Origin: Paracoccaceae bacterium
Lineage (GTDB): Bacteria > Pseudomonadota > Alphaproteobacteria > Rhodobacterales > Rhodobacteraceae
DNA: 64,000 bases
Direction: 5' to 3'
Assembly: GCA_021648025.1 (NCBI GenBank)
Contig: JAKITO010000016.1
Coordinates: 164 to 64,163 of the forward strand
Shown here: one piece after another, positions 1 through 64,000 of the stretch
Position numbering within the stretch: the stretch's first letter is position 1
Layout: each line of letters begins with the position of its first letter
The notes under the pieces: generated by a model
Database searches by the model: none
What the model was told of the DNA's origin: nothing
The model's input: the letters and a program-made list of their open reading frames with translations, nothing else
Program-made: the position numbers and the translations under genes

Positions 1-577
1 CGAACAGGATGGCTGAGCCGACCAGCATTTGCAGCCCGACGATCATCATGAAATTGCCGCCGGACGTGGCCCCGCGAACGGCCATTGTCGCAAACGTCAG
101 CGCCAGAACCCCAAGCCCAAGCAGGGCCAGACCATAAAGGTCAAGCCCGGCACCGATACGTGGCCCCATGATGATGGCAACGCCGGTGAACCCGGCAAGC
201 AGACCCAATATTCCAAGCGGCTTGAGCCGCTCGCCCATCAATACCCAGCTGACCAGAGCCACCAGCAAAGGCAGCGACGAGGCGATGATGGCGGCCACGG
301 ATGCTTGGATTGTCTGCATGGCAACAAAATTCAGGCCGAGGTACAGGGCGTTCTGGCACAGACCGAAAACGATGGTGGCATACCATTGCTGACGGGTCAG
401 GTTCCATGTCTGACCCATGAAGCGGGCAATCAGCACACCAAGCAGCCCCGAGATCAGAAACCGGCAGGACAGTGAGAACAACGGCGAGGCATCGGCGACG
501 ATGATCCGCGCCGAGGTAAAGGCAGAAGACCACATCAGGGCAAAGATCAGGCCCATGAGGATTGCGCGTTTGTCCAT
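1..577 (-). CDS. EamA/DMT-family transporter, N-terminal part (3' end runs off the window)
   Basis: Hand translation of the minus strand from ATG 577-575 gives MDKRAILMGLIFALMWSSAFTSARIIVADASPLFSLSCRFLISGLLGVLIARFMGQTWNL... I checked the first ~70 codons and found no stop. The absence of a stop-bounded ORF in this frame in the track suggests it stays open to base 1. The serial hydrophobic helices are typical of EamA repeats. Confidence 0.7.
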   Translation of the reverse strand, partial: MDKRAILMGLIFALMWSSAFTSARIIVADASPLFSLSCRFLISGLLGVLIARFMGQTWNLTRQQWYATIVFGLCQNALYLGLNFVAMQTIQASVAAIIASSLPLLVALVSWVLMGERLKPLGILGLLAGFTGVAIIMGPRIGAGLDLYGLALLGLGVLALTFATMAVRGATSGGNFMMIVGLQMLVGSAILF

Positions 578-649
578 GTTATTGCCTTAAGGTATTTTGC
601 ATTCAAAGTGATGCTCTGATCCAAATTGAACGCGAAACGCTGAAACGAG

Positions 650-676
650 AAAGGGCCGCCAATTTGGCGACCCTTT
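650..676 (-). terminator. Stem-loop downstream of the HU gene
   Basis: AAAGGGCCGCC-AATTT-GGCGACCCTTT forms an 11-bp stem with one mismatch, about 25 nt past the HU stop. On the minus strand it is followed by CTCGTTTC. Confidence 0.5.
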
Positions 677-700
677 CGGAATTTCAAGCCTTTTACAAGG

Positions 701-988
701 TCAACTGTTAACGCTGTCCTTCAGCGCCTTGGCGATGGTCATTTTCACCACCTTGTCGGCGTCTTTCTTGAACTGCTCGCCGGTGGCGGGGTTGCGCACC
801 ATACGCTCGGGGCGTTCGCGGCAATAGATTTTGCCAACGCCGGGCAGGGTCACGGCGCCGCCAGCCGATACTTCGCGGGTGATCAGGCCGGTGATCGCCT
901 CAAGAGCTGCTGCGGCTGATTTCTTGTCGGTGCCCATATCTTCCGCCAAAGCGGCGACAAGCTGGGTTTTGGTCATTGGTTTTGCCAT
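701..988 (-). CDS. hup: HU/IHF-family DNA-binding protein
   Basis: 95 aa from ATG 988, with GGAG upstream. The sequence MAKPMTKTQLVAALAEDMG...LPGVGKIYCRERPERMVRNPATGEQ carries the HU beta-arm motif. The track start at 1084 is an upstream in-frame extension. Confidence 0.9.
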   Translation of the reverse strand: MAKPMTKTQLVAALAEDMGTDKKSAAAALEAITGLITREVSAGGAVTLPGVGKIYCRERPERMVRNPATGEQFKKDADKVVKMTIAKALKDSVNS

Positions 989-1139
989 TTTCTGGTCTCC
1001 TTGTTCCGCCCGATGCTGGGCCTCGGTTTCGGCCCTTATCTGGGTCCGATTGCGCAATTGTAACGGTATCTTGTGTAAGAACACAACGCATGGTGGACTA
1101 AAACCAGTGGAAATAGGCGATTTTCGCCGATTTTTTGCC

Positions 1140-2603
1140 TTAGAGGAAGGCCGTTTCGTCGAAAGAGCGTAGTTTCCGGCTATGAAGGCGTTCCAGGGGC
1201 ATGCCGCGCAGGCCTTCCATCGCCCGGATTCCGATCTTCAGATGGCGGCTGACTTGGGTGTTATAGAACTCTGACGCCATGCCGGGCAGTTTCAATTCAC
1301 CATGCAGAGGCTTGTCCGAGACACATAAAAGCGTGCCGTAAGGTACGCGGAAACGATAGCCGTTGGCGGCGATTGTCGCGCTTTCCATGTCCAGGGCGAT
1401 GGCCCGAGATTGCGAAAGCCGCTGCACCGGGCCGGAATGCTCGCGCAATTCCCAGTTGCGGTTGTCGATGGTGGCGACGGTGCCGGTGCGCATTATGCGT
1501 TTCAGCTCAAAACCTTCGAGTTCGGTTACTTCGGCCACCGCTTCTTCCAGCGCGATCTGGATTTCGGCCAGTGCGGGGATCGGGGTCCAGACCGGCAGGT
1601 CGTCGTCCAGAACGTGGTCTTCGCGCAGATAGGCATGGGCAAGGACAAAATCACCCAGGGCCTGCGTGTTGCGCAAGCCAGCACAATGGCCAACCATCAG
1701 CCAGGCGTGCGGGCGCAGTACGGCGATATGGTCGGTGGCGGTTTTGGCGTTGCTTGGCCCGACACCGATATTGACCAGGGTGATGCCCGAGCCATCGGCG
1801 CGGGTCAGGTGATAGGTCGGCATTTGCGGCAGTTTCGCGACCGGGGCGATGGGGGTTTCGGCATCGGTGATCACCACATTTCCGGTGCTGACAAAGCTGG
1901 TATAGCCGCTGTCGGGGTTGGCCAGTTGTTCGCGGGCATAAGCCTCGAACTCGGCCACATAGATCTGATAGTTGGTGAACAGGATATGGTTCTGGAAATG
2001 TTCGGGGTCGGTGGCGGTATAATGTGACAGCCGCGCCAGCGAATAATCAATGCGCTGGGCGGTGAACAGGGCCAAGGGACCGGTGCCATCTTTGGGCATG
2101 TCGGTGTTGTTGACGATGTCGTCATTGGTGGTCGCCAGGTCCGGCACGTCGAAATAGTCACGCAGAGTGAACGCGGCGGCCCCGTCCTGTGGTACGGTGA
2201 CACCTGCGCGGCCGCCGACGGCAAAATGCACCGGGATCGGCGTGTCCGAGGTGGTGATGGTCACGGGTTCGCCGTGGTTGCGGATCAATAGGTCGATCTG
2301 TTGGGTCAGGTAATTGCGAAACAGGTCGGGCCGGGTGATTGTGGTGGTATAGGTGCCGGGCGACGAGACATGGCCATAGGCCAGCCGGCTGTCGACCCTT
2401 GCATAGGTATCGGTGGTCAGGCGTATCTCGGGATAAAAGGCACGGGAGCGAACCTTTGGCGCGCCGTTTTTCATTGCCTTCGAGAATTGTTCCAGCAAAA
2501 AGTGGGTGGCCTCGCTGTAAAGCTGTTCCAGATGCGCGACGGCAGCGCTGGCATCGGTAAAGGATTGCTCCGGGATGGGTGCAGGGGTGTTTACGGTTGT
2601 CAT
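1140..2603 (-). CDS. amn: AMP nucleosidase
   Basis: 487 aa. It looks like a full-length AMP nucleosidase: an N-terminal regulatory domain plus a PNP/UDP-phosphorylase-type core (..HAWLMVGHCAGL.., ..LDMESATIAANG..). Its ATG overlaps the ade stop (ATGA). Confidence 0.9.
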   Translation of the reverse strand: MTTVNTPAPIPEQSFTDASAAVAHLEQLYSEATHFLLEQFSKAMKNGAPKVRSRAFYPEIRLTTDTYARVDSRLAYGHVSSPGTYTTTITRPDLFRNYLTQQIDLLIRNHGEPVTITTSDTPIPVHFAVGGRAGVTVPQDGAAAFTLRDYFDVPDLATTNDDIVNNTDMPKDGTGPLALFTAQRIDYSLARLSHYTATDPEHFQNHILFTNYQIYVAEFEAYAREQLANPDSGYTSFVSTGNVVITDAETPIAPVAKLPQMPTYHLTRADGSGITLVNIGVGPSNAKTATDHIAVLRPHAWLMVGHCAGLRNTQALGDFVLAHAYLREDHVLDDDLPVWTPIPALAEIQIALEEAVAEVTELEGFELKRIMRTGTVATIDNRNWELREHSGPVQRLSQSRAIALDMESATIAANGYRFRVPYGTLLCVSDKPLHGELKLPGMASEFYNTQVSRHLKIGIRAMEGLRGMPLERLHSRKLRSFDETAFL

Positions 2604-4402
2604 ATTTGTGGTTCCAACAGGTCAATTTTTTCGAATTTGCGCACATCAATCAGGCCCAGATCGGATATTCTGAGTTCCGGAATCACCACCAGTGCCAACA
2701 GAGAATGCTGCATATAGGCGTTGTTCAGATCGCAACCGCAGGTGCGCATGGCCTGCATCATTTCTTCGGCCTTGGCGGCGACCTCTGTGGCCGGACTGTC
2801 GGACATCAGCCCGGCAATGGGCAGTTTCACCAATGCCAGTTCCCGCCCGTCCTTGAACACCGTGACACCGCCGCCCACCTCGGCCAGCCGGTTGGCCGCC
2901 AGCGCCATTTGCGCACGATCCGTGCCGACGACGATCATATGGTGGCTGTCGTGTGCCACGCTTGAGGCCATGGCCATGGCGCCATCGTAGCCAAAGCCGG
3001 AAACAAAGCCGTTGGTCACATCGCCGGTGGCGCGGTGGCGTTCGACCAAAGCGATCTGGCAAACACCGTCCGCACCTTCGACCAACCCGTCCAACACCGG
3101 CAAATCCGCCTGAAGCGCCTTGGTCGGGGCCTGGTTTTCCACCACGCCAATAACATTGGCGCGTGCGGTGTTGGCCCCTTCCGGGGCTTTGATTTCAAAG
3201 TCGGTGGTGGTCAGGGTGTGACCCAGGTGCACCGTGTTGCGGGCACTGTCAGGCCAGTCGTAATGCGGGCAGTCGACCAGACATTTGCCATCTTTGGCGA
3301 CGATTTGTCCCCGGGCAATGACCAGTTCAATCGGTAGGGTTCTAAGGTCGGAACTAAGGATGATGTCAGCCCGTCGCCCGGGGGTAATCGACCCGATGTC
3401 CCGTTCCAGGCCAAAATGTGTGGCGGTATTGAGCGTGGCCATTTGCAAGGCCACCAGCGGATCACAGCCGCAGTCAATCGCATGGCGCACCACGCGGTTC
3501 ATATGGCCATCGTTGACCAATGTGCCGGAATGGCAGTCATCAGTGCAAAGGATGAAATTGCGCGGGTCCAGACCCTTTTGCGTCACCGCCGTGATCTGAC
3601 TTTCAATATCAAACCACGCACTGCCCAGCCGCATCATCGAGCGCATGCCCTGACGCACCCGGGCGATGGCATCGGCCTCGCAGGTGCCTTCGTGGTCATC
3701 CGCCGGGCCGCCTGCGACGTATCCGGCAAAGGCGGGGCCTAAGTCCGGCGAAGCATAATGCCCGCCGACGGTTTTGCCGGCCCGTTGGGTGGCGGCGATT
3801 TCGGCCAGCATCTTGGGGTCGGCGCCCGACACGCCGGGAAAGTTCATCATTTCGCCAAGGCCGATGATGCCGGGCCATGACATCGCCTCGGCCACGTCTT
3901 CGGGGGAAATTTCCATGCCGGTGGTTTCCAGCCCCGGAGCGGACGGCGCACAGGATGGCATTTGGGTGAAGATATTGACCGGTTGCATTAGCGCTTCGTC
4001 GTGCATCATCCGCACGCCTTCCAGCCCCAGCACATTGGCAATCTCATGCGGGTCGGTGAACATCGAGGTGGTGCCATGGGGGATAACGGCACGGGCAAAT
4101 TCTGCCGGGGTCAGCATGCCGCTTTCAATATGCATATGCGCGTCACACAGACCCGGCAGGATATAGCGGCCATCGGCCTCAATCACCGCCGTGTCCGGTC
4201 CGGTGCAATAGGTGGCATCCGGCCCGACAAAGGCAATACGCCCGGCGACGATGGCCACATCGTGGTCCGGCAGGGCCTCGCGGGTGTGGACATTGACCCA
4301 TATGCCGCCACGAATGACCATATCGGCAGGGGCGCGCCCGGTGGCGACGGCGATCAGTTGCGGGGCGATATCGGGCCAACTTGGGAAGGGGGGATTTATC
4401 AT
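2600..4402 (-). CDS. ade: Adenine deaminase
   Basis: 600 aa. It has the amidohydrolase metal motif ILPGLCDAHMHIESG and the length and architecture of adenine deaminase. Confidence 0.9.
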   Translation of the reverse strand: MINPPFPSWPDIAPQLIAVATGRAPADMVIRGGIWVNVHTREALPDHDVAIVAGRIAFVGPDATYCTGPDTAVIEADGRYILPGLCDAHMHIESGMLTPAEFARAVIPHGTTSMFTDPHEIANVLGLEGVRMMHDEALMQPVNIFTQMPSCAPSAPGLETTGMEISPEDVAEAMSWPGIIGLGEMMNFPGVSGADPKMLAEIAATQRAGKTVGGHYASPDLGPAFAGYVAGGPADDHEGTCEADAIARVRQGMRSMMRLGSAWFDIESQITAVTQKGLDPRNFILCTDDCHSGTLVNDGHMNRVVRHAIDCGCDPLVALQMATLNTATHFGLERDIGSITPGRRADIILSSDLRTLPIELVIARGQIVAKDGKCLVDCPHYDWPDSARNTVHLGHTLTTTDFEIKAPEGANTARANVIGVVENQAPTKALQADLPVLDGLVEGADGVCQIALVERHRATGDVTNGFVSGFGYDGAMAMASSVAHDSHHMIVVGTDRAQMALAANRLAEVGGGVTVFKDGRELALVKLPIAGLMSDSPATEVAAKAEEMMQAMRTCGCDLNNAYMQHSLLALVVIPELRISDLGLIDVRKFEKIDLLEPQI

Positions 4403-4647
4403 GGATCAATTGTCATGATTGGTGCGGGATGTGCAACCCTTTCATTCGAGCACCATCTGGTTTGCCTTCCATGGCTTCCGACTTAGACCGAGGGCGATAT
4501 TGATCGTCGAACACAATACTGTATCTGTTCCTATGGGAAGTTTCAGGCGTAAGTCTCCTAGACATTGCAGAACGCGACGGTACGATTGTTGGAACAGGGC
4601 CCATTTTGGCCCTGTATTCTATGCAAGTTATTTATCAGGAGATTGTC

Positions 4648-5799
4648 ATGTCAGACGTGATGCTTAAGCAAATGAGAAACGAAGAAACGCTGGTATCCAA
4701 GGAAATTTCCAAGGCGATCACGACGGCGTTGAACTCAAAAGATACGATAAAGAAGGCCGATGAGATTAACAGCACAAGTGGCGGATGGCCGTATAAACCG
4801 TCCAAGGAAATGTTGAAACTCTACGGCAAGTCTACGGTGGCTGCCTGGAAAAAGCTGAAACCAAAATACAAGAATTTTGCAGTTTCGATGTCTGTCAACT
4901 CACCTTCGAACAGTCCGCCCACTGTAACCGCCGAAGCGGTGTTTGATGGCGAATGGCGCGGAGGGAAAAGTGTGATGATTTCCACTGGGGACACCATCCT
5001 TAGCCTGGCCAAAAAGATATATGGCTATGAAGGCTATGCCAACCAGGTGTTCGAGGCCAACGCCAAGGTGCTGGGCAAGTCCTGTAGGGTGCTGCCGGCG
5101 GGATTCGGGTTGGAATTTCCGAGCATCTGGGTGCCCAACTGGAGGAATGAGCCCAAAGTCTGTGCGGTTCCCTATGTTTCAAAGAAGGCGGTGAAAGTCA
5201 AATTGCCCGCCATGCAGACCACCGTGGATATATCGAATAAGGCGGCAGCGACACTTTTTTTCGGCAATGCAATTGTAATGGTCGAACTGGAAGGCAAGGC
5301 TGAAACTGTTGCGCAAAAAAAGGGCGATATCGACGCTTCCTTTAACCTCAAAGCTTATGAGGCGGAGCTGAAGAAAGGGTTTGGGCCTCTCGAAGGAGGC
5401 TTTAAGGTTGGCGTAAAGGGCGGGTCTTCCGGATCCTTGGTCTTGAAGGTTTTCAGTACCAAAATCGGCGGGCTCAAATTTTCGGGGAATGTCAAACTTC
5501 TTGAAGGCGCGTTTGAGATTGCTTTAGGTAGCCAGCCGTTTACCACGGTCTCAAAGGGTATCACCCTTACAGGAACCATTATCTTGACGGCAAAGATCCG
5601 CATTCTGCCGAACCCGAAACATCGAAAAAAGAGTCCAGCAAAAGAGAGTTTCAAGTTTGAAGTCAGTGCCAAGGAGGTGGCTGTTGTTGTTGTCTGCGTC
5701 GTTGTTCTTGCAGCCGGTGGCTGGGCAATTGTGGCGGGCGCGGGCGCTGCCAAAGTAGTGTTCATAGGCGGGAGCGCTCTCTTTTTGGCGGCGAGTTAG
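4648..5799 (+). CDS. Hypothetical protein with a LysM-like segment and a C-terminal hydrophobic tail
   Basis: ATG 4648 sits behind AGGAG, and the track ORF begins 14 codons earlier. The LysM-like stretch is STGDTILSLAKKIYGYEGYANQVFEANAKVLGKSCRVLPAGFGLEFP. The C-terminus VAVVVVCVVVLAAGGWAIVAGAGAAKVVFIGGSALFLAAS is strongly hydrophobic. GC is lower than in the neighbours (spot count about 47%). Confidence 0.65.
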   Translation: MSDVMLKQMRNEETLVSKEISKAITTALNSKDTIKKADEINSTSGGWPYKPSKEMLKLYGKSTVAAWKKLKPKYKNFAVSMSVNSPSNSPPTVTAEAVFDGEWRGGKSVMISTGDTILSLAKKIYGYEGYANQVFEANAKVLGKSCRVLPAGFGLEFPSIWVPNWRNEPKVCAVPYVSKKAVKVKLPAMQTTVDISNKAAATLFFGNAIVMVELEGKAETVAQKKGDIDASFNLKAYEAELKKGFGPLEGGFKVGVKGGSSGSLVLKVFSTKIGGLKFSGNVKLLEGAFEIALGSQPFTTVSKGITLTGTIILTAKIRILPNPKHRKKSPAKESFKFEVSAKEVAVVVVCVVVLAAGGWAIVAGAGAAKVVFIGGSALFLAAS

Positions 5800-5822
5800 T
5801 CTGACACGCCCGCACGCGGCGT

Positions 5823-6443
5823 TCACACCCAGCCGTAATTGAAACTGACGCTGATCCGGTCCTCGTCGGCCATATTCATCGGTACTTCGTGACGCAGCCA
5901 GCTTTCCCACAGCAAAACCTCGCCCACCTTGGGTTCGATATAGGTGAAACTGCGCAGCTCCTGCGGCGCATCTGGTTTGCGTAAAGGGGCGGCCATCATC
6001 ATCGCCAGGCGCGGGTCTTCGAATTTGATCGCGCTGGCGCCTTTGGGCATGGTCACATAGGTGGTGCCGCTGATCACACTGTGGGGATGGATGTGAGAGG
6101 TGTGGATGCCGCCCTGGGGCAGGATGTTGATCCAGAGGGCATTCAGTTCCATGCGGCGCCCGTCAAGGTCAAAGGCAAGGTCATCGACAAACCCGGCGAC
6201 GTGTTTATCCAGCAGTTTGACCAGATCGGCAAAGATCGGAAAGCGCCAGGGCAGGTCGTCAAGCGAGGCATAAGAGGTATAACCGGCATAGTCGTTCTGG
6301 TCGCACCATGCCTGTCCGGCCTCATCATCCTGGGCGACGGACCAGCAAGAGGCAGTCAGTTCGGCGCTGTCCGGGGCTGCGCCCTTTTCGGACAGGGTGG
6401 CGCGGTAGAGGCGGGTGACAAAGAGGGATTCTATATTTGGCAT
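5823..6443 (-). CDS. 2OG-Fe(II)-oxygenase-fold protein (TIGR02466-like conserved hypothetical)
   Basis: 206 aa. The His-rich metal motif GGIHTSHIHPHSVISGTTYV and the C-terminal ..RISVSFNYGW are typical of this family, as far as I recall. Confidence 0.7.
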   Translation of the reverse strand: MPNIESLFVTRLYRATLSEKGAAPDSAELTASCWSVAQDDEAGQAWCDQNDYAGYTSYASLDDLPWRFPIFADLVKLLDKHVAGFVDDLAFDLDGRRMELNALWINILPQGGIHTSHIHPHSVISGTTYVTMPKGASAIKFEDPRLAMMMAAPLRKPDAPQELRSFTYIEPKVGEVLLWESWLRHEVPMNMADEDRISVSFNYGWV

Positions 6444-6896
6444 GAGATCATCTTATCCCACGACAATCAGGAGGGACAGGGCAGACAGCAAAGTCAGGAT
6501 TGCAGGATGACAGTATCGTCCAGGGTGATTTCCTGATTGCCGGTAAACCGGATGGTCGCCGTTGCCACATGACGATACCCAACCCGCCAACGTTAAGGTC
6601 AAACTTTCCTACCTTGGTGGTCACATCTATGATGTCGTCACCTTAGCCGCCGGACACAAGCGAAGATTGCTCGTTTACCTAAGGTCAACGCGGAGTTGTT
6701 CGCGGCCTTGAAGCATGGTCTGCGGTAAAGACGGGTGACTTATTTGAATTGATCCTGGATAACTGGGCTTGCTATATGATCCGGCAAGGTCTAAAGCAGC
6801 CCTTCATCATGACCTCCACTGGAATCAGGGTGACCAGGCGTATCGAACCAAGTGATGTACGTCGGGCCTGCCAGTGATGTTGAAAGGAATAGGCGC

Positions 6897-7112
6897 ATGA
6901 ACGCCAAGGAACTGCACGACAAGACCCCGGATCAGCTCCGGGAAGAACTGGAAAACCTGAAGAAAGAGAGCTTTAATCTGCGCTTTCAGCAGGCGACCGG
7001 TCAGATGGAAAACACTTCCGGGATCAAGGCAGCGCGGCGCAATGCAGCGCGGGTCAAGACCATATTGAACCAGAAAGCCGCCGCCGCGGCCTCTGAAGCC
7101 AGCGCAGACTAG
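6897..7112 (+). CDS. rpmC: 50S ribosomal protein L29
   Basis: [36 protein letters not shown]... from ATG 6897, with GGAA upstream. The track start at 6852 is an upstream extension. Confidence 0.95.
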
Positions 7113-7123
7113 GAGCCAGTAGT

Positions 7124-7354
7124 ATGCCCAAACGTATTCTTACCGGCACTGTGACCAGCAATGCCAATGAACAGACCGTAACCGTATCGGTAGAGCGTCG
7201 CTTTACCCATCCGGTTCTGAAAAAGACCATTCGTAAGTCCAAAAAGTACCGGGCACACGATGAGAAGAACGCCTATAACGTAGGTGACCAGGTGCGCATC
7301 GTTGAATGCGCGCCACGATCAAAAACCAAGCGCTGGGAGGTTCTGGAGGCGTAA
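7124..7354 (+). CDS. rpsQ: 30S ribosomal protein S17
   Basis: [47 protein letters not shown]... Confidence 0.95.
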
Positions 7355-7497
7355 AGACGCTCATCAAGCCTTGCGGCTTTCTTCGCGTCTCGCGAGGAAG
7401 TCTCTGAAAGAGGCTGAGGAGCGGTTGGACGACAAAAGACCTGCCAGTTTAATCGAAACCCTGAGGCAAAAAGTCCTCAAAGGTCGGGAGATATCTA

Positions 7498-7866
7498 ATG
7501 ATCCAGATGCAGACCAATCTCGATGTTGCTGACAACAGCGGCGCACGCCGTGTTCAGTGCATCAAGGTTCTGGGTGGTTCCAAGCGTAGATACGCATCCG
7601 TCGGCGACGTCATTGTCGTGTCGGTCAAGGAAGCCATCCCACGCGGTCGCGTAAAAAAGGGCGACGTCCGCAAGGCCGTTGTTGTACGCACCAAACAGGC
7701 CGTTCGTCGCGCCGATGGCACTGCCATCCGCTTTGACAGCAACGCTGCCGTGATCCTTAACACCGCGAACGAGCCACTTGGCACCCGTATCTTTGGGCCA
7801 GTTGTACGCGAGTTGCGCGCCAAGAACTTCATGAAGATCATCTCGCTCGCGCCGGAGGTGCTGTAA
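7498..7866 (+). CDS. rplN: 50S ribosomal protein L14
   Basis: [46 protein letters not shown]... Confidence 0.97.
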
Positions 7867-8177
7867 TGGCTGCCAAATTGCGCAAAGGCGACAAGGTCGT
7901 CGTTTTGGCCGGCAAGGACAAGGGCAAGGAAGGCACAATTGCTTCCATCAACCCGTCCGCTGGCAAGGCCGTGGTTGACGGTGTGAATATCGCCATCCGC
8001 CACACCCGCCAATCCCAGTCTGATCAGGGCGGTCGCATCCCCAAGGCGATGCCGATTGACCTTAGCAATCTGTCACTGCTTGATGCCAACGGCAAAGCCA
8101 CCCGCGTCGGTTTCCGCATGGAAGACGACAAGAAGGTGCGTTTTGCCAAGACCACGGGGGATGTGATTGATGCTTGA
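7866..8177 (+). CDS. rplX: 50S ribosomal protein L24
   Basis: [25 protein letters not shown]... Its ATG overlaps the rplN stop (TAATG). Confidence 0.95.
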
Positions 8178-8733
8178 TACTGCAACGTACACACCACGCC
8201 TCAAGGCCGAATATCAGGACCGTATCCGCGCCGCTTTGAAAGAGCAGTTCGGCTATAAGAACGAAATGATGATCCCGCGTCTGGACAAGATCGTGCTGAA
8301 TATCGGCTGTGGCGCTGCCACGGTCCGCGACGGTAAAAAGATCAAGTCGGCGGTTTCCGAGCTTAGCACAATTGCCGGTCAGATGGCCGTTGTGAACATC
8401 GCCAAGAAATCCATCGCTGGTTTTCGGGTACGTGAAGAAATGCCTCTGGGCACCAAGGTCACGCTGCGCGGTGCGCGGATGTATGAATTCCTGGATCGTC
8501 TGATCACAATTGCGATGCCGCGTATTCGCGACTTTCGCGGTATTTCGGCGAAATCATTTGATGGTCGGGGCAACTATGCCATGGGCCTTAAGGAACTGCT
8601 TGTGTTCCCCGAGATTGATTTCGACAAGATCGACGAAAACTGGGGCATGGACATCGTCATTGCCACCACTGCGAAAACTGATGCTGAAGGTGAGGCACTG
8701 TTGAAAGAATTCAACATGCCCTTCACTTCATAA
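8170..8733 (+). CDS. rplE: 50S ribosomal protein L5
   Basis: [46 protein letters not shown]... The ATG at 8170 overlaps the last codons of rplX. The track start at 8167 is a TTG one codon upstream. Confidence 0.95.
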
Positions 8734-8752
8734 AGCGCGGGAAGGAATAGAT

Positions 8753-9058
8753 ATGGCTAAAAAATCAATGATCGCACGCGAAGTTAAGCGCCAAAAGCTG
8801 GTGGCGAAATATGCCGCCAAGCGGGCCGAGCTTAAAGCAATCGTCAGCGACCAGGAAAAGCCGATGGAAGAGCGTTTTCGCGCCTCCCTGAAGCTGGCAA
8901 AGCTGCCGCGCAACAGCTCGGCTGTGCGTTTGCACAACCGTTGCCAACTCACCGGGCGTCCACACGCCTATTATCGCAAACTGAAAATTTCGCGGATCGC
9001 GCTGCGGGACCTTGGCTCAGCTGGCCAAATCCCCGGCATGGTCAAGTCGAGCTGGTAA
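8753..9058 (+). CDS. rpsN: 30S ribosomal protein S14
   Basis: [28 protein letters not shown]...[41 protein letters not shown]. Confidence 0.95.
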
Positions 9059-9071
9059 GGGAGAGAATGAT

Positions 9072-9464
9072 ATGACCGATCCTATCGCAGATATGCTCAC
9101 CCGGATCCGCAACTCGTCCCTGCGCGGCAAGTCCACTGTCATGACCCCCGGCTCCAAGCTGCGGGCATGGGTTCTGGATGTGCTGGCAGACGAAGGTTAC
9201 ATTCGTGGCTATGAGAAAATGACTGGTGAAGATGGCCATCCGGCAATCGAAATCAGCCTGAAGTATTACGAAGGCGAACCTGTTATTCGCGAGTTGAAGC
9301 GGGTTTCCAAGCCCGGTCGGCGCGTTTACATGGGCGTCAAGGACATCCCAAGCATCCGTCAGGGTCTGGGTGTGTCGATTGTCTCTACCCCGCAAGGGGT
9401 GATGTCGGATGCAAGCGCACGGGCGGCCAATGTTGGCGGCGAAGTGCTCTGCTCCGTATTCTAG
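9072..9464 (+). CDS. rpsH: 30S ribosomal protein S8
   Basis: [23 protein letters not shown]... from ATG 9072, behind GGGAGAG. Confidence 0.95.
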
Positions 9465-9474
9465 GGGGATTGAT

Positions 9475-10008
9475 ATGTCTCGTATTGGTAAAAAAGCGGT
9501 CGATCTGCCCAGTGGTGTAAGTGCCTCTGTGTCCGGTCAGACCATCGAAGTGAAGGGGCCGAAAGGCACCCGGAATTTTAGCGCCACGGATGATGTGACA
9601 ATGACGGTGGAAGATAATTCCGTCAAAATCACGCCCCGCGGTTCTTCTAAACGTGCCCGTCAACAATGGGGCATGAGCCGGACAATGGTTGCCAATCTGG
9701 TGACTGGTGTTACGGCTGGTTTCAAGAAAGAGCTTGAGATCACTGGTGTTGGTTATCGTGCAGCGATGAACGGCAACGTTCTCAAGCTGAACCTTGGACT
9801 GTCGCATGACGTGGAATACATCGCCCCCGACGGGGTGACTGTTACCGCGCCCAAACCCACAATCATCGAGGTTGAAGGCATCGACGAACAGGCCGTTGGC
9901 CAGGTCGCTGCCGACATCCGCGCGTGGCGCAAGCCCGAGCCTTATAAGGGCAAGGGCATCCGCTATAAGGGTGAATTTATCTTCCGTAAGGAAGGCAAGA
10001 AGAAGTAA
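9475..10008 (+). CDS. rplF: 50S ribosomal protein L6
   Basis: [31 protein letters not shown]... from ATG 9475, behind GGGGGA. Confidence 0.95.
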
Positions 10009-10019
10009 GGACCAGACAA

Positions 10020-10379
10020 ATGGCAATTAGCAAAAGACAACTGTTCTTGAAGCGCCGCCTGCGCGTCCGGAACAAACTTCGCAAGGTCAACGCAGGGCGT
10101 CTTCGCCTTTCGGTGCACCGCTCGAACAAGAACATCAGCGTCCAGTTGATCGACGATGTTATGGGCGTGACTTTGGCGTCTGCCTCATCGCTTGAAAAAG
10201 ATCTTGGGATGGTCGGCAAGAACAACATCGAGGCTGCCACCAAGATTGGTGCGGCCATCGCCGAGCGGGCCAAGAAGGCCGGCATAAGCGAGGCCTATTT
10301 TGACCGCGGCGGGCGTTTGTTCCACGGCAAGGTCAAAGCATTGGCCGAAGCAGCCCGCGAGGGCGGGTTGAAGATATAA
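10020..10379 (+). CDS. rplR: 50S ribosomal protein L18
   Basis: [23 protein letters not shown]...[26 protein letters not shown]. Confidence 0.95.
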
Positions 10380-10385
10380 GAATGC

Positions 10386-10408
10386 AGGCGGCCTTTTGCG
10401 GGCCGCCT
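10386..10408 (+). other. GC-rich stem-loop inside the rplR-rpsE spacer
   Basis: AGGCGGCC-TTTTGCG-GGCCGCCT forms an 8-bp perfect stem 7 nt after the rplR stop. No U-tract follows. The spacer is 103 nt. Confidence 0.4.
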
Positions 10409-10482
10409 CGATGATCCGGGGGTAAATGCTCACCGGGATTGACCAAATCAGGCGCATGTCGCCGGAATGAAAGGATTGCCAA

Positions 10483-11055
10483 ATGGCAAGAGATACCAAC
10501 CGTGGCCGTGGCCGTCGCGACGAGAACCCGGAATTTGCCGACCGTCTGGTGGCAATCAACCGCGTGTCCAAGACCGTAAAAGGTGGTAAGCGTTTCGGCT
10601 TTGCCGCTTTGGTCGTGGTCGGCGATCAAAAGGGCCGGGTCGGCTTTGGCAAAGGTAAAGCCAAGGAAGTGCCCGAGGCGATCCGCAAGGCAACCGAAGC
10701 TGCCAAGCGTAACATCGTGCGGGTGCAATTGCGCGAAGGCCGCACCTTGCACCACGACATCCAGGGACGTCATGGCGCTGGCAAAGTGATCATGCGTTCG
10801 GCCCCTGAAGGGACCGGGATCATCGCCGGTGGTCCGATGCGGGCAATATTCGAGATGCTGGGCGTCAAGGATGTTGTGTCCAAGTCGATCGGTTCGCAGA
10901 ACCCTTACAACATGATCCGCGCCACCATGGACGGCCTGAAGAAAGAGCAATCGCCGCGTTCGGTTGCCCAGCGTCGTGGCAAAAAGGTGGCCGATATCCT
11001 GCCCAAGCGGGATGAACCCAAAGCCGAGGCACCTGCTGCCGAAGCAGACGCATAA
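10483..11055 (+). CDS. rpsE: 30S ribosomal protein S5
   Basis: [70 protein letters not shown]... Confidence 0.95.
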
Positions 11056-11067
11056 AGGAGCGGATCA

Positions 11068-11256
11068 ATGGCAAAAACAATCGTCGTCAAGCAGATCGGA
11101 AGCCCGATCCGCCGCCCCGCCAAACAGCGTGCCACGCTGATTGGTCTGGGTCTGAACAAGATGCACAAAACCCGCGAATTGGAGGACACGCCGTCAGTAC
11201 GCGGCATGGTCAACAAGATTTCGCATATGGTTGAGATCATCGAAGAAAAAGGCTGA
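11068..11256 (+). CDS. rpmD: 50S ribosomal protein L30
   Basis: [62 protein letters not shown]. Confidence 0.95.
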
Positions 11257-11287
11257 GGGGTGGTGGGGTGAAACCACACCCTACGGC
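11257..11287. repeat. REP-like element, copy 1
   Basis: GGGGTGGTGGGGTGAAACCACACCCTACGGC lies directly after the rpmD stop. It shares GGGGTGGTG..TGAAA..CAC..CACCCTACGGC with the copy at 16731-16762. Confidence 0.5.
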
Positions 11288-11298
11288 ATGAATTGCAG

Positions 11299-11324
11299 CG
11301 CCCTCGGGAAACCGGGGGCGTTTT
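11299..11324 (+). terminator. Intrinsic terminator ending the r-protein block
   Basis: CGCCCTCGG-GAAA-CCGGGGGCG forms a 9-bp stem with one G-U pair and a GAAA loop. It is followed immediately by TTTT. Confidence 0.7.
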
Positions 11325-11390
11325 GCCTTGACATCGAAAAGTACGTTGCTTACAGGGTGAGGTAGAAAATCTACATCAAGGAGTAAGTAA

Positions 11391-12413
11391 ATGAAAGTTC
11401 TTGGATTCTGGAACAACAAAGGTGGCACTGGAAAGACCAGCCTAGCGTTCCAAGCAGTTTGCGCTTTTGCAGTGCAAAACCCAAACTCATCCATTCTTGT
11501 TGTTGATGTCTGCCCTCAGGCAAACCTGAGCGAATTGTTTTTGGGTGGGCAGGAAAAGGATGGCGGAAAGAATTTGCTGGCACTGCACGGGGATGCTTTC
11601 CGTCGCTCAATTGGGGGGTACTTTCAAGAAAGATTGCCAAAGCCATTTGACAAAAGTGGAATATCTCCGTCAAGTTTTGTGTCGCAACCACACAGTTTCA
11701 ACGACAAAATTCCGAAAAACATTACGCTTTTAGCTGGTGACCCTTTACTGGAACTTCAGTCAAATGCGATATCGACGCTGGCAAACACACAAATTCCTGG
11801 AACAGATAGTTGGGCGGCGGTTGCCAGTTGGTTGCGTGATTTTCTCGAAGCGGCGGTTGATGACTACGATTATTGCTTCGTCGACATGAACCCAAGTTTT
11901 TCAATGTATACGCAAATTGCGTTAGCTGCATGTGAGCGGCTTATATTGCCTGTGACTGCAGATGACTCATCACGCCGAGGAATCCAAAATGCGCTCAGCT
12001 TGATTTTTGGTGTAAAACTCCCTTCAGACATTTACGCGGAACATAACTTCCATACTCGTATGGGCACGGGGCAGATTCCTTTACCGAAGGTTCATTTGGT
12101 GGCGAAGAACAGGCTTACGCAATATGTGCGCGTAGCAAAAGGATACGCCGCAGTGCTAAATGGGATATCTGAAGACCTTTTGGCTATTCACAAAGCAAAT
12201 CCAGAGTTTTTCACCTTTAGTGATGTGAAAGACGGGTTGATCGACATTAAGGATTTTCAAACTGCAGGAGTTGTTGCGTTCGCGCGCGGCACGCCATTCG
12301 TATCTATGCATTCTGGGACTTTGAGTGTTGCGACGCAAAGAGTTCAAGTGAACCGAGGCCAGTTGATAGAAAACCGGGATATTATTGATCAGTTAGCACA
12401 TCAACTCTGGTAG
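11391..12413 (+). CDS. Orphan ParA/MinD-superfamily P-loop ATPase
   Basis: 340 aa. It has a deviant Walker A (FWNNKGGTGKTSLA), an A' motif (VVDVCPQANLS) and a Walker B (YCFVDMNPS). A strong RBS (AAGGAG) and a TTGACA hexamer lie upstream. GC is lower (spot count about 48%). No ParB-like ORF or obvious parS repeats are adjacent. Confidence 0.8.
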   Translation: MKVLGFWNNKGGTGKTSLAFQAVCAFAVQNPNSSILVVDVCPQANLSELFLGGQEKDGGKNLLALHGDAFRRSIGGYFQERLPKPFDKSGISPSSFVSQPHSFNDKIPKNITLLAGDPLLELQSNAISTLANTQIPGTDSWAAVASWLRDFLEAAVDDYDYCFVDMNPSFSMYTQIALAACERLILPVTADDSSRRGIQNALSLIFGVKLPSDIYAEHNFHTRMGTGQIPLPKVHLVAKNRLTQYVRVAKGYAAVLNGISEDLLAIHKANPEFFTFSDVKDGLIDIKDFQTAGVVAFARGTPFVSMHSGTLSVATQRVQVNRGQLIENRDIIDQLAHQLW

Positions 12414-12441
12414 AAAATGGGCCCGCCCGGCTTCGCCAGTT

Positions 12442-12469
12442 CGCACCTGCCCGCTACTGGGCAGGTGCG
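12442..12469. terminator. Perfect hairpin in the convergent parA-like/apbC spacer
   Basis: CGCACCTGCCC-GCTACT-GGGCAGGTGCG forms an 11-bp perfect stem. There is no clear U-tract on either strand. Confidence 0.45.
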
Positions 12470-12573
12470 ATGCACCCAACCAGGCAGGCGTGGCCTTCAG
12501 GTGGAATTGAATTGACTGTCGATTTATGGGATGAGCCTTGGGCGAACTGCCCAAAATGTCGTATAGGCTACGC

Positions 12574-13674
12574 TCAATCCTCATCCACATCCGGAAACAA
12601 CCGCGTCGCGATCTTCAGCGCGATGTTGCGATAGATTGCAGCATGCGGTCCTTCGGCCTGACTGACCATGACCGGTGTGCCGGAATCCGAGTGCTTGCGG
12701 ATGTCCATGTGCAACGGGATCGCTGCCAGAAACGGCACACCAAGACGTTTGGCGTCTTCTTCTGCGCCGCCATGGCCAAAGATATCCGAGGATTCACCAC
12801 AATGCGGACAGACAAAGGTCGACATGTTTTCAATGATGCCAAAGATTGGCACATTGACATTCTTGAACATTTTCAACCCCTTGCGCGCGTCAATCAGGGC
12901 CAGATCCTGCGGCGTTGACACAATGATCGCGCCATTCAGGGGCACCTGCTGGGCCATGGTCAACTGGGCGTCGCCGGTGCCGGGCGGCATATCAAGAACC
13001 AGAACGTCCAATTCGCCCCAATCGACCTCTCGGGTCATCTGCATCAGCGCCGTCACCACCATCGGGCCGCGCCAGATTACCGGGTTGTCCTCTTGCATCA
13101 GGAACCCCATTGACATCACCTTGATGCCGTAACGTTCCAGCGGGATCACCCGGTCATCCTTGATCTCGGGCCGGTCATGAATGTCCATCAGCCGGGGCAG
13201 GGACGGCCCGTAAATATCCGCATCCAGCAATCCGATTTTCAGGCCAAGCGACCGCAGACCCAATGCAATGTTCACCGCAGTGGTGGATTTGCCAACCCCA
13301 CCTTTACCCGAAGCAACGGCGATGATTGTCTTGATGCCGGGAATGGCCGCACTTTCAGGGCGGGCGTCCTCGCCGGGGGCATCGGTGGGACGTTTCTTTA
13401 ATTTGGGTGGCTGGGCGATGGCCGGGGCCGGACGTTCGGAGGTCAGGACCACCAGCAGGGTCGCAATTTCCTCCAGGCCTTTCAGCTTATCCTCGATCAG
13501 GGTCTTGATCTCGGCCAGGTCGCCGGGGAAATCCATCGGCACGTTGACGGAAACAATCACCTTGGTGCCGTCAATTGAAATCTCGCGTTCGGTGATAAGC
13601 CCAAGATTGACCAGATCGGACCGCAGGCCCGGAACCTTGATGGTTGAAATGCGCGCCAGAATGACTTTTTTCAT
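12574..13674 (-). CDS. apbC: Mrp/ApbC (NBP35-family) iron-sulfur cluster carrier ATPase
   Basis: 366 aa. It has an N-terminal DUF59/MIP18-like domain, the P-loop VASGKGGVGKSTTAVN and the Fe-S ligand motif FVCPHCGE. Confidence 0.9.
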   Translation of the reverse strand: MKKVILARISTIKVPGLRSDLVNLGLITEREISIDGTKVIVSVNVPMDFPGDLAEIKTLIEDKLKGLEEIATLLVVLTSERPAPAIAQPPKLKKRPTDAPGEDARPESAAIPGIKTIIAVASGKGGVGKSTTAVNIALGLRSLGLKIGLLDADIYGPSLPRLMDIHDRPEIKDDRVIPLERYGIKVMSMGFLMQEDNPVIWRGPMVVTALMQMTREVDWGELDVLVLDMPPGTGDAQLTMAQQVPLNGAIIVSTPQDLALIDARKGLKMFKNVNVPIFGIIENMSTFVCPHCGESSDIFGHGGAEEDAKRLGVPFLAAIPLHMDIRKHSDSGTPVMVSQAEGPHAAIYRNIALKIATRLFPDVDED

Positions 13675-13851
13675 GTCCGCTCCTTAGAGGATGGGTTTAC
13701 CATCCGTCCTTTTAGCCGGGATGCCTGGATTATCCAATAGCGTTTTTGGAATGTGTTTTGAAGCGGCCCGGATATCACGAGCTTCTTGACCAGAGCTGCA
13801 ATACTATTAGCATACGAATGACATCTGTTTGACCTCGAAAGGAAATTCCCA

Positions 13852-15015
13852 ATGGCCGAGAAACTTGTAATCAAAAACATAGGGTTACTTCTGTCAGGCA
13901 AGATGGAAACACCGATTCTGGATGGTGATTGCATGATCGCGATTGACGGCAGGATTTCCGAATGGGGGTATGGCGCAGATATGGACACCGAGGGCGCCAC
14001 CACAGAGGTTGACGCCCACGATGTCACCCTTGCCCCCGGTTTGATCGACAGTCACGTCCATCCGGTGATCGGCGACTACACCCCACGTCAGCAACAATTG
14101 CACTGGATTGATTCGACCTTGCATGGCGGGGTAACCACGATGATTTCTGCGGGCGAAGTGCATATGCCGGGGCGGCCCAAGGATGTGGTCGGCCTTAAGG
14201 CCATGGCGATTGCATCGCAGCGTTGGTACGAAAATTTCCGCCCCTCGGGGATGAAGGTCCATGCCGGGGCGCCGGTGATCGAACATGGCATGGTCGAAGA
14301 AGATTTCAAAGAGATGGCCGACGCGGGCGTCAAACTATTGGGAGAGGTCGGCCTGGGCACTGTCAAGGACGGCAAGACCGCAAAGCAAATGGTTGATTGG
14401 GCGCGTAAATACGGCATTCAAAGCACCATTCATACCGGCGGGCCTTCGATCCCCGGTTCGGGGTTGATTGACGCGGATATGGTGATTGAAACCGGAACGG
14501 ACGTGATTGGCCATATCAATGGCGGGCATTCGGCGTTGCCGGATGATCAGATCATTTGTCTGTGCGAAAGCTGTTCAGCAGCGTTTGAGATTGTGCATAA
14601 TGGCAACGAACGCGCCGCGTTGCTGGCGTTGAATACGGCGCGGGAATTGAACAAGCTGGACCAGATCATTCTGGGCACGGACGGCCCGGCCGGGTCGGGG
14701 GTGCAGCCGCTGGGAATTTTGCGGATGGTGGCGATGTTGTCCAGTTTGGGCGATGTGCCGGCCGAAGTGGCGTTTTGTTTTGCCAACGGTAACACGTCGC
14801 GGCAACGCGAATTGGACACCGGGTTGATTGAACGGGGATATGCGGCGGATTTTGTGCTGATGGATCAGGCCCAGCACGCACCAGGCGGCAATATCCTGGA
14901 ATCGGTGCAATTGGGCAATCTGCCTGGGGTGGGCATGACCATCATCGACGGGGTTGTCACCAGTCAGAGAAGCCGGAATACACCGCCGGCCGGGCGTTTA
15001 CCGGAAGTTCTGTAA
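13852..15015 (+). CDS. Metal-dependent amidohydrolase (enamidase-like)
   Basis: 387 aa. It carries the GLIDSHVHP metal motif and the later ..IHTGGPSIPG.. and ..GHINGGH.. motifs. The enamidase-like assignment is from recollection only. Confidence 0.75.
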   Translation: MAEKLVIKNIGLLLSGKMETPILDGDCMIAIDGRISEWGYGADMDTEGATTEVDAHDVTLAPGLIDSHVHPVIGDYTPRQQQLHWIDSTLHGGVTTMISAGEVHMPGRPKDVVGLKAMAIASQRWYENFRPSGMKVHAGAPVIEHGMVEEDFKEMADAGVKLLGEVGLGTVKDGKTAKQMVDWARKYGIQSTIHTGGPSIPGSGLIDADMVIETGTDVIGHINGGHSALPDDQIICLCESCSAAFEIVHNGNERAALLALNTARELNKLDQIILGTDGPAGSGVQPLGILRMVAMLSSLGDVPAEVAFCFANGNTSRQRELDTGLIERGYAADFVLMDQAQHAPGGNILESVQLGNLPGVGMTIIDGVVTSQRSRNTPPAGRLPEVL

Positions 15016-15074
15016 CCTGCCCGTGCCTGAATAAGGTCCCGGATCAAGTCAGGGACCGCGCAAACCTGTTAAGG

Positions 15075-15503
15075 TCAGGACAATTTGCGCAGCAATTTCA
15101 TCAATTTACGCTGCTCGGCATCATTCAGAGGTTTCAGCGTTTCAGCCGTGATCGCGTGGCCAACAGCCTTCATTCGTGCGACCAGATCAGTGCCGGCGGA
15201 TGACAGGGAAATCAACGTGCGGCGTTTGTCGTTAGGGTCCGATTCGGCCAGGATCAGCCCTTTTTGCCGCAACCGGTCGGCCACACCTTTGATGGTCGCC
15301 ACATCCATTGCCGCCAGACGTCCCAGCCGGTTTTGCGAGCATTTTTCCTGTTCAGACAGGCGCATCAGTGTCGAGAATTGCGTGGGTGTCAGGCCTTCGA
15401 TGGTCAGGGACTGAAAAATCGTCGCGTGCCGTTGGCTGGCCAACCGCAGAAGAAAGCCGACCTGATCATCAAGGATATAGGTGTCTGCCGCCGTGTCTGG
15501 CAT
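15075..15503 (-). CDS. MarR-family transcriptional regulator
   Basis: 142 aa from ATG 15503: MPDTAADTYILDDQVGFLLRLASQRHATIFQSLTIEGLTPTQFSTLMRL...DKRRTLISLS, a winged-HTH sequence. Confidence 0.85.
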   Translation of the reverse strand: MPDTAADTYILDDQVGFLLRLASQRHATIFQSLTIEGLTPTQFSTLMRLSEQEKCSQNRLGRLAAMDVATIKGVADRLRQKGLILAESDPNDKRRTLISLSSAGTDLVARMKAVGHAITAETLKPLNDAEQRKLMKLLRKLS

Positions 15504-15653
15504 GGGTTTTCTCTGTATTGGTTGCGGTTTGGGCTTTATAACCTGAAACGGTGTCGGGGAACAACGATGGTATTGATGCAAGTATTTCTGGATGATCCTC
15601 GAATTCTGGTTGATACTCTGGCTGACAGGCTCTCAATTTCAGGAAATAACCCA

Positions 15654-16721
15654 ATGACTGATTCAAAACTGCCGCTGATTTTTGACGGCCACAACGACGT
15701 GCTGACCCGATTGTTCGAAGGTGCCGGGCGTAAGGGCGTTCAGGGGTTTGTCACCGGCAACGACGGGCACATTGATCTGCCCCGGGCGCAAAAGGGCGGG
15801 TTTGGTGGCGGGTTTTTTGCCATCTATGTGCCATCCCGCAGCGGTGTGGACAGTGCGATGCAAGAGATGTGCCAGCCAAGTTATGATCTGCCCCTGCCCG
15901 CCCTGATCAACGCGCCAGAGGCTTTGCCCGTCGCGCTTGAACAGGCCTCTTTGCTGATTGATCTTGAACGCAGCGGGGCGCTGCAAATCTGTGTCAGTAC
16001 TGGTAATATTCGCGCCGCATTTGCTGCGGGGCGGATTGCGGCGATCATGCATATCGAAGGCGCCGAGGCGATTGACGGGGACTTTCATGCGCTGGATGTG
16101 TTGTATCGCGCCGGGTTGCGTTCGCTTGGGCCAGTGTGGAGTCGCCCGACCATTTTCGGCGAAGGCGTGCCGTTTCGGTTCCCGTCGACCGGCGACATTG
16201 GCGGTGGTTTGACCGACAAGGGCCGCGAGTTGATCCGGCGCTGCAACCAGATGCGGATCATGGTTGATCTGTCGCATCTGAACGAGGCGGGGTTTTGGGA
16301 TGTGGCCCGGATAAGTGACGCACCCCTGGTGGCGACCCATTCGAATTGCCACGCCTTAAGTGCGCAGTCGCGCAATCTGACTGACAAGCAATTGCACGCA
16401 ATTGCCGAAAGTGACGGCATGGTGGGGTTGAACTTTGCCACCGCGTTCCTGCGCGAAGACGGCCAGATGGCGGGCGATGTGCCGTTGGATACCTTGCTGC
16501 GCCATCTGGATCATATGATTGGCATTCTGGGCGAAGACCGGGTTGGCTTTGGCTCGGATTTCGACGGGGCGCTGGTGCCGGACAAGATCAAGGATGTGAC
16601 CGGGTTGGTGCCGCTAAGAGAGGCCATGCGCGCGCATGGTTACAGTGAGGCGCTGATGGCCAAGCTGGCGCATGAGAACTGGCTGCGGGTTCTGGCGAAA
16701 ACCTGGGGTGAAGGCGATTAA
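15654..16721 (+). CDS. Membrane dipeptidase (peptidase family M19)
   Basis: 355 aa from ATG 15654, with AGGA upstream: MTDSKLPLIFDGHNDVLTRL..., ..HIEGAEAI.., ..DLSHLNE.., ..ATHSNCHAL.., ..GFGSDFDG... The longer track ORF start is antisense to marR. Confidence 0.85.
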   Translation: MTDSKLPLIFDGHNDVLTRLFEGAGRKGVQGFVTGNDGHIDLPRAQKGGFGGGFFAIYVPSRSGVDSAMQEMCQPSYDLPLPALINAPEALPVALEQASLLIDLERSGALQICVSTGNIRAAFAAGRIAAIMHIEGAEAIDGDFHALDVLYRAGLRSLGPVWSRPTIFGEGVPFRFPSTGDIGGGLTDKGRELIRRCNQMRIMVDLSHLNEAGFWDVARISDAPLVATHSNCHALSAQSRNLTDKQLHAIAESDGMVGLNFATAFLREDGQMAGDVPLDTLLRHLDHMIGILGEDRVGFGSDFDGALVPDKIKDVTGLVPLREAMRAHGYSEALMAKLAHENWLRVLAKTWGEGD

Positions 16722-16730
16722 CATCCCCGG

Positions 16731-16762
16731 GGGGTGGTGCGTGAAATCACGCACCCTACGGC
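16731..16762. repeat. REP-like element, copy 2
   Basis: GGGGTGGTGCGTGAAATCACGCACCCTACGGC has a core hairpin GGTGCGTG-AAAT-CACGCACC. It lies in the convergent spacer between the dipeptidase and the Fe-ADH. Confidence 0.5.
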
Positions 16763-16780
16763 CCCCATCCGACCTTTTGC

Positions 16781-17926
16781 TTACAGGCAGGATTCCAGCA
16801 GCGCCCTGGTGTTTTCGGCGGTCATTTTCACCGGATTGCCGCCGGTGCTTGGGTCGTTCAACGCGTCCCGCACCAGCACGTCGATATCCGGGTCTTTGAC
16901 GCCAAGTTCGGTCAATGTGCGGGGGATGTTCATCTCGGCGTTCAATTTGTCCACATAGGCACAGAACCCGTCGAACCCGCCTTGAATGCTCAGGTAATTC
17001 GCCGCTTGGGCCAGCGCTTTTTTGACCTTGGGCCGGTTGAACTGCAACACCGCCGGCATGACAACAGCATTGGTGGTGCCGTGGTGGGTATGGTGATGCG
17101 CGCCAATTGGATGGCTTAACGCATGGATCGCCCCCAGCCCCTTTTGGAACGCCGTGGCCCCCATTGCGGCGGCGGACATCATATGCGCGCGGGCCGCAAT
17201 GTCGGTTCCGTCTTTATAGGCGCGCGGCAGGTATTGCTTGACCAGCCGCATGCCCTCAAGCGCCATACCTTGCGACATCGGGTGATAATGCGGCGAGCAG
17301 AACGCCTCGACGCAATGGGCAAACGCGTCCAATCCGGTGCCTGCGGTAAAGAACGGAGGCATGCCGACCGTCAGTTCGGGGTCACAGATCACCTGCAACG
17401 GCAGCATTTTCGGGTGAAAGATGATCTTTTTCTCATGGGTTTCGGAATTGGTGATAACGCCGGCGCGTCCCACTTCGGCCCCGGTTCCGGCGGTGGTTGG
17501 TACGGCAACAATCGGGTGGATCCCGGCCGGGTCGGCCCGGGTCCACCAATCGCCTACATCCTCAAAATCCCACATTGGTCGGGTCTGTCCGGCCATGAAC
17601 GCCAGCACCTTGCCAAGGTCCAGACCTGAACCGCCACCAAAGGCGATCACCCCATCATAACCACCTTCGCGGTAGACCTTAAGCCCCGCCGCCACGTTGG
17701 TGTCGTTCGGGTTTGGGTCCACGTCGCTAAACATCGCCCGGCCCAGTCCGGCGGCCTCGATCAGGTCCAGGGTTGCCGTGGTGATCGGCAGGTCGGCCAG
17801 GCCTTTGTCGGTGACCAACAGGGGCTTGGTGATGCCGGCCGCAGCACATGCTTCGGCGATTTCGGAAATGCGACCTGCGCCAAAGCGGATCGAGGTGGGG
17901 TAGGACCAGTTGCCAACAAGTTTCAT
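16781..17926 (-). CDS. Iron-containing (group III) alcohol dehydrogenase
   Basis: 381 aa. It has ..AFGGGSGLDLGK.. and the His cluster ..HALSHPIGAHHHTHHG... Confidence 0.85.
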   Translation of the reverse strand: MKLVGNWSYPTSIRFGAGRISEIAEACAAAGITKPLLVTDKGLADLPITTATLDLIEAAGLGRAMFSDVDPNPNDTNVAAGLKVYREGGYDGVIAFGGGSGLDLGKVLAFMAGQTRPMWDFEDVGDWWTRADPAGIHPIVAVPTTAGTGAEVGRAGVITNSETHEKKIIFHPKMLPLQVICDPELTVGMPPFFTAGTGLDAFAHCVEAFCSPHYHPMSQGMALEGMRLVKQYLPRAYKDGTDIAARAHMMSAAAMGATAFQKGLGAIHALSHPIGAHHHTHHGTTNAVVMPAVLQFNRPKVKKALAQAANYLSIQGGFDGFCAYVDKLNAEMNIPRTLTELGVKDPDIDVLVRDALNDPSTGGNPVKMTAENTRALLESCL

Positions 17927-17930
17927 ATCG

Positions 17931-19307
17931 TCAGACCTTTTTGAGATGGTAAGATTTGGGGCGGGTCAGGGCCTGAAAACCAAGCACCGAAAGCCCGGCA
18001 CCACGCCCGGTATCCTTGCAACCGGTCCAGCACAAGGCCGGATCAAGATAGTCGCATCGGTTCATGAACACGGTGCCGGTTTGCAGGCGTTTGGCAATGG
18101 CTTCGGCGGCATCTGCATCCTGCGTATAGATTGCCGCCGTCAAGCCGAACATGCTGTCATTCATCAGCAGGGTGGCTTCCTCGTCGTCTTTGACCGACAT
18201 GATCCCGACCACCGGACCAAAGCTTTCGTCGCGCATGACTCGCATTTCGTGGGTCACATTGGTCAGGATTTGCGGCGTGAGGTAAGCGGCCCCATCATCC
18301 GCTTTGAATTTGGCGATGTGTGCGGTTGCCCCGTCAGCCACCGCTTCGTCAATCTGGGCGCGGACCTCGGTGGCAAAGCGGACATTGGCCATGGGTCCGA
18401 TGGTTGTTTTGGCCTCTAATGGGTTGCCCAAAACATAGGTGTTCACCAGCGCCACGGCCTTTTCGACGTAAGCGTCAAACAGGCTTTCGTGCACATAAAT
18501 CCGTTCGATCCCGCAACAGCATTGGCCGGAATTGAACATCGCCCCATCCATCAGCCCATCAACAGCGGCGTCCAGATCGGCGTCGCTGCGCACGTAACCC
18601 GGGTCTTTGCCGCCCAATTCGGTACTGACCGGCGTGAAGGTGCCCGCAGCGGCGCGTTCCATCGCCTTGCCGCCCCCCACCGAGCCGGTGAAGTTGACAA
18701 AATCGAACGACCGCGCAGCAATCAGCGCACTTGTGGTGTCATGATCCAGAAACACGTTCTGAAATACGTCGCGGGGGATGCCGGCCGCATAAAACGCCTC
18801 GGCCAGCCGTTCGCCGACCTGCAAGGTCTGGGTGGCGTGTTTCAGGATCACCGTATTGCCGGCAATCAGCGCCGGGGCGACCGTATTGATCGCGGTCATA
18901 TAAGGATAGTTCCAGGGGGCGACGACAAACACCACGCCGTGCGGTTCCCGTTCAATCTTGCGCAAAAACTGATCACTGTCTTCGATGATCAGCGGTGCCA
19001 GTGCGGCCTCGGCAATTCCGGCCATGTGCAACGCACGTTCTTCGAACCCGCCAAATTCACCGCCATAACGCACCGGGCGACCCATCTGATGCGCCAGTTC
19101 CAGCGCCATGCGGTCGGTTTTCTTGCCGACCTCAGCCACAGCCGCGCGCACCAAAGCGATGCGGTCTGCCATCGGGCGCGCGGCCCATTCGGGTTGCGCG
19201 ACGCGGGCGGCGCTGACCACCGTGTCGGCATCGGTGCGCGACAGCACCGGACGTTCCAGATAGGTTGATCCGTCAATCGGAGATATACATTTTAGCGTTT
19301 TGGTCAT
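17931..19307 (-). CDS. NAD(P)-dependent aldehyde dehydrogenase
   Basis: 458 aa from ATG 19307 (MTKTLKCISPIDGSTY...). It has the catalytic motifs ..STELGGKDP.. and ..NSGQCCCGIERIYV... The track start at 19376 would overlap the 3' end of vapC, so I use the later ATG. Confidence 0.85.
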   Translation of the reverse strand: MTKTLKCISPIDGSTYLERPVLSRTDADTVVSAARVAQPEWAARPMADRIALVRAAVAEVGKKTDRMALELAHQMGRPVRYGGEFGGFEERALHMAGIAEAALAPLIIEDSDQFLRKIEREPHGVVFVVAPWNYPYMTAINTVAPALIAGNTVILKHATQTLQVGERLAEAFYAAGIPRDVFQNVFLDHDTTSALIAARSFDFVNFTGSVGGGKAMERAAAGTFTPVSTELGGKDPGYVRSDADLDAAVDGLMDGAMFNSGQCCCGIERIYVHESLFDAYVEKAVALVNTYVLGNPLEAKTTIGPMANVRFATEVRAQIDEAVADGATAHIAKFKADDGAAYLTPQILTNVTHEMRVMRDESFGPVVGIMSVKDDEEATLLMNDSMFGLTAAIYTQDADAAEAIAKRLQTGTVFMNRCDYLDPALCWTGCKDTGRGAGLSVLGFQALTRPKSYHLKKV

Positions 19308-19317
19308 TGTGCGCCTT

Positions 19318-19731
19318 TCAGCATTCAAGAGCCATGACATGGCCCTGTTTGGCATAATCCAGTATCTGACGGTCACGGGTAAGGATGGTCAACCCTTGGG
19401 CCCGCGCCGTGGCGATGATGATGCGGTCGGCGGGATCGCCGGGCGGTGTGGCAGGCAGAAAGGACGAATCGACCAGGGTGTCCTGCGTCAGTTCGGCCAA
19501 TCCCAAACCGTCTTGATCCAAAAACCTGCGGAACCAATGTGCCGGGCTTTGCGTCAGGTGCAGCCGGTTGTGCGCCACCAACATGCCCAGTTCCCAGGCC
19601 GAATAGGGTGAACATTGCACTTTCCGCCCGGCCAGGCGGCTGACCTCAAGCGCTTCCATCGCGCCCGGGGTCAAGGGTTCGCTATGGCCTATCCATAGCA
19701 TCGCGCAAGTATCCAACAGCAGATTACTCAT
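19318..19731 (-). CDS. vapC: PIN-domain toxin (VapC-like)
   Basis: 137 aa. PIN acidic residues sit in LLLDTCAML, SAWELGML, DPADRIIIATA and ILTRDRQI. Its ATG overlaps the upstream ORF by 8 nt. Confidence 0.85.
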   Translation of the reverse strand: MSNLLLDTCAMLWIGHSEPLTPGAMEALEVSRLAGRKVQCSPYSAWELGMLVAHNRLHLTQSPAHWFRRFLDQDGLGLAELTQDTLVDSSFLPATPPGDPADRIIIATARAQGLTILTRDRQILDYAKQGHVMALEC

Positions 19732-20146
19732 TATAAAGTTTGGGGTTTTCGGTTGATTTAGCCCATTCCGGGTCTGCTGGATCTGTCAGGTCCACGCCCT
19801 CGATAAAAGTTATTGTACCTTTCATGCAGCCGAAAATAGACGGGTATGGCCGATCTTCCACATCTGGGTCGGTCATTGGCGACAAACCGGCATCAGGTTC
19901 ATTCAGCTTACGAAACACCAGTGTTTCACCTTCCATGTTTACAGCACTGGTTTTGTAACCGGCCGCCAGCCACGCATAAGTTATAACACTGTTACTTGGA
20001 TTGTTGCTCCACCACGCCCGATGTTTGCGGGCCGAAGCCGGAAGCGTGCCGCTAATAACCGATTCTATCTCTGAAAAGGTCATCTTGATGCTTTCAAACC
20101 CCCTATTAACAAGGTGGCTTTCAAGCTGAGCGTACTTCTTTTCCAT
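19724..20146 (-). CDS. Putative chimeric antitoxin for the PIN toxin
   Basis: 140 aa from ATG 20146. The N-terminal part ..FSEIESVISGTLPASARKHRAWWSNNPSN.. resembles a widespread small stand-alone domain. The C-terminal tail IFGCMKGTITFIEGVDLTDPADPEWA resembles the toxin-binding tails of Phd/VapB antitoxins. Confidence 0.65.
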   Translation of the reverse strand: MEKKYAQLESHLVNRGFESIKMTFSEIESVISGTLPASARKHRAWWSNNPSNSVITYAWLAAGYKTSAVNMEGETLVFRKLNEPDAGLSPMTDPDVEDRPYPSIFGCMKGTITFIEGVDLTDPADPEWAKSTENPKLYNE

Positions 20147-20227
20147 AACCCGACCCTTCTGAGTCAACATACAGGGGCCCACAACATCAGCAACAGTACC
20201 TATTTGTCAATAGTTATAATTCTCAGC

Positions 20228-21601
20228 CTATGCCCTTTCAAACCCACGGGCGATTTCCCAATCGGTCACTACACGTTCAAATTCTTCCTGTTCCCATTCG
20301 CCGCAGCGCACATAGTGGTCAACCACCTTGTCGCCCATTGCCGCGCGCAGCATGTCCGATCCACGTAAGGTTTCCACTGCATCGCGCAGGTTTTGCGGGA
20401 TTTCCCCACCCGAGGTTTCGGCGTAAACGTCGCCCGACGCCGGGGCGGCCAATTCCATCTTGTCCTCGATCCCCTTGATCCCGGCGGCCAGCAGGGCGGC
20501 CTGCGCCAGATACGGATTGATGTCAGACCCGCCGATGCGGCATTCCATCCGCACGCCCTTGCTGCCCGCGCCACACAGGCGGAAACCGGCGGTGCGATTG
20601 TCGACTGACCAGATCGCCCGGGTCGGCGCAAAGGTGCCTTTGGCAAAGCGTTTATAGCTGTTTACGTATGGCGCCAGAAAGAACATGTATTCCGGGGCAT
20701 AGGCGATCATACCGGCACAGAAATGGCGCATGACTTCGGACATGGAATGTTCGCCGTCCTTGTCATAAAACACGGGCGTATCGCCTTGCCAAAGCGACAT
20801 ATGCACATGGCTGGAACTGCCGACTTTGTCCTTGTGCCATTTGGGCAGGAACGACGCGGCGTGGCCCTGTTGCCAGGCAATCTCTTTGACCGCGTGTTTG
20901 GCGATGGTGTGGTGATCGGCGCAAGACAGCGCCTCGGCGTAGCGAATGTTCAGTTCTTCCTGCCCGGTTTCGGCCTCGCCTTTGGTGTTTTCAACCGGAA
21001 TGCCGGCTGCATAAAGATGGTTGCGGATCGGGCGCATCACATGTTCTTCGCGGGTGGTCTGAAGGATGTGATAATCCTCGTTATAGCCGCTGATCGGTTC
21101 AAGATCGCGAAACCCCGATTTGCGGATCTCGTCAAAACTCTTCTCAAACAGAAAGAACTCAAGTTCGGTTGCCATCTTGGCGCCGAAGCCCAATGCCTCA
21201 AGCCGGGCGATCTGTGTCTTCAGAATCTGGCGGGGCGAATGCGGCACCGGTTCGTGGGTGTGATGGTCAAGGATGTCGCACAGCACCATCGCCGTGCCCT
21301 CAAGCCACGGCATCAAACGCAACGTCTCCAGATCGGCCCGCATCACATAATCGCCATAGCCCGACTGCCACGAAGTAGATTCGTAACCCGTAGGCGTGGC
21401 CATTTCCAGATCGGTGGCCAGCAGATAGTTGCAGCAATGGGTCTCTTTCCAGGACGAATCCAGGAAGTTCTGAACATGAAACCGCTTGCCCATCAGGCGG
21501 CCCTGCATATCGACCAGACAGACCAGAACGGTGTCGATCTCGCCTGAATTGGCGCGGGTTTTCAGGTCATCAAAGGTCAGATTGGCAGGCATAAAGGTCA
21601 T
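20228..21601 (-). CDS. Glutamine synthetase-family enzyme (gamma-glutamyl-amine synthetase/PuuA-like)
   Basis: About 457 aa. It shows the GS catalytic-domain pattern (..ATELEFFLF.., ..KGEAETGQEELNIRY.., ..ASFLPKW...GSSSHVHMSLW.., ..NRTAGFR..). The start is either ATG 21601 or 21592. Confidence 0.8.
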   Translation of the reverse strand: MTFMPANLTFDDLKTRANSGEIDTVLVCLVDMQGRLMGKRFHVQNFLDSSWKETHCCNYLLATDLEMATPTGYESTSWQSGYGDYVMRADLETLRLMPWLEGTAMVLCDILDHHTHEPVPHSPRQILKTQIARLEALGFGAKMATELEFFLFEKSFDEIRKSGFRDLEPISGYNEDYHILQTTREEHVMRPIRNHLYAAGIPVENTKGEAETGQEELNIRYAEALSCADHHTIAKHAVKEIAWQQGHAASFLPKWHKDKVGSSSHVHMSLWQGDTPVFYDKDGEHSMSEVMRHFCAGMIAYAPEYMFFLAPYVNSYKRFAKGTFAPTRAIWSVDNRTAGFRLCGAGSKGVRMECRIGGSDINPYLAQAALLAAGIKGIEDKMELAAPASGDVYAETSGGEIPQNLRDAVETLRGSDMLRAAMGDKVVDHYVRCGEWEQEEFERVVTDWEIARGFERA

Positions 21602-21754
21602 CCGTCTATTGCAGCGTTTCGCGGATACCTTAAGCACCAGAACCGGCACAGCAAGTGTAATCGGCAGAGGCGTCCGCCTAAAGTGTTACCAATATTTACA
21701 GGGTGCCATGGCTTTGTAACATTTTGCTTGCCACGAATCAATTTCTTGCATATC

Positions 21755-21770
21755 CCGACCACATGGTCGG
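21755..21770. promoter_or_regulatory. Inverted repeat upstream of paaJ-paaABCDE (candidate operator)
   Basis: CCGACCA-CA-TGGTCGG has 7-bp perfect arms and lies 49 nt upstream of the paaJ ATG. Confidence 0.3.
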
Positions 21771-21818
21771 CTATTGCCTGGCCGCCCAAGGCAAGGCACC
21801 CTAGTAAAGGCACCCGAT

Positions 21819-23021
21819 ATGGACGCATTCATCTGCGACGCTACCCGCACCCCGATTGGCCGCTATGGCGGGGCTTTGTCGACGGTGCGTACCGATGACC
21901 TGGCGGCACTGCCGATTGCGGCTTTGATGGCGCGCAACGGGTCGGTCGATTGGACCCTGGTTGATGATGTGATTATGGGTTCGGCCAATCAGGCCGGAGA
22001 AGATAACCGCAATGTGGCGCGGATGGCGGCATTGCTGGCGGGGCTGCCTGCGGAGGTGCCCGGCGCGACGATCAACCGGTTATGCGCCAGCGGAATGGAC
22101 GCAGTCGGCATGGCGGCGCGGGGTATCAAGGCCGGGGATTATGACATGGTCATCGCGGGGGGCGTCGAAAGCATGTCGCGCGCACCGTTTGTGATGCCCA
22201 AGGCAGGGGCGGCATTCAGCCGTTCAAACGCGGTCTATGACACAACCATCGGTTGGCGCTTTGTGAACCCGAAGATGAAGGCGCTGCATGGTATTGATTC
22301 GATGCCCGAAACGGCCGACAACGTGGCGGCCGAATTCGAAGTATCGCGCGCTGATCAGGATGCTTTTGCCGCCCGCTCGCAGGCCCGCTGGGCCGCGGCC
22401 CACGCGGCCGGGCATTTCAACGATGAAATCACGCCCGTGTCGATCCCGCAGCGAAAGGGCGGCGTGGTCATCGTCGACACCGATGAACACCCCCGCCCCG
22501 ACGCCAGTGATGCCAGCCTGGGCGCATTGCGCCCCATCAACGGTCCCGATTTGACCGTGACCGCAGGGAACGCTTCTGGTGTCAACGACGGTGCTGCCGC
22601 CTTGCTATTGGCCAGCGAAGCGGCGGCGCGCAGCAACGGGCTGACCCCCATGGTCCGCATAGCGGCCATGGCCGCCGCAGGTGTTGCGCCGCGCATCATG
22701 GGTATCGGCCCGGTTCCTGCCATGCGCAAAGTGCTGGCCCGAACGGGCCTGACCATCGACCAGATGGATGTGATCGAGATTAACGAAGCTTTCGCGGCCC
22801 AGGGGCTGGCAAGCTTGCGAGCCTTTGGCGTGGCAGATGATGCCGCCCGTGTGAATGCCCAGGGCGGGGCCATTGCGATGGGCCACCCGCTGGGAATGTC
22901 CGGCGCGCGTCTGGTGCTGACGGCGGCATATCAACTTAAGAGGACCGGCGGGCGTTATGCTATGTGTACCATGTGTGTCGGGGTTGGTCAGGGTGTGGCC
23001 CTGATCCTTGAACGAGTCTGA
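21819..23021 (+). CDS. paaJ: 3-oxoadipyl-CoA / 3-oxo-5,6-dehydrosuberyl-CoA thiolase
   Basis: 400 aa from ATG 21819: [18 protein letters not shown]..., active-site ..[10 protein letters not shown].., and C-terminal ..[15 protein letters not shown]. Confidence 0.9.
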
Positions 23022-23040
23022 TCGAACAGGAGAAAGATTA

Positions 23041-24036
23041 ATGTATTCGCAAATGGAAAAGACCGAAGGCGGTGATCCGAAATTGCAGGCGGACATGACC
23101 GACAAGGAACGTGCGTTTCAGGACAAGATCGACCGCAATATCAAGATCGAGCCGCGCGACTGGATGCCCGACAATTACCGCGCGACGCTGATCCGTCAGA
23201 TCGGCCAGCACGCCCATTCAGAAGTGGTCGGCCAGCTGCCCGAAGGCAATTGGATCACCCGGGCGCCGACGCTTGAACGCAAGGCGATCCTGTTGGCCAA
23301 GGTGCAGGACGAGGCGGGCCATGGGCTTTACCTGTACGCTGCTGCGGAAACGCTTGGGGTGACGCGGGATCAGCTGACCGAGGATTTGCTGGCTGGAAGG
23401 ATGAAATATTCATCGATCTTCAATTATCCGACCCTGAACTGGGCCGATATGGGGGCGGTTGGCTGGCTGGTGGACGGGGCGGCGATCCTTAATCAGGTGC
23501 CATTGCAGCGGACATCTTACGGGCCTTATGCGCGCGCAATGGTGCGGATTTGCAAAGAAGAGAGTTTTCACGCGCGCCAGGGTTTTCACATCATGATGAA
23601 GATGGCCAAAGGGTCGGATGCGCAGCGCAAGATGGCACAGGACGCGGTGAACCGGCTTTGGTTTCCGGTGCTGATGATGTTCGGGCCGTCTGATAAGGAT
23701 TCGGTTCACACCGCGCAATCTCTGGCCTGGCGGATCAAGATAGATACCAATGATCAGCTGCGTCAGAAATTTGTCGACCAAACGGTGCCGCAGATCGAAT
23801 ATCTTGGGCTGGACCTGCCGGACCCCGGTATAAAGTGGAACGACGAGACCGGGCAATATGATTTCTCCGACCCCGATTGGTCCGAGTTTTTCAATGTCAT
23901 CAAAGGCAATGGTCCGGGCAATGTTGATCGGATGAAGGCGCGGCGCGCCGCGTGGGACGATGGCGCATGGGTGCGTGACGGGCTGCTGGCGCATGCCCGC
24001 AAAAAGGCCGCGGCCAAACAACTGGCCGCAGAATAA
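23041..24036 (+). CDS. paaA: 1,2-phenylacetyl-CoA epoxidase subunit A
   Basis: 331 aa from ATG 23041, behind AGGAGA. It has di-iron motifs such as ..[12 protein letters not shown].. and ..EESFHARQG... Confidence 0.9.
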
Positions 24037-24066
24037 TATTCACAAGCCTAACAAGGATGCTTAGAA

Positions 24067-24351
24067 ATGAACAACGAATGGCCCCTTTGGGAAATCTTTA
24101 TCCGTGGCCAGCATGGCCTTAGTCACCGTCACGTAGGCAGCCTGCATGCACCTGACGCCGAGATGGCGATCAAGAACGCCCGCGACGTTTATACCCGGCG
24201 CAACGAAGGCGTGTCGATCTGGGTGGTCGAGGCGGTGCATATTTCCGCCACTTCACCGGGTGACAAGGGGCCGTTTTATGAACCGTCGCAGTCCAAGGTT
24301 TACCGCCATCCGACGTTTTTCGACATTCCCGACGAAGTGGGGTCGATGTGA
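24067..24351 (+). CDS. paaB: 1,2-phenylacetyl-CoA epoxidase subunit B
   Basis: 94 aa: MNNEWPLWEIFIRGQHGLSHRHVGSLHAPDAEMAIKNARDVYTRRNEG... Confidence 0.9.
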   Translation: MNNEWPLWEIFIRGQHGLSHRHVGSLHAPDAEMAIKNARDVYTRRNEGVSIWVVEAVHISATSPGDKGPFYEPSQSKVYRHPTFFDIPDEVGSM

Positions 24352-25133
24352 TGCCCGAAAAAGCTGTAAATGAATCTGACCAACAGGCCTTGTTTCAGTT
24401 CCTTTTGCGGTTGGGTGACAACACGCTTGTGCTGGGCCACCGGGTCAGCGAATGGTGTGGCCACGCACCGGTTCTGGAAGAGGATATCGCACTTGCCAAC
24501 ACAGCACTTGACCTGATCGGTCAGACGCAACTCTGGCTGGGTCTGGCAGGCGAGGTTGAAGGGAAAGGGCGCGACGCCGATGCGTTGGCGTTTCTGCGCG
24601 ACATCTGGGATTTCCGCAATATTTTGATGGTAGAGCTGCCCAACGGTGATTTTGGCCAGACCATCATGCGGCAGTTTCTTTATGACGCATGGTCGTCGGT
24701 GATGCTGGGCCGGTTGATCAAATCCGGCAATCCCGCGATCGCCGAGATTGCCGGCAAGGTCAGCAAAGAGGTCGCCTATCACATCGAACGTTCGGCGGAT
24801 ACGGTTGTGGGCCTGGGCGATGGCACCGAGGAAAGCCATAAGCGGATGCAGGCGGCACTGAATTATCTTTATCCATACGTGGGCGAGATGTTTCTGAGCG
24901 ATGACACTGACGCGGCGATGGTTTCGGCGGGCTTTGCCCCCGATCCGGCGTCGCTTCGCGACGAGTATGACGTATTGGTCGCCAAAGTACTGGCCGACGC
25001 GACGCTGACGCTGCCTGACGGCAGCTATACCCACAAAGGCGGGCGGACCGGGGCGATGCATACAGAGCACCTGGGCCATGTTCTGACGTCGATGCAGTGG
25101 CTGCAACGCGCCTATCCGGGGTCGCAATGGTAA
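24348..25133 (+). CDS. paaC: 1,2-phenylacetyl-CoA epoxidase subunit C
   Basis: 261 aa with ..LLRLGDNTLVLGHRVSEWCGHAPVLEEDIALANTALDLIGQ... It overlaps the paaB stop by 4 nt. Confidence 0.9.
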   Translation: MMPEKAVNESDQQALFQFLLRLGDNTLVLGHRVSEWCGHAPVLEEDIALANTALDLIGQTQLWLGLAGEVEGKGRDADALAFLRDIWDFRNILMVELPNGDFGQTIMRQFLYDAWSSVMLGRLIKSGNPAIAEIAGKVSKEVAYHIERSADTVVGLGDGTEESHKRMQAALNYLYPYVGEMFLSDDTDAAMVSAGFAPDPASLRDEYDVLVAKVLADATLTLPDGSYTHKGGRTGAMHTEHLGHVLTSMQWLQRAYPGSQW

Positions 25134-25618
25134 TGAGTGACGTGGCGGCAGGCATGATGAACCGACCGGACATCAATCAGATTTGGGCATGGCTGGATAC
25201 CGTGCCGGACCCGGAAATCCCGGTGATATCGCTGGTTGATCTGGGCATTATTCGCGGCGTTGAATGGCAAGGCGATACCCTGACCGTTGCCGTCACCCCC
25301 ACCTATTCCGGCTGCCCCGCCACCGCGATCATCAACCTTGATATCGAAACTGCCCTGCGCGGCCATGGTATTGAAAAGTTGGTGCTGAAACGCCAGCTTG
25401 CCCCGGCCTGGACCACAGATTGGCTGTCCGACAAGGGCCGCGCGGCGTTGGAGGACTATGGTATCGCCCCCCCGCAACCGGCGGGTGGGCCAAAACGATG
25501 TCCGCAGTGTCAGGGCAATAACCTGGAACGCCTGAGCCAGTTCGGATCGACCCCCTGCAAGGCACAGTGGCGTTGTTGCGACTGTCTGGAGCCGTTCGAC
25601 TATTTCAAATGCATCTAA
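25127..25618 (+). CDS. paaD: Phenylacetate-CoA oxygenase subunit PaaD (MIP18/DUF59 family)
   Basis: The ATG at 25127 overlaps the paaC stop. It has ..VPDPEIPVISLVDLGIIR.. and a C-terminal Cys cluster CPQC...CKAQWRCCDC. Confidence 0.85.
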   Translation: MVMSDVAAGMMNRPDINQIWAWLDTVPDPEIPVISLVDLGIIRGVEWQGDTLTVAVTPTYSGCPATAIINLDIETALRGHGIEKLVLKRQLAPAWTTDWLSDKGRAALEDYGIAPPQPAGGPKRCPQCQGNNLERLSQFGSTPCKAQWRCCDCLEPFDYFKCI

Positions 25619-25636
25619 CCCGAAGGAGACGCAAAA

Positions 25637-26710
25637 ATGTCGCGCTTTCATGATCTTACCGTCACCGACATCCACAAAACCATCCGTGATGCGGTGGTTG
25701 TCACGCTAAAGCCTGTCAATGGTTCTGCGGATGTCTTTGACTTTACCCAAGGCCAATACCTGACCTTTTGCCGGGATTTTGATGGCGAAGAACTGCGCCG
25801 CTCGTATTCGATCTGTTCGGGGTTGGATGAAGGCATTCTTCAGGTCGGCATAAAACGGGTCGAAGGGGGTGCGTTTTCCACCTTTGCCAATCAAGATCTG
25901 AAGGTCGGCGACATTTTGCAGGCAATGCCGCCCATGGGCCGGTTTTTCACCCCATTGGACGCAGCAAGCCCCAAGCAATACCTTGGCTTTGCCGGTGGCT
26001 CGGGCATCACCCCGGTCCTGTCGATCCTGAAAACCACATTGGCCCGCGAACCGGCGTCGACCTTTACCCTGGTTTACGCCAACAAAGGTGTGGCCACGAT
26101 CATGTTCCGAGAGGAGCTGGAAGACCTTAAAAACACCTATATGGGCCGGTTCAACGTGATCCATGTGCTTGAAAGTGACGCGCAGGAAATTGACCTGTTC
26201 ACCGGGTTGGTCAGTCAGGAAAAATGCGGCGAGCTGTTCAAGGGCTGGATTGACATTGCCCATGTGGACACGGCGTTTATCTGTGGCCCCGAACCGATGA
26301 TGCTGGGTATCGCTGCCGCTTTGCGCACGCATGGGCTGGACGATTCGCAGATCAAGTTTGAATTATTCGCCAGTGGCCAGCCGGGGCGGGCCAGGCAAAA
26401 GGTCAAAACGGCAGAGCCGGGCACGGCTGCCAATCAGACAACCACGGTGATCAAACTGGACGGGGCCAGCCAGACGATTGCCATGTCCAAAGATGTCTCG
26501 GTTCTAGAAGCGGCCCTGGCCAACGCGATGGATGCGCCGTTTGCCTGCAAGGCCGGGGTCTGTTCAACCTGTCGTTGCCGGGTTGTCGAAGGCGAGGTTG
26601 AAATGGTCGCCAATCACGCGCTTGAGGATTACGAGGTTGAAATGGGCTATGTGCTGTCGTGCCAGTCTTATCCGCTGACGGATCGCGTTGTCATCGACTA
26701 TGACCAGTAG
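25637..26710 (+). CDS. paaE: Phenylacetate-CoA oxygenase reductase subunit (FNR-like plus 2Fe-2S ferredoxin)
   Basis: 357 aa with ..RSYSICS.., ..GGSGITP.. and the C-terminal plant-type ferredoxin motif CKAGVCSTCRC. Confidence 0.9.
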   Translation: MSRFHDLTVTDIHKTIRDAVVVTLKPVNGSADVFDFTQGQYLTFCRDFDGEELRRSYSICSGLDEGILQVGIKRVEGGAFSTFANQDLKVGDILQAMPPMGRFFTPLDAASPKQYLGFAGGSGITPVLSILKTTLAREPASTFTLVYANKGVATIMFREELEDLKNTYMGRFNVIHVLESDAQEIDLFTGLVSQEKCGELFKGWIDIAHVDTAFICGPEPMMLGIAAALRTHGLDDSQIKFELFASGQPGRARQKVKTAEPGTAANQTTTVIKLDGASQTIAMSKDVSVLEAALANAMDAPFACKAGVCSTCRCRVVEGEVEMVANHALEDYEVEMGYVLSCQSYPLTDRVVIDYDQ

Positions 26711-26735
26711 CTAGGGGACGGAAATAACCGAAGGC

Positions 26736-26993
26736 ATGAGCATCAAGGATTATCTGGCCGCTGGCGGTTTCCTTAGCAACCCCACCAACGTGCCACCGCG
26801 CTATCGCGCCGAGTTGATGAAGCTGACGGCCACTTTTGTTGACAGCGAACTGGCCGGGGCGGCCGGATTCGCCGACATCATCAATTTGGGGCCGGGCATC
26901 AAGGAACGCATTGCTGCGGCGCGCATCGCGCTGGAAAAGACCGATCATGCCGACAAGGTGTTGACGAAACCAGGCCTGGCTCCGGGCAAATAA
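26736..26993 (+). pseudogene. Short ORF resembling only the first helices of a PaaA/PaaC-type ferritin-like protein (possible truncated remnant)
   Basis: 85 aa. ..FVDSELAGAAGFADIINLGPGIKERIAAARIALEKTDHADKVL.. has the helix-1/2 pattern of the Paa di-iron family. The ORF stops after about one third of the expected length and is followed by 170 nt of non-coding DNA. The family assignment is from recollection. Confidence 0.3.
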
Positions 26994-27164
26994 CGCCCCG
27001 GTAGCGCGCAGGATTGCGGCCCGATAATTTGAATTTATGGTACCCTGTGGTGACTGCAATTGTCAGCCGTCAGGTGTCTCTGAACAATTACGCGGTTGAA
27101 GGAATTGGCAAATGGACGCAGGTTTGCAACCGATTCGGGTCCGGTGCCCGGCGTTCATAAGGAC

Positions 27165-27839
27165 ATGACAATGACCAGCAAACCAAAACGGGTGGTGCAG
27201 GCCGCCGATGTAAAACAGATCAAGGACTGGCTGGACCGCAACGAGATTCTACTGGTGGATGTGCGCGAAACCACAGAATACGAAGCCGAGCATATTGCCG
27301 GTGCCCTGCTGCTGCCCTTGTCCAGCTTTGACGCCGAGTTTTTCCCAACCCTGCCGGGTAGGAATATCGTGTTGCATTGCGCGGTGGGCAAACGCTCGGA
27401 GGCTGCTGGCAAGATGCTGCTGAACGAAGGGCACAAACACGTTGTGCATATGACCGGCGGGATGGATGCGTGGAAGGCGGCGGGGTACGCCACCGAAATG
27501 CAGTTGTTGGCACCGGGTGAGGCAGAAAAGGCAGCCGAGCCGACGTTTCTGTGCCCCCGTCCGGGCGATGTGCTGCGGGATGAATTCATGACGCCGTTGG
27601 GGATTTCAGTGTCCGAACTGGCAACCAGTATTGGCGTGCTGGAAGGGCGGATGAATGACCTTTTAAAGGGTGAAACCAGCGTCGGGGTGGAGCTGTCGTT
27701 GCGATTGGCACGCTATTTCAGCACGGCGGCGGATTTCTGGGTAACCTTGCAGACCGAACATGACCTGGAACGCGCACGTCACAAGGTCGGGGAACAGATC
27801 CGGGCCGAGATTAAGCCGCGTATTGCGCATGCCCTTTAG
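27165..27839 (+). CDS. Rhodanese domain fused to a HigA-type (XRE HTH) antitoxin-like domain
   Basis: 224 aa from ATG 27165. The rhodanese active-site loop is VLHCAVGKRS. The C-terminal half PGDVLRDEFMTPLGISVSELATSIGVLEGRMNDLLKGETSVGVELSLRLARYFSTAADFWVTLQTEHDLERA is a textbook HigA/VapI HTH. Confidence 0.8.
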   Translation: MTMTSKPKRVVQAADVKQIKDWLDRNEILLVDVRETTEYEAEHIAGALLLPLSSFDAEFFPTLPGRNIVLHCAVGKRSEAAGKMLLNEGHKHVVHMTGGMDAWKAAGYATEMQLLAPGEAEKAAEPTFLCPRPGDVLRDEFMTPLGISVSELATSIGVLEGRMNDLLKGETSVGVELSLRLARYFSTAADFWVTLQTEHDLERARHKVGEQIRAEIKPRIAHAL

Positions 27840-27888
27840 GGGGGGCACACCTTAACAACAGGTTAAATTATTGTTGCCAATTTGAGTG

Positions 27889-27910
27889 AATGTTTCGCGC
27901 GCGAAACATT
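27889..27910. repeat. 22-bp perfect palindrome
   Basis: AATGTTTCGCG|CGCGAAACATT lies in the 235-nt convergent spacer between the rhodanese-HigA gene and the TetR gene. Confidence 0.6.
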
Positions 27911-28074
27911 GTGGCAGCATTGGTGACGTAACTGAAGATCCGGTTGGCCGCAAAAGCCCCCTTTGGTTCAACTCTTGTTGTTTATGGCACAGCAGCACTT
28001 GCAAGTGCGGTGTAAGAAAGCCGGACGACAATGGGTTGGAACACTTGGGTTGCGCAGGGCAAGGCGGTTATTTG

Positions 28075-28671
28075 CTAAAGACCTTTCACGCCATGCAACG
28101 TCAAATGACAAACCATCTGTGCATAGTCGTCCCGCGCCTGCGACCCGGCCCCGGAATTCCACATGTAGTACCAGTTCAGCATGCCAAACACCGACATGGT
28201 TGTCGCGCGCAGTTTACCGGCATTCGCGTCAAAGACTTCGGGCGCGTTGGCGTGGATCGCATTTTCGACAAAGCGCACCAAGTCCCGTTGATAGCCGCGC
28301 AATTGTTCCTGTTGCGCATGGGGCAGCGCCGACATCGCACTGATTTGAACCTGATGTTCATGATCAGCACCTTGATAAGCCAGCAGGATTTCCGTGATGA
28401 TGACCTGCAAGGTCTGCGCAGGGCTGTGGCAAGTAATCTCGACCGCCAGAACCCGGTTCCGCAATGCCTTGAGATAGCTGTCGAGGATGTCGAACAGGAT
28501 CGCCATTTTACCATCGTAATAGTGATAGATATTGGCCTTGGATATCCCACATTCCCGCGCCAGCAGGTTCATTGATGCACGGTCGAATCCTTGGGTGGCG
28601 AACACCATTGCCGCCGCCCGCAATATATGCGCGCGTTTCTGGTCGTGGTCCTTGGCGATGGTGCGGGCCAT
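28075..28671 (-). CDS. paaR: TetR/AcrR-family regulator (likely PaaR)
   Basis: 198 aa with the N-terminal HTH ..ILRAAAMVFATQGFDRASMNLLARECGISKANIYHYY... It sits immediately downstream of paaK in the paaGIK arm. Confidence 0.75.
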   Translation of the reverse strand: MARTIAKDHDQKRAHILRAAAMVFATQGFDRASMNLLARECGISKANIYHYYDGKMAILFDILDSYLKALRNRVLAVEITCHSPAQTLQVIITEILLAYQGADHEHQVQISAMSALPHAQQEQLRGYQRDLVRFVENAIHANAPEVFDANAGKLRATTMSVFGMLNWYYMWNSGAGSQARDDYAQMVCHLTLHGVKGL

Positions 28672-28677
28672 GTGCGC

Positions 28678-29988
28678 CTAACCTCTGGCGCGGTTGTCGA
28701 TTACCCTGACCGCTTTGCCCAGTGATCGCGCCACAGTGCCGGGGTCGCCGACAATAACCTCGGTGGAGACGCCGACCATATCCTTGATCCGTTTGCTCAG
28801 CATTCGTTCGGCTGCCGCTTTGCTGGCAGCGCCGGCCGCCTTCGGCGTGGCCTCGACCAGCACCCGCATGGCGTCCATTCGGCCGGATTTATACAACTCG
28901 ATCTGGTAATAGGGTGCCAGGCCGCCGGTTGCCATCACCTGTTCTTCGATCTGGGTCGGGAACACGTTGACGCCGCGCAGGATGATCATGTCGTCCGAAC
29001 GCCCGGTGATCTTTTCCATTCGCCGCATTGAACGCGCCGTGCCTGGCAAAAGCCGGGACAGATCGCGGGTGCGATAGCGGATCATCGGCAGGCCCTGTTT
29101 GGTCAGCGTGGTGAATACCAACTCGCCCGGCTGCCCGTCTTCGACCACTTCTCCGGTTTCCGGGTTGATAATTTCGGGGTAAAAATGGTCTTCCCAGATG
29201 TGCAGCCCGTCTTTGGTTTCGACACATTCATTGGCGACACCCGGTCCCATGATCTCGCTTAGCCCATAGATATCAACGGCGTGCATATCAAAAGCCGCTT
29301 CGACTTCTTCGCGCATGGCGTTGGTCCAGGGTTCGGCGCCAAAGATACCCACCGAGAGCGAGCTTTCGCGCGGGTCCAGACCGGCCTTGTGAAACGCTTC
29401 AAGAATATTCAGCATGTAAGACGGTGTGACCATGATGCCGTCGGGGCGAAAATCATTGATCAGTGTGACCTGTTTTTCGGTCTGCCCGCCGCCCATCGGC
29501 ACCACCGTGGCACCCAGCCGTTCAATGGCGTAATGCGCACCAAGCCCGCCGGTGAACAGACCGTAACCATAGGCGTTATGCACCATGTCGCCTTTGCGCA
29601 GGCCCGAGGCGCGCAAAGATCGCGCACCAAGGTCGGCCCAATTGTCGATGTCGCCTTTGGTATAGCCCACCACGGTTGATTTGCCCGTGGTCCCGGAGGA
29701 GGCGTGGAAGCGGATGATTTCGCTCCGCGGTACGGCCAGCAGGCCAAACGGGTAATTATCGCGCAGATCGTCCTTGTAGGTGAACGGGAATTTGGCGATG
29801 TCAGCCAGGGAATTCAGGTCATCGGGATGCACCCCAGCGGCGTCAAAGCGGGTTTTATACATCGCCACGTTGTCATAGGCGTGCCGCAAAGACCATTTCA
29901 TCCGCTTAAGTTGCAAGGCTTGGATTTCATCAAGAGAGGCGACCTCGATCGGTTCAAGGTCGGATGGTTTGGGGCTTAGATCTTTCAT
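28678..29988 (-). CDS. paaK: Phenylacetate-CoA ligase
   Basis: 436 aa with ..FHASSGTTGKSTVVGYT.. (AMP-binding P-loop) and ..YGLSEIMGPGV... Confidence 0.9.
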   Translation of the reverse strand: MKDLSPKPSDLEPIEVASLDEIQALQLKRMKWSLRHAYDNVAMYKTRFDAAGVHPDDLNSLADIAKFPFTYKDDLRDNYPFGLLAVPRSEIIRFHASSGTTGKSTVVGYTKGDIDNWADLGARSLRASGLRKGDMVHNAYGYGLFTGGLGAHYAIERLGATVVPMGGGQTEKQVTLINDFRPDGIMVTPSYMLNILEAFHKAGLDPRESSLSVGIFGAEPWTNAMREEVEAAFDMHAVDIYGLSEIMGPGVANECVETKDGLHIWEDHFYPEIINPETGEVVEDGQPGELVFTTLTKQGLPMIRYRTRDLSRLLPGTARSMRRMEKITGRSDDMIILRGVNVFPTQIEEQVMATGGLAPYYQIELYKSGRMDAMRVLVEATPKAAGAASKAAAERMLSKRIKDMVGVSTEVIVGDPGTVARSLGKAVRVIDNRARG

Positions 29989-30428
29989 CAGCCGGTCCCT
30001 TCGTTTTCGTCAAAATGCTGGCCTTTGATTGCGCGGGAAATGCCGCGGAACTCGGCGATCACCTGATTGTTCTGATTGCTGACCTTTACGTCATAGATGC
30101 CGGTGCGCCCGGTCAGGCTCACTTCGTGTGCCACGGCTGTCAGACGGTCGCCCAACTGGCCGGGGGCCAGGTAACTGATGACATTGTGCTGTGCCACGGT
30201 CGATTGATTGCGGCTGTTGCAGGCGAATGCAAACGTGCTGTCGGCCAAAAGGAATGTCACCCCTCCGTGACAGATCCCATGGCCGTTGCAATGATGCGCC
30301 GCCACCGTCAGCGCCATGGTTGCCGTGCCTTCATCGATCGATACCAGTTCGATCCCGGCCCAGGGCGAGGCCGCGTCGCCGACCATCATTGCCGTGGCGC
30401 TTTGGCGCGCGCGTTCCTGAGGTGTCAA
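29988..30428 (-). CDS. paaI: Hydroxyphenylacetyl-CoA thioesterase (hotdog fold)
   Basis: 146 aa with ..HCNGHGICHGGVTFLLADS... It has a TTG start overlapping the paaG stop (TTGA), and its stop overlaps the paaK ATG. Confidence 0.8.
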   Translation of the reverse strand: MTPQERARQSATAMMVGDAASPWAGIELVSIDEGTATMALTVAAHHCNGHGICHGGVTFLLADSTFAFACNSRNQSTVAQHNVISYLAPGQLGDRLTAVAHEVSLTGRTGIYDVKVSNQNNQVIAEFRGISRAIKGQHFDENEGTG

Positions 30429-31216
30429 GGTTTGCGCCCGGTAAAGACGGGCGCGCGTTTGTTCAGAAAGGCGCTGACCCCTTCGGCATAGTCCGGGCTT
30501 TGCCCGCAGGTCTTTTGATATTGCGCTTCCAGTTCCAACTGTTGGTCCAGAGAATTTGTCGCCGCCGCCTGAATTGCCAGTTTGGTCAATCCCAGTCCAA
30601 CGGTCGGCCCACCGGCCATTTCAGCGGCCATTTTGCGGGCCTCGTCCATCAGGTCGTCGTCTGGCACCGCCTTCCAGATCAGCCCCCATTCGGCGGCTTG
30701 TGTCGCGTTCAATGGCATGGCCGTCAGGGCCAGCCCTTTGGCACGGGCCTCGCCCAGCAGGCGGGTCAGGGCAAAACTGCCACCGGCGTCGGGCACCAGT
30801 CCCACGCGCGCAAAACTTTGAATGAACTTGGCGCTGGTCGACGCCAGCACCACGTCACAGGCCAAAGCAATATTCGCGCCAGCCCCCGCCGCCACGCCAT
30901 TTACCGCGCAGATCACCGGGAATTCCAGCGAGCGGATCAGGCGAACAAGCGGTGCGTACCATTTCAGAATGGTCTCGCTCAGGTCCGGTGGCCCGTCCAT
31001 TTTTGCAGGGTCACGGTCCCCAAGATCCTGTCCGGCGCAAAACCCGCGCCCGGCCCCGGTCAGCAGGATTGCCCGTGTCCCGCTATCACGCGCGTCTTCA
31101 ATCGCCATGCGTAGCGCCACATGCATGGCGTCGTTGAAGCTGTTAAGCCGGTCGGGGCGGTTGAGTGTGATCTCATGCCAGCCGTCGTGATCCTGCACCA
31201 GAATACTGTCGCTCAT
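30425..31216 (-). CDS. paaG: 1,2-epoxyphenylacetyl-CoA isomerase (crotonase family)
   Basis: 263 aa from ATG 31216: MSDSILVQDHDGWHEITLNRPDRLNSF..., ..GAGRGFCAGQDL... Confidence 0.85.
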   Translation of the reverse strand: MSDSILVQDHDGWHEITLNRPDRLNSFNDAMHVALRMAIEDARDSGTRAILLTGAGRGFCAGQDLGDRDPAKMDGPPDLSETILKWYAPLVRLIRSLEFPVICAVNGVAAGAGANIALACDVVLASTSAKFIQSFARVGLVPDAGGSFALTRLLGEARAKGLALTAMPLNATQAAEWGLIWKAVPDDDLMDEARKMAAEMAGGPTVGLGLTKLAIQAAATNSLDQQLELEAQYQKTCGQSPDYAEGVSAFLNKRAPVFTGRKP

Positions 31217-31300
31217 ATTGTCTGCCCTCAATTGGTGCCTCTCATCTTGCATAAACCGAACGGTTGGTCAATAATAATGGCAGCACATGAGGAGAGTGAT

Positions 31301-33331
31301 ATGAGCATTCAACAGGTCAACAGTTTTGCCGCCGGTCAATGGGTATCACCGGGGACGGGGGCGCGCGATATCGCCTGTGCCATCACCGGTGAGGTGATTG
31401 CCAGTGCCGGCAATGATGCGTTGGATGTGCAGATGATGCTGGATCACGCCCGCACGGTTGGCGGTCCTGCCTTGCGGGCCATGACATTTCACGACCGCGC
31501 CCGGATGCTTAAGGCGCTGGCTGGCCACTTGGGACAGCACAAACAGGCGCTGTATGATCTGTCGTTCAGTACCGGTGCGACGCAGGCCGATCATCTGGTC
31601 GACATTGATGGCGGCATCGGGACGTGTTTCGTGTTTGCCTCCAAGGGGCGGCGCGAAATGCCCGACGGGCATGTTTATGTTGACGGCGAGGTTGAGCAAC
31701 TTAGCCGCACGGGCAGTTTTCTGGGGCAGCACATTTGCACCCCGATGTTGGGGGTTGCGGTGCATATCAACGCCTTCAACTTTCCGGTCTGGGGGATGCT
31801 GGAGAAATTGGCCCCGACTTTATTGGCTGGCGTCCCGGCAATAGTAAAACCGGCGACAACCACCTGTTATGTCACCGAATTGGCAGTGCGGCTGATGATC
31901 GGTTCAGGCGTGTTGCCAGCAGGAGCATTGCAACTGGTGACGGGGGGATTGGGCGATATGCTGGATCATCTGGGGGGGCAGGATGTGGTTAGCTTTACCG
32001 GGTCGGCCGATACAGCGCTGAAATTGCGCGCGAACCCTGTGTTGCTGCGAAACTCGACCCGGTTTGTTGCTGAACAAGACAGTTTGAATGCGTCGATCCT
32101 TGGGCCGGATGCAGCCCCCGGCACCCCGGAGTTTGACCTGTTTGTCAAAGAAGTCGTGCGCGAGATGACCACCAAAGCCGGTCAGAAATGCACCGCCATT
32201 CGCCGTATCATCGCACCGGTCGGGCAGGTGGACGCAGTGATTGCGGCGCTTTCAGAGCGTTTGGCCAAAACCACGATTGGTGATCCCCGGCTTGAGACCA
32301 CCCGCATGGGTGCTTTGGTCAGTGCGGGACAAAAGCGCGACGTTCTGGCGCGTGCCGCGTTGATCGCCACCGAGGCCGAACGTGTGTTTGGTGACCCCGA
32401 CAATTTCACAGTCGACGGCGTGGACCCGGGCAAAGGCGCCTTTGTGCCGCCAATGCTGTTTCACTGCGCCGACCCGGACAAAGCCAGGGCGGTGCATGAA
32501 ACCGAGGCGTTTGGCCCGGTCAGCACCATCATGGGCTACCGTGATCTTGACCATGCCATTGCCTTGGCCAACCGGGGGCAGGGGTCTTTGGTAGCGTCGG
32601 TGATCACCCGTGACGCAGATGTGGCGCGCCGCGTGGTAATGGGTTCGGCCGCGATGCACGGGCGGCTGTATTTCAACAACCGGGATTCGATGAAGGAAAG
32701 CACCGGGCACGGGGCGCCGTTGCCGCATATGGTGCATGGCGGTCCGGGTCGGGCAGGCGGCGGCGAAGAACTGGGCGGGGTGCGCGGCGTGATGCACTAT
32801 ATGCAGAGGACCGCCATTCAAGGGTCGCCTGACATTCTGACGGCAATCACCCAGACATGGGTGCCGGGCGCGCAAGAGGTCAAGGGCCCCGGGCATCCGT
32901 TCACCCGCCGGTTTCATGATCTGACGATTGGCGAAACCCTGCATACTGAACCCCGCTCTGTCACGCTGGACGATATCGAACATTTTGCCAAATTCACCGG
33001 CGATAATTTTTACGCGCATATGGACGACGCTGCCGCGCGCCGGAACCCGTTTTTCCCGGGGCGGGTGGCGCATGGGTACCTGTTGCTCAGCTTTGCGGCA
33101 GGTTTGTTTGTAGAGCCTAACGAGGGGCCGGTGCTGGCCAATACCGGGCTGGATTCCTTACGCTTCATGAAGCCGGTTGTTGCGGGGGATGCCATTTCGG
33201 TCCGCCTTAGCGTGAAAAAGAAAACCCCGCGCAATGAGGATTATGGCGAAGTGCGCTGGCATGTGACCTTGACCAATCAGGATGGTGACAAGGTGGCGGA
33301 ATATGAACTGCTGACCATGGTGGCCTACTAA
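31301..33331 (+). CDS. paaZ: Bifunctional oxepin-CoA hydrolase / 3-oxo-5,6-dehydrosuberyl-CoA semialdehyde dehydrogenase
   Basis: 676 aa from ATG 31301, behind GGAGAG. It has an N-terminal ALDH domain (..KAGQKCTAIRR..) and a C-terminal MaoC hot-dog domain (..FTGDNFYAHMD..). Confidence 0.9.
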   Translation: MSIQQVNSFAAGQWVSPGTGARDIACAITGEVIASAGNDALDVQMMLDHARTVGGPALRAMTFHDRARMLKALAGHLGQHKQALYDLSFSTGATQADHLVDIDGGIGTCFVFASKGRREMPDGHVYVDGEVEQLSRTGSFLGQHICTPMLGVAVHINAFNFPVWGMLEKLAPTLLAGVPAIVKPATTTCYVTELAVRLMIGSGVLPAGALQLVTGGLGDMLDHLGGQDVVSFTGSADTALKLRANPVLLRNSTRFVAEQDSLNASILGPDAAPGTPEFDLFVKEVVREMTTKAGQKCTAIRRIIAPVGQVDAVIAALSERLAKTTIGDPRLETTRMGALVSAGQKRDVLARAALIATEAERVFGDPDNFTVDGVDPGKGAFVPPMLFHCADPDKARAVHETEAFGPVSTIMGYRDLDHAIALANRGQGSLVASVITRDADVARRVVMGSAAMHGRLYFNNRDSMKESTGHGAPLPHMVHGGPGRAGGGEELGGVRGVMHYMQRTAIQGSPDILTAITQTWVPGAQEVKGPGHPFTRRFHDLTIGETLHTEPRSVTLDDIEHFAKFTGDNFYAHMDDAAARRNPFFPGRVAHGYLLLSFAAGLFVEPNEGPVLANTGLDSLRFMKPVVAGDAISVRLSVKKKTPRNEDYGEVRWHVTLTNQDGDKVAEYELLTMVAY

Positions 33332-33342
33332 AGCTGCGAAGA

Positions 33343-33361
33343 AAGCCCCGCTTCGGGGCTT
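33343..33361 (+). terminator. Hairpin after paaZ
   Basis: AAGCCCCG-CTT-CGGGGCTT lies 11 nt after the paaZ stop. The U-tract is weak. Confidence 0.45.
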
Positions 33362-33478
33362 GATGAGCGGCCCCGCCCACAAACGCGACCTGTTATTAAG
33401 CCGCAACCACGCCTCTTGCGCCACCCTGTCCCCTGCGCCAAAGCTGCGCACCAATGTACCCAGACAAGGAACACGCAC

Positions 33479-34408
33479 ATGCGCCTGGCAACGGTTTCAT
33501 TCGAAGGTAGATCCCGCGTTGTGGCGGCACTGGACGACGAGGTGCTGCTTGATCTGGACCGGGCGGCTGAATTGGCGCGCTATGAGACCCGGACATTCAC
33601 CAATATGTTGTCGGTGATCGAAGAGGGCGATTATGGTCTGGAACAGGCGGAACACCTGATCCGGCGATCCACCAAACGTGCGCTTATGAAAACTGCTGAC
33701 GTGACGTTTCTGCCGCCATTGAAGCCGGTGCAATTTCGCGATTGCCTGGTGTTTGAGACGCACCTGAAGAACAGTTTTGCAGCGGCGGAAAAGATGACGG
33801 GACGGGCGTTTGCCATTCCGCAGGTCTGGTATGATCAGCCGATTTATTACAAAGGCAACCGGATGTCGTTCATTGGCCAGGGGGCGGATGTGATCTGGCC
33901 ATCTTACGCTGAATTCCTGGATATCGAACTGGAGCTGGCGATTGTGGTGGGCAAGCAAGGCAAGGACATTTCTGCGGCTGACGCCCCGGACCACATATTC
34001 GGTTATACCATCCTGAACGACATTTCGGCGCGTGATGCGCAGATGGTGGAAATGGCCGGTCAATTGGGTCCGGCCAAGGGTAAGGATTTTGACACCGGTA
34101 ACATCCTTGGGCCTTACATCCTGACGGCGGATGAAGTGCCGCATCCCGTGGCTCTGGACATGCAGGCGCGGGTTAACGGCGCTGTTTGGGGGGGTGGCAA
34201 TTCGCGCGATATGCACCATGATTTTGCGGCCATTCTGGCGCATATCTCGGCCTCGGAAACGATTTATCCCGGCGAAGTCATCGGCTCGGGCACGGTTGGC
34301 ACCGGCTGTGGGCTGGAGATTGGCAAACGTCTGGCCCCCGGCGATGAATTCGAGCTTGAGATCGAAAATATTGGCGTGTTGACGAACCGGATAATTCGCC
34401 CCGAGTAA
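33479..34408 (+). CDS. Fumarylacetoacetate hydrolase (FAH)-family protein
   Basis: 309 aa from ATG 33479, behind AAGGAA. It has ..LDIELELAIVVGK.., ..GYTILNDISARD.. and ..AKGKDFDTG... Confidence 0.8.
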   Translation: MRLATVSFEGRSRVVAALDDEVLLDLDRAAELARYETRTFTNMLSVIEEGDYGLEQAEHLIRRSTKRALMKTADVTFLPPLKPVQFRDCLVFETHLKNSFAAAEKMTGRAFAIPQVWYDQPIYYKGNRMSFIGQGADVIWPSYAEFLDIELELAIVVGKQGKDISAADAPDHIFGYTILNDISARDAQMVEMAGQLGPAKGKDFDTGNILGPYILTADEVPHPVALDMQARVNGAVWGGGNSRDMHHDFAAILAHISASETIYPGEVIGSGTVGTGCGLEIGKRLAPGDEFELEIENIGVLTNRIIRPE

Positions 34409-34426
34409 GATTCAGAATAAAAGCGT

Positions 34427-34459
34427 AACACAGCCCCGGGGTCGACCCGGGACTGTGTT
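34427..34459. terminator. Bidirectional hairpin between the FAH-family gene and ribH
   Basis: AACACAGCCCCGG-GGTCGA-CCGGGACTGTGTT forms an imperfect 13-bp stem in the convergent spacer. Confidence 0.45.
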
Positions 34460-34462
34460 CCT

Positions 34463-34897
34463 TCAAGCCGCCAAACGGGCGCGGGTTCGGGTGATCTGCA
34501 AGGCCGCTTCGGCGGCTTCACAGCCTTTTTGTTCAAAATGCGCGGCGAAAATGGCATCGTGATGTGCGGTTTCCTGATACTGATGCGGGGTCAGTGAGAC
34601 CGACAGAACCGGAATGCCACTATCAAGTCCGGCGCGCATCAGGCCATCAACCACAGCACTTGCCACAAAGTCATGGCGGTAGATGCCACCGTCCACGACA
34701 AAGGCAGCACAGACAACAGCGCCGTACTGCCTGCTTAGGGCAAGATCACGGGCCAGAAGTGGCATTTCGAATGCGCCGGGGACGTCGAAAATATCGACCT
34801 GCGCCGGAGGGATAAGCGTTAGAAAGCCGTCCAGTGCGCGGTTGACGATTGGGACATGCCAGTTGGCTTTGATAAATGCAAATCGGGTGAGTGTCAT
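34463..34897 (-). CDS. ribH: 6,7-dimethyl-8-ribityllumazine synthase, type II (RibH2-like)
   Basis: 144 aa: MTLTRFAFIKANWHVPIVNRALDGF...DVPGAFEMPLLA... It lies directly downstream of an FMN riboswitch. Confidence 0.85.
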   Translation of the reverse strand: MTLTRFAFIKANWHVPIVNRALDGFLTLIPPAQVDIFDVPGAFEMPLLARDLALSRQYGAVVCAAFVVDGGIYRHDFVASAVVDGLMRAGLDSGIPVLSVSLTPHQYQETAHHDAIFAAHFEQKGCEAAEAALQITRTRARLAA

Positions 34898-34983
34898 GAG
34901 TGATCTCCTTTTTTAGGTTTCGACACGTCCACCCAAGGCGATCACGGGCAGAGGTATCGCCGGGTTGGCGATACGATCTGCAC

Positions 34984-35140
34984 GTCCTCTTTCATCCGGA
35001 CTTTAACCGTCGGCTCTGGAGTCTCACCAGATCTGCTGACCAATGGGTTTCCAAAGGAAACCCATTGCGCTCGCGGGCTTGCAGATCAGGTCTGCATACC
35101 GCCGGTGGGGAATTTCACCCCGCCCTGAGAACAGGAAGAA
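34984..35140 (-). promoter_or_regulatory. FMN riboswitch (RFN element) aptamer
   Basis: The minus strand reads ..CAGGGCGGGGTGAAATTCCCCACCGGCGGTA..AGCCCGCGAGCG..GGTCAGCAGATCTGGTGAGACTCCAGAGCCGACGGTTAAAGTCCGGATGAAAGAGGAC, matching all conserved RFN blocks. An expression platform with the GTATCGCC..GGCGATAC hairpin and the AAGGAG RBS follows, leading to the ribH ATG. Confidence 0.9.
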
Positions 35141-35194
35141 CTTGCCAAAACCTGCCCCAACCTGCAAGAGCGTTGTCAGCAAAAAGGTAGTTCC

Positions 35195-35830
35195 ATGCAT
35201 CCAAATCAGATGTTTCATGACGCAAGCGAGGCGGATAACCTTGCCTTTGCCCGAGAGCGCGGGTTTGGCGTATTGGCCGTAGGGGGCAAAGGCATGCCGA
35301 TGCTGGCGCATGTGCCGTTTTTGGTGGCTGAGGATAGTAAGTCGGTGGAATTGCATCTGGTCCGTTCCAATCACATCGCAAGAATGCTCGCCACGGTAAA
35401 TACTGGGCCGTTGCCTGCACTCCTCGCAATCTCTGGTCCGGATTCGTATATCTCGCCTGATTGGTACGGGGTTGAAGGGCAGGTGCCGACCTGGAATTAT
35501 GTGGCGGTGCATTTAAGCGGCCTGTTAGAGCGGTTGCCGGATGAAGCGTTGCGAGGGGTTCTTGACCGTCTGTCAATGCAGTTTGAGGCAAAGCTTGAGC
35601 CTAAAGCCCCATGGACCGCGGACAAGATGGAGCCTGAGGCCCTGGGCAAGATGATGCGGATGATTGTGCCGTTCCGGATGGAGCTGACTGGCGTCGATGG
35701 CACCTGGAAGTTGGCGCAAAATAAGCCGGATGAAGTGCGGGAAAGGGCGGCAGGCTTTGTCGATGCCTATGGAATAGGGTCACAAGAGCGTACTCTTGCA
35801 GCTTTGATGCGGGGCGTTCTGGACGGCTGA
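35195..35830 (+). CDS. PaiB-family FMN-binding putative transcriptional regulator
   Basis: 211 aa: MHPNQMFHDASEADNLAFARERGFGVLAV...LVAHVPF...HLVRSNHIA.., typical of the family. Confidence 0.8.
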   Translation: MHPNQMFHDASEADNLAFARERGFGVLAVGGKGMPMLAHVPFLVAEDSKSVELHLVRSNHIARMLATVNTGPLPALLAISGPDSYISPDWYGVEGQVPTWNYVAVHLSGLLERLPDEALRGVLDRLSMQFEAKLEPKAPWTADKMEPEALGKMMRMIVPFRMELTGVDGTWKLAQNKPDEVRERAAGFVDAYGIGSQERTLAALMRGVLDG

Positions 35831-35878
35831 GGTATATCGTCCTAGGGTCGTCAGCATATCCAATCCGGGAGTGCACTC

Positions 35879-36490
35879 ATGAAGCTTTATCACAGTCCAA
35901 CCTCGCCGTATGTCCGCAAGGTCCGGGTGTTGCTGCTTGAAACCGGGCAAAGCGATGATGTGGAATTGGTCAATGCCGGGGGCACGCCATTTGCCCCGTC
36001 TGACGCCTTGATGGCAAGGAACCCTTTGACCAAGGTACCTGCGCTGGAACTGGCCGATGGGTCGGTATTGTTTGATAGCCGGGTGATCTGCGCCTATTTC
36101 GATGATCGCGCAAAAGCCGGGCTTTATCAATCTGGTGCGGCGCACTGGCAGGCCCGCACGCTTGAAGCTTTGGCGGATGGGATGCTGGACGCCGCCCTGT
36201 TGATTGTCTTTGAAGGGCGGCTGCGGCCTGAGGAAAAGCAGATGGAAGAATGGTGCGATGCACAATGGGCCAAGATCGAACGCGCCTGCGCCGTGATGAC
36301 GCACGATTGGATGGGCCACCTTGGTGGGCCATTGGATATGGGACAGATCGCCGCTGGTTGTGCGTTAAGCTATTTGGATTTTCGCCTGGACGCGCGCGGG
36401 TGGCGTAAAGACAATGATGCCCTTGCCGCATGGTTCAAAGCCTTCGAATCAAGGGCCAGCATGGTGGCAACCCGGCCGCCGACGGGTTGA
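35879..36490 (+). CDS. Glutathione S-transferase
   Basis: 203 aa: MKLYHSPTSPYVRKVRVLLLETG...KVPALEL.DGSVLFDSRVI.. Confidence 0.85.
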   Translation: MKLYHSPTSPYVRKVRVLLLETGQSDDVELVNAGGTPFAPSDALMARNPLTKVPALELADGSVLFDSRVICAYFDDRAKAGLYQSGAAHWQARTLEALADGMLDAALLIVFEGRLRPEEKQMEEWCDAQWAKIERACAVMTHDWMGHLGGPLDMGQIAAGCALSYLDFRLDARGWRKDNDALAAWFKAFESRASMVATRPPTG

Positions 36491-36688
36491 ATCCAGCAAT
36501 AAAGGGTCAAAAGATGCACATCGTAGGCAAATTTGTTAACCAAATCCAAGTCATCCTGCCCACATGCGCGCCTTTAACCGCTGGACGAACCACAAAACCC
36601 GCGATAAATAGCCCGCCAAAGACACTGCTTTCCTAGCGGTGCGTTAATTGCGTTGCCCGTTCTGGGCGTAAGAATTGGAGTTAACCTC

Positions 36689-37261
36689 GTGTCCCACGCA
36701 GATGACCACGCAGATGACCACGATGGCACAAAGAGGGATTTCCTCTATTATGTGACAGCAGGAGCAGGTGCCATAACCGCAGGTGCAGCTGTCTGGCCGC
36801 TGGTCAATCAGATGAACCCGTCGGCGGATGTGCAGGCATTGTCGTCGATTCGCGTTGATATCGCGGATGTCGAGGTTGGCACGCAGATCAGTGTCAAATT
36901 CCTGGGCAAGCCGGTGTTCATTCGCCGCCGTGGCGCGGATGAGATTGCAGACGCAAGATCGGTTGATCTGGACCTTCTGATGGATAATGTGGCGCGTAAT
37001 TCCAACAATCCGGGTCAGGACGGGTCGGATCAAAACCGCACGATGGACGAGGCTGGCGAATGGTTGGTGATGGTAGGGGTCTGCACCCATCTGGGCTGTG
37101 TGCCGCTGGGTGACGGAGCCGGGGATTTCGGCGGTTGGTTCTGCCCGTGTCACGGCTCGCATTACGACACATCCGGTCGTATCCGCAAAGGCCCCGCACC
37201 CGAGAACCTGCCGGTTCCGATGGCGGAATTCCTCGATGAAACAACGATAAAACTGGGATAA
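36689..37261 (+). CDS. petA: Ubiquinol-cytochrome c reductase Rieske iron-sulfur subunit
   Basis: GTG start at 36689, behind GGAG. It has a Tat-like/TM N-terminus (RRDFLYY..) and Rieske motifs CTHLGCVP and CPCHGSHY. Confidence 0.9.
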
Positions 37262-37272
37262 GGGAGCGCGAG

Positions 37273-38613
37273 ATGTCCGGTATTCCGCACGATCACTACG
37301 AACCGAAAACGGGCTTTGAAAAGTGGCTTCATGCCCGCCTGCCGATTGTCGGGCTGGCTTATGACACGATCATGATCCCGACGCCGAAAAACCTGAACTG
37401 GATGTGGATCTGGGGCATTGTCCTGGCGTTCTGTCTGGTGATGCAGATCATCACGGGCGTTGTACTGGCGATGCATTACACCCCGCATGTGGATCTGGCG
37501 TTTGCCAGCGTCGAACACATCATGCGCAACGTGAATGGCGGCTATATGCTGCGGTATCTGCACATGAACGGCGCCTCCTTGTTTTTCCTCGCGGTTTATA
37601 TGCACATCTTTCGCGGGCTTTATTACGGGTCGTACAAGGCCCCGCGCGAAGTGACGTGGATCATTGGCATGCTGATCTATCTGGCGATGATGGCGACCGG
37701 ATTCATGGGGTATGTGCTGCCCTGGGGGCAGATGTCATTCTGGGGTGCCACGGTGATTACCGGTCTGTTTGGCGCGATCCCGTTTATCGGTGAGGCGCTG
37801 CAAACCTGGTTGCTGGGCGGGCCTGCGGTGGACAATGCCACGCTGAACCGGTTCTTCAGCCTGCACTATCTGCTGCCGTTTGTGATTGCCGCCCTTGTGG
37901 CGATCCACATCTGGGCGTTCCATACCACCGGCAATTCAAACCCTTCGGGGGTTGAGGTGCGGCGCGGATCCAAGGCTGAGGTCAAGAAAGATACGCTGCC
38001 GTTCTGGCCGTACTTTGTGATCAAGGACCTGTTTGCGCTGGTGGTGATCCTGGCGGTATTCTGGGCTGTGGTCGGGTTCATGCCCAACTACCTGGGCCAC
38101 CCGGACAACTATATCGAGGCCAACCCACTGGTGACACCGACGCATATTGTGCCGGAATGGTATTTCCTGCCGTTCTACGCAATCCTGCGGGCGTTCACAT
38201 CCGAGGTCTGGGTGGTGCAATTCGCGTCATTCGTGACGGCTGGCATCGTTGACGCCAAGTTCTTTGGCGTGCTGGCGATGTTCGGGGCGATTGCGGTGAT
38301 GGCGCTGGTGCCGTGGCTGGACACTTCCAGCGCGCGGTCGGGGCGGTATCGTCCGATGTTCAAATGGTGGTTTGCCTTGTTGGTGATCGATTTTATCGTG
38401 TTGATGTGGCTTGGGGCCATGCCGGCGGAAGAACCTTATGCCACCTGGTCATTGATCGCGTCGGCCTATTGGTTCGGCTACTTCCTGGTGATCCTGCCGC
38501 TGCTTGGTGTGCTGGAGAAACCAACTGCACCGCCAGCGACGATCGAGGAAGACTTTGACGCGCATTATGGCAAAAACGGCGATGCAGATTCTTCTGCGTC
38601 CCCGGCAGAATAA
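37273..38613 (+). CDS. petB: Cytochrome b
   Basis: 446 aa with ..[33 protein letters not shown].. and ..[14 protein letters not shown]... Confidence 0.95.
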
Positions 38614-38629
38614 GAAAGGATTGCAAGAT

Positions 38630-39472
38630 ATGTTCAAGACCCTAGCAATCAGTGCGGCCCTTGCCATTTCCCCTGTTGCCGTCATGGCGGCAGGTGGAGA
38701 GAGCCTTGTGGAGGACTTTGAATTTTCCTACGAAGGTCCGTTTGGCACCTTTGATCAGAACCAGTTGCAACGTGGGTTGCAGGTTTACACCGAGGTTTGC
38801 GCGGCCTGCCACGGTATGAAGCTGGTGCCGATCCGGTCGTTGTCGGACGAAGGCGGGCCAAATATGCCCAAGGATCAGGTCCGCGCCTTTGCCGCTGAGA
38901 ATTTTGAAGTTTTCGACGCGGAACTGGATGATTTCCGCCCGGCAAAGCCGGTCGATACCTTTCCGGTCAGTAACGATGTCAATGCGCCGGACCTAAGCCT
39001 GATGGCCAAGGCCCGCGCCGGTTTCCACGGACCTTATGGTCTGGGCATCAACCAGATGTTCAAGGGTATGGGCGGGCCAGAGTATATTGCTTCGCTGCTC
39101 AATGGCTATCACGATGCGCCAGAGTGTGCACCAGAGGATTTCGATGGGTTTTACAACGTAGCGTTTGCCAATGGCGGATACCCGGATACCTGTCTGGACG
39201 AAGACGGTTACCGAACAGTGCCGGGCAGTTGGATTTCAATGTCACCGCCGTTGACTGACGAAGGGGTCGAATTTTCCGACGGCAACGCCAACGATGTGCG
39301 CCACATGTCTCAGGACGTCTCGGCGTTCCTGATGTGGGCGGCAGAGCCCAAGATGATGGCGCGCAAGCAGGCCGGGTTTGTCGGTGTGCTGATGCTGACC
39401 ATTCTGTCGGTGCTGCTGTACCTGACCAACAAACGCATCTGGGCGCCGATCAAAGGTAAAGACAACGACTAA
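38630..39472 (+). CDS. petC: Cytochrome c1
   Basis: 280 aa from ATG 38630: a signal peptide [20 protein letters not shown], the haem motif CAACHGM and a C-terminal TM anchor. Confidence 0.9.
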
Positions 39473-39493
39473 GCCCAAGATCATGACAATTCG

Positions 39494-39532
39494 GAAAACC
39501 TCCATCGGCGCTGCCGCTGGGGGTTTTCTTTT
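39494..39532 (+). terminator. Intrinsic terminator after petC
   Basis: GAAAACCTCC...GGGGGTTTTC forms a 10-bp stem with one G-U pair and is followed by TTTT. Confidence 0.7.
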
Positions 39533-39606
39533 GCCTCACAGCACCAGCCCGAGGCAGCGGGCCGAAGGCCGGTAACGAGATATAACTGTGCGCCAGAGGG
39601 GCTCTT

Positions 39607-40863
39607 TTAACTTGCGGTTAGCTGACGGCTGGATGCGCCGGTGATGCGGGCTTCAACGATGGCGCCCACAGGTCGCGCGGTTGCAAACACCACTTCGCTA
39701 AATTGCTCAGTCCGCCCCATATTCGCGCTTTCCATCAGCACACGGTGGCTCTGCCCGATCTGGGATTGCAAATGCCGCTCAACCTGGGCCTGGCCGGCCT
39801 GACGCAACCGGGCCGCCCGCGTCTTGATGTCCTTGCCGTCGACCTGAGGCATCCGCGCAGCCGGGGTGCCGGGGCGGGGTGAGTAAGGGAAAACGTGCAG
39901 CCACGTCAGCCCGCAATCCTCGACCAACTGCATTGAGTTCTCGAACATCTGGGGCGTCTCGGTTGGAAACCCGGCGATGATATCGGCGCCAAATGTCATG
40001 TCGGGCCGCAAAGCCCGCGCCTCATGGGTAAAGCGGATCGCATCATCGCGCAGGTGGCGGCGTTTCATCCGTTTCAGGATCATGTCATCGCCATGTTGCA
40101 GGCTTAGATGCAGGTGCGGCATCAATCGGGGCTCGGTGGCAATGGCCTGCATCAGGCACGCGTCCACCTCAATCGAGTCGATCGAAGAAATCCGCAACCG
40201 TGCCAGATCCGGCACCAGCCGCAGAATACGCAGCACCAGATCGCCCAGCTTTGGCTCTGACGGCAGGTCAGCGCCCCAACTGGTCATATCCACCCCGGTC
40301 AGCACAACCTCGTTATAGCCACGATCCACCAGGCGTTTGATCTGGTCCACCACAACCCCCGCCCCGACCGAGCGGGAATTGCCACGGCCAAAGGGGATTA
40401 TGCAAAACGTACAGCGGTGATCACAACCGTTCTGGATTTGCACATAGGCCCGCGCGCGGGTGCCAAAGCCGTCAATCAGATGGCCCGCCGTTTCACGCAC
40501 CGACATGATGTCATCAACCTGAACCGGTTCGATGTCGCCAAGGAAATCAGGCGCCAGACCAGCCCAGGTTGCGGGCATCATCTTTTCCGTATTGCCAATC
40601 ACCGCGTCCACTTCGGGCATGGCGGAAAAGCTTTGCGGGTCGATCTGTGCGGCACAGCCGGTGACGATCAGCCGGGCCTGCGGATGGTCCCGTCGCAGAC
40701 GGCGTATTTCCTGACGGGCTTTGCGAACCGCCTCGCTGGTGACAGCGCAGGTGTTTACCACCACTGCATCGGTCAACCCGGCCTGGACCGACAGTTCTTT
40801 CATTGCTTCGGTTTCATAGGCATTCAACCGGCAGCCCAACGTGGTAAACAGCGGGGCGTTCAT
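39607..40863 (-). CDS. mtaB: tRNA (t6A37) methylthiotransferase MtaB (radical SAM)
   Basis: 418 aa with ..TLGCRLNAYE.., ..NTCAVT.. and the radical-SAM motif ..GCDHRCTFCIIP... The adjacency to dapF is typical of alphaproteobacteria. Confidence 0.85.
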   Translation of the reverse strand: MNAPLFTTLGCRLNAYETEAMKELSVQAGLTDAVVVNTCAVTSEAVRKARQEIRRLRRDHPQARLIVTGCAAQIDPQSFSAMPEVDAVIGNTEKMMPATWAGLAPDFLGDIEPVQVDDIMSVRETAGHLIDGFGTRARAYVQIQNGCDHRCTFCIIPFGRGNSRSVGAGVVVDQIKRLVDRGYNEVVLTGVDMTSWGADLPSEPKLGDLVLRILRLVPDLARLRISSIDSIEVDACLMQAIATEPRLMPHLHLSLQHGDDMILKRMKRRHLRDDAIRFTHEARALRPDMTFGADIIAGFPTETPQMFENSMQLVEDCGLTWLHVFPYSPRPGTPAARMPQVDGKDIKTRAARLRQAGQAQVERHLQSQIGQSHRVLMESANMGRTEQFSEVVFATARPVGAIVEARITGASSRQLTAS

Positions 40864-41699
40864 GTCAGCCCATCCAGAAACGACTGTGTCAGCGTACCGC
40901 TGAATACATGCTGGGTTGGCCCGGTCATCCAGACACCATCGGCGCGCCAGTCAATGCTCAGGGGGCCGCCCGCCAGTTCAATCAGTACTGAGTTGCCGGT
41001 CAGTCCACGTCGCGCAGCGGCAACCGCCACAGCGCAAGAGGACGAGCCGGACGCCAGCGTGACCCCAACGCCGCGTTCCCATACGCGCACGGCAATTTGA
41101 TCCTGGCCAGTGATTTGGGCAATCTGCACGTTGGTGCGTTCCGGAAACAGCGGATGATGTTCAATTCTGGGGCCAAGGGTTTGCAGGTCAATTGCGTCAA
41201 GGTCATCAACAAAGAACGTGCAGTGCGGATTGCCCATGCCGGTGGCGACCGGATCGCCATCGACCGGTAGGTTCAGGGTATCAACCTCGCGCGCAAGCGG
41301 TACCTGGTCCCACCGCAGCAATGGGGCCCCCATGTTGACCGATACCAGCCCATCGCCTGCGTTATTTGCCGTCAGAACCCCGCGCGGGGTGGCAAGGCGC
41401 ACCGTGCCCAGGCCGGTCTCCTGCATCAAAAGCCGTGCCACACAGCGGGTTGCATTGCCACAGGCCTGTGCGGCAGACCCATCGGCGTTCCAGAACGCCA
41501 GACGCGCATCACAGGTATTATCACCCGGATGGATCACGACAAGCTGATCAAATCCGACCCCGAAATGGCGATCTCCAATTGCTTGGGCCACTTTGGGTGA
41601 AATCGTCACATGCAACGCGCGCGCATCGACTACGACAAAGTCATTGCCCAGCCCGTGCATCTTCAGGAACGCAAATCCGGTGGTTTTCTGGTCAGCCAT
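40860..41699 (-). CDS. dapF: Diaminopimelate epimerase
   Basis: 279 aa with ..FLKMHGLGNDFVVVD.. and catalytic Cys contexts ..ACGNATRC.. and ..SGSSSCA... Confidence 0.9.
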   Translation of the reverse strand: MADQKTTGFAFLKMHGLGNDFVVVDARALHVTISPKVAQAIGDRHFGVGFDQLVVIHPGDNTCDARLAFWNADGSAAQACGNATRCVARLLMQETGLGTVRLATPRGVLTANNAGDGLVSVNMGAPLLRWDQVPLAREVDTLNLPVDGDPVATGMGNPHCTFFVDDLDAIDLQTLGPRIEHHPLFPERTNVQIAQITGQDQIAVRVWERGVGVTLASGSSSCAVAVAAARRGLTGNSVLIELAGGPLSIDWRADGVWMTGPTQHVFSGTLTQSFLDGLT

Positions 41700-41923
41700 G
41701 GCGCCATATAACGACGGGGGGAAGATGAATCCAGCGAATGTATGCGATCCTCAAACATTAGGGCTTGACCGCGCCGCGCCGGTTACCTACCAAGCTCGCC
41801 TAGCAGGGCGCCCGGATCATCAATATGGGGTGCCATTCTTTGCGATTTAACTGGTTGATCCCGACGGATGAATTGGCTTAAAGAGCGGCATGGGAAACAA
41901 CCCGTTGTTTCCAAGAATGAGAT

Positions 41924-41999
41924 GGGCCGTTAGCTCAGTTGGTAGAGCAACTGACTTTTAATCAGTAGGTCGTTGGTTCGAACCCAACACGGCTCACCA
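41924..41999 (+). tRNA. tRNA-Lys (anticodon UUU)
   Basis: GGGCCGTTAGCTCAGTTGGTAGAGCAACTGACTTTTAATCAGTAGGTCGTTGGTTCGAACCCAACACGGCTCACCA folds by hand into a cloverleaf. It has a 7-bp acceptor stem, an anticodon loop CTTTTAA, a TTCGAAC T-loop and an encoded CCA. Confidence 0.95.
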
Positions 42000-42287
42000 T
42001 CTAATCAGTTGAAAATAATCGAAAACTGCTAACCGCAAGGTTGGCGGATTCGTATTTTTGCAACAATTTTGCAACAAACGTTTAAACGCGGGTCGTTCAA
42101 GGCGACTCGCTTTGAGTCGCCAACATCCCGTTAAACTATTGCCGTATAAAGGAAATACAGTCTCTTATTGAAAGGGGCTGTGTCTGTGAACCAAGTCGCA
42201 AGAATTGAGAGAGTGTTTAACGTGCAAGGGCGAATATTCAGCCCCCGCCTGACGACCCATGCGATATGGGCACCAATGGACCTATGA

Positions 42288-42530
42288 TGTGCTACCCAAA
42301 GTGTCCCCGGTCAGGGCTGGATTTCCCGCACTTTGATCAAACAGACGGGCTGGATGCGTCTGCCGATTTCATCAACGCCGCCGGGACTTTGTTACCGACG
42401 GCGCTGTGCGGTCGTTCTTCGTTGTAGTCTCTAGGTCAGGTCTCCAACTTTTCGGCCGTATCTGCAAGGTTCATGAACCAATGTGCATTCAGGCATTCAG
42501 CGCGGAACCTGTTCCGAAAAACAGAACCGC
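42288..42530 (-). mobile_element. 3'-terminal remnant of an IS3-family element (transposase C-terminus, decayed)
   Basis: The minus-strand translation RNRFRAECLNAHWFMNLADTAEKLET*PRDYNEERPHSAVGNKVPAALM matches the last ~55 residues of IS3-family OrfB. It has an in-frame TGA where homologs have Trp. Everything upstream of it is missing. The plus-strand TGTGCTACCCAAAGTGTCC at 42288 looks like the terminal IR. Confidence 0.6.
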
Positions 42531-42564
42531 TCCAGTTGGTGTGACCAACTAAAGATAATATCCA

Positions 42565-43266
42565 TTAAATTTGCGTTAGCAATTGATAGCCGGGGGTGGT
42601 TACGGCTTTGACGGTGGTGATCGGTTTGGTTCCTATCCATGTCGTTCGTTCCATGACAAACAGGGCCTCGCCTGGGGCAATTTCCAGCACTCGTGCGTCA
42701 TGACTGCTGGCCTTGATCGCATAAAACCGCAGGTCGCACCGGCTGTATGGTTTGTTGCGAACCAGCCACTCGTTGGCGCTTTCGCGTTCCAGATCAACAT
42801 TGGAAATTTCGGGAACAGTCTGAAGGCAAACCCAGCGGTCTTCATAGATAAAGGGCCCCTGGTCCGCCAGATGCAGCGCCTGGACCCGCAGCATCGTGGC
42901 AGGCGCCTGCAGGCCGAATTTCGCGGTGACCGATCTGGGTGTCTGCGCGATGCCCTGGCTGATAAGCTGATAGCCGTACACGCTGCCTTTCTGCTCGACC
43001 TCCCTGCGGGTGATCGGGATGTCGAATATTGCCCGTGTGACCGGGTCTGCGCGAACATGCGTGCCGCCCTTGCGCCGCCGTTCGATGGTGCCGCTGTCCG
43101 ACAGGTCGCGCATTGCGCGTTGCACGGTGCTGCGCGCACAGCCCAGTTCCCCGGCGATATCCTCGTCCCGGGGCAGCTTGTCTCCGGGTGTATAGGTACC
43201 ATCCAGAATCCGGGCGTGGATCCGGTTGCGGATATCTTTCCACGAATGGCGCGTCACGGCTGTCAT
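42565..43266 (-). CDS. GntR-family regulator, HutC subfamily (UTRA effector domain)
   Basis: 233 aa with the winged HTH ..LPRDEDIAGELGCARSTVQRAMRDL.. and a C-terminal UTRA-like domain. Confidence 0.85.
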   Translation of the reverse strand: MTAVTRHSWKDIRNRIHARILDGTYTPGDKLPRDEDIAGELGCARSTVQRAMRDLSDSGTIERRRKGGTHVRADPVTRAIFDIPITRREVEQKGSVYGYQLISQGIAQTPRSVTAKFGLQAPATMLRVQALHLADQGPFIYEDRWVCLQTVPEISNVDLERESANEWLVRNKPYSRCDLRFYAIKASSHDARVLEIAPGEALFVMERTTWIGTKPITTVKAVTTPGYQLLTQI

Positions 43267-43491
43267 CGGTCTTGCCCCAATCGTGCGGTTGCAGCGTTGA
43301 AGCTGCGGATTATCGCGTCACAGCCCAAATGGCGACCCTCTTTGCCAAACTGGCGTTGCGAACGTCGGGCCAGCGATTGCCAAGGCTGATCGCGCAGCAG
43401 TGCGTCCATGCAAGGTCAGAGTCTGTATGGCGTGAAGAATGTGCACGGCAACGATTCCATTGACATTATTAAGTGACACCATAAAGATATA

Positions 43492-43503
43492 AAGTACGTA
43501 CTT
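43492..43503. promoter_or_regulatory. Palindrome in the GntR/TRAP divergent region (candidate operator)
   Basis: AAGTAC|GTACTT is a perfect 12-mer within TAAAGTACGTACTTAA. It sits in an AT-rich stretch about 145 nt upstream of the TRAP SBP gene. Confidence 0.3.
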
Positions 43504-43646
43504 AATCAAGGGTGACTGACACCCCGAATGCGGAGATCGCAGGGAAACGGGGTAACGGTTGCCAGATTGCGGTCACTGGCGCGTGAACATGGGCGCGGAT
43601 TGCCCGCACTACCTGGATGACACGACCAATTAACGGAGGAAAACCA

Positions 43647-44732
43647 ATGGAAAGACGCAAGTTTCTGAGGGCGGGCGCACTGGGCGTGGCCGCGACGGCC
43701 CTGGCCAGCCCGGCCATCGCCCAAGGCATACGCCAGTGGAAAATGGTCACCGCCTGGCCCAAGAACCTGCCTGGCCCCGGCGTTGCGGCCCAGTCGATGG
43801 CCGACCGGATCACCACCCTGTCGGGTGGCCGCATCGAGGTGAAACTATATGCTGCGGGCGAACTGGTTCCCGGTCGCGGGGTGTTTGACGCGGTGTCCGA
43901 AGGCACAGCCGAGCTTTATCACGCGGTGCCCGCCTATTGGGGGTCGAAATCCAAGGGCATCCTGCTGTTTGGATCGCAGCCCTTTGGTCTGCGCGCCGAT
44001 GAACAGTTCGGCTGGCTTTATCACGGCGGTGGTCAGGCGCTTTACGATGAAATGTACGGCAGGTTTGGCATCAAGCCGTTTCTGTGCGGCAATTCCGGCC
44101 CGCAATGGGGCGGCTGGTTCCGCACCGAGATCAATTCGGCCGAAGACCTCAAGGGGTTGAAGTTCCGCACCACCGGGCTGGCCTCGGAAATGGCCGCGAA
44201 ACTGGGGATGGCGGTTCAGGCGATGAGCGGCCCGGCAATGTTCCAGGCGCTTCAGACTGGCGCTTTGGACGCGGGCGAATTCATCGGCCCGTGGACCGAC
44301 AGCGCGCTTGGCTATTATCAGGTGGCCAAGAATTACTATTGGCCCGGTGTGGGCGAGCCGTCCTCGGCCGAGGAAATCGGCGTCAATTCGGCGGCCTACG
44401 CGGACCTGCCGGATGATCTGCAACAGGTGGTCAGCCTGGCCGCCGAGAGCCTGTATATTCCGGTCTGGACCGAATACACCACCAAACATGCGCTGTCTCT
44501 CAAGGCGCTGGTGGCCGAAAAGGGCGTACAGGTCAAAATGTTCCCCGAGGAAGTCATTTCCGCCATGGGCAAGGCGGCAGGCGAAGTGATTGATGATCTG
44601 CGCCAGGACGACGACGAACTGGTCAGGCGCATCACCGAAAGCTTTGTCGCCTATCGCGATTCTGTTGGCGGTTACATGACCTACGCCGACAATGGACAGA
44701 TGAACGCGCGGGCCCGTATCATGGGCTATTGA
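43647..44732 (+). CDS. TRAP transporter substrate-binding protein (DctP-type, Tat-like signal)
   Basis: 361 aa from ATG 43647, behind GGAGGA: MERRKFLRAGALGVAATALASPAIAQG... Confidence 0.85.
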   Translation: MERRKFLRAGALGVAATALASPAIAQGIRQWKMVTAWPKNLPGPGVAAQSMADRITTLSGGRIEVKLYAAGELVPGRGVFDAVSEGTAELYHAVPAYWGSKSKGILLFGSQPFGLRADEQFGWLYHGGGQALYDEMYGRFGIKPFLCGNSGPQWGGWFRTEINSAEDLKGLKFRTTGLASEMAAKLGMAVQAMSGPAMFQALQTGALDAGEFIGPWTDSALGYYQVAKNYYWPGVGEPSSAEEIGVNSAAYADLPDDLQQVVSLAAESLYIPVWTEYTTKHALSLKALVAEKGVQVKMFPEEVISAMGKAAGEVIDDLRQDDDELVRRITESFVAYRDSVGGYMTYADNGQMNARARIMGY

Positions 44733-44792
44733 TACCTGCTCCGGCGCGCGGTTCGCTGCGCGCCGGGTCATTTTTTGCCCGGGGAGAGGCAG

Positions 44793-45290
44793 ATGCATAG
44801 ATTTGCCGACCTACTGGACGGGCTGAACCGGTCCACCGCGCGGCTGGTTCGCTGGTTCGTGTTGTTGATGGTTTTGATCCAGTTCGCCATTGTCGTCGGG
44901 CGCTATGTGTTTGGCGTCAATTCGATTGCCGTGCAGGAAAGCGTTCTGTACCTGCACGCGGCCCTGTTTATGCTTGGCGCGGGCTATACCCTGTTGGTGG
45001 ACAAACATGTTCGGGTCGATGTGTTTTATGCCAAGGCAACCCCGACCCGCCAACGGCAGATCAACATATTCGGGCATCTGTTTTTATTGTTACCGTCGAT
45101 GGCGGCGCTGCTTTACTGGTCCTGGCCATCGGTCAGAAACTCGTGGAAGATTTTTGAGGGGCCAATTTCGGTTGGCGGGATCGAGGCGGTATTCCTGCTA
45201 AAATCGCTGATCCCGGCGTTTGCCATTCTGGTGATGCTGCAATCGCTGTCGCTGCTGATCAGGCTGGTTCTTCCAAAGGCAACGCCATGA
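44793..45290 (+). CDS. TRAP transporter small permease (DctQ-type)
   Basis: 165 aa from ATG 44793, behind GGGGAGAGG. It has four hydrophobic segments, and its stop overlaps the next ATG. Confidence 0.8.
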   Translation: MHRFADLLDGLNRSTARLVRWFVLLMVLIQFAIVVGRYVFGVNSIAVQESVLYLHAALFMLGAGYTLLVDKHVRVDVFYAKATPTRQRQINIFGHLFLLLPSMAALLYWSWPSVRNSWKIFEGPISVGGIEAVFLLKSLIPAFAILVMLQSLSLLIRLVLPKATP

Positions 45291-46837
45291 CCGAGTACCT
45301 TGATGTGATCATGTTTGGGGCGCTGATGGGCGCGATCCTTCTGGGCTTTCCGGTGTCGTTCAGCGTCGCCGGGGTGGCGATATTTTTCGCCTATTATGGC
45401 TGGGTTGTCGGGGTGATGGACATCTCGCTGCTCGGGGCAATGGGGCAACGGGTTTTCGGCCTTCTCAGCAATGAGGTACTGATCGCCATTCCGCTGTTTG
45501 TGATGATGGGTGCCGTGCTTGAGAAAAGCCGGATAGCCGAGGAACTGCTGGACACCATGGGCCGCCTGTTTGGTCAGCTCAAGGGGGGGCTGGGCATATC
45601 GGTGGTTCTGGTGGGTGCGCTTTTGGCTGCGTCGACCGGCATTGTCGGGGCCACGGTGGTGGCGATGGGGATGATCGCCCTGCCGACCATGCTGCGCGCG
45701 GGTTATGACCCGCGGGTGGCGTCGGGCATCGTCTGCACCGCCGGGACCCTGGGGCAGATCATTCCGCCCTCGACCCTGCTGATCATACTGGCCGATGTGA
45801 TGTCGAACGCCTTTCAGCAGGCGCAATACGAACAGGGCAAATTTTCGGTCGAGGCGCTGTCGGTCGGGCAGTATTTTGCCGCCGCGATCATCCCCGGCCT
45901 AACCCTGGTGGCGCTGTACCTGATCTATATCCTGATCCGTGGCGTGCTGCGCCCCCAAGACATGCCGTCGGCCCCGCCCGGTCTGGCCCGCCCCGCGCCA
46001 GCCGAAATCATCCGCGCCATCGTGCCGCCGGTGTTGCTGATATTCGCGGTGCTGGGCGCCATTCTGGGCGGTGTCGCCACCCCGACCGAGGCCGCTTCGG
46101 TTGGTGCCATCGGTGCCTTGCTGATGGCAGGCCACCGGTTGGGCGTGAACCCGCGCCTCATTCTGCTGGGCACTGGTGCGCTGGTCGTGGTTGGCGTGCT
46201 TGCCGGGCTGTTTCCGGTGCGCCTGCAACGCAGTGATCTTGGCGCCGGGTCTTTGATTGCCGGGGCCGGTTATGCGCTGATGGTGTTGCTGGGCGCGGTT
46301 GCCATCATCCTGGCCCTGCGCGCCGCCCTGCGCGAGCGGATCGTGCAGCAGGCGTTGGATTCGACCCTGACGATGACGGCGATGATCTTTGCCACGATCC
46401 TGTCGGCGGGCATGTTTTCGCTGGTGTTCATCGGTCTGGGCGGCGAGGAACGGGTGGCTGGAATCCTGAACAACCTGCCGGGCGGGCCAACCGGCGCGCT
46501 GGTATTTTCGATGCTTTTCATCTTTGTGCTTGGGTTTTTCCTGGATTTTGTCGAAATCTCGGTGATCGTGCTGCCGCTGGTGGCCCCGACCCTGATCCTG
46601 ATGGGGCATGACCCGATCTGGCTGGGCATACTGATCGCCATCAACCTGCAAACCAGCTTTCTGACGCCGCCCTTCGGGTTCTCGTTGTTTTATCTTCGCG
46701 GGGCCGCGCCAAAAGAGGTGACGACCGGACAGATCTATGCCGGCGTGGTGCCGTTCATCGGCCTGCAAGTGATTGGGGTTCTGCTGGTGTGGTCATTCCC
46801 GGGGCTGGCAACCTGGCTTCCTTCCGCGATTTTTTAG
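45287..46837 (+). CDS. TRAP transporter large permease (DctM-type)
   Basis: 516 aa, a polytopic membrane protein translationally coupled to the small permease. Confidence 0.85.
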   Translation: MTEYLDVIMFGALMGAILLGFPVSFSVAGVAIFFAYYGWVVGVMDISLLGAMGQRVFGLLSNEVLIAIPLFVMMGAVLEKSRIAEELLDTMGRLFGQLKGGLGISVVLVGALLAASTGIVGATVVAMGMIALPTMLRAGYDPRVASGIVCTAGTLGQIIPPSTLLIILADVMSNAFQQAQYEQGKFSVEALSVGQYFAAAIIPGLTLVALYLIYILIRGVLRPQDMPSAPPGLARPAPAEIIRAIVPPVLLIFAVLGAILGGVATPTEAASVGAIGALLMAGHRLGVNPRLILLGTGALVVVGVLAGLFPVRLQRSDLGAGSLIAGAGYALMVLLGAVAIILALRAALRERIVQQALDSTLTMTAMIFATILSAGMFSLVFIGLGGEERVAGILNNLPGGPTGALVFSMLFIFVLGFFLDFVEISVIVLPLVAPTLILMGHDPIWLGILIAINLQTSFLTPPFGFSLFYLRGAAPKEVTTGQIYAGVVPFIGLQVIGVLLVWSFPGLATWLPSAIF

Positions 46838-46914
46838 GCCCGTGCAAAGCATAGCATAAATGGGGTCGAGTCCGGCTGGGGGCGGAATCGTATCATAAGC
46901 TCTTTTGATCACGA

Positions 46915-47376
46915 TTATACGGGCACAGTCATGCCGACCTTGGTGCGATCCATGACCACACTTGTGCGGAATCTTTTGACGTTGGTATCTTCAAAGAATA
47001 AGCGTTGCGTCAGCGCTTCGTAGTCTTTCATATTTTTGGCCAGTGCGATCAACGCAAAATCGGCCTCGCCAGTAATATAATAGCATTGCTGGATTTGGTG
47101 TTCAGCCTTTGCTTTGCGGCGAAAGCTGTCGAGTTGGTGAAGGCTTTCACGTTCCAATTCGACAAGAATTAGAAAGGTCATCGCAAACTCAACCGCTTCA
47201 GGGTCAACAATTGCAACCTCGCTCGAGATGATCCCGGTTGAGCGTAAATGCTTGACCCTGCGCTGGACCGTCGCCGCCGATGCACCCGCCTGGGCCGTGA
47301 TGTCGTCGAGCCGCGTGCGGGCGTTTTTTTGCATGAGTCGCAGGATGGTGCGGTCAAGTTCACTTATTTCGGCCAT
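46915..47376 (-). CDS. Lrp/AsnC-family transcriptional regulator
   Basis: 153 aa with ..LDRTILRLMQKNARTRLDDITAQAGASAATVQRRVKHL.. and a RAM/ACT-like C-terminal domain. Confidence 0.85.
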   Translation of the reverse strand: MAEISELDRTILRLMQKNARTRLDDITAQAGASAATVQRRVKHLRSTGIISSEVAIVDPEAVEFAMTFLILVELERESLHQLDSFRRKAKAEHQIQQCYYITGEADFALIALAKNMKDYEALTQRLFFEDTNVKRFRTSVVMDRTKVGMTVPV

Positions 47377-47593
47377 GATGTGATCCCATCAAATTATTGC
47401 CGAATAACTCGGCATTCTCCCAGGTAATAGTCCAAGGTTGACGTACTACATTCACGTAATACCGCTATCTTGATGTATATCTGGTATTCAGCTTATTGAT
47501 CAATGGGTCAATTGAACAAGCCTGAAGGCCTAGTGGTGAAGACTGTTTGCAACCGAACGCTGACAGCACATGCCAACAACAGAGGAGAATAAA

Positions 47594-48439
47594 ATGTTGA
47601 AGACATTCAGGACGACAGCGCTGGCCGCTATTGGTGGCGCGATGCTTTTCGTGACCGGGGCAGGGGCCGACCCATTAAGCGACCGGATCAACGCCGGAGA
47701 CCCGATCCGCCTTGGGTTCGCGACGGCCATTCCATGGGCCTATCCGGGGGATGGCGGCGAGCCGCTGGGTTTTGTCAACGCGCTGACACTGGTGGTTCTT
47801 GAGGAAATGGGCATCACCAATTACGAGGCTTCGGTGAACGAATGGGCCGGATTGATCCCGGGGCTGCAAGCCAATCGCTATGACATCATCACCGGTGGTA
47901 TGTACATTCTGAAAAGTCGCTGCGCGAACATCAACTTTTCCGACCCGATCGGGCTGTTTGGCGATGCGTTTCTGGTGCCGGCCGGCAACCCCAAGAATAT
48001 CCACACCTATCAGGACATCATCACAACCGGTGCCAAGCTGGTGACCGGGGCCGGGTTCAACACGGTTGAGGCGGCCAAGAAAGAAGGCGTGCCCGACAGC
48101 CAGATGATGCTGGTTGCCGGCGAGGTTGAAATTCTGGCGGCAATGAAGGCCGGACGGGCCGATGCCGCGGTCCAGACCTTTTTTGGCGCGATGGAACACG
48201 TGGACAAGACCGATGGCCAGTTCGAGGTGACAGACCCCAAGGATCTGCCGGTCTGGACCCAGAACTGGGTGGGAATAGGCATGCGCAAGGCCGACACTGA
48301 GTTCCTGGCGGCGTTCAATACGGCCATGGCCAAGGTGATTGGCGGCGAGGCATGGATGGCGGCAACCGCCCCCTATGGCTATACCAAATACCAGTTGCCG
48401 GCGGCGGATGCGTCCACCGAATTTGCCTGCACGCGCTAG
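47594..48439 (+). CDS. Polar amino-acid-type ABC substrate-binding protein (EhuB-like)
   Basis: 281 aa from ATG 47594, behind GAGGAGA. It has a signal peptide and a type-2 SBP fold. The resemblance to ectoine/hydroxyectoine EhuB is by eye. Confidence 0.7.
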   Translation: MLKTFRTTALAAIGGAMLFVTGAGADPLSDRINAGDPIRLGFATAIPWAYPGDGGEPLGFVNALTLVVLEEMGITNYEASVNEWAGLIPGLQANRYDIITGGMYILKSRCANINFSDPIGLFGDAFLVPAGNPKNIHTYQDIITTGAKLVTGAGFNTVEAAKKEGVPDSQMMLVAGEVEILAAMKAGRADAAVQTFFGAMEHVDKTDGQFEVTDPKDLPVWTQNWVGIGMRKADTEFLAAFNTAMAKVIGGEAWMAATAPYGYTKYQLPAADASTEFACTR

Positions 48440-48529
48440 GCGCGAATGACGATCCTCAGGCGGCGGCATTCCGCCGCCTGACACCACCTTTTTCGCCCCT
48501 TCCTGCACCCGTTTCGGAGACCCCCGCCC

Positions 48530-49204
48530 GTGTCCTATTTCGAGTTCATAGCCACCTATCTGCCCAAGCTGTTGCAGGGCACTGTGAACACCGGGCTGGT
48601 GATGCTGGGGGCCACCCTGTTGGCAATCTCGGTTTCGCTGGTGTTTGGGTTGATGCGGCTTTCGCGATCGCGCGTCAGCCAGGTTCTGGCCACGATCTAT
48701 ATTGAATTCTTTCGCGGCACCTCGCTGTTGGTTCAGCTTTATTGGGTCTATTATGTGCTGCCGCTGATGGGGGTGTCGTTCACGGCCATGACCTCGGGGA
48801 TACTGGCGCTGGGGCTGAATTTCGGCGCATATGGCGCCGAGATTTTTCGCGGCTCGGTGCAGGCCGTGCCACGGGCACAATGGGAGGCCGCGCTGGCGCT
48901 GAACATGTCGCCGATGTTGCGGATGCGGCGCATCATCATCCCGCAGACCTTCCCGATTTTGCTGCCGCCTGCCGCCAACCTGACCGTTGAATTGCTGAAG
49001 GCCACGGCACTGGTGGCGCTGATCTCGGTGGTGGACCTGATGTTCGTGGCCAAGCAGATCAACGCGACCACCTGGATGTCGGCGCAGGCTTTTGGCACCG
49101 CGTTGCTGGTGTATTACGCCATGGCACGCTTTGTTCTGACGCCTTTCCTGCGTTGGCTTGAGGTTCTTGCAGCACGCAAGATGGGCCAGGATCAAGGGAG
49201 CTGA
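48530..49204 (+). CDS. ABC transporter permease (EhuC-like)
   Basis: 224 aa from a GTG start. It has HisM/EhuC-type motifs ..EFFRGTSLLVQL.. and the EAA loop ..AALALNMSPMLRMRRIIIPQ... Confidence 0.8.
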   Translation: MSYFEFIATYLPKLLQGTVNTGLVMLGATLLAISVSLVFGLMRLSRSRVSQVLATIYIEFFRGTSLLVQLYWVYYVLPLMGVSFTAMTSGILALGLNFGAYGAEIFRGSVQAVPRAQWEAALALNMSPMLRMRRIIIPQTFPILLPPAANLTVELLKATALVALISVVDLMFVAKQINATTWMSAQAFGTALLVYYAMARFVLTPFLRWLEVLAARKMGQDQGS

Positions 49205-49207
49205 CAG

Positions 49208-49879
49208 ATGCAATGGCGTTGGGATTTCACCTTTGAGATATTGCCCCGGATGCTTTGGGCCACCGGCAACACCCTGCTGGCAGCACTGATCGGATATGCG
49301 ATCGCGCTGGTGGTCGGGCTGATTTTTCTGCTGTTGCAGCAAACCCGGTTTCGCCCGGTCAATATAATCACCCGCGAGATTGTCGAATTCATCCGCTCTA
49401 CGCCGCTACTGGTACAATTGTTCTTCGTCTATTTCGTGGCCCCGCAGTTCGGCCTGACCTTAAGTGCCTGGACCTCGGCGATGATCACCATCGGCCTGCA
49501 TTTCGGCACCTATATGTCCGAGGTCTATCGCGGTGGGCTGAATGCCGTGCCCAAAGGCCAGTGGGAGGCCTGCCGCGCCCTGAACATGGGCCCGGTCCGC
49601 ACCTATTTCCGGGTCATTCTTCCCCAGGCCCTGCCGGTGGCGTTGCCGGGCATGGGCAATTACCTGATCGGCATTTTCAAGGATACGCCAATGCTGGCCA
49701 CCATTGGCGTTGCCGAACTGATGCACACCGCCAATGCCCTGGGGGCCGAAACCTATCGCTATCTCGAACCCTACACCATGGTCGGGTTCATCTTCCTGAT
49801 GATTTCGCTGCCCACGGCGGCGGGACTTAGAAAACTTGAGGCCGCAGTGGCGCGCGCCCAGGGCAAAATTAAACGATAA
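49208..49879 (+). CDS. ABC transporter permease (EhuD-like)
   Basis: 223 aa with ..EFIRSTPLLVQLFF.. and ..EACRALNMGPVRTYFRVILPQ... Confidence 0.8.
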   Translation: MQWRWDFTFEILPRMLWATGNTLLAALIGYAIALVVGLIFLLLQQTRFRPVNIITREIVEFIRSTPLLVQLFFVYFVAPQFGLTLSAWTSAMITIGLHFGTYMSEVYRGGLNAVPKGQWEACRALNMGPVRTYFRVILPQALPVALPGMGNYLIGIFKDTPMLATIGVAELMHTANALGAETYRYLEPYTMVGFIFLMISLPTAAGLRKLEAAVARAQGKIKR

Positions 49880-49890
49880 GGCAGGGACAC

Positions 49891-50697
49891 ATGAACAACC
49901 GAACGCCCCCCACGCAAGCGGCTGATGGCCCTGTCGTGCGGTTCAGCAAGGTTACCAAAAGCTATGGTGATCTGACCGTGCTGGACAAGCTGGATCTGGA
50001 CATCGCGCAGAACGAAATGGTGTCGATCATCGGCCCCTCGGGGTCGGGGAAAACCACGGTTCTTCGGGTGCTGATGACGCTTGAGACGATCAACGACGGC
50101 GTCATTTATCTGGATGGCGCACCGCTGACCCATATGCCCAAAGGCGATGGGCTTGAGGTCGCCGACGAGAAATACCTGCGCCAACACCGATCCAAGATCG
50201 GCATGGTGTTTCAACAGTTCAACCTGTTTCCGCATATGACCTCGCTGGAAAACTGCGTCGAGGCGCCGATAAACGTGCTGGGAATGGCCCGGGACGAGGC
50301 CGAGGCACGGGCCATTGACCTGCTGGCCATGGTCGGGATGGAAGATAAGAAAGACCAGCACCCCTCGCGCCTGTCGGGTGGCCAGCAACAGCGCGTGGCG
50401 ATTGCCCGGGCACTGGCGATGCGCCCCAAGGTGATGCTGCTGGACGAGGTGACATCGGCGCTGGACCCCGAGGTGATCGGCGAGGTTCTGAATGTCATTC
50501 GTTCGCTGAATGATGAACATAACCTGACCATGCTGATGGTGACCCACCAGATGGGCTTTGCCCGCGAAATATCGGATCGGGTCTGTTTTTTCCATAGCGG
50601 AAAGATTGCCGAACAGGGCAGCCCGGATCAGTTATTCGGTGACCCGCAAAACGAACGCACCAAGCAGTTTTTACATGCAGTGCTTGATGCCAACTGA
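49891..50697 (+). CDS. ABC transporter ATP-binding protein (EhuA-like)
   Basis: 268 aa with Walker A GPSGSGKTT, signature LSGGQQQRVAIARA and Walker B MLLDE. Confidence 0.9.
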   Translation: MNNRTPPTQAADGPVVRFSKVTKSYGDLTVLDKLDLDIAQNEMVSIIGPSGSGKTTVLRVLMTLETINDGVIYLDGAPLTHMPKGDGLEVADEKYLRQHRSKIGMVFQQFNLFPHMTSLENCVEAPINVLGMARDEAEARAIDLLAMVGMEDKKDQHPSRLSGGQQQRVAIARALAMRPKVMLLDEVTSALDPEVIGEVLNVIRSLNDEHNLTMLMVTHQMGFAREISDRVCFFHSGKIAEQGSPDQLFGDPQNERTKQFLHAVLDAN

Positions 50698-50759
50698 ACT
50701 TTGCACCGACAAGGCTTTTTACGCCAAGTGCCTCCTGAAAAATAAAAGAAAGGTCAGCC

Positions 50760-52235
50760 ATGACGCCGGGACTTGAAAATACGATTGTCGACCAGACTGC
50801 TTATGCAGGCAATGTCGACCAATTGCACCATGCGGGCGTGGTCTTGCCGCGGATTTCCGATCTGGCCGACCCACCCGCGCGACTGGCAGATAAGTTGGCC
50901 CAGATCAGTGATGCCGACCCGGACGGCGCCGACGCGCGCAATCTTTTCCGCGTGCATTGGCATAATGGAGCAGATCGCCGCTCACTGGTGAATGTGCCTG
51001 GCCATGTGGTGCTGCCCGAGGCCCTGACCGGGGTGAAGGCCAGGATCGTCGTGGCCCTGGGCAACCGGTTTCCGATGATCAGCACCCACAAGGTTCTGGC
51101 CGCCTATGGCTGTCTGATCCCACGTCTTATGTCCGGCTCGTTCAGCGCCAAACGTCACCGCGCAGTGTGGCCGTCGACAGGAAATTATTGCCGTGGCGGG
51201 GTGGCGATTGCCACGCTGCTGGGCTGCCGGTCGGTGGCTGTGTTGCCCGAGGGCATGAGCAAAGAGCGCTTTGACTGGCTCAACAACTGGCTGGCGGATC
51301 CCAGGGATATTTTTCGCACACCCGGCACCGAAAGCAACGTCAAGGAAATCTATGACGCCTGTCATACGCTGGCCAAAGACCCGGAAAACCTGATTCTCAA
51401 TCAATTCGGTGAATTTGGTAACTATATCATTCACCGCGCGGTCACCGGCCCGGCGATGCAGCGCATTATTGAGCATGTTAACGCCAGCGGCACTCTTAAG
51501 CCGCGCGCCTTTGTTGCTGCCACCGGATCAGGCGGGACGTTGGCCGCTGGCGATCATTTGAAGCAGACGTTGGGGATGCAGGTCGGGGCCATTGAGGCAC
51601 TGGAATGCCCGACGCTGCTGTATAACGGATACGGAGAACATAATATTCAGGGTATCGGCGACAAACACGTGCCATTGATCCACAATGTCATGGGCACCGA
51701 TTTTGTGGTTGGGGTGTCGGACCGCGCCTGCGATGGTCTTAATCTGGTGTTTAACACCGGGGCCGGGCGCGCGTTTCTTTCTGGTCACAAGGGGTTGTCG
51801 CAGGAACAGATTGCCGGGCTGGGCGATTTTGGCCTGTCGTCGATTGCCAATATTCTGGGGGCGATCAAATACGCCAAATACATGGACCTGGGGGCGGACG
51901 ATATCGTGTTGACGGTCGCGACCGATGGCGCAAATATGTACGAAACCGAACTGTCGATTGCCGAAGCCAAGTATTATGGTGGACGCTTTAGCGAAGTTGA
52001 GGCCGCCGAGACCTTTGGCCAGCATATGCTGGGCATAGGCATTGACCATATGCAGGAACTGAGCCGATTTGATCGCGAGCGGATTTTCAACCTGGGCTAT
52101 TACACCTGGGTTGAACAGCAAGGCGTTTCCCTTGAGGATTTTGACCGCCGCCGCGATCAATCGTTCTGGGACGGGTTGATGGACCTTGTGCCGGTCTGGG
52201 ATGAAATGATTGACAGGTTTAACCAAGGTGCCTGA
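50760..52235 (+). CDS. PLP-dependent enzyme of the tryptophan-synthase-beta/cysteine-synthase fold, long form
   Basis: 491 aa. ..FPMISTHKVLAAY.. is a candidate PLP-lysine context and ..ATGSGGTLAAG.. a phosphate-binding loop. It also has a long C-terminal extension. Confidence 0.7.
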   Translation: MTPGLENTIVDQTAYAGNVDQLHHAGVVLPRISDLADPPARLADKLAQISDADPDGADARNLFRVHWHNGADRRSLVNVPGHVVLPEALTGVKARIVVALGNRFPMISTHKVLAAYGCLIPRLMSGSFSAKRHRAVWPSTGNYCRGGVAIATLLGCRSVAVLPEGMSKERFDWLNNWLADPRDIFRTPGTESNVKEIYDACHTLAKDPENLILNQFGEFGNYIIHRAVTGPAMQRIIEHVNASGTLKPRAFVAATGSGGTLAAGDHLKQTLGMQVGAIEALECPTLLYNGYGEHNIQGIGDKHVPLIHNVMGTDFVVGVSDRACDGLNLVFNTGAGRAFLSGHKGLSQEQIAGLGDFGLSSIANILGAIKYAKYMDLGADDIVLTVATDGANMYETELSIAEAKYYGGRFSEVEAAETFGQHMLGIGIDHMQELSRFDRERIFNLGYYTWVEQQGVSLEDFDRRRDQSFWDGLMDLVPVWDEMIDRFNQGA

Positions 52236-52269
52236 TGATCGGGCAGTTTTCTAAAGGGCCCGGACGATC

Positions 52270-54579
52270 ATGACACAGAATGATCCACTGACCAGCAGCC
52301 ACTGGGGCACCTACCGGGTTCAGGTTGAAAACGGTCGTGTCACCGGCCTGCGCGGATTTGAGGCCGACCCTGACCCGTCACCCATCGGCAACGGCATCAT
52401 TGATGTACTGGACGGGCCAACCCGGATTAAAACCCCAATGGTGCGCGAAAGTTGGCTAAGGCATGGGCCGGGAAGTGCAACGCACCTGCGCGGTGACGAC
52501 GCCTTTGTTGCGGTCAGCTGGGACAAGGCCGAAGCGCTGGTCGCGACCGAACTTGACCGCGTACGGGCCGAGTTTGGCAACCAAGCGATCTATGGCGGCT
52601 CTTATGGCTGGGGCAGTGCCGGACGGTTCCATCACGCGCAAAGCCAACTGCACCGGTTTCTCAACTGCATCGGCGGCTATACAAGGTCAGTCAACACCTA
52701 CAGCCACGCAGCGGGCGAAGTGATCCTACCGCATGTTCTGGGGGATTTCGCGGGGTTGATACATAAGCAGACCAGTTGGCAATCCATCATCGACACCACC
52801 CAATTACTGGTGGGTTTTGGCGGAGTTCCGACCCGCAATGCACAGATCAGTGCGGGCGGCACCGGGAGGCACCGCACCCGCGAGGCGTTGATGCAAGCCC
52901 GCGCTGCCGGGGTGGAGTTCGTCAATATCTCGCCCTTGCGCGGTGATATGGACGCCGGTTTGAAGGCCGACTGGCTGGCCCCGCGGCCCGGATCGGATGT
53001 CGCTGTGATGCTGGGACTGGCGCACACACTGCTGGTGGAAAACCTGCATGATCCTGTATTTTTACAGCGTTATGCCATCGGCTTTGACCGTTTCGCCGAC
53101 TATCTGACAGGAAAATCCGATGGGGTTGTGAAATCCGCAGAATGGGCGGCGGCGGTCTCGGGCCTGCCTGCCGCCACTATCCGGGATCTGGCACGGCGCA
53201 TGGCCCGTGCGCGCACCATAATTTCAATCAACTGGGCGCTGACTCGGCAAGAATATGGCGAACAACCGTTCTGGGCCGGGACCGCTCTGGCGGCTATGCT
53301 GGGCCAGATCGGCCTGCCCGGCGGCGGCATTGCCTATGGCTATGGGGCGGCGAATTCCATCGGGCTGGAAACCCACGACGTAAAATTCAGAGCACTTCCG
53401 CAAGGCAAGAACCCAGTTGCCGATTTCATCCCTGTGGCGCGGATCAGTGACATGCTCCTGAACCCTGGCAAAGCCTTTGACTATAATGGCCAAACCGCCA
53501 CCTACCCGGACATCAAACTGGTCTATTGGGCCGGGGGCAATCCGTTTCATCACCATCAGGATCTGGCACGCCTGAAACAGGCCTGGGAAACACCTGATAC
53601 CGTAATTGTCCATGAATGGTGCTGGAACGCGCTGGCCAAACATGCTGATATCGTGCTGCCCTGCACCACGTCGCTGGAGCGGCGCGACCTTATGTTGACC
53701 CCGCGCGACCCCTATATTGTTGCCATGCAGCAGGTAATTGCGCCCGCTGGGGACGCCCGCAATGATTTTGATATCTTCGCCGGAATTTGCAGCAAGATGG
53801 GGGTGGAACAGGATTTTACCGATGGGCGTAGTGCTGAGGAATGGTTGCGCTGGATATATGATCAAAGCCGCCAATCTGCCGCTGAAAACGGCGTAACGCT
53901 GCCGTCTTTGAAGGTGTTGCGGGACAAGGGCTGGCACCGGGTGGAACCTCCTGATCAGCCGCGTGTGATGTTGTCTGAGTTTCGCCGGGATCCCGCGGCC
54001 AACCCGCTGCGCACCCCCAGTGGCAAGATCGAAATATTCTCGCAAACCATCGCCGGGTTTGGCTATGCGGATTGCCCGGGTCATCCCACGTGGCAAGAAC
54101 CGGATGAATGGCTTGGCGCCACCGATAAAGAACACCCGTTGCACCTGATTTCCAATCAACCCAAACACAAACTGCATTCGCAACTTGATCATGGTGCGGT
54201 CAGTCGGGCCGCCAAGATCAATGGGCGTGAACCGGTGGTGATGCATCCTGAAAATGCGGCCAGCCGTGCTATATCTGCGGGCGATCTTGTGCGTGTGTTC
54301 AATGACCGCGGGGCCTGTTTGGCCGTGGCGGTTTTAAGCGATGACATTCGCATGGGCGTGGTACAGATCAGCACCGGGGCATGGTTGGACCCGGAATGGC
54401 TGGCGGACGGATCCTTGTTGTGCCGCCACGGCAATCCAAATGCTTTGACTCGTGACAAGGGCACGTCCAGCCTGGCGCAGGGACCGACTGCGCATTCTTG
54501 TCTGGTCGATGTTGAACGATACAAGGGGGTGCCGCCAACAGTCCGGGCCTTTGAACCACCAAGGATCTTGAGTGGCTGA
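52270..54579 (+). CDS. Cytoplasmic molybdopterin-dependent S-/N-oxide reductase (BisC/TorZ-like, DMSO reductase family)
   Basis: 769 aa with no signal peptide: MTQNDPLTSSHWGTYRVQVENGRVTGLRGFEADPDPSPIG... The length and domain order match the family. Confidence 0.8.
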   Translation: MTQNDPLTSSHWGTYRVQVENGRVTGLRGFEADPDPSPIGNGIIDVLDGPTRIKTPMVRESWLRHGPGSATHLRGDDAFVAVSWDKAEALVATELDRVRAEFGNQAIYGGSYGWGSAGRFHHAQSQLHRFLNCIGGYTRSVNTYSHAAGEVILPHVLGDFAGLIHKQTSWQSIIDTTQLLVGFGGVPTRNAQISAGGTGRHRTREALMQARAAGVEFVNISPLRGDMDAGLKADWLAPRPGSDVAVMLGLAHTLLVENLHDPVFLQRYAIGFDRFADYLTGKSDGVVKSAEWAAAVSGLPAATIRDLARRMARARTIISINWALTRQEYGEQPFWAGTALAAMLGQIGLPGGGIAYGYGAANSIGLETHDVKFRALPQGKNPVADFIPVARISDMLLNPGKAFDYNGQTATYPDIKLVYWAGGNPFHHHQDLARLKQAWETPDTVIVHEWCWNALAKHADIVLPCTTSLERRDLMLTPRDPYIVAMQQVIAPAGDARNDFDIFAGICSKMGVEQDFTDGRSAEEWLRWIYDQSRQSAAENGVTLPSLKVLRDKGWHRVEPPDQPRVMLSEFRRDPAANPLRTPSGKIEIFSQTIAGFGYADCPGHPTWQEPDEWLGATDKEHPLHLISNQPKHKLHSQLDHGAVSRAAKINGREPVVMHPENAASRAISAGDLVRVFNDRGACLAVAVLSDDIRMGVVQISTGAWLDPEWLADGSLLCRHGNPNALTRDKGTSSLAQGPTAHSCLVDVERYKGVPPTVRAFEPPRILSG

Positions 54580-54670
54580 TTTTCACCAACGTCTGACGTC
54601 TTTATGTCACGACCTTCACCGCCACCCTGAACTGGGTTTACCTGAAGCGGTCATTACTGCACTACGCGGC
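54572..54670 (+). pseudogene. Possible 5' stub of an M20-family amidohydrolase gene
   Basis: The GTG at 54572 overlaps the oxidoreductase stop (GTGGCTGA). The first ~25 residues ADFHQRLTSLCHDLHRHPELGLPE resemble the conserved N-terminus (..RR.LH..PEL..E) of M20 amidohydrolases. Similarity then vanishes, and the frame runs antisense into the next gene. Confidence 0.3.
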
Positions 54671-54811
54671 ACCTTTCACTGCCAGACGGCAGCTGAGGAA
54701 AACCCTTCTGCCACCCAGAAAACGTCAGAAAACAATCGGCTTTGGTTGGCTGACCAGCTCCGCATTTTTTGGGGCCATAGCGAAAAGAATGTCGGTAACT
54801 GGCAGCTAGGG

Positions 54812-55315
54812 TCAGGTGAATTGCGCCGGGCGTTTTACGTCGAACATACCCGAGGGCCCTTCAAGCCTGTCAATGAACTCAAAAAGCACCCGCAATTGCA
54901 GCTTTGTGCCGACCTTTAGGAAATTGTCCATCACACGCGGGTCCCAATAGCGGAACAGGACAGGTTGCGCTTGCGTCGGGATCTCGACATAGTTGTAACG
55001 GCGCAACGCGCGGCGCAAGGAAACGATATCGACTGTGGTCTCTATGAAGTAGCCCCAGGGCGCGTTGCCGTATTTTGTGTCGATGGCGGGTTCTAATTCA
55101 GGCACGCGTATCAACTCCACGATCCATGGTCCAACCGCGAGAACCTCCAAATCAAGCTTGGGCGACAAAAGCGGCTGAGCTTCCTCAGCCAGGCGGCCCA
55201 TGACGTGTTCACCCAACAGCGGGGCCTGTGCCAGATCGACCACTGCATAGCGAAATAGGATGGTCGAAAGGGCAGTCTCGATTCTTGGGCTTGTCAGTTT
55301 CTTACGGTTGGACAC
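54812..55315 (-). CDS. DUF4123-family protein (T6SS effector adaptor/chaperone type)
   Basis: 167 aa from a GTG start 11 nt after the upstream stop. It has the family hallmarks ..RYAVVDLAQAP.., ..VGPWIVEL.., ..APWGYFIET...SLRRALRR.. and ..VLFRYWDPRVMDNFL... Confidence 0.75.
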   Translation of the reverse strand: MSNRKKLTSPRIETALSTILFRYAVVDLAQAPLLGEHVMGRLAEEAQPLLSPKLDLEVLAVGPWIVELIRVPELEPAIDTKYGNAPWGYFIETTVDIVSLRRALRRYNYVEIPTQAQPVLFRYWDPRVMDNFLKVGTKLQLRVLFEFIDRLEGPSGMFDVKRPAQFT

Positions 55316-55326
55316 GGTACGATCGA

Positions 55327-55809
55327 CTATTTATTGCACTGCTTGACAAACGGCGCGCCGGACTTTGCCGCTGACAAAAGTGCTTCGACCTGTTTGGCCA
55401 CATCAATAGGTGGCGGCGGCTGGCTTGCGGGTGCTGGGTCTGGGCGCTCGCGAATTTTCATTCCACCTTGCCACGTTTTCTGTGGGCGGCGCTGTGGTGG
55501 AGGTGGTGCGGACGCCTTATCTTTGGATTTGCCGCCACCGCCACCGGCAGAACGACGCGCCTTCAGGAGCAGCTTGCCCTCTGCCATCAGCTTCGCCACG
55601 CCTTTCAACGCATCCCGGTCTTTGAACGCGCGGTCTTTCAATCGTTTGGGGCGCAGCTTGGTCCAGAGCTCAGTGAAATGCTCCATGTTCCTTTTGACCC
55701 TCGACGCCTCTTTTAAAAACGCAAAGGCGGAATCAGCATCTTTATACTCTTGCGGCGCCGCACCTAGGTGTTTGGCGTCAAGCAAAACAACGAGATTCGA
55801 CTGGTTCAC
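55327..55809 (-). CDS. Hypothetical protein (helical N-domain, Gly5/Pro-rich basic linker, short C-terminal module)
   Basis: 160 aa from a GTG start behind AGGA. The linker is ..RRSAGGGGGKSKDKASAPPPPQRRPQKTW...PDPAPASQPPPPID.. and the protein ends ..LLSAAKSGAPFVKQCNK. I recognise no family. Confidence 0.55.
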   Translation of the reverse strand: MNQSNLVVLLDAKHLGAAPQEYKDADSAFAFLKEASRVKRNMEHFTELWTKLRPKRLKDRAFKDRDALKGVAKLMAEGKLLLKARRSAGGGGGKSKDKASAPPPPQRRPQKTWQGGMKIRERPDPAPASQPPPPIDVAKQVEALLSAAKSGAPFVKQCNK

Positions 55810-56042
55810 GGCAAAATCCTAGTTAAAAAACACAATACACTGGGTCTATATCGACATCAAATAAAGCCGATCCTGTGCGAAAACTCAATAGTGATCAATG
55901 ACCAACAAGCCAAAGCACTAATCCAAAACTGTCTCTATTCAAACCGCGCGGCGCAGTTTAGGGTTATTTTCAGTTCGATAAGACGTATAAATCAGCCGTT
56001 TTACAGATTGTGTTGCGTCATCATTTTGAAACTGGAAGTCAG

Positions 56043-57629
56043 ATGGCAATAACCCTCCCTCTTGATCCCGGCGCCACCTCGGCCGCAGATGATGCGTTTT
56101 ATGCGAAGTATCCAGATATGGTGGACGAGAACGGTCAGCGCATTCCACTCGACCCAGATAATCCGGATCATGACGCGATGTGCGCTGATTGGATCGATAT
56201 GTACCAAACGGAGCTGAGCGGACAGGAGGACCCACCAGAAGACGACACGCCCGATGACACGCCCGATGACACGCCCGATGACACGCCCGATGACGGCGAC
56301 ACGGACGATGATTCGCCAGACGACGATGACGGCGACGATGACGTGCCGGGCGGAGATCACCCCGAAGATAATCCCTGTCAGGAGTGCGGTGAAGAAGACG
56401 AAGAGGACATGCCTGAAGAGCCTTCGGTCACCATTCGCATCAGCGTGTTCTTTGACGGCACCGGCAATAACCGCGCCAATGTGGGAACCGAATTTTCCGG
56501 AGCCGGTGAATCCAATGTGTCCAAGATGGAGCGCTGCTGTCGTTCCAGCCATCCTGATTTCGACCATTATGAACCGATCTATATTGAGGGTATCGGGACT
56601 GCAGATGGTGAGGCCGACCACGCGTGGGATTCCGGTACCGGATTGGGTGATACAGGTGTGGTCGCCAAAGTAGATCGCGGCATAGAACTGTTGCTGCAAG
56701 CCGTGGACAGCTTTGGTGTGGGCGAGCCTGTGACAAAATTCTGCATCGACGCCAGTGGCTTTAGCCGAGGCTCGGCGGCTGCGCGCAATTTCATCTGGCG
56801 CATGATGAACGAAACGGGATTGACGCTGCAGGAACGCGTCAGCGGGCGCATCGATCTTCAATGCGACATTGAAGTAGAGTTTATTGGCCTCTTTGACACC
56901 GTATCGTCCTATGGCATGAATCACGAAAACGATGTCAGAGAGCTTAACCTCGACGGCATTTATATGGCCGATACGATTGTCCAAATTGCCGCCGCAGAAG
57001 AGCACAGGAAGAATTTCCAGCTCACAACCATTCGTTCGGGCACGCAGATATTTGTGCCGGGTGTGCATTCTGATGTTGGCGGAGGCTATGCAGTTGGCGA
57101 GCGCGAGACCGACCACCAGCTGGTCGATATCGACGTCATGTGGTCGGGCGATGAGGAAAATGCTATGTTTGTCCGCGAACGTCAATGGTTTGAGGAGCGT
57201 GGCTGGTTCGATGATGGCGAAATCCAGGAGGTCGATAGCTGGAATCAACTAAAGGGTACACGCGGCCCGCTCACCAATTTTTACAGTCGGATTCCTCTGC
57301 ACCTGATGGTAGAGCGCGCGCGCCCCGCCGGTATCCCCTTTCTTGGAACGATCCATGACGGCGACTGCACCATCAACTCGGTCACGGATGCGGGGCAGAA
57401 ATCTGTGCTGACCCGCGCGAATGCTGAAATCCGAGCGGCCATCGGCACCAACAAATGCAGAGTGGCCTCGGGCTGGTTGAATTCCACCGATGAATGGCAC
57501 AGAGCGCTGCGGCACGAACATTTGCACCTGTCCGCGCGGTACGGTGACAGCGCAGGCGCACATCAGCCGAACTGGTCGACAGGGGATCCGATAGTTGGTG
57601 CGCGCGTCCGAGGAACAAACATTGGATAA
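56043..57629 (+). CDS. Tle1-like alpha/beta-hydrolase (DUF2235) putative phospholipase effector with an acidic repeat linker
   Basis: 528 aa from ATG 56043, behind GGAAG (the track start at 56010 is a GTG). It has the DUF2235/Tle1 motifs VFFDGTGNN, nucleophile elbow SGFSRGSAAAR (GxSxG), GLFDTVSS and PGVHSDVGGGY. Confidence 0.8.
   Translation: MAITLPLDPGATSAADDAFYAKYPDMVDENGQRIPLDPDNPDHDAMCADWIDMYQTELSGQEDPPEDDTPDDTPDDTPDDTPDDGDTDDDSPDDDDGDDDVPGGDHPEDNPCQECGEEDEEDMPEEPSVTIRISVFFDGTGNNRANVGTEFSGAGESNVSKMERCCRSSHPDFDHYEPIYIEGIGTADGEADHAWDSGTGLGDTGVVAKVDRGIELLLQAVDSFGVGEPVTKFCIDASGFSRGSAAARNFIWRMMNETGLTLQERVSGRIDLQCDIEVEFIGLFDTVSSYGMNHENDVRELNLDGIYMADTIVQIAAAEEHRKNFQLTTIRSGTQIFVPGVHSDVGGGYAVGERETDHQLVDIDVMWSGDEENAMFVRERQWFEERGWFDDGEIQEVDSWNQLKGTRGPLTNFYSRIPLHLMVERARPAGIPFLGTIHDGDCTINSVTDAGQKSVLTRANAEIRAAIGTNKCRVASGWLNSTDEWHRALRHEHLHLSARYGDSAGAHQPNWSTGDPIVGARVRGTNIG
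56244..56291 (+). repeat. Perfect 4 x 12-nt in-frame tandem repeat
   Basis: GACACGCCCGAT x4 encodes (DTPD)4 inside the effector's acidic linker. Confidence 0.95.
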
Positions 57630-58653
57630 GCGCTTCAAAGCCGTCCTTGCCGTGGGCTTGTTTGTCACGACGGCCTTGATCTTGATAACGTCAATATTGA
57701 TCGCATTTGAGGATTCGAACGACATGACTGAAGTCTATTGGACCCCCGCCATTTCTGCCCATGAAGCCTATCCCGCGGAACTTTTGCTTGGCAGCTTCGA
57801 GGACGCGAACGGAAACAAGATTGACTTGAGGGCTGGCAAGCCCATTAACTCGGGCTGGGGGTCAGCAACTGGCCTTGCAGATATTGGCCCGGCGGTCAAA
57901 GCTCTGCCAATCTACCTCGACCTTCAGTATTTCTCTTACGCCGAAGATAAATTCTATGGCCGCAAACTGGACTTGTCCACGGTTGAATTGACAAAGCTAT
58001 TCGAGGCCGGGTTCGCCAACCAGAGATCCGGAAAGCAGGGCCAGTACGATACTCTTATCGTCGGGCTTGGGGCGGGAGGGAATGTCTCTCTTTGGGTGGC
58101 CGGAGACCGCCATGTTCACCAGGTGAGCACCTTCGAGGTCCCGCAAATAGATGTCGCGTGGGAGGATTTTCGTCCGTCTTCGCTGCATACTCGACCGGAT
58201 TTTATTAAGATGGTCATGTCTGATCTGGATTATAGCGGAAATGCGCAAGACAGCCCGGATCGATTTGCAAAATTCAAACGCCAATATCCTTGGGCCGTCG
58301 AAATTGTCAGTGACGGGCCGGTTGGAGAATTGCGCCTGAATTACCTCAATGGCGAGCGTGACTTTTTCAATTTCATGCGGCCCTTTACCTTCCGAAGCAC
58401 GCTCGGCGCGCCGCTGAACGCGCGTCTCACGTGGTCCGGGACTGACGGTGGTAAATATGTCGCCAATATCACCTTTGACATCGCAGAGACACTGGCCGCG
58501 TATGAAACGCTCGCGGATGGTGGCGCAGGCAAGCTGCGCCTGGAGCTTCGCATTGCTGATACGAACCGAAGCGTGCTTGTGGCGTTACGGGATGACCAGC
58601 GGTTCTACGAATTCGAACAGGCGTCAATCCAGGTGTTCCGGCGCAAGAATTGA
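57595..58653 (+). CDS. Membrane-anchored protein, putative cognate immunity (DUF2931-like motifs)
   Basis: About 343-352 aa. The start is ambiguous (TTG 57595, GTG 57598 or TTG 57622), and all three overlap the effector's 3' end. The N-terminal TM segment is FKAVLAVGLFVTTALILITSILIAF. ..LPIYLDLQYFSYAEDKFY.. and ..LIVGLGAGGNVSLWVAG.. resemble DUF2931 proteins that follow DUF2235 genes, from recollection. Confidence 0.6.
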   Translation: MVRASEEQTLDKRFKAVLAVGLFVTTALILITSILIAFEDSNDMTEVYWTPAISAHEAYPAELLLGSFEDANGNKIDLRAGKPINSGWGSATGLADIGPAVKALPIYLDLQYFSYAEDKFYGRKLDLSTVELTKLFEAGFANQRSGKQGQYDTLIVGLGAGGNVSLWVAGDRHVHQVSTFEVPQIDVAWEDFRPSSLHTRPDFIKMVMSDLDYSGNAQDSPDRFAKFKRQYPWAVEIVSDGPVGELRLNYLNGERDFFNFMRPFTFRSTLGAPLNARLTWSGTDGGKYVANITFDIAETLAAYETLADGGAGKLRLELRIADTNRSVLVALRDDQRFYEFEQASIQVFRRKN

Positions 58654-58659
58654 GCGGTG

Positions 58660-59148
58660 CTAGCGTCTGAACCTGACCCGTTTGAGCGACGGATCCAACC
58701 GTCGCGCCGCATCGAAATTGACAATACGGCGTTCCTCACTCCACCTATTGGCGCGCAAGAGCATCCGCGCATAGCTGCCGGGATCGTCGTCAAACGCCAA
58801 GTCTATCTTCATAAGTGCTAATTTTTGAAAGCTGGCCACAGTCTTGATGTTGTGGGCTTTTGCAAATTTGACGGTGTGTTGTACGTGCTCATCAATCTGC
58901 GCCTCTGACTGTTCCGCCGCCCAAGTGGGTCGTTTTTCCCGCAAAAAAGCAATCGTATCCTGCACAAAGTCGTTGCTGAACGCGTCTGCAAAGGTGCTGA
59001 ATTGGTGAATGTCAAACTTTAGCACCTCAGGCCCTTTCGAGATGTTACTTGGGTTTCTCGCACGCTGTTGATCACGGCAGAACAAAACTCTGTTGAATTC
59101 ACAGGAATGGCTACAAATCGTGTACCGCAAAATTTGATTTCGCGCCAC
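58660..59148 (-). CDS. Hypothetical protein
   Basis: The track ORF is 162 aa from GTG 59148. An internal GTG at 59025, behind AAGGG, would give 121 aa and remove the Cys-rich, non-protein-like N-terminus. The core is FSTFADAFSNDFVQDTIAFLREKRP...HNIKTVASFQKLALMKIDLAFDDDP... Confidence 0.45.
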   Translation of the reverse strand: MARNQILRYTICSHSCEFNRVLFCRDQQRARNPSNISKGPEVLKFDIHQFSTFADAFSNDFVQDTIAFLREKRPTWAAEQSEAQIDEHVQHTVKFAKAHNIKTVASFQKLALMKIDLAFDDDPGSYARMLLRANRWSEERRIVNFDAARRLDPSLKRVRFRR

Positions 59149-59175
59149 GGCTGTGCAGCATTTGATTTCAAAATT

Positions 59176-60156
59176 CTACTTCTTTTTTTGAATTGATTGG
59201 TAGAGATGAACTGCACTGTCGCCATCTATAATGAGACCTTTAATAGCACCGCTTCTCAGAATTGCCATGGTAGCACTAAGTTTCCTGCGGCCAGCCGAAA
59301 GCACGATGGTTTTTGTTCTTGCCAAGAGTGTCAATCCAATAGCGACTATACGGCGATTGAGATCATGATCAACGGTTTTACCATTCTGATCAAAGAAGAT
59401 ACCATTGGTATCACCGACGGCACCTAAGTCGCGTAGGGTTGTGACCTCTTCTTCGCTGATCATATTCTGAGTTCTTAAGAGTGAGGTCTCCGTCAGCTCG
59501 CCAACAGAGACAAATGCGAGGTCAGCCCGTTTGGCAAGCTCCATCGTCTCCGAAATCCCCCTTTGAGAAAGAAACACCTCTCGGTCGCTTTCGCTATCGG
59601 CTATGAAAGGTGCAGGCAAAAAATATCCCTCTGCCCCAGTTGCTTGGGCAATGGCATGAACAACTTCGAAGGGGTTGAAGGAAGAATTGCTGGTCAGTGA
59701 ACCCATCAAGCTAAAAAACTTTGCGTTTGGGGCTGCAATGCCAGACAGGTTTCGGCTGACGTGCTCCAGTGTTCGGCCCCATCCAGTCCCCACGATCAGC
59801 TCTGGGTTTGCTGTCAACCGGTCGCGAAGATACTGTGCGGCAGCCGCCCCGACCATACTGAAGACAATTCGAGCTTCGGTGCTGGCATCTACTTCCGATA
59901 AACCAATTTTTGGGGTTGTAAGGCAGAACTCAAGCCCGAACTCAGCTCGAATTGCCTCTTCTTCAGCAAGAAGGCCAACATCACGTTCATTGATAACAAT
60001 GGAAACTAAGCCGGTATCTCGAGCTTGGGACAACAGCTTGTTTACGCGTGCTCGTGTCAAACCCATGCGTTTAGATGTGGCCTCCTGGTTGAGACCGCCA
60101 ACATAGTAAAGCCAGGCGGCTCGGGTCATTTGTTGGTTATCAGACAACATATTCAT
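59176..60156 (-). CDS. SorC-family sugar-binding transcriptional regulator
   Basis: 326 aa with the N-terminal HTH ..AAWLYYVGGLNQEATSKRMGLTRARVNKLLSQARDTGLVSI.. and a SorC sugar-binding domain. Confidence 0.85.
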   Translation of the reverse strand: MNMLSDNQQMTRAAWLYYVGGLNQEATSKRMGLTRARVNKLLSQARDTGLVSIVINERDVGLLAEEEAIRAEFGLEFCLTTPKIGLSEVDASTEARIVFSMVGAAAAQYLRDRLTANPELIVGTGWGRTLEHVSRNLSGIAAPNAKFFSLMGSLTSNSSFNPFEVVHAIAQATGAEGYFLPAPFIADSESDREVFLSQRGISETMELAKRADLAFVSVGELTETSLLRTQNMISEEEVTTLRDLGAVGDTNGIFFDQNGKTVDHDLNRRIVAIGLTLLARTKTIVLSAGRRKLSATMAILRSGAIKGLIIDGDSAVHLYQSIQKKK

Positions 60157-60307
60157 GACACCTAGAATACCTGTTTGGTCCCGTGATGCAATCTATTGCA
60201 ACGGACAAATGTAACTGAACTGGACATATGTAATTTTTGTAGTTAGGATTTCTCCTAGTCCTTGATGAACATGGGCAAAAACGACTTAACGACTTAGGGA
60301 GGTCACT

Positions 60308-61237
60308 ATGAATAAACTTTCGATCGCGGTTGTTGCCGCAGCGTTGACAATTGGCGCACCAGCTCTTGCTCTAGATATTGCTTGGGTTCAATCCAGCGCT
60401 GCGTCTCAATCAGAACAACGCGTAAAAGCCGGCTTTGAAGCTTGGCTTGCTGAGAGCGGAAACGACTGGAGTATCAGCTATCTCGATTCTCAGGGATCGG
60501 GTGATGCGATTGCATCCAACATTCAAAACGCGACCGCGCGGGGCGTTGACGCTATCGTTGTGACGATGGCCGATCTTCGTGCATCTACTGCGGCGATTTC
60601 CGAAGCTGCCGCTGCCGGAGTCCCAATTTTCTCAGTTGACTCGGGCTTCGTGAAAGGCGCGCTCGTTGATATCACAACCAACAATTGGGCAATGTCGGCA
60701 AACGTTTCACCCTACCTTCTTGACCAGCTCGGTGGTCAAGGTAACATCATTTTCCTACGTATGGCATCGCACCATGGTACGCGCAAACGTAGCGATGTGA
60801 TGGAAGATGTCCTTAGGGAATATGGCGACATTAATGTACTTGCTATGCATGACATCGACATCACGGCCTTCTTTGAGGATACAACCAACCAGATGCAGGA
60901 CTATGTTGTACGCTTTGGTGAAGACATTGACGCGGTTTGGGCACCTTGGGATGAGCCCGCGCAAGCCGCTATCAATGTTTTGAAAGCCGCAGGTCTGACC
61001 GACGTTAAGGTCATCGGCATCGATGGGCACCCGCAAGCTGTTGCAGAAGTCTGCAAAGAAGGCAGCATGATGATCGCAACTGTGTCGCAGCCGTTTGAAG
61101 GCATGGGCGGGCTAGTTGCAGGTTGGATTTCGGACATAGTCGTTGATGGCAAGGATGCCGCATCAGTGATACCGTCCGATACTGTCTACATGGATGCTCC
61201 GCTGGTTACCAAAGAAAACTGCGCAGACTTTATGTAG
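60308..61237 (+). CDS. Sugar ABC transporter substrate-binding protein (RbsB-like)
   Basis: 309 aa behind GGGAGG, with a signal peptide MNKLSIAVVAALTIGAPALA and a periplasmic-binding-protein type I fold. Confidence 0.8.
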   Translation: MNKLSIAVVAAALTIGAPALALDIAWVQSSAASQSEQRVKAGFEAWLAESGNDWSISYLDSQGSGDAIASNIQNATARGVDAIVVTMADLRASTAAISEAAAAGVPIFSVDSGFVKGALVDITTNNWAMSANVSPYLLDQLGGQGNIIFLRMASHHGTRKRSDVMEDVLREYGDINVLAMHDIDITAFFEDTTNQMQDYVVRFGEDIDAVWAPWDEPAQAAINVLKAAGLTDVKVIGIDGHPQAVAEVCKEGSMMIATVSQPFEGMGGLVAGWISDIVVDGKDAASVIPSDTVYMDAPLVTKENCADFM

Positions 61238-61308
61238 TTCTCCCAGTGGGCGGCGTTAGTCGCGCCGCCTACACCTTCAAGTTTCTTCAGTAAGTGGAGG
61301 CTGGCCCA

Positions 61309-62808
61309 ATGAGTGTAATACTCAGCGATATTGTCATGGATTTTCCAGGCACCCGTGCAATTGATGGTGTTTCGTGTGAAATTCGTCTGGACGAGGTCCA
61401 CGGGCTGATTGGCGAAAACGGCGCCGGCAAGTCGACGTTGATGAGTATTCTGGCGGGTGTTCAGGCGCCTTCGTCAGGTGTGATGCAGCTCGACGGGAAG
61501 CCGCTGGAACTAAAGTCGTCTGGTGATGCGCTTTCGGAAGGAATTGCGCTTGTCAGTCAAGAGGGCAGCCTTGTGCAGTCTCTGTCTGGCGCAGATAATA
61601 TTTTGCTTGGCGACGAGCCGCGGCGCTTTGGATATTTGCGCCAAACGATGCTGAATAGTCGTGCAACAGAACTTATGGCCGAGTGGTTTCCTGATGTTGA
61701 AATTGATCTGAGCATTCCTGTTCAGATGTTGGATATGGCCGACCAAAAGGTCATCGAGATTGTGCGGGCGCTGAGGCGGGATGTGCGCCTGGTGATTCTG
61801 GATGAGCCAACGGCCACGCTTCAGGCGCAGGAAAAAGAACAGCTATGGAGGATTATCCGACGCTTGCCGGAGAGAGGCGTCGGTGTCGTTCTTATTAGCC
61901 ATTTTCTGTCGGAAGTTAAGGAATTATCTGACCGGATCACCGTCCTAAGAGATGGCCGCAAAGTGGCTACGCGAGTAGCCGCGGAAATTGGTATCTCGGA
62001 CATGGTGAATATGATGCTTCAGCGCGGCGTGACTGGCGACGATGAACAGCGAAGCAAGTTTCCTGAGGCTGCCGCGCCTGTACTTTCCGTATCCGACTGG
62101 CGGGTGGGGGCGGTGTCAGTAGATGACTTCTTGATCTGCCCGGGTGAAGTGGTGGGACTTATAGGCCTTACCGGAGCAGGGCACTTTGATTTTGCAAGAT
62201 CGCTTTTTAGTGGATCAGGTCTCACTTCTGGAAATCTGAACTTTGCCGGAAAGAAGATCCCCAAACCGAGGCCTAGGTTAATGCAAAATCTGGGAATGGG
62301 CTTTGTCCCTGACAACCGAATGGAAAATGCTCTGTTGGCTGAGGGCACAATCCGTGAAAATTTATCGCTTGTTCACCCAGAGGCCGGGCTGCGCGCGGGC
62401 CTTCTGAGTCCAATAAAAGAAAAAACGGAGTCCCGAAGAGTAATTGGTGAATTGAACATTCGGGCAAACGGCACAGAGCAGACGATAAAAACACTATCGG
62501 GCGGCAATAAGCAGAAAGTTAGCTTTGGAAAGTGGCTTTATGGAGCAGCCGACCGGTATCGGTTACTGATTTTTATCGAACCCACTGAGGGCGTTGATAT
62601 TGGGGCTAAGCAAGAGATTTACACCCATATCCGAGGCCTCGCAGAGAACGGTGTAGCCGTCATCATTGCATCGTCGGATCTCATGGAAATTGAGAAAATA
62701 ACACACAGAGTTGTACCCTTTTCTGGCGGAAGCCCAGGAAAAGAAATCCAATCAAACGACTATTCGGAGGCGCGATTTATTGCGGCGATGACAGGGGAAA
62801 CAATATGA
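61309..62808 (+). CDS. Sugar ABC transporter ATP-binding protein (two fused ABC domains)
   Basis: About 499 aa from ATG 61309, behind GGAGG. It has Walker A GENGAGKST, Walker B ILDEPT and a degenerate second domain with LSGGNKQK. Confidence 0.85.
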   Translation: MSVILSDIVMDFPGTRAIDGVSCEIRLDEVHGLIGENGAGKSTLMSILAGVQAPSSGVMQLDGKPLELKSSGDALSEGIALVSQEGSLVQSLSGADNILLGDEPRRFGYLRQTMLNSRATELMAEWFPDVEIDLSIPVQMLDMADQKVIEIVRALRRDVRLVILDEPTATLQAQEKEQLWRIIRRLPERGVGVVLISHFLSEVKELSDRITVLRDGRKVATRVAAEIGISDMVNMMLQRGVTGDDEQRSKFPEAAAPVLSVSDWRVGAVSVDDFLICPGEVVGLIGLTGAGHFDFARSLFSGSGLTSGNLNFAGKKIPKPRPRLMQNLGMGFVPDNRMENALLAEGTIRENLSLVHPEAGLRAGLLSPIKEKTESRRVIGELNIRANGTEQTIKTLSGGNKQKVSFGKWLYGAADRYRLLIFIEPTEGVDIGAKQEIYTHIRGLAENGVAVIIASSDLMEIEKITHRVVPFSGGSPGKEIQSNDYSEARFIAAMTGETI

Positions 62809-63779
62809 TAATTGAGACAACGGCAGCACAAAAACCGAAACTGAAGAGTGATTGGCTGTTGCGATACTCAACGCTGATCGTTTTAGGGGCGATGTTCCTG
62901 GGGTTTTCACTCTTCGTGGATCGGTTTCTAACCGTTGTTAATTTGGCGAATATTATGCAACAGATCTCCATCCTGGGGATCGTTGGCGCCGGACTGACAT
63001 TTGGTTTTGCGGCCAAGGAAATCGATTTGTCTGTCGGTTTCACTCTGGGCTTGGCGGGAATATTGACGCCATTATTGCTGGTCAACGACTATGGTTTGCT
63101 TGTTGCATTTACAGCATCGATCAGTGCCGGACTATTGGTTGGTTTGGCCAATGGGCTTCTTGTCACAAAAGTAGGCATACCGTCGCTGATCACCACGCTC
63201 GCGATGGGTTCGATATTATACGGCGTCAACTTCTCCATCACAGGGGGGCGCGCAATCTATGGGGGGTTGCCAGAAGCCTATACGTGGTTAGGTCAAGGGC
63301 GCATTGGGGGCTTTCCGGTGCTTGCGTTTTTCATGTTGGGCGCCGTTGGGATCGCATGGGTTGCAATGGAGCGGACGGTGTTTGGCAGGTATATTTATGC
63401 CGTTGGCGGCAATCAGAAAGCAGCAGAACTTTCAGGTATCAAAGTAGATTTCTACAGAATTGCATCCTTGGTGCTTGTCGCGGTCTTTGCGGCAGTTGCG
63501 GGAATCTTGCTCGCGTCGCGCCTTGGCTCTGGGCAACCAAATGTGGGTGAACGATTTCTTCTTGATGGACTGGCCACAGTCTTTATTGGAATGACGATGT
63601 TCCGACCAGGAACCGCAACCATCCTCGGCACCTTTTGTGGCGCTCTCTTTATCGGAGTTATCAACAATGGGTTGAATTTGATGGGCATGGATACGTTTAT
63701 CCAATCCATGGTCAAGGGCGTCATCATTCTTGTTGCCGTCGCCGTGGTTTCCCGAACAACTAAATTGACCATTATTTAA
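62805..63779 (+). CDS. Sugar ABC transporter permease (RbsC/BPD-2 type)
   Basis: 324 aa and polytopic, with ..GEIDLSVG..-like KEIDLSVGF and ..YIYAVGGNQKAAELSGI... Confidence 0.85.
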   Translation: MIIETTAAQKPKLKSDWLLRYSTLIVLGAMFLGFSLFVDRFLTVVNLANIMQQISILGIVGAGLTFGFAAKEIDLSVGFTLGLAGILTPLLLVNDYGLLVAFTASISAGLLVGLANGLLVTKVGIPSLITTLAMGSILYGVNFSITGGRAIYGGLPEAYTWLGQGRIGGFPVLAFFMLGAVGIAWVAMERTVFGRYIYAVGGNQKAAELSGIKVDFYRIASLVLVAVFAAVAGILLASRLGSGQPNVGERFLLDGLATVFIGMTMFRPGTATILGTFCGALFIGVINNGLNLMGMDTFIQSMVKGVIILVAVAVVSRTTKLTII

Positions 63780-63791
63780 GGCACAAAGCAC

Positions 63792-64000
63792 ATGACCAAA
63801 ACCAACGGCTCCAAGAAGAGCAATTCTGATCTTCTCGGTCATTATACCGAAATGCGCCGCGTGCGGACTTTTGAGGACCGCGTTGGAGAGCTTTATCTAC
63901 GTGGCGCGAGCGCGGGCTCAATGTTGCACCTTTCCATTGGAGAAGAGAGCGCGGCAGTTGGTGTTTGCTCAGCGATGCGCGATGGTGACACGTTTACGAC
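63792..64000 (+). CDS. TPP-dependent dehydrogenase E1 alpha subunit, N-terminal part (runs off the window)
   Basis: Hand translation from ATG 63792 gives MTKTNGSKKSNSDLLGHYTEMRRVRTFEDRVGELYLRGASAGSMLHLSIGEESAAVGVCSAMRDGDTF. This is the typical AcoA/PdhA N-terminus. Confidence 0.7.
   Translation, partial: MTKTNGSKKSNSDLLGHYTEMRRVRTFEDRVGELYLRGASAGSMLHLSIGEESAAVGVCSAMRDGDTFT

Follow-up and report, generated by a model that had tools for sequence, protein, structure and literature searches.

A five-gene module in a contig of a Rhodobacteraceae MAG is, judged from its sequence, best read as a lipase toxin with its antidote and three putative loading helpers, located far from any type VI secretion system (T6SS) machinery in view. 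It is probably a T6SS cargo module of the 'super-orphan' kind, which supplies a docking tail of its own and would be served by a T6SS encoded elsewhere. The module type is already known, and the free-standing tail protein encoded by gene B appears to be new.

Layout and setting of the module

The 64-kb stretch of the contig that was analyzed is referred to as the window. An ORF check recovered all five ORFs of the preliminary description at their positions: A and B on the minus strand, C and D on the plus strand, and E on the minus strand (Table 1). The module is flanked by transporters and metabolic genes, and domain calls on the neighbours gave no adjoining alternative secretion genes. The six-frame ORFs of the whole window yielded no phmmer match to TssA-M, Hcp, VgrG, PAAR, DUF4150, or DUF2169 (references from annotated Rhodobacteraceae and Escherichia coli plasmids), which bears out the earlier remark that no vgrG, PAAR, hcp, or T6SS core gene is in view. 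Rhodobacteraceae plasmids do bear T6SS core clusters and vgrG islands (see also PMC9113992). Roseobacter T6SS clusters are often plasmid-borne.

Table 1. Features of the module and its borders (window coordinates)
Feature	Position	Strand	Details
Possible N-terminal remnant of M20-family amidohydrolase	54572..54649	+	First ~26 codons of 115-aa ORF
Gene A, short single-lobe DUF4123 adaptor, TecT-like	54812..55315	-	167 aa; PF13503
Gene B, free-standing 'spike-tail' protein	55327..55809	-	160 aa; N-domain, Gly/Pro linker, C-terminal helix-turn-helix tail (AF2)
B C-terminal helix-turn-helix tail, residues 134-160	55330..55410	-	...IDVAKQVEALLSAAKSGAPFVKQCNK; AF2, tail HMM, motif survey
B Gly/Pro-rich linker, residues 86-133	55411..55554	-	Predicted disordered (AF2)
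B N-terminal domain, residues 1-85	55555..55809	-	Strand, three helices, strand; AF2 pLDDT 81-88 over residues 21-80
AT-rich divergent intergenic region between B-A and C-D operons	55810..56042	.	Presumed divergent promoters; GC 0.40 vs 0.57 for window
Gene C, Tle1-family (DUF2235) phospholipase effector	56043..57629	+	528 aa; ATG 56043; PF09994
C N-terminal 58-residue domain	56043..56216	+	LDP..A..ADD.FY..P....G.R.PL..P.....W..Y; specific to 'orphan' lipase clade
C hyper-acidic linker	56217..56417	+	Composition and tandem repeat
C catalytic triad codons	56763..57068	+	Ser241 56763-56765 (GFSRG), Asp285 56895-56897 (GLFDTV), His342 57066-57068 (PGVHSD); homologue alignment
Gene D, DUF2931 immunity candidate	57622..58653	+	343 aa; PF11153; TTG 57622 start; TM anchor 57646-57702
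Gene E, all-helical protein, unannotated family	58660..59025	-	121 aa; GTG 59025; convergent with D, 6 nt apart

The module had been described as an island of lower GC content that appears to have displaced an amidohydrolase gene. Its composition is not distinctive, since its GC of 0.542 lies between those of the left (0.574) and right (0.506) flanks; the AT-rich spacer alone stands out, and the low-GC argument for an insertion is weak. In this spacer, the minus strand gave a single sigma-70-like match, weak and not above shuffle expectation. The displacement argument is likewise weak: the ORF at 54572-54919, which runs on antisense into gene A, has no Pfam match, and its residues 4-29 align with residues 30-55 of the M20 enzyme YxeP (1ysj). 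This 26-residue match to the N-terminus of the enzyme, the best one obtained and not significant (E 0.36), is suggestive only. Neither repeats flanking the module nor close relatives with conserved synteny at the locus were found.

The same five genes occur in the same order, next to a different left flank, in a related locus (L001). Compared with this relative (dS >1), each of the five shows purifying selection, with dN/dS of 0.10-0.17 (0.165 for A, 0.172 for B, and 0.10 for both C and E), which indicates that they are functional. This weighs against a stranded relic, in which the delivery genes would be non-functional and the locus would be kept chiefly for the protection that D gives against related lipases delivered by neighbours. 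Such a relic might explain an orphan site beside a possible gene remnant and the absence of evidence for a cognate machine from the MAG contig window, but it is very unlikely given five intact ORFs under such constraint, an invariant catalytic triad in C, and a gene order kept in another genomic context.

The lipase and its immunity candidate

The earlier assignments of A to DUF4123, C to Tle1/DUF2235, and D to DUF2931 were all confirmed by Pfam profile HMM searches. Protein C scores 70.7 bits against PF09994 (T6SS_Tle1-like_cat; cut-off 27), has 1333 detected homologues, and finds its best solved-structure match in EAEC Tle1 (6sjl/6ski, E 6e-26), with which all the motifs pointed out before (FFDGTGNN, GFSRG, GLFDTV, and PGVHSDVGGGY) align. 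The three triad residues are invariant in 20 homologues and coincide with the EAEC Tle1 motifs. An alternative in-frame start at GTG 56010 is less likely than the ATG, and hydropathy gave no signal peptide-like hydrophobic segment in C.

Upstream of the catalytic region, C carries a domain with no Pfam match, in which L7, D8, D16, Y20, P24, P35, W50, and Y54 are invariant (alignment A1). An HMM of this domain matches these lipases only, in the window and loci L001-L008. VgrG-linked relatives lack it and align only from about residue 100-130. The hyper-acidic repeat linker noticed previously is real. Asp and Glu make up 48% of a 60-residue stretch, and a perfect tandem repeat within the linker (12 bp x 4.2, 56244-56294) encodes (DTPD)n; the linker differs in length and sequence among homologues.

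Protein D scores 62.2 bits against PF11153 (DUF2931; cut-off 22.2). Its overlap with the effector gene and its N-terminal TM anchor were seen as reported, with the start corrected: TTG 57622 is most likely, judging from its agreement with the homologue start, and gives an 8-nt overlap with the C stop, while TTG 57595 would give 352 aa. Hydropathy analysis shows a single strong hydrophobic helix at the N-terminus of D (Kyte-Doolittle 19-residue mean 2.55); there is no lipobox Cys. Tle1 immunity has been demonstrated for DUF2931 proteins (PMC7245790, PMC10395195); by analogy with these Tli proteins, D, which shares their family and gene position and has a membrane anchor, would neutralise C.

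The proposed T6SS affiliation of this pair is supported by the context of 80 lipase-relative loci: DUF2931 adjoins the lipase in 77, VgrG lies within 10 kb in 56, and VgrG, a PAAR-like protein, or Hcp is present in 62. Representative orders are VgrG, PAAR(tail), short DUF4123, E, E, Tle1, DUF2931 in Geomonas (L014); PAAR(tail), E, Tle1, DUF2931 in Chitinophagaceae; and VgrG(tail), short DUF4123, Tle1, DUF2931 in L035. The closest relatives, those that share the N-terminal domain (L002-L007, L095-L097, and L010-L012), are without exception orphan, and no direct genetic link to a spike was seen among them.

The adaptor, the tail protein, and the helical protein

Protein A matches PF13503 (DUF4123) over residues 23-138 with 60.9 bits (cut-off 25.8), and in an hhalign comparison it aligns with the N-lobe (residues 43-166) of two-lobe DUF4123 proteins of 267-314 aa (probability 97.4%). 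On these alignments, A is an N-lobe-only, TecT-like adaptor. It is preceded by B and not by a vgrG or PAAR gene. The two genes, previously called translationally coupled, lie 11 nt apart with no overlap. The Gly/Pro-linker protein that was noted beside the adaptor in place of vgrG itself bears a VgrG/PAAR-type docking tail.

Protein B has no match in Pfam, NCBIfam, or PADLOC, and the NCBI annotation of the MAG shortens it to 119 aa (P0121). Its family comprises 28 cluster representatives of the same architecture. The N-domain is conserved throughout the family alignment and has no significant Foldseek match in the PDB; because its fold matches nothing solved, any partner assigned to it is a guess. 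In the AF2 model, the linker has pLDDT <50 at residues 87-101 and is devoid of secondary structure at 84-136, and the tail forms helices at 137-149 and 153-157. The family linker contains a conserved stretch, IRERPDP / PPPP. An HMM built from B-family tails only, run against 20,070 ORFs, hit the extreme C-termini of one PAAR protein (E 1.4e-9) and two VgrGs (2.9e-7 and 1.7e-3), and of the 18 ORFs (among 10,718) that contain the tail motif, 13 are B, PAAR, or VgrG. By these sequence comparisons, the B tail is homologous to adaptor-docking VgrG/PAAR tails. The Cys pair conserved in VgrG helix-turn-helix (HTH) motifs is present in most B relatives; the window copy has one of the two, with Val replacing the first (PFVKQC vs PFCEQC).

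The pairing of B with A is kept down to 36% identity (window, L001, L008/L009, L163, L165, and L166), and no vgrG lies beside B-family members in seven contexts. B-A cassettes recur beside unrelated large cargo proteins: 1209-aa and 1038-aa proteins in L008, and an E/U-like 106-aa protein, a 950-aa protein, and a 401-aa multi-TM protein in L166, where no VgrG was found within 10 kb. Since these cassettes accompany unrelated cargo and some small B relatives carry 2-4 tails each, the pair looks like a loading kit. Alternatively, B might be a decoy or holding factor, its tail filling the adaptor groove so that the A-effector complex stays parked or silenced until a genuine spike tail dislodges it, or a multi-tail B might cluster several adaptor-cargo complexes. 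Homology of the tail to VgrG/PAAR tails, the extra tails, an N-domain with no recognisable spike-binding fold, and the consistent separation from vgrG would all suit such a role, which is nevertheless unlikely: the conserved N-domain and linker motifs imply a second binding partner, and B-A is found exactly where a vgrG/PAAR-adaptor pair is expected, always without one, which fits substitution better than competition.

Gene E had been given as an unknown ORF of 121-162 aa; the 121-aa version from its GTG start was retained and the longer one was not. It has no Pfam match, shows seven helices in AF2, bears no significant similarity to adaptor C-lobes, and is conserved with C-D in L001, L002, and L003. 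In islands of Geomonas and Chitinophagaceae, its homologues follow PAAR/DUF4123 and precede Tle1. By gene position and helical content, E is a candidate co-TecT-like co-adaptor.

Such islands also bear on whether the module works without a T6SS, its DUF4123, tail, and lipase components having been taken over, in T6SS-less lineages, by another export route or for a task inside the cell. The window of 64 kb without a T6SS gene, the location of the entire lipase clade with the N-domain, and of every B-A cassette, away from T6SS genes, and the absence of the extra N-domain and acidic linker of C from VgrG-linked relatives are compatible with this. It is still quite unlikely, for it is within vgrG/PAAR islands that DUF4123, Tle1, DUF2931, the HTH tail, and the E family all find their nearest counterparts, a signal peptide-like segment is missing from C, and the module adjoins no alternative secretion genes; moreover, orphan T6SS effectors located far from core genes are common (bioRxiv 10.1101/2021.10.07.463556).

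Relation to known systems and proposed mechanism

Among the closest known systems are Tle1-Tli1 (DUF2235-DUF2931) modules with a DUF4123 adaptor, such as Aeromonas hydrophila Tle1AH/Tli1-Tli2 and Vibrio cholerae Tle1Vc/Tli1 (PMC7245790, PMC10395195). The window module shares with them and EAEC Tle1 (6sjl) the three Pfam families, the GxSxG/Asp/His motifs, and, directly downstream of the effector gene and overlapping it, an immunity gene whose product is predicted to face the periplasm. In contrast, it lacks an upstream vgrG, its adaptor is single-lobed and on the opposite strand, its lipase has the additional N-domain and acidic repeat linker, and D, about twice the DUF2931 model length, carries a transmembrane anchor instead of a lipoprotein or secretory signal.

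In the split DUF4123 adaptor system of Pseudomonas aeruginosa, PAAR4-TecT-co-TecT-TseT, as summarised in PMC11582642, the N-lobe-only adaptor resembles A, which would bind the C-terminal extension of an upstream-encoded partner, and a small separate protein lies beside the effector, as does E, a candidate effector-binding co-adaptor. Geomonas/Chitinophagaceae relatives show the full PAAR(tail)-DUF4123-E-Tle1 order. Unlike that system, the window has a tail-bearing partner, B, without a PAAR domain, and its cargo is a lipase instead of a DNase.

The VgrG C-terminal HTH is recognised by Tap6, Tap14, and Tla1 (PMC11582642, PMC13133936); the DUF4123 N-lobe binds this HTH with its conserved Cys pair (PMC11582642), and in VgrG4a it is the last ~20 residues that Tla1 binds (PMC13133936). 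In B, likewise, a flexible linker leads into a terminal pair of helices, the second of them short, that are joined by a turn and show the signature ...AAxSGxPF(C)xxC, although here the motif belongs to a free-standing protein rather than a gp27/gp5 spike or PAAR cone, may be repeated in relatives, and has Val for the first Cys in the window copy. 'Super-orphan' adaptor/effector loci without a T6SS core gene, presumed to contact a machine encoded elsewhere, have been described earlier (bioRxiv 10.1101/2021.10.07.463556); the accessible part of that report describes no surrogate spike tail encoded in the locus, such as is proposed here for B.

In the favoured reading, that of a T6SS cargo module, C, a Tle1-family serine phospholipase with an intact triad, would attack membranes from the periplasm of the target cell. 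D, probably translationally coupled to C, would sit in the inner membrane by its anchor, turn its DUF2931 domain toward the periplasm, and shield the producer and its kin. In characterised DUF4123 systems, the N-lobe grips the C-terminal HTH tail of VgrG/PAAR, leaving a distinct helical lobe or a co-adaptor to hold the effector. By the same principle, A would clamp the HTH tail, with E as the candidate co-adaptor for the effector. The docking tail would be supplied to A by B, a contact inferred from tail homology and conserved gene pairing, and the B N-domain may tether the A-(E)-C complex to a spike whose genes lie at another site in the genome. The B-A kit would thereby let orphan effectors plug into a T6SS without a vgrG of their own.

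Layout of the module and the lipase-immunity pair

The simplest account of module A-E, and one that we consider probable, is that it constitutes a 'super-orphan' T6SS cargo module. The five genes form two divergent operons (B-A and C-D), separated by a spacer of 233 bp (40% GC), and one convergent gene, E. The five ORFs of the preliminary description are all present as genes, and the family calls that it made for three of them were borne out by profile HMM. The start of D is most likely TTG 57622 because the homologue in L001, a metagenomic contig carrying the same five genes, begins at exactly that position (71% identity), and the start of E is placed at GTG 59025, giving 121 and not 162 residues, as indicated by alignment with homologues and by a GAAAGGG ribosome-binding site. 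The window comes from a contig of 65,971 bp in a Rhodobacteraceae MAG, whose public annotation appears to mis-start both B (L3J36_09290, 119 aa, protein P0121, from Met42) and E (L3J36_09305, protein P0131), for which homologues favour 160 and 121 aa, respectively. A promoter and terminator scan returned signals no higher than shuffle expectation.

Coordinates of module genes and other features (window positions unless a locus is named; L numbers are fetched loci bearing relatives, P numbers are proteins)
Feature	Location	Strand	Remarks
A, DUF4123 adaptor	54812-55315	-	167 aa; 11 nt downstream of B
B, spike-tail protein	55327-55809	-	160 aa
C, Tle1-like lipase	ATG 56043 to 57629	+	528 aa
D, DUF2931 immunity candidate	start TTG 57622 (most likely)	+	overlaps C stop by 8 nt
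E, candidate co-adaptor	start GTG 59025	-	121 aa; convergent with D, 6 nt past D stop
E as annotated in the MAG	58660-59148		162 aa
Tandem repeat in C	56244-56294		perfect 12-bp x 4.2 repeat (GACACGCCCGAT) giving (DTPD)n in the acidic linker
FMN riboswitch (RF00050)	34980-35136	-	113.7 bits; gathering score 66.2
tRNA-Lys(TTT)	41924-41999	+	single tRNA in window; 13 kb from island
Kilobase after tRNA-Lys	42-43 kb		GC 0.524, lower than neighbours
Right flank	59176-64000		SorC-family regulator and sugar ABC transporter
Orphan lipase module, L004-L007	1376-9998		comes after a 2557-aa H-type lectin-domain protein and a DksA/TraR-type zinc-finger protein
B-A with large proteins, L008 (MAG GCA_965656085.1, contig 56)	3119-9892		1209- and 1038-aa proteins directly upstream of B-A
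E/U-like N-terminal motif (ML.F..QQ...), L163	3-749	-	beside B-family gene, as tandem duplication
E/U-like N-terminal motif, L164	1165-1548	+	protein adjoins B-family gene
P0149 (B family), L164	1548-2474		four tails
VgrG-less kit, L166 (MAG GCA_964471915.1, 133-kb contig)	5531-11968		two-tail B and 178-aa DUF4123 gene

For each of A-E, dN/dS was 0.10-0.17 (against a relative with dS >1), which indicates expressed proteins under constraint and not debris. A relic retained for immunity is therefore very unlikely as an explanation of the locus, all five genes being under purifying selection.

Within the favoured cargo module, C would act as the toxin and D as the immunity protein. C matches PF09994 (T6SS_Tle1-like_cat) in two stretches (70.7 bits, cut-off 27), and the nearest solved structure is that of EAEC Tle1 in complex with VgrG (6sjl/6ski, E 6e-26). 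The DUF2235/Tle1 motif set recognized earlier is confirmed, in that the FFDGTGNN, GFSRG, GLFDTV, and PGxHSDxGGGY blocks align with EAEC Tle1, and the triad Ser241 (GFSRG), Asp285 (GLFDTV), and His342 (PGVHSD) is unchanged across 20 homologues. By sequence, C is a Tle1 family member with catalytic motifs present, a putative phospholipase and a putative substrate of T6SS export. Its acidic linker varies in length and sequence in every homologue, which suggests fast expansion and contraction of the repeat that it contains.

Characterised DUF2931 immunity proteins are periplasmic via a lipoprotein or signal peptide. D matches PF11153 (DUF2931) with 62.2 bits (cut-off 22.2), and the earlier reading of an ORF that overlaps the lipase and begins with a membrane anchor fits both its overlap with C and its N-terminus. 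The protein has one strong N-terminal hydrophobic helix (KD 2.55) and lacks a lipobox Cys, so that the DUF2931 domain would probably face the periplasm; whether anchor or uncleaved signal, this helix would put D in that compartment. In Aeromonas and Vibrio, experiments have shown that DUF2931 proteins serve as the immunity partners of Tle1 lipases associated with DUF4123 (PMC7245790, PMC10395195). The pair C-D itself is, to judge from its sequences, ordinary within its well-studied family, with neutralisation of C by D as its putative function.

More than 1,300 homologues of C were found. A scan of species-representative genomes with C gave at least 80 loci, all with relatives of at most 41% identity; the orphan clade, comprising the lipases closest to C, was not among the matches listed. 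DUF2931 adjoins the lipase in 77 of the 80 loci listed, VgrG lies within 10 kb of it in 56, and VgrG, a PAAR-like protein, or Hcp is found at 62; these counts make the Tle1-DUF2931 pair firmly T6SS-affiliated. B was found at none of the 80 loci listed. Some of the lipase relatives (P0084 and P0103) have LysM (PF01476) fused to the Tle1 catalytic domain.

T6SS genes, the short adaptor and its candidate partner

Reference proteins for T6SS were taken from a Leisingera plasmid (TssA, B, C, E, F, G, H, K, L, M, TagH, and Hcp) and from a Rhodobacteraceae plasmid and an E. coli replicon (VgrG, PAAR, DUF4150, DUF2169, and DUF4123), and an Hcp1 probe was added once verified against annotated hcp genes. 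When they were compared by phmmer with the six-frame ORFs of the window, the sole match was A, via the DUF4123 references, and the claim that no vgrG, PAAR, hcp, or T6SS core gene is in view thus held over the 64 kb. The module is flanked by TRAP and ABC transporters, a PLP enzyme, a molybdopterin oxidoreductase, and a SorC-regulated sugar ABC system. Across the 64 kb, T6SS accessory and effector genes occur with no core gene in the locus, as in the 'super-orphan' T6SS cargo loci, a category already described (bioRxiv 10.1101/2021.10.07.463556) for which the T6SS itself is encoded elsewhere in the genome. Roseobacters commonly carry their T6SS clusters and vgrG islands on plasmids. We regard the preliminary observation as confirmed and its interpretation as supported.

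DUF4123 adaptors require a cognate tail (a C-terminal helix-turn-helix docked by the adaptor) on VgrG or PAAR. The DUF4123 call for A is secured by a match to PF13503 (60.9 bits, cut-off 25.8). A aligns only with residues 43-166, the N-lobe, of two-lobe adaptors of 267-314 aa and lacks the helical effector-binding C-lobe of that architecture. The usual adaptor gene directly follows the gene for a tail-bearing VgrG or PAAR, whereas the gene just upstream of A is B, whose product is neither VgrG nor PAAR, yet ends in the docking-tail motif. The DUF4123 N-lobe binds the C-terminal helix-turn-helix of the cognate VgrG, in which a cysteine pair is conserved, and the effector is held by the C-lobe, which is helical and variable (PMC11582642, PMC13133936). 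According to PMC11582642, split adaptors consist of TecT and co-TecT, and TecT binds the C-terminal extension of a PAAR protein; on its alignment, A corresponds to this N-lobe-only TecT type.

With regard to E, homologues accompany C-D in L001, L002, and L003, and occur in gene orders that include spike genes elsewhere: VgrG, PAAR, short DUF4123, E, E, Tle1, DUF2931 in Geomonas (L014); PAAR, DUF4123, E, Tle1, DUF2931 in L013; and PAAR, E, Tle1, DUF2931 in Chitinophagaceae (L023, L024, and L031). The AF2 model of E is a seven-helix bundle (mean pLDDT 70). Its position and predicted character are those of a co-adaptor such as co-TecT, and E is a probable candidate for this function. The best Foldseek TM-score of the model was obtained with the Tap3 adaptor 9r8g_B (TM 0.43, E 4.4, not significant). 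No significant match was obtained when the E family was compared by hhalign with adaptor C-lobes, taken from four two-lobe DUF4123 proteins (E 0.035 or worse). Comparison of E with the U proteins, which are small proteins encoded upstream of orphan-clade lipases, gave a full-length and colinear hhalign match that is suggestive only (E 1.3e-3, probability 18%). L166 encodes, upstream of its cargo, a 106-aa protein that also resembles E weakly (E 7e-4 with an HMM in a set of 10 sequences) and shares with E and the U proteins an N-terminal ML.F...Q motif. B and E had no match in Pfam, NCBIfam, or PADLOC, none by tblastn against 72,556 plasmids, and, as models searched against the PDB with Foldseek, none at E 0.001 or better.

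Protein B and its family

B gave no phmmer match to four VgrG, three PAAR, and one DUF4150 references, and neither a gp27/gp5 nor a PAAR domain was detected in it by Pfam, NCBIfam, or phmmer, the predicted N-domain being mainly helical. In the AF2 model, a compact N-domain (strand, three helices, strand; pLDDT 81-88) precedes a Gly/Pro linker, disordered and about 50 residues long, after which comes a C-terminal helix-turn-helix (helices 137-149 and 153-157). The tail (...QVEALLSAAKSGAPFVKQC) bears a signature common to the C-termini of spike proteins preceding DUF4123 genes, such as VgrGs from a Rhodobacteraceae plasmid (...GAANAGLPLVEEC), E. coli (...AAAGSGSMFVAHC), and Alteromonadaceae (...ALKHAARSGTPFCAQCE), and PAARs from Geomonas and Chitinophagaceae. 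Only 18 of 10,718 six-frame ORFs contain the motif within their last 40 residues, 13 of which are B, PAAR, or VgrG. In addition, an HMM trained solely on the tails of the B family retrieved, from 20,070 ORFs, the extreme C-termini of a PAAR (E 1.4e-9) and two VgrGs (2.9e-7 and 1.7e-3). Homology of the B tail to the VgrG/PAAR tails is supported by these comparisons.

An HMM of the B N-domain had no matches in VgrG islands. A decayed vgrG or PAAR fragment was rejected as an identity for B, since the N-domain is kept across 28 clusters and purifying selection is evident. Conservation of this domain suggests that B needs a further partner, for which the obvious candidate would be a T6SS component, such as a spike, whose gene lies elsewhere. 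B would then give A the tail otherwise present on VgrG/PAAR, with A acting as a TecT-type clamp and E as the probable co-adaptor. That B, with such a tail and a conserved N-domain, is instead a decoy or parking factor appears improbable.

The 28 clusters of the B family came from an exhaustive phmmer search over 1.84 billion representatives, with Rhodobacteraceae (including Sedimentitalea) and Polyangiaceae MAGs as named sources. Nearly all members have 150-200 aa, the same three-part layout as B, and the tail D[VI]AQQVxALxxAAxSGxPFCEQCE, and several carry tandem arrays of two to four tails. Such arrays (2-4 ...AAxSGxPFCEECEK tails on one small protein) are seen in P0149, P0155, P0150, and P0145, while P0158 apparently has two N-domains and P0160 (397 aa) has additional hydrophobic sequence. 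A DUF4123 gene of 160-178 aa directly follows B in six of seven contexts (the window, L001, L008/L009, L163, L165, and L166), with B identity to the window copy as low as 36%; the exception is the four-tail P0149, which is on a 3.9-kb contig.

The cargo beside B-A is Tle1 in the window and L001. In L008, the two large upstream proteins, which had no Pfam or PDB sequence match, are candidate novel cargo; an HMM of the N-domain of C found no match in them. The same MAG has the B-A pair on one contig and a C-D-E set on another. In L166, the cargo side encodes the 106-aa E/U-like protein, a 950-aa unannotated protein, and a 401-aa multi-pass membrane protein, and B-A is divergent from these genes, as in the window. 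The L166 kit is flanked by M20 peptidase genes. VgrG, PAAR, and T6SS core genes were absent from every B context within the 10 kb fetched per side. Employment of the kit outside T6SS is considered quite unlikely.

Mobility of the module and its significance

The best evidence of module mobility is the L001 copy, in which the lipase is 81% identical and all five genes occur in the window order beside a different left neighbour, so that the module appears to move as a unit. Lipases of the orphan clade share with C a conserved 58-residue N-terminal domain followed by a variable acidic or Cys/His-rich linker, usually with one small unannotated protein encoded just upstream. Their modules sit among unrelated genes, for instance in an island that looks mobile and has a resolvase (L002/L003), a Paracoccaceae MAG (L004-L007), Piscinibacter sakaiensis (L095/L096), and L097, where a DksA-like gene is also near the lipase module. 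A literature search for T6SS in Ideonella/Piscinibacter sakaiensis gave nothing useful.

Low GC had been taken as a mark of the island and fails as such, the island having 0.542 against 0.574 in the left and 0.506 in the right flank. GC3 is 0.48-0.55 in the right flank and 0.65-0.79 in the left, and the right flank is also below the island; the compositional outlier is the right flank, not the island. Neither direct repeats bracketing the island nor an integrase was found. The tRNA-Lys region may mark an old integration site. A metagenome scan with the molybdopterin oxidoreductase as a synteny check gave relatives of at most 66% identity with no common gene order and no A-E genes and, lacking close relatives, is uninformative on insertion. 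Of the proposed displacement of an amidohydrolase gene, what stands is a plausible remnant of 26 residues matching the N-terminus of YxeP, the match being weak (E 0.36).

As an effector-immunity-adaptor trio, the locus is an ordinary addition to a known type. To our knowledge, a free-standing spike-tail protein such as B, together with an N-lobe-only adaptor, is undescribed in the literature searched. We tentatively propose that B may represent an undescribed T6SS accessory class of free-standing, sometimes multivalent (1-4) tail surrogates, which form a portable kit with an N-lobe-only DUF4123 protein. If true, the kit would let effectors of unrelated families load on a spike, or possibly another carrier, without a vgrG or PAAR gene of their own, and would explain the recruitment of 'super-orphan' DUF4123-dependent effectors. 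The loading of T6SS effectors encoded far from spike genes is poorly understood, and a small separate protein supplying the tail would be a simple answer. If confirmed, the ...AAxSGxPFCExC tail on small proteins encoded next to short DUF4123 genes could be used to search for orphan effectors in under-studied groups, marine Alphaproteobacteria and myxobacteria among them.
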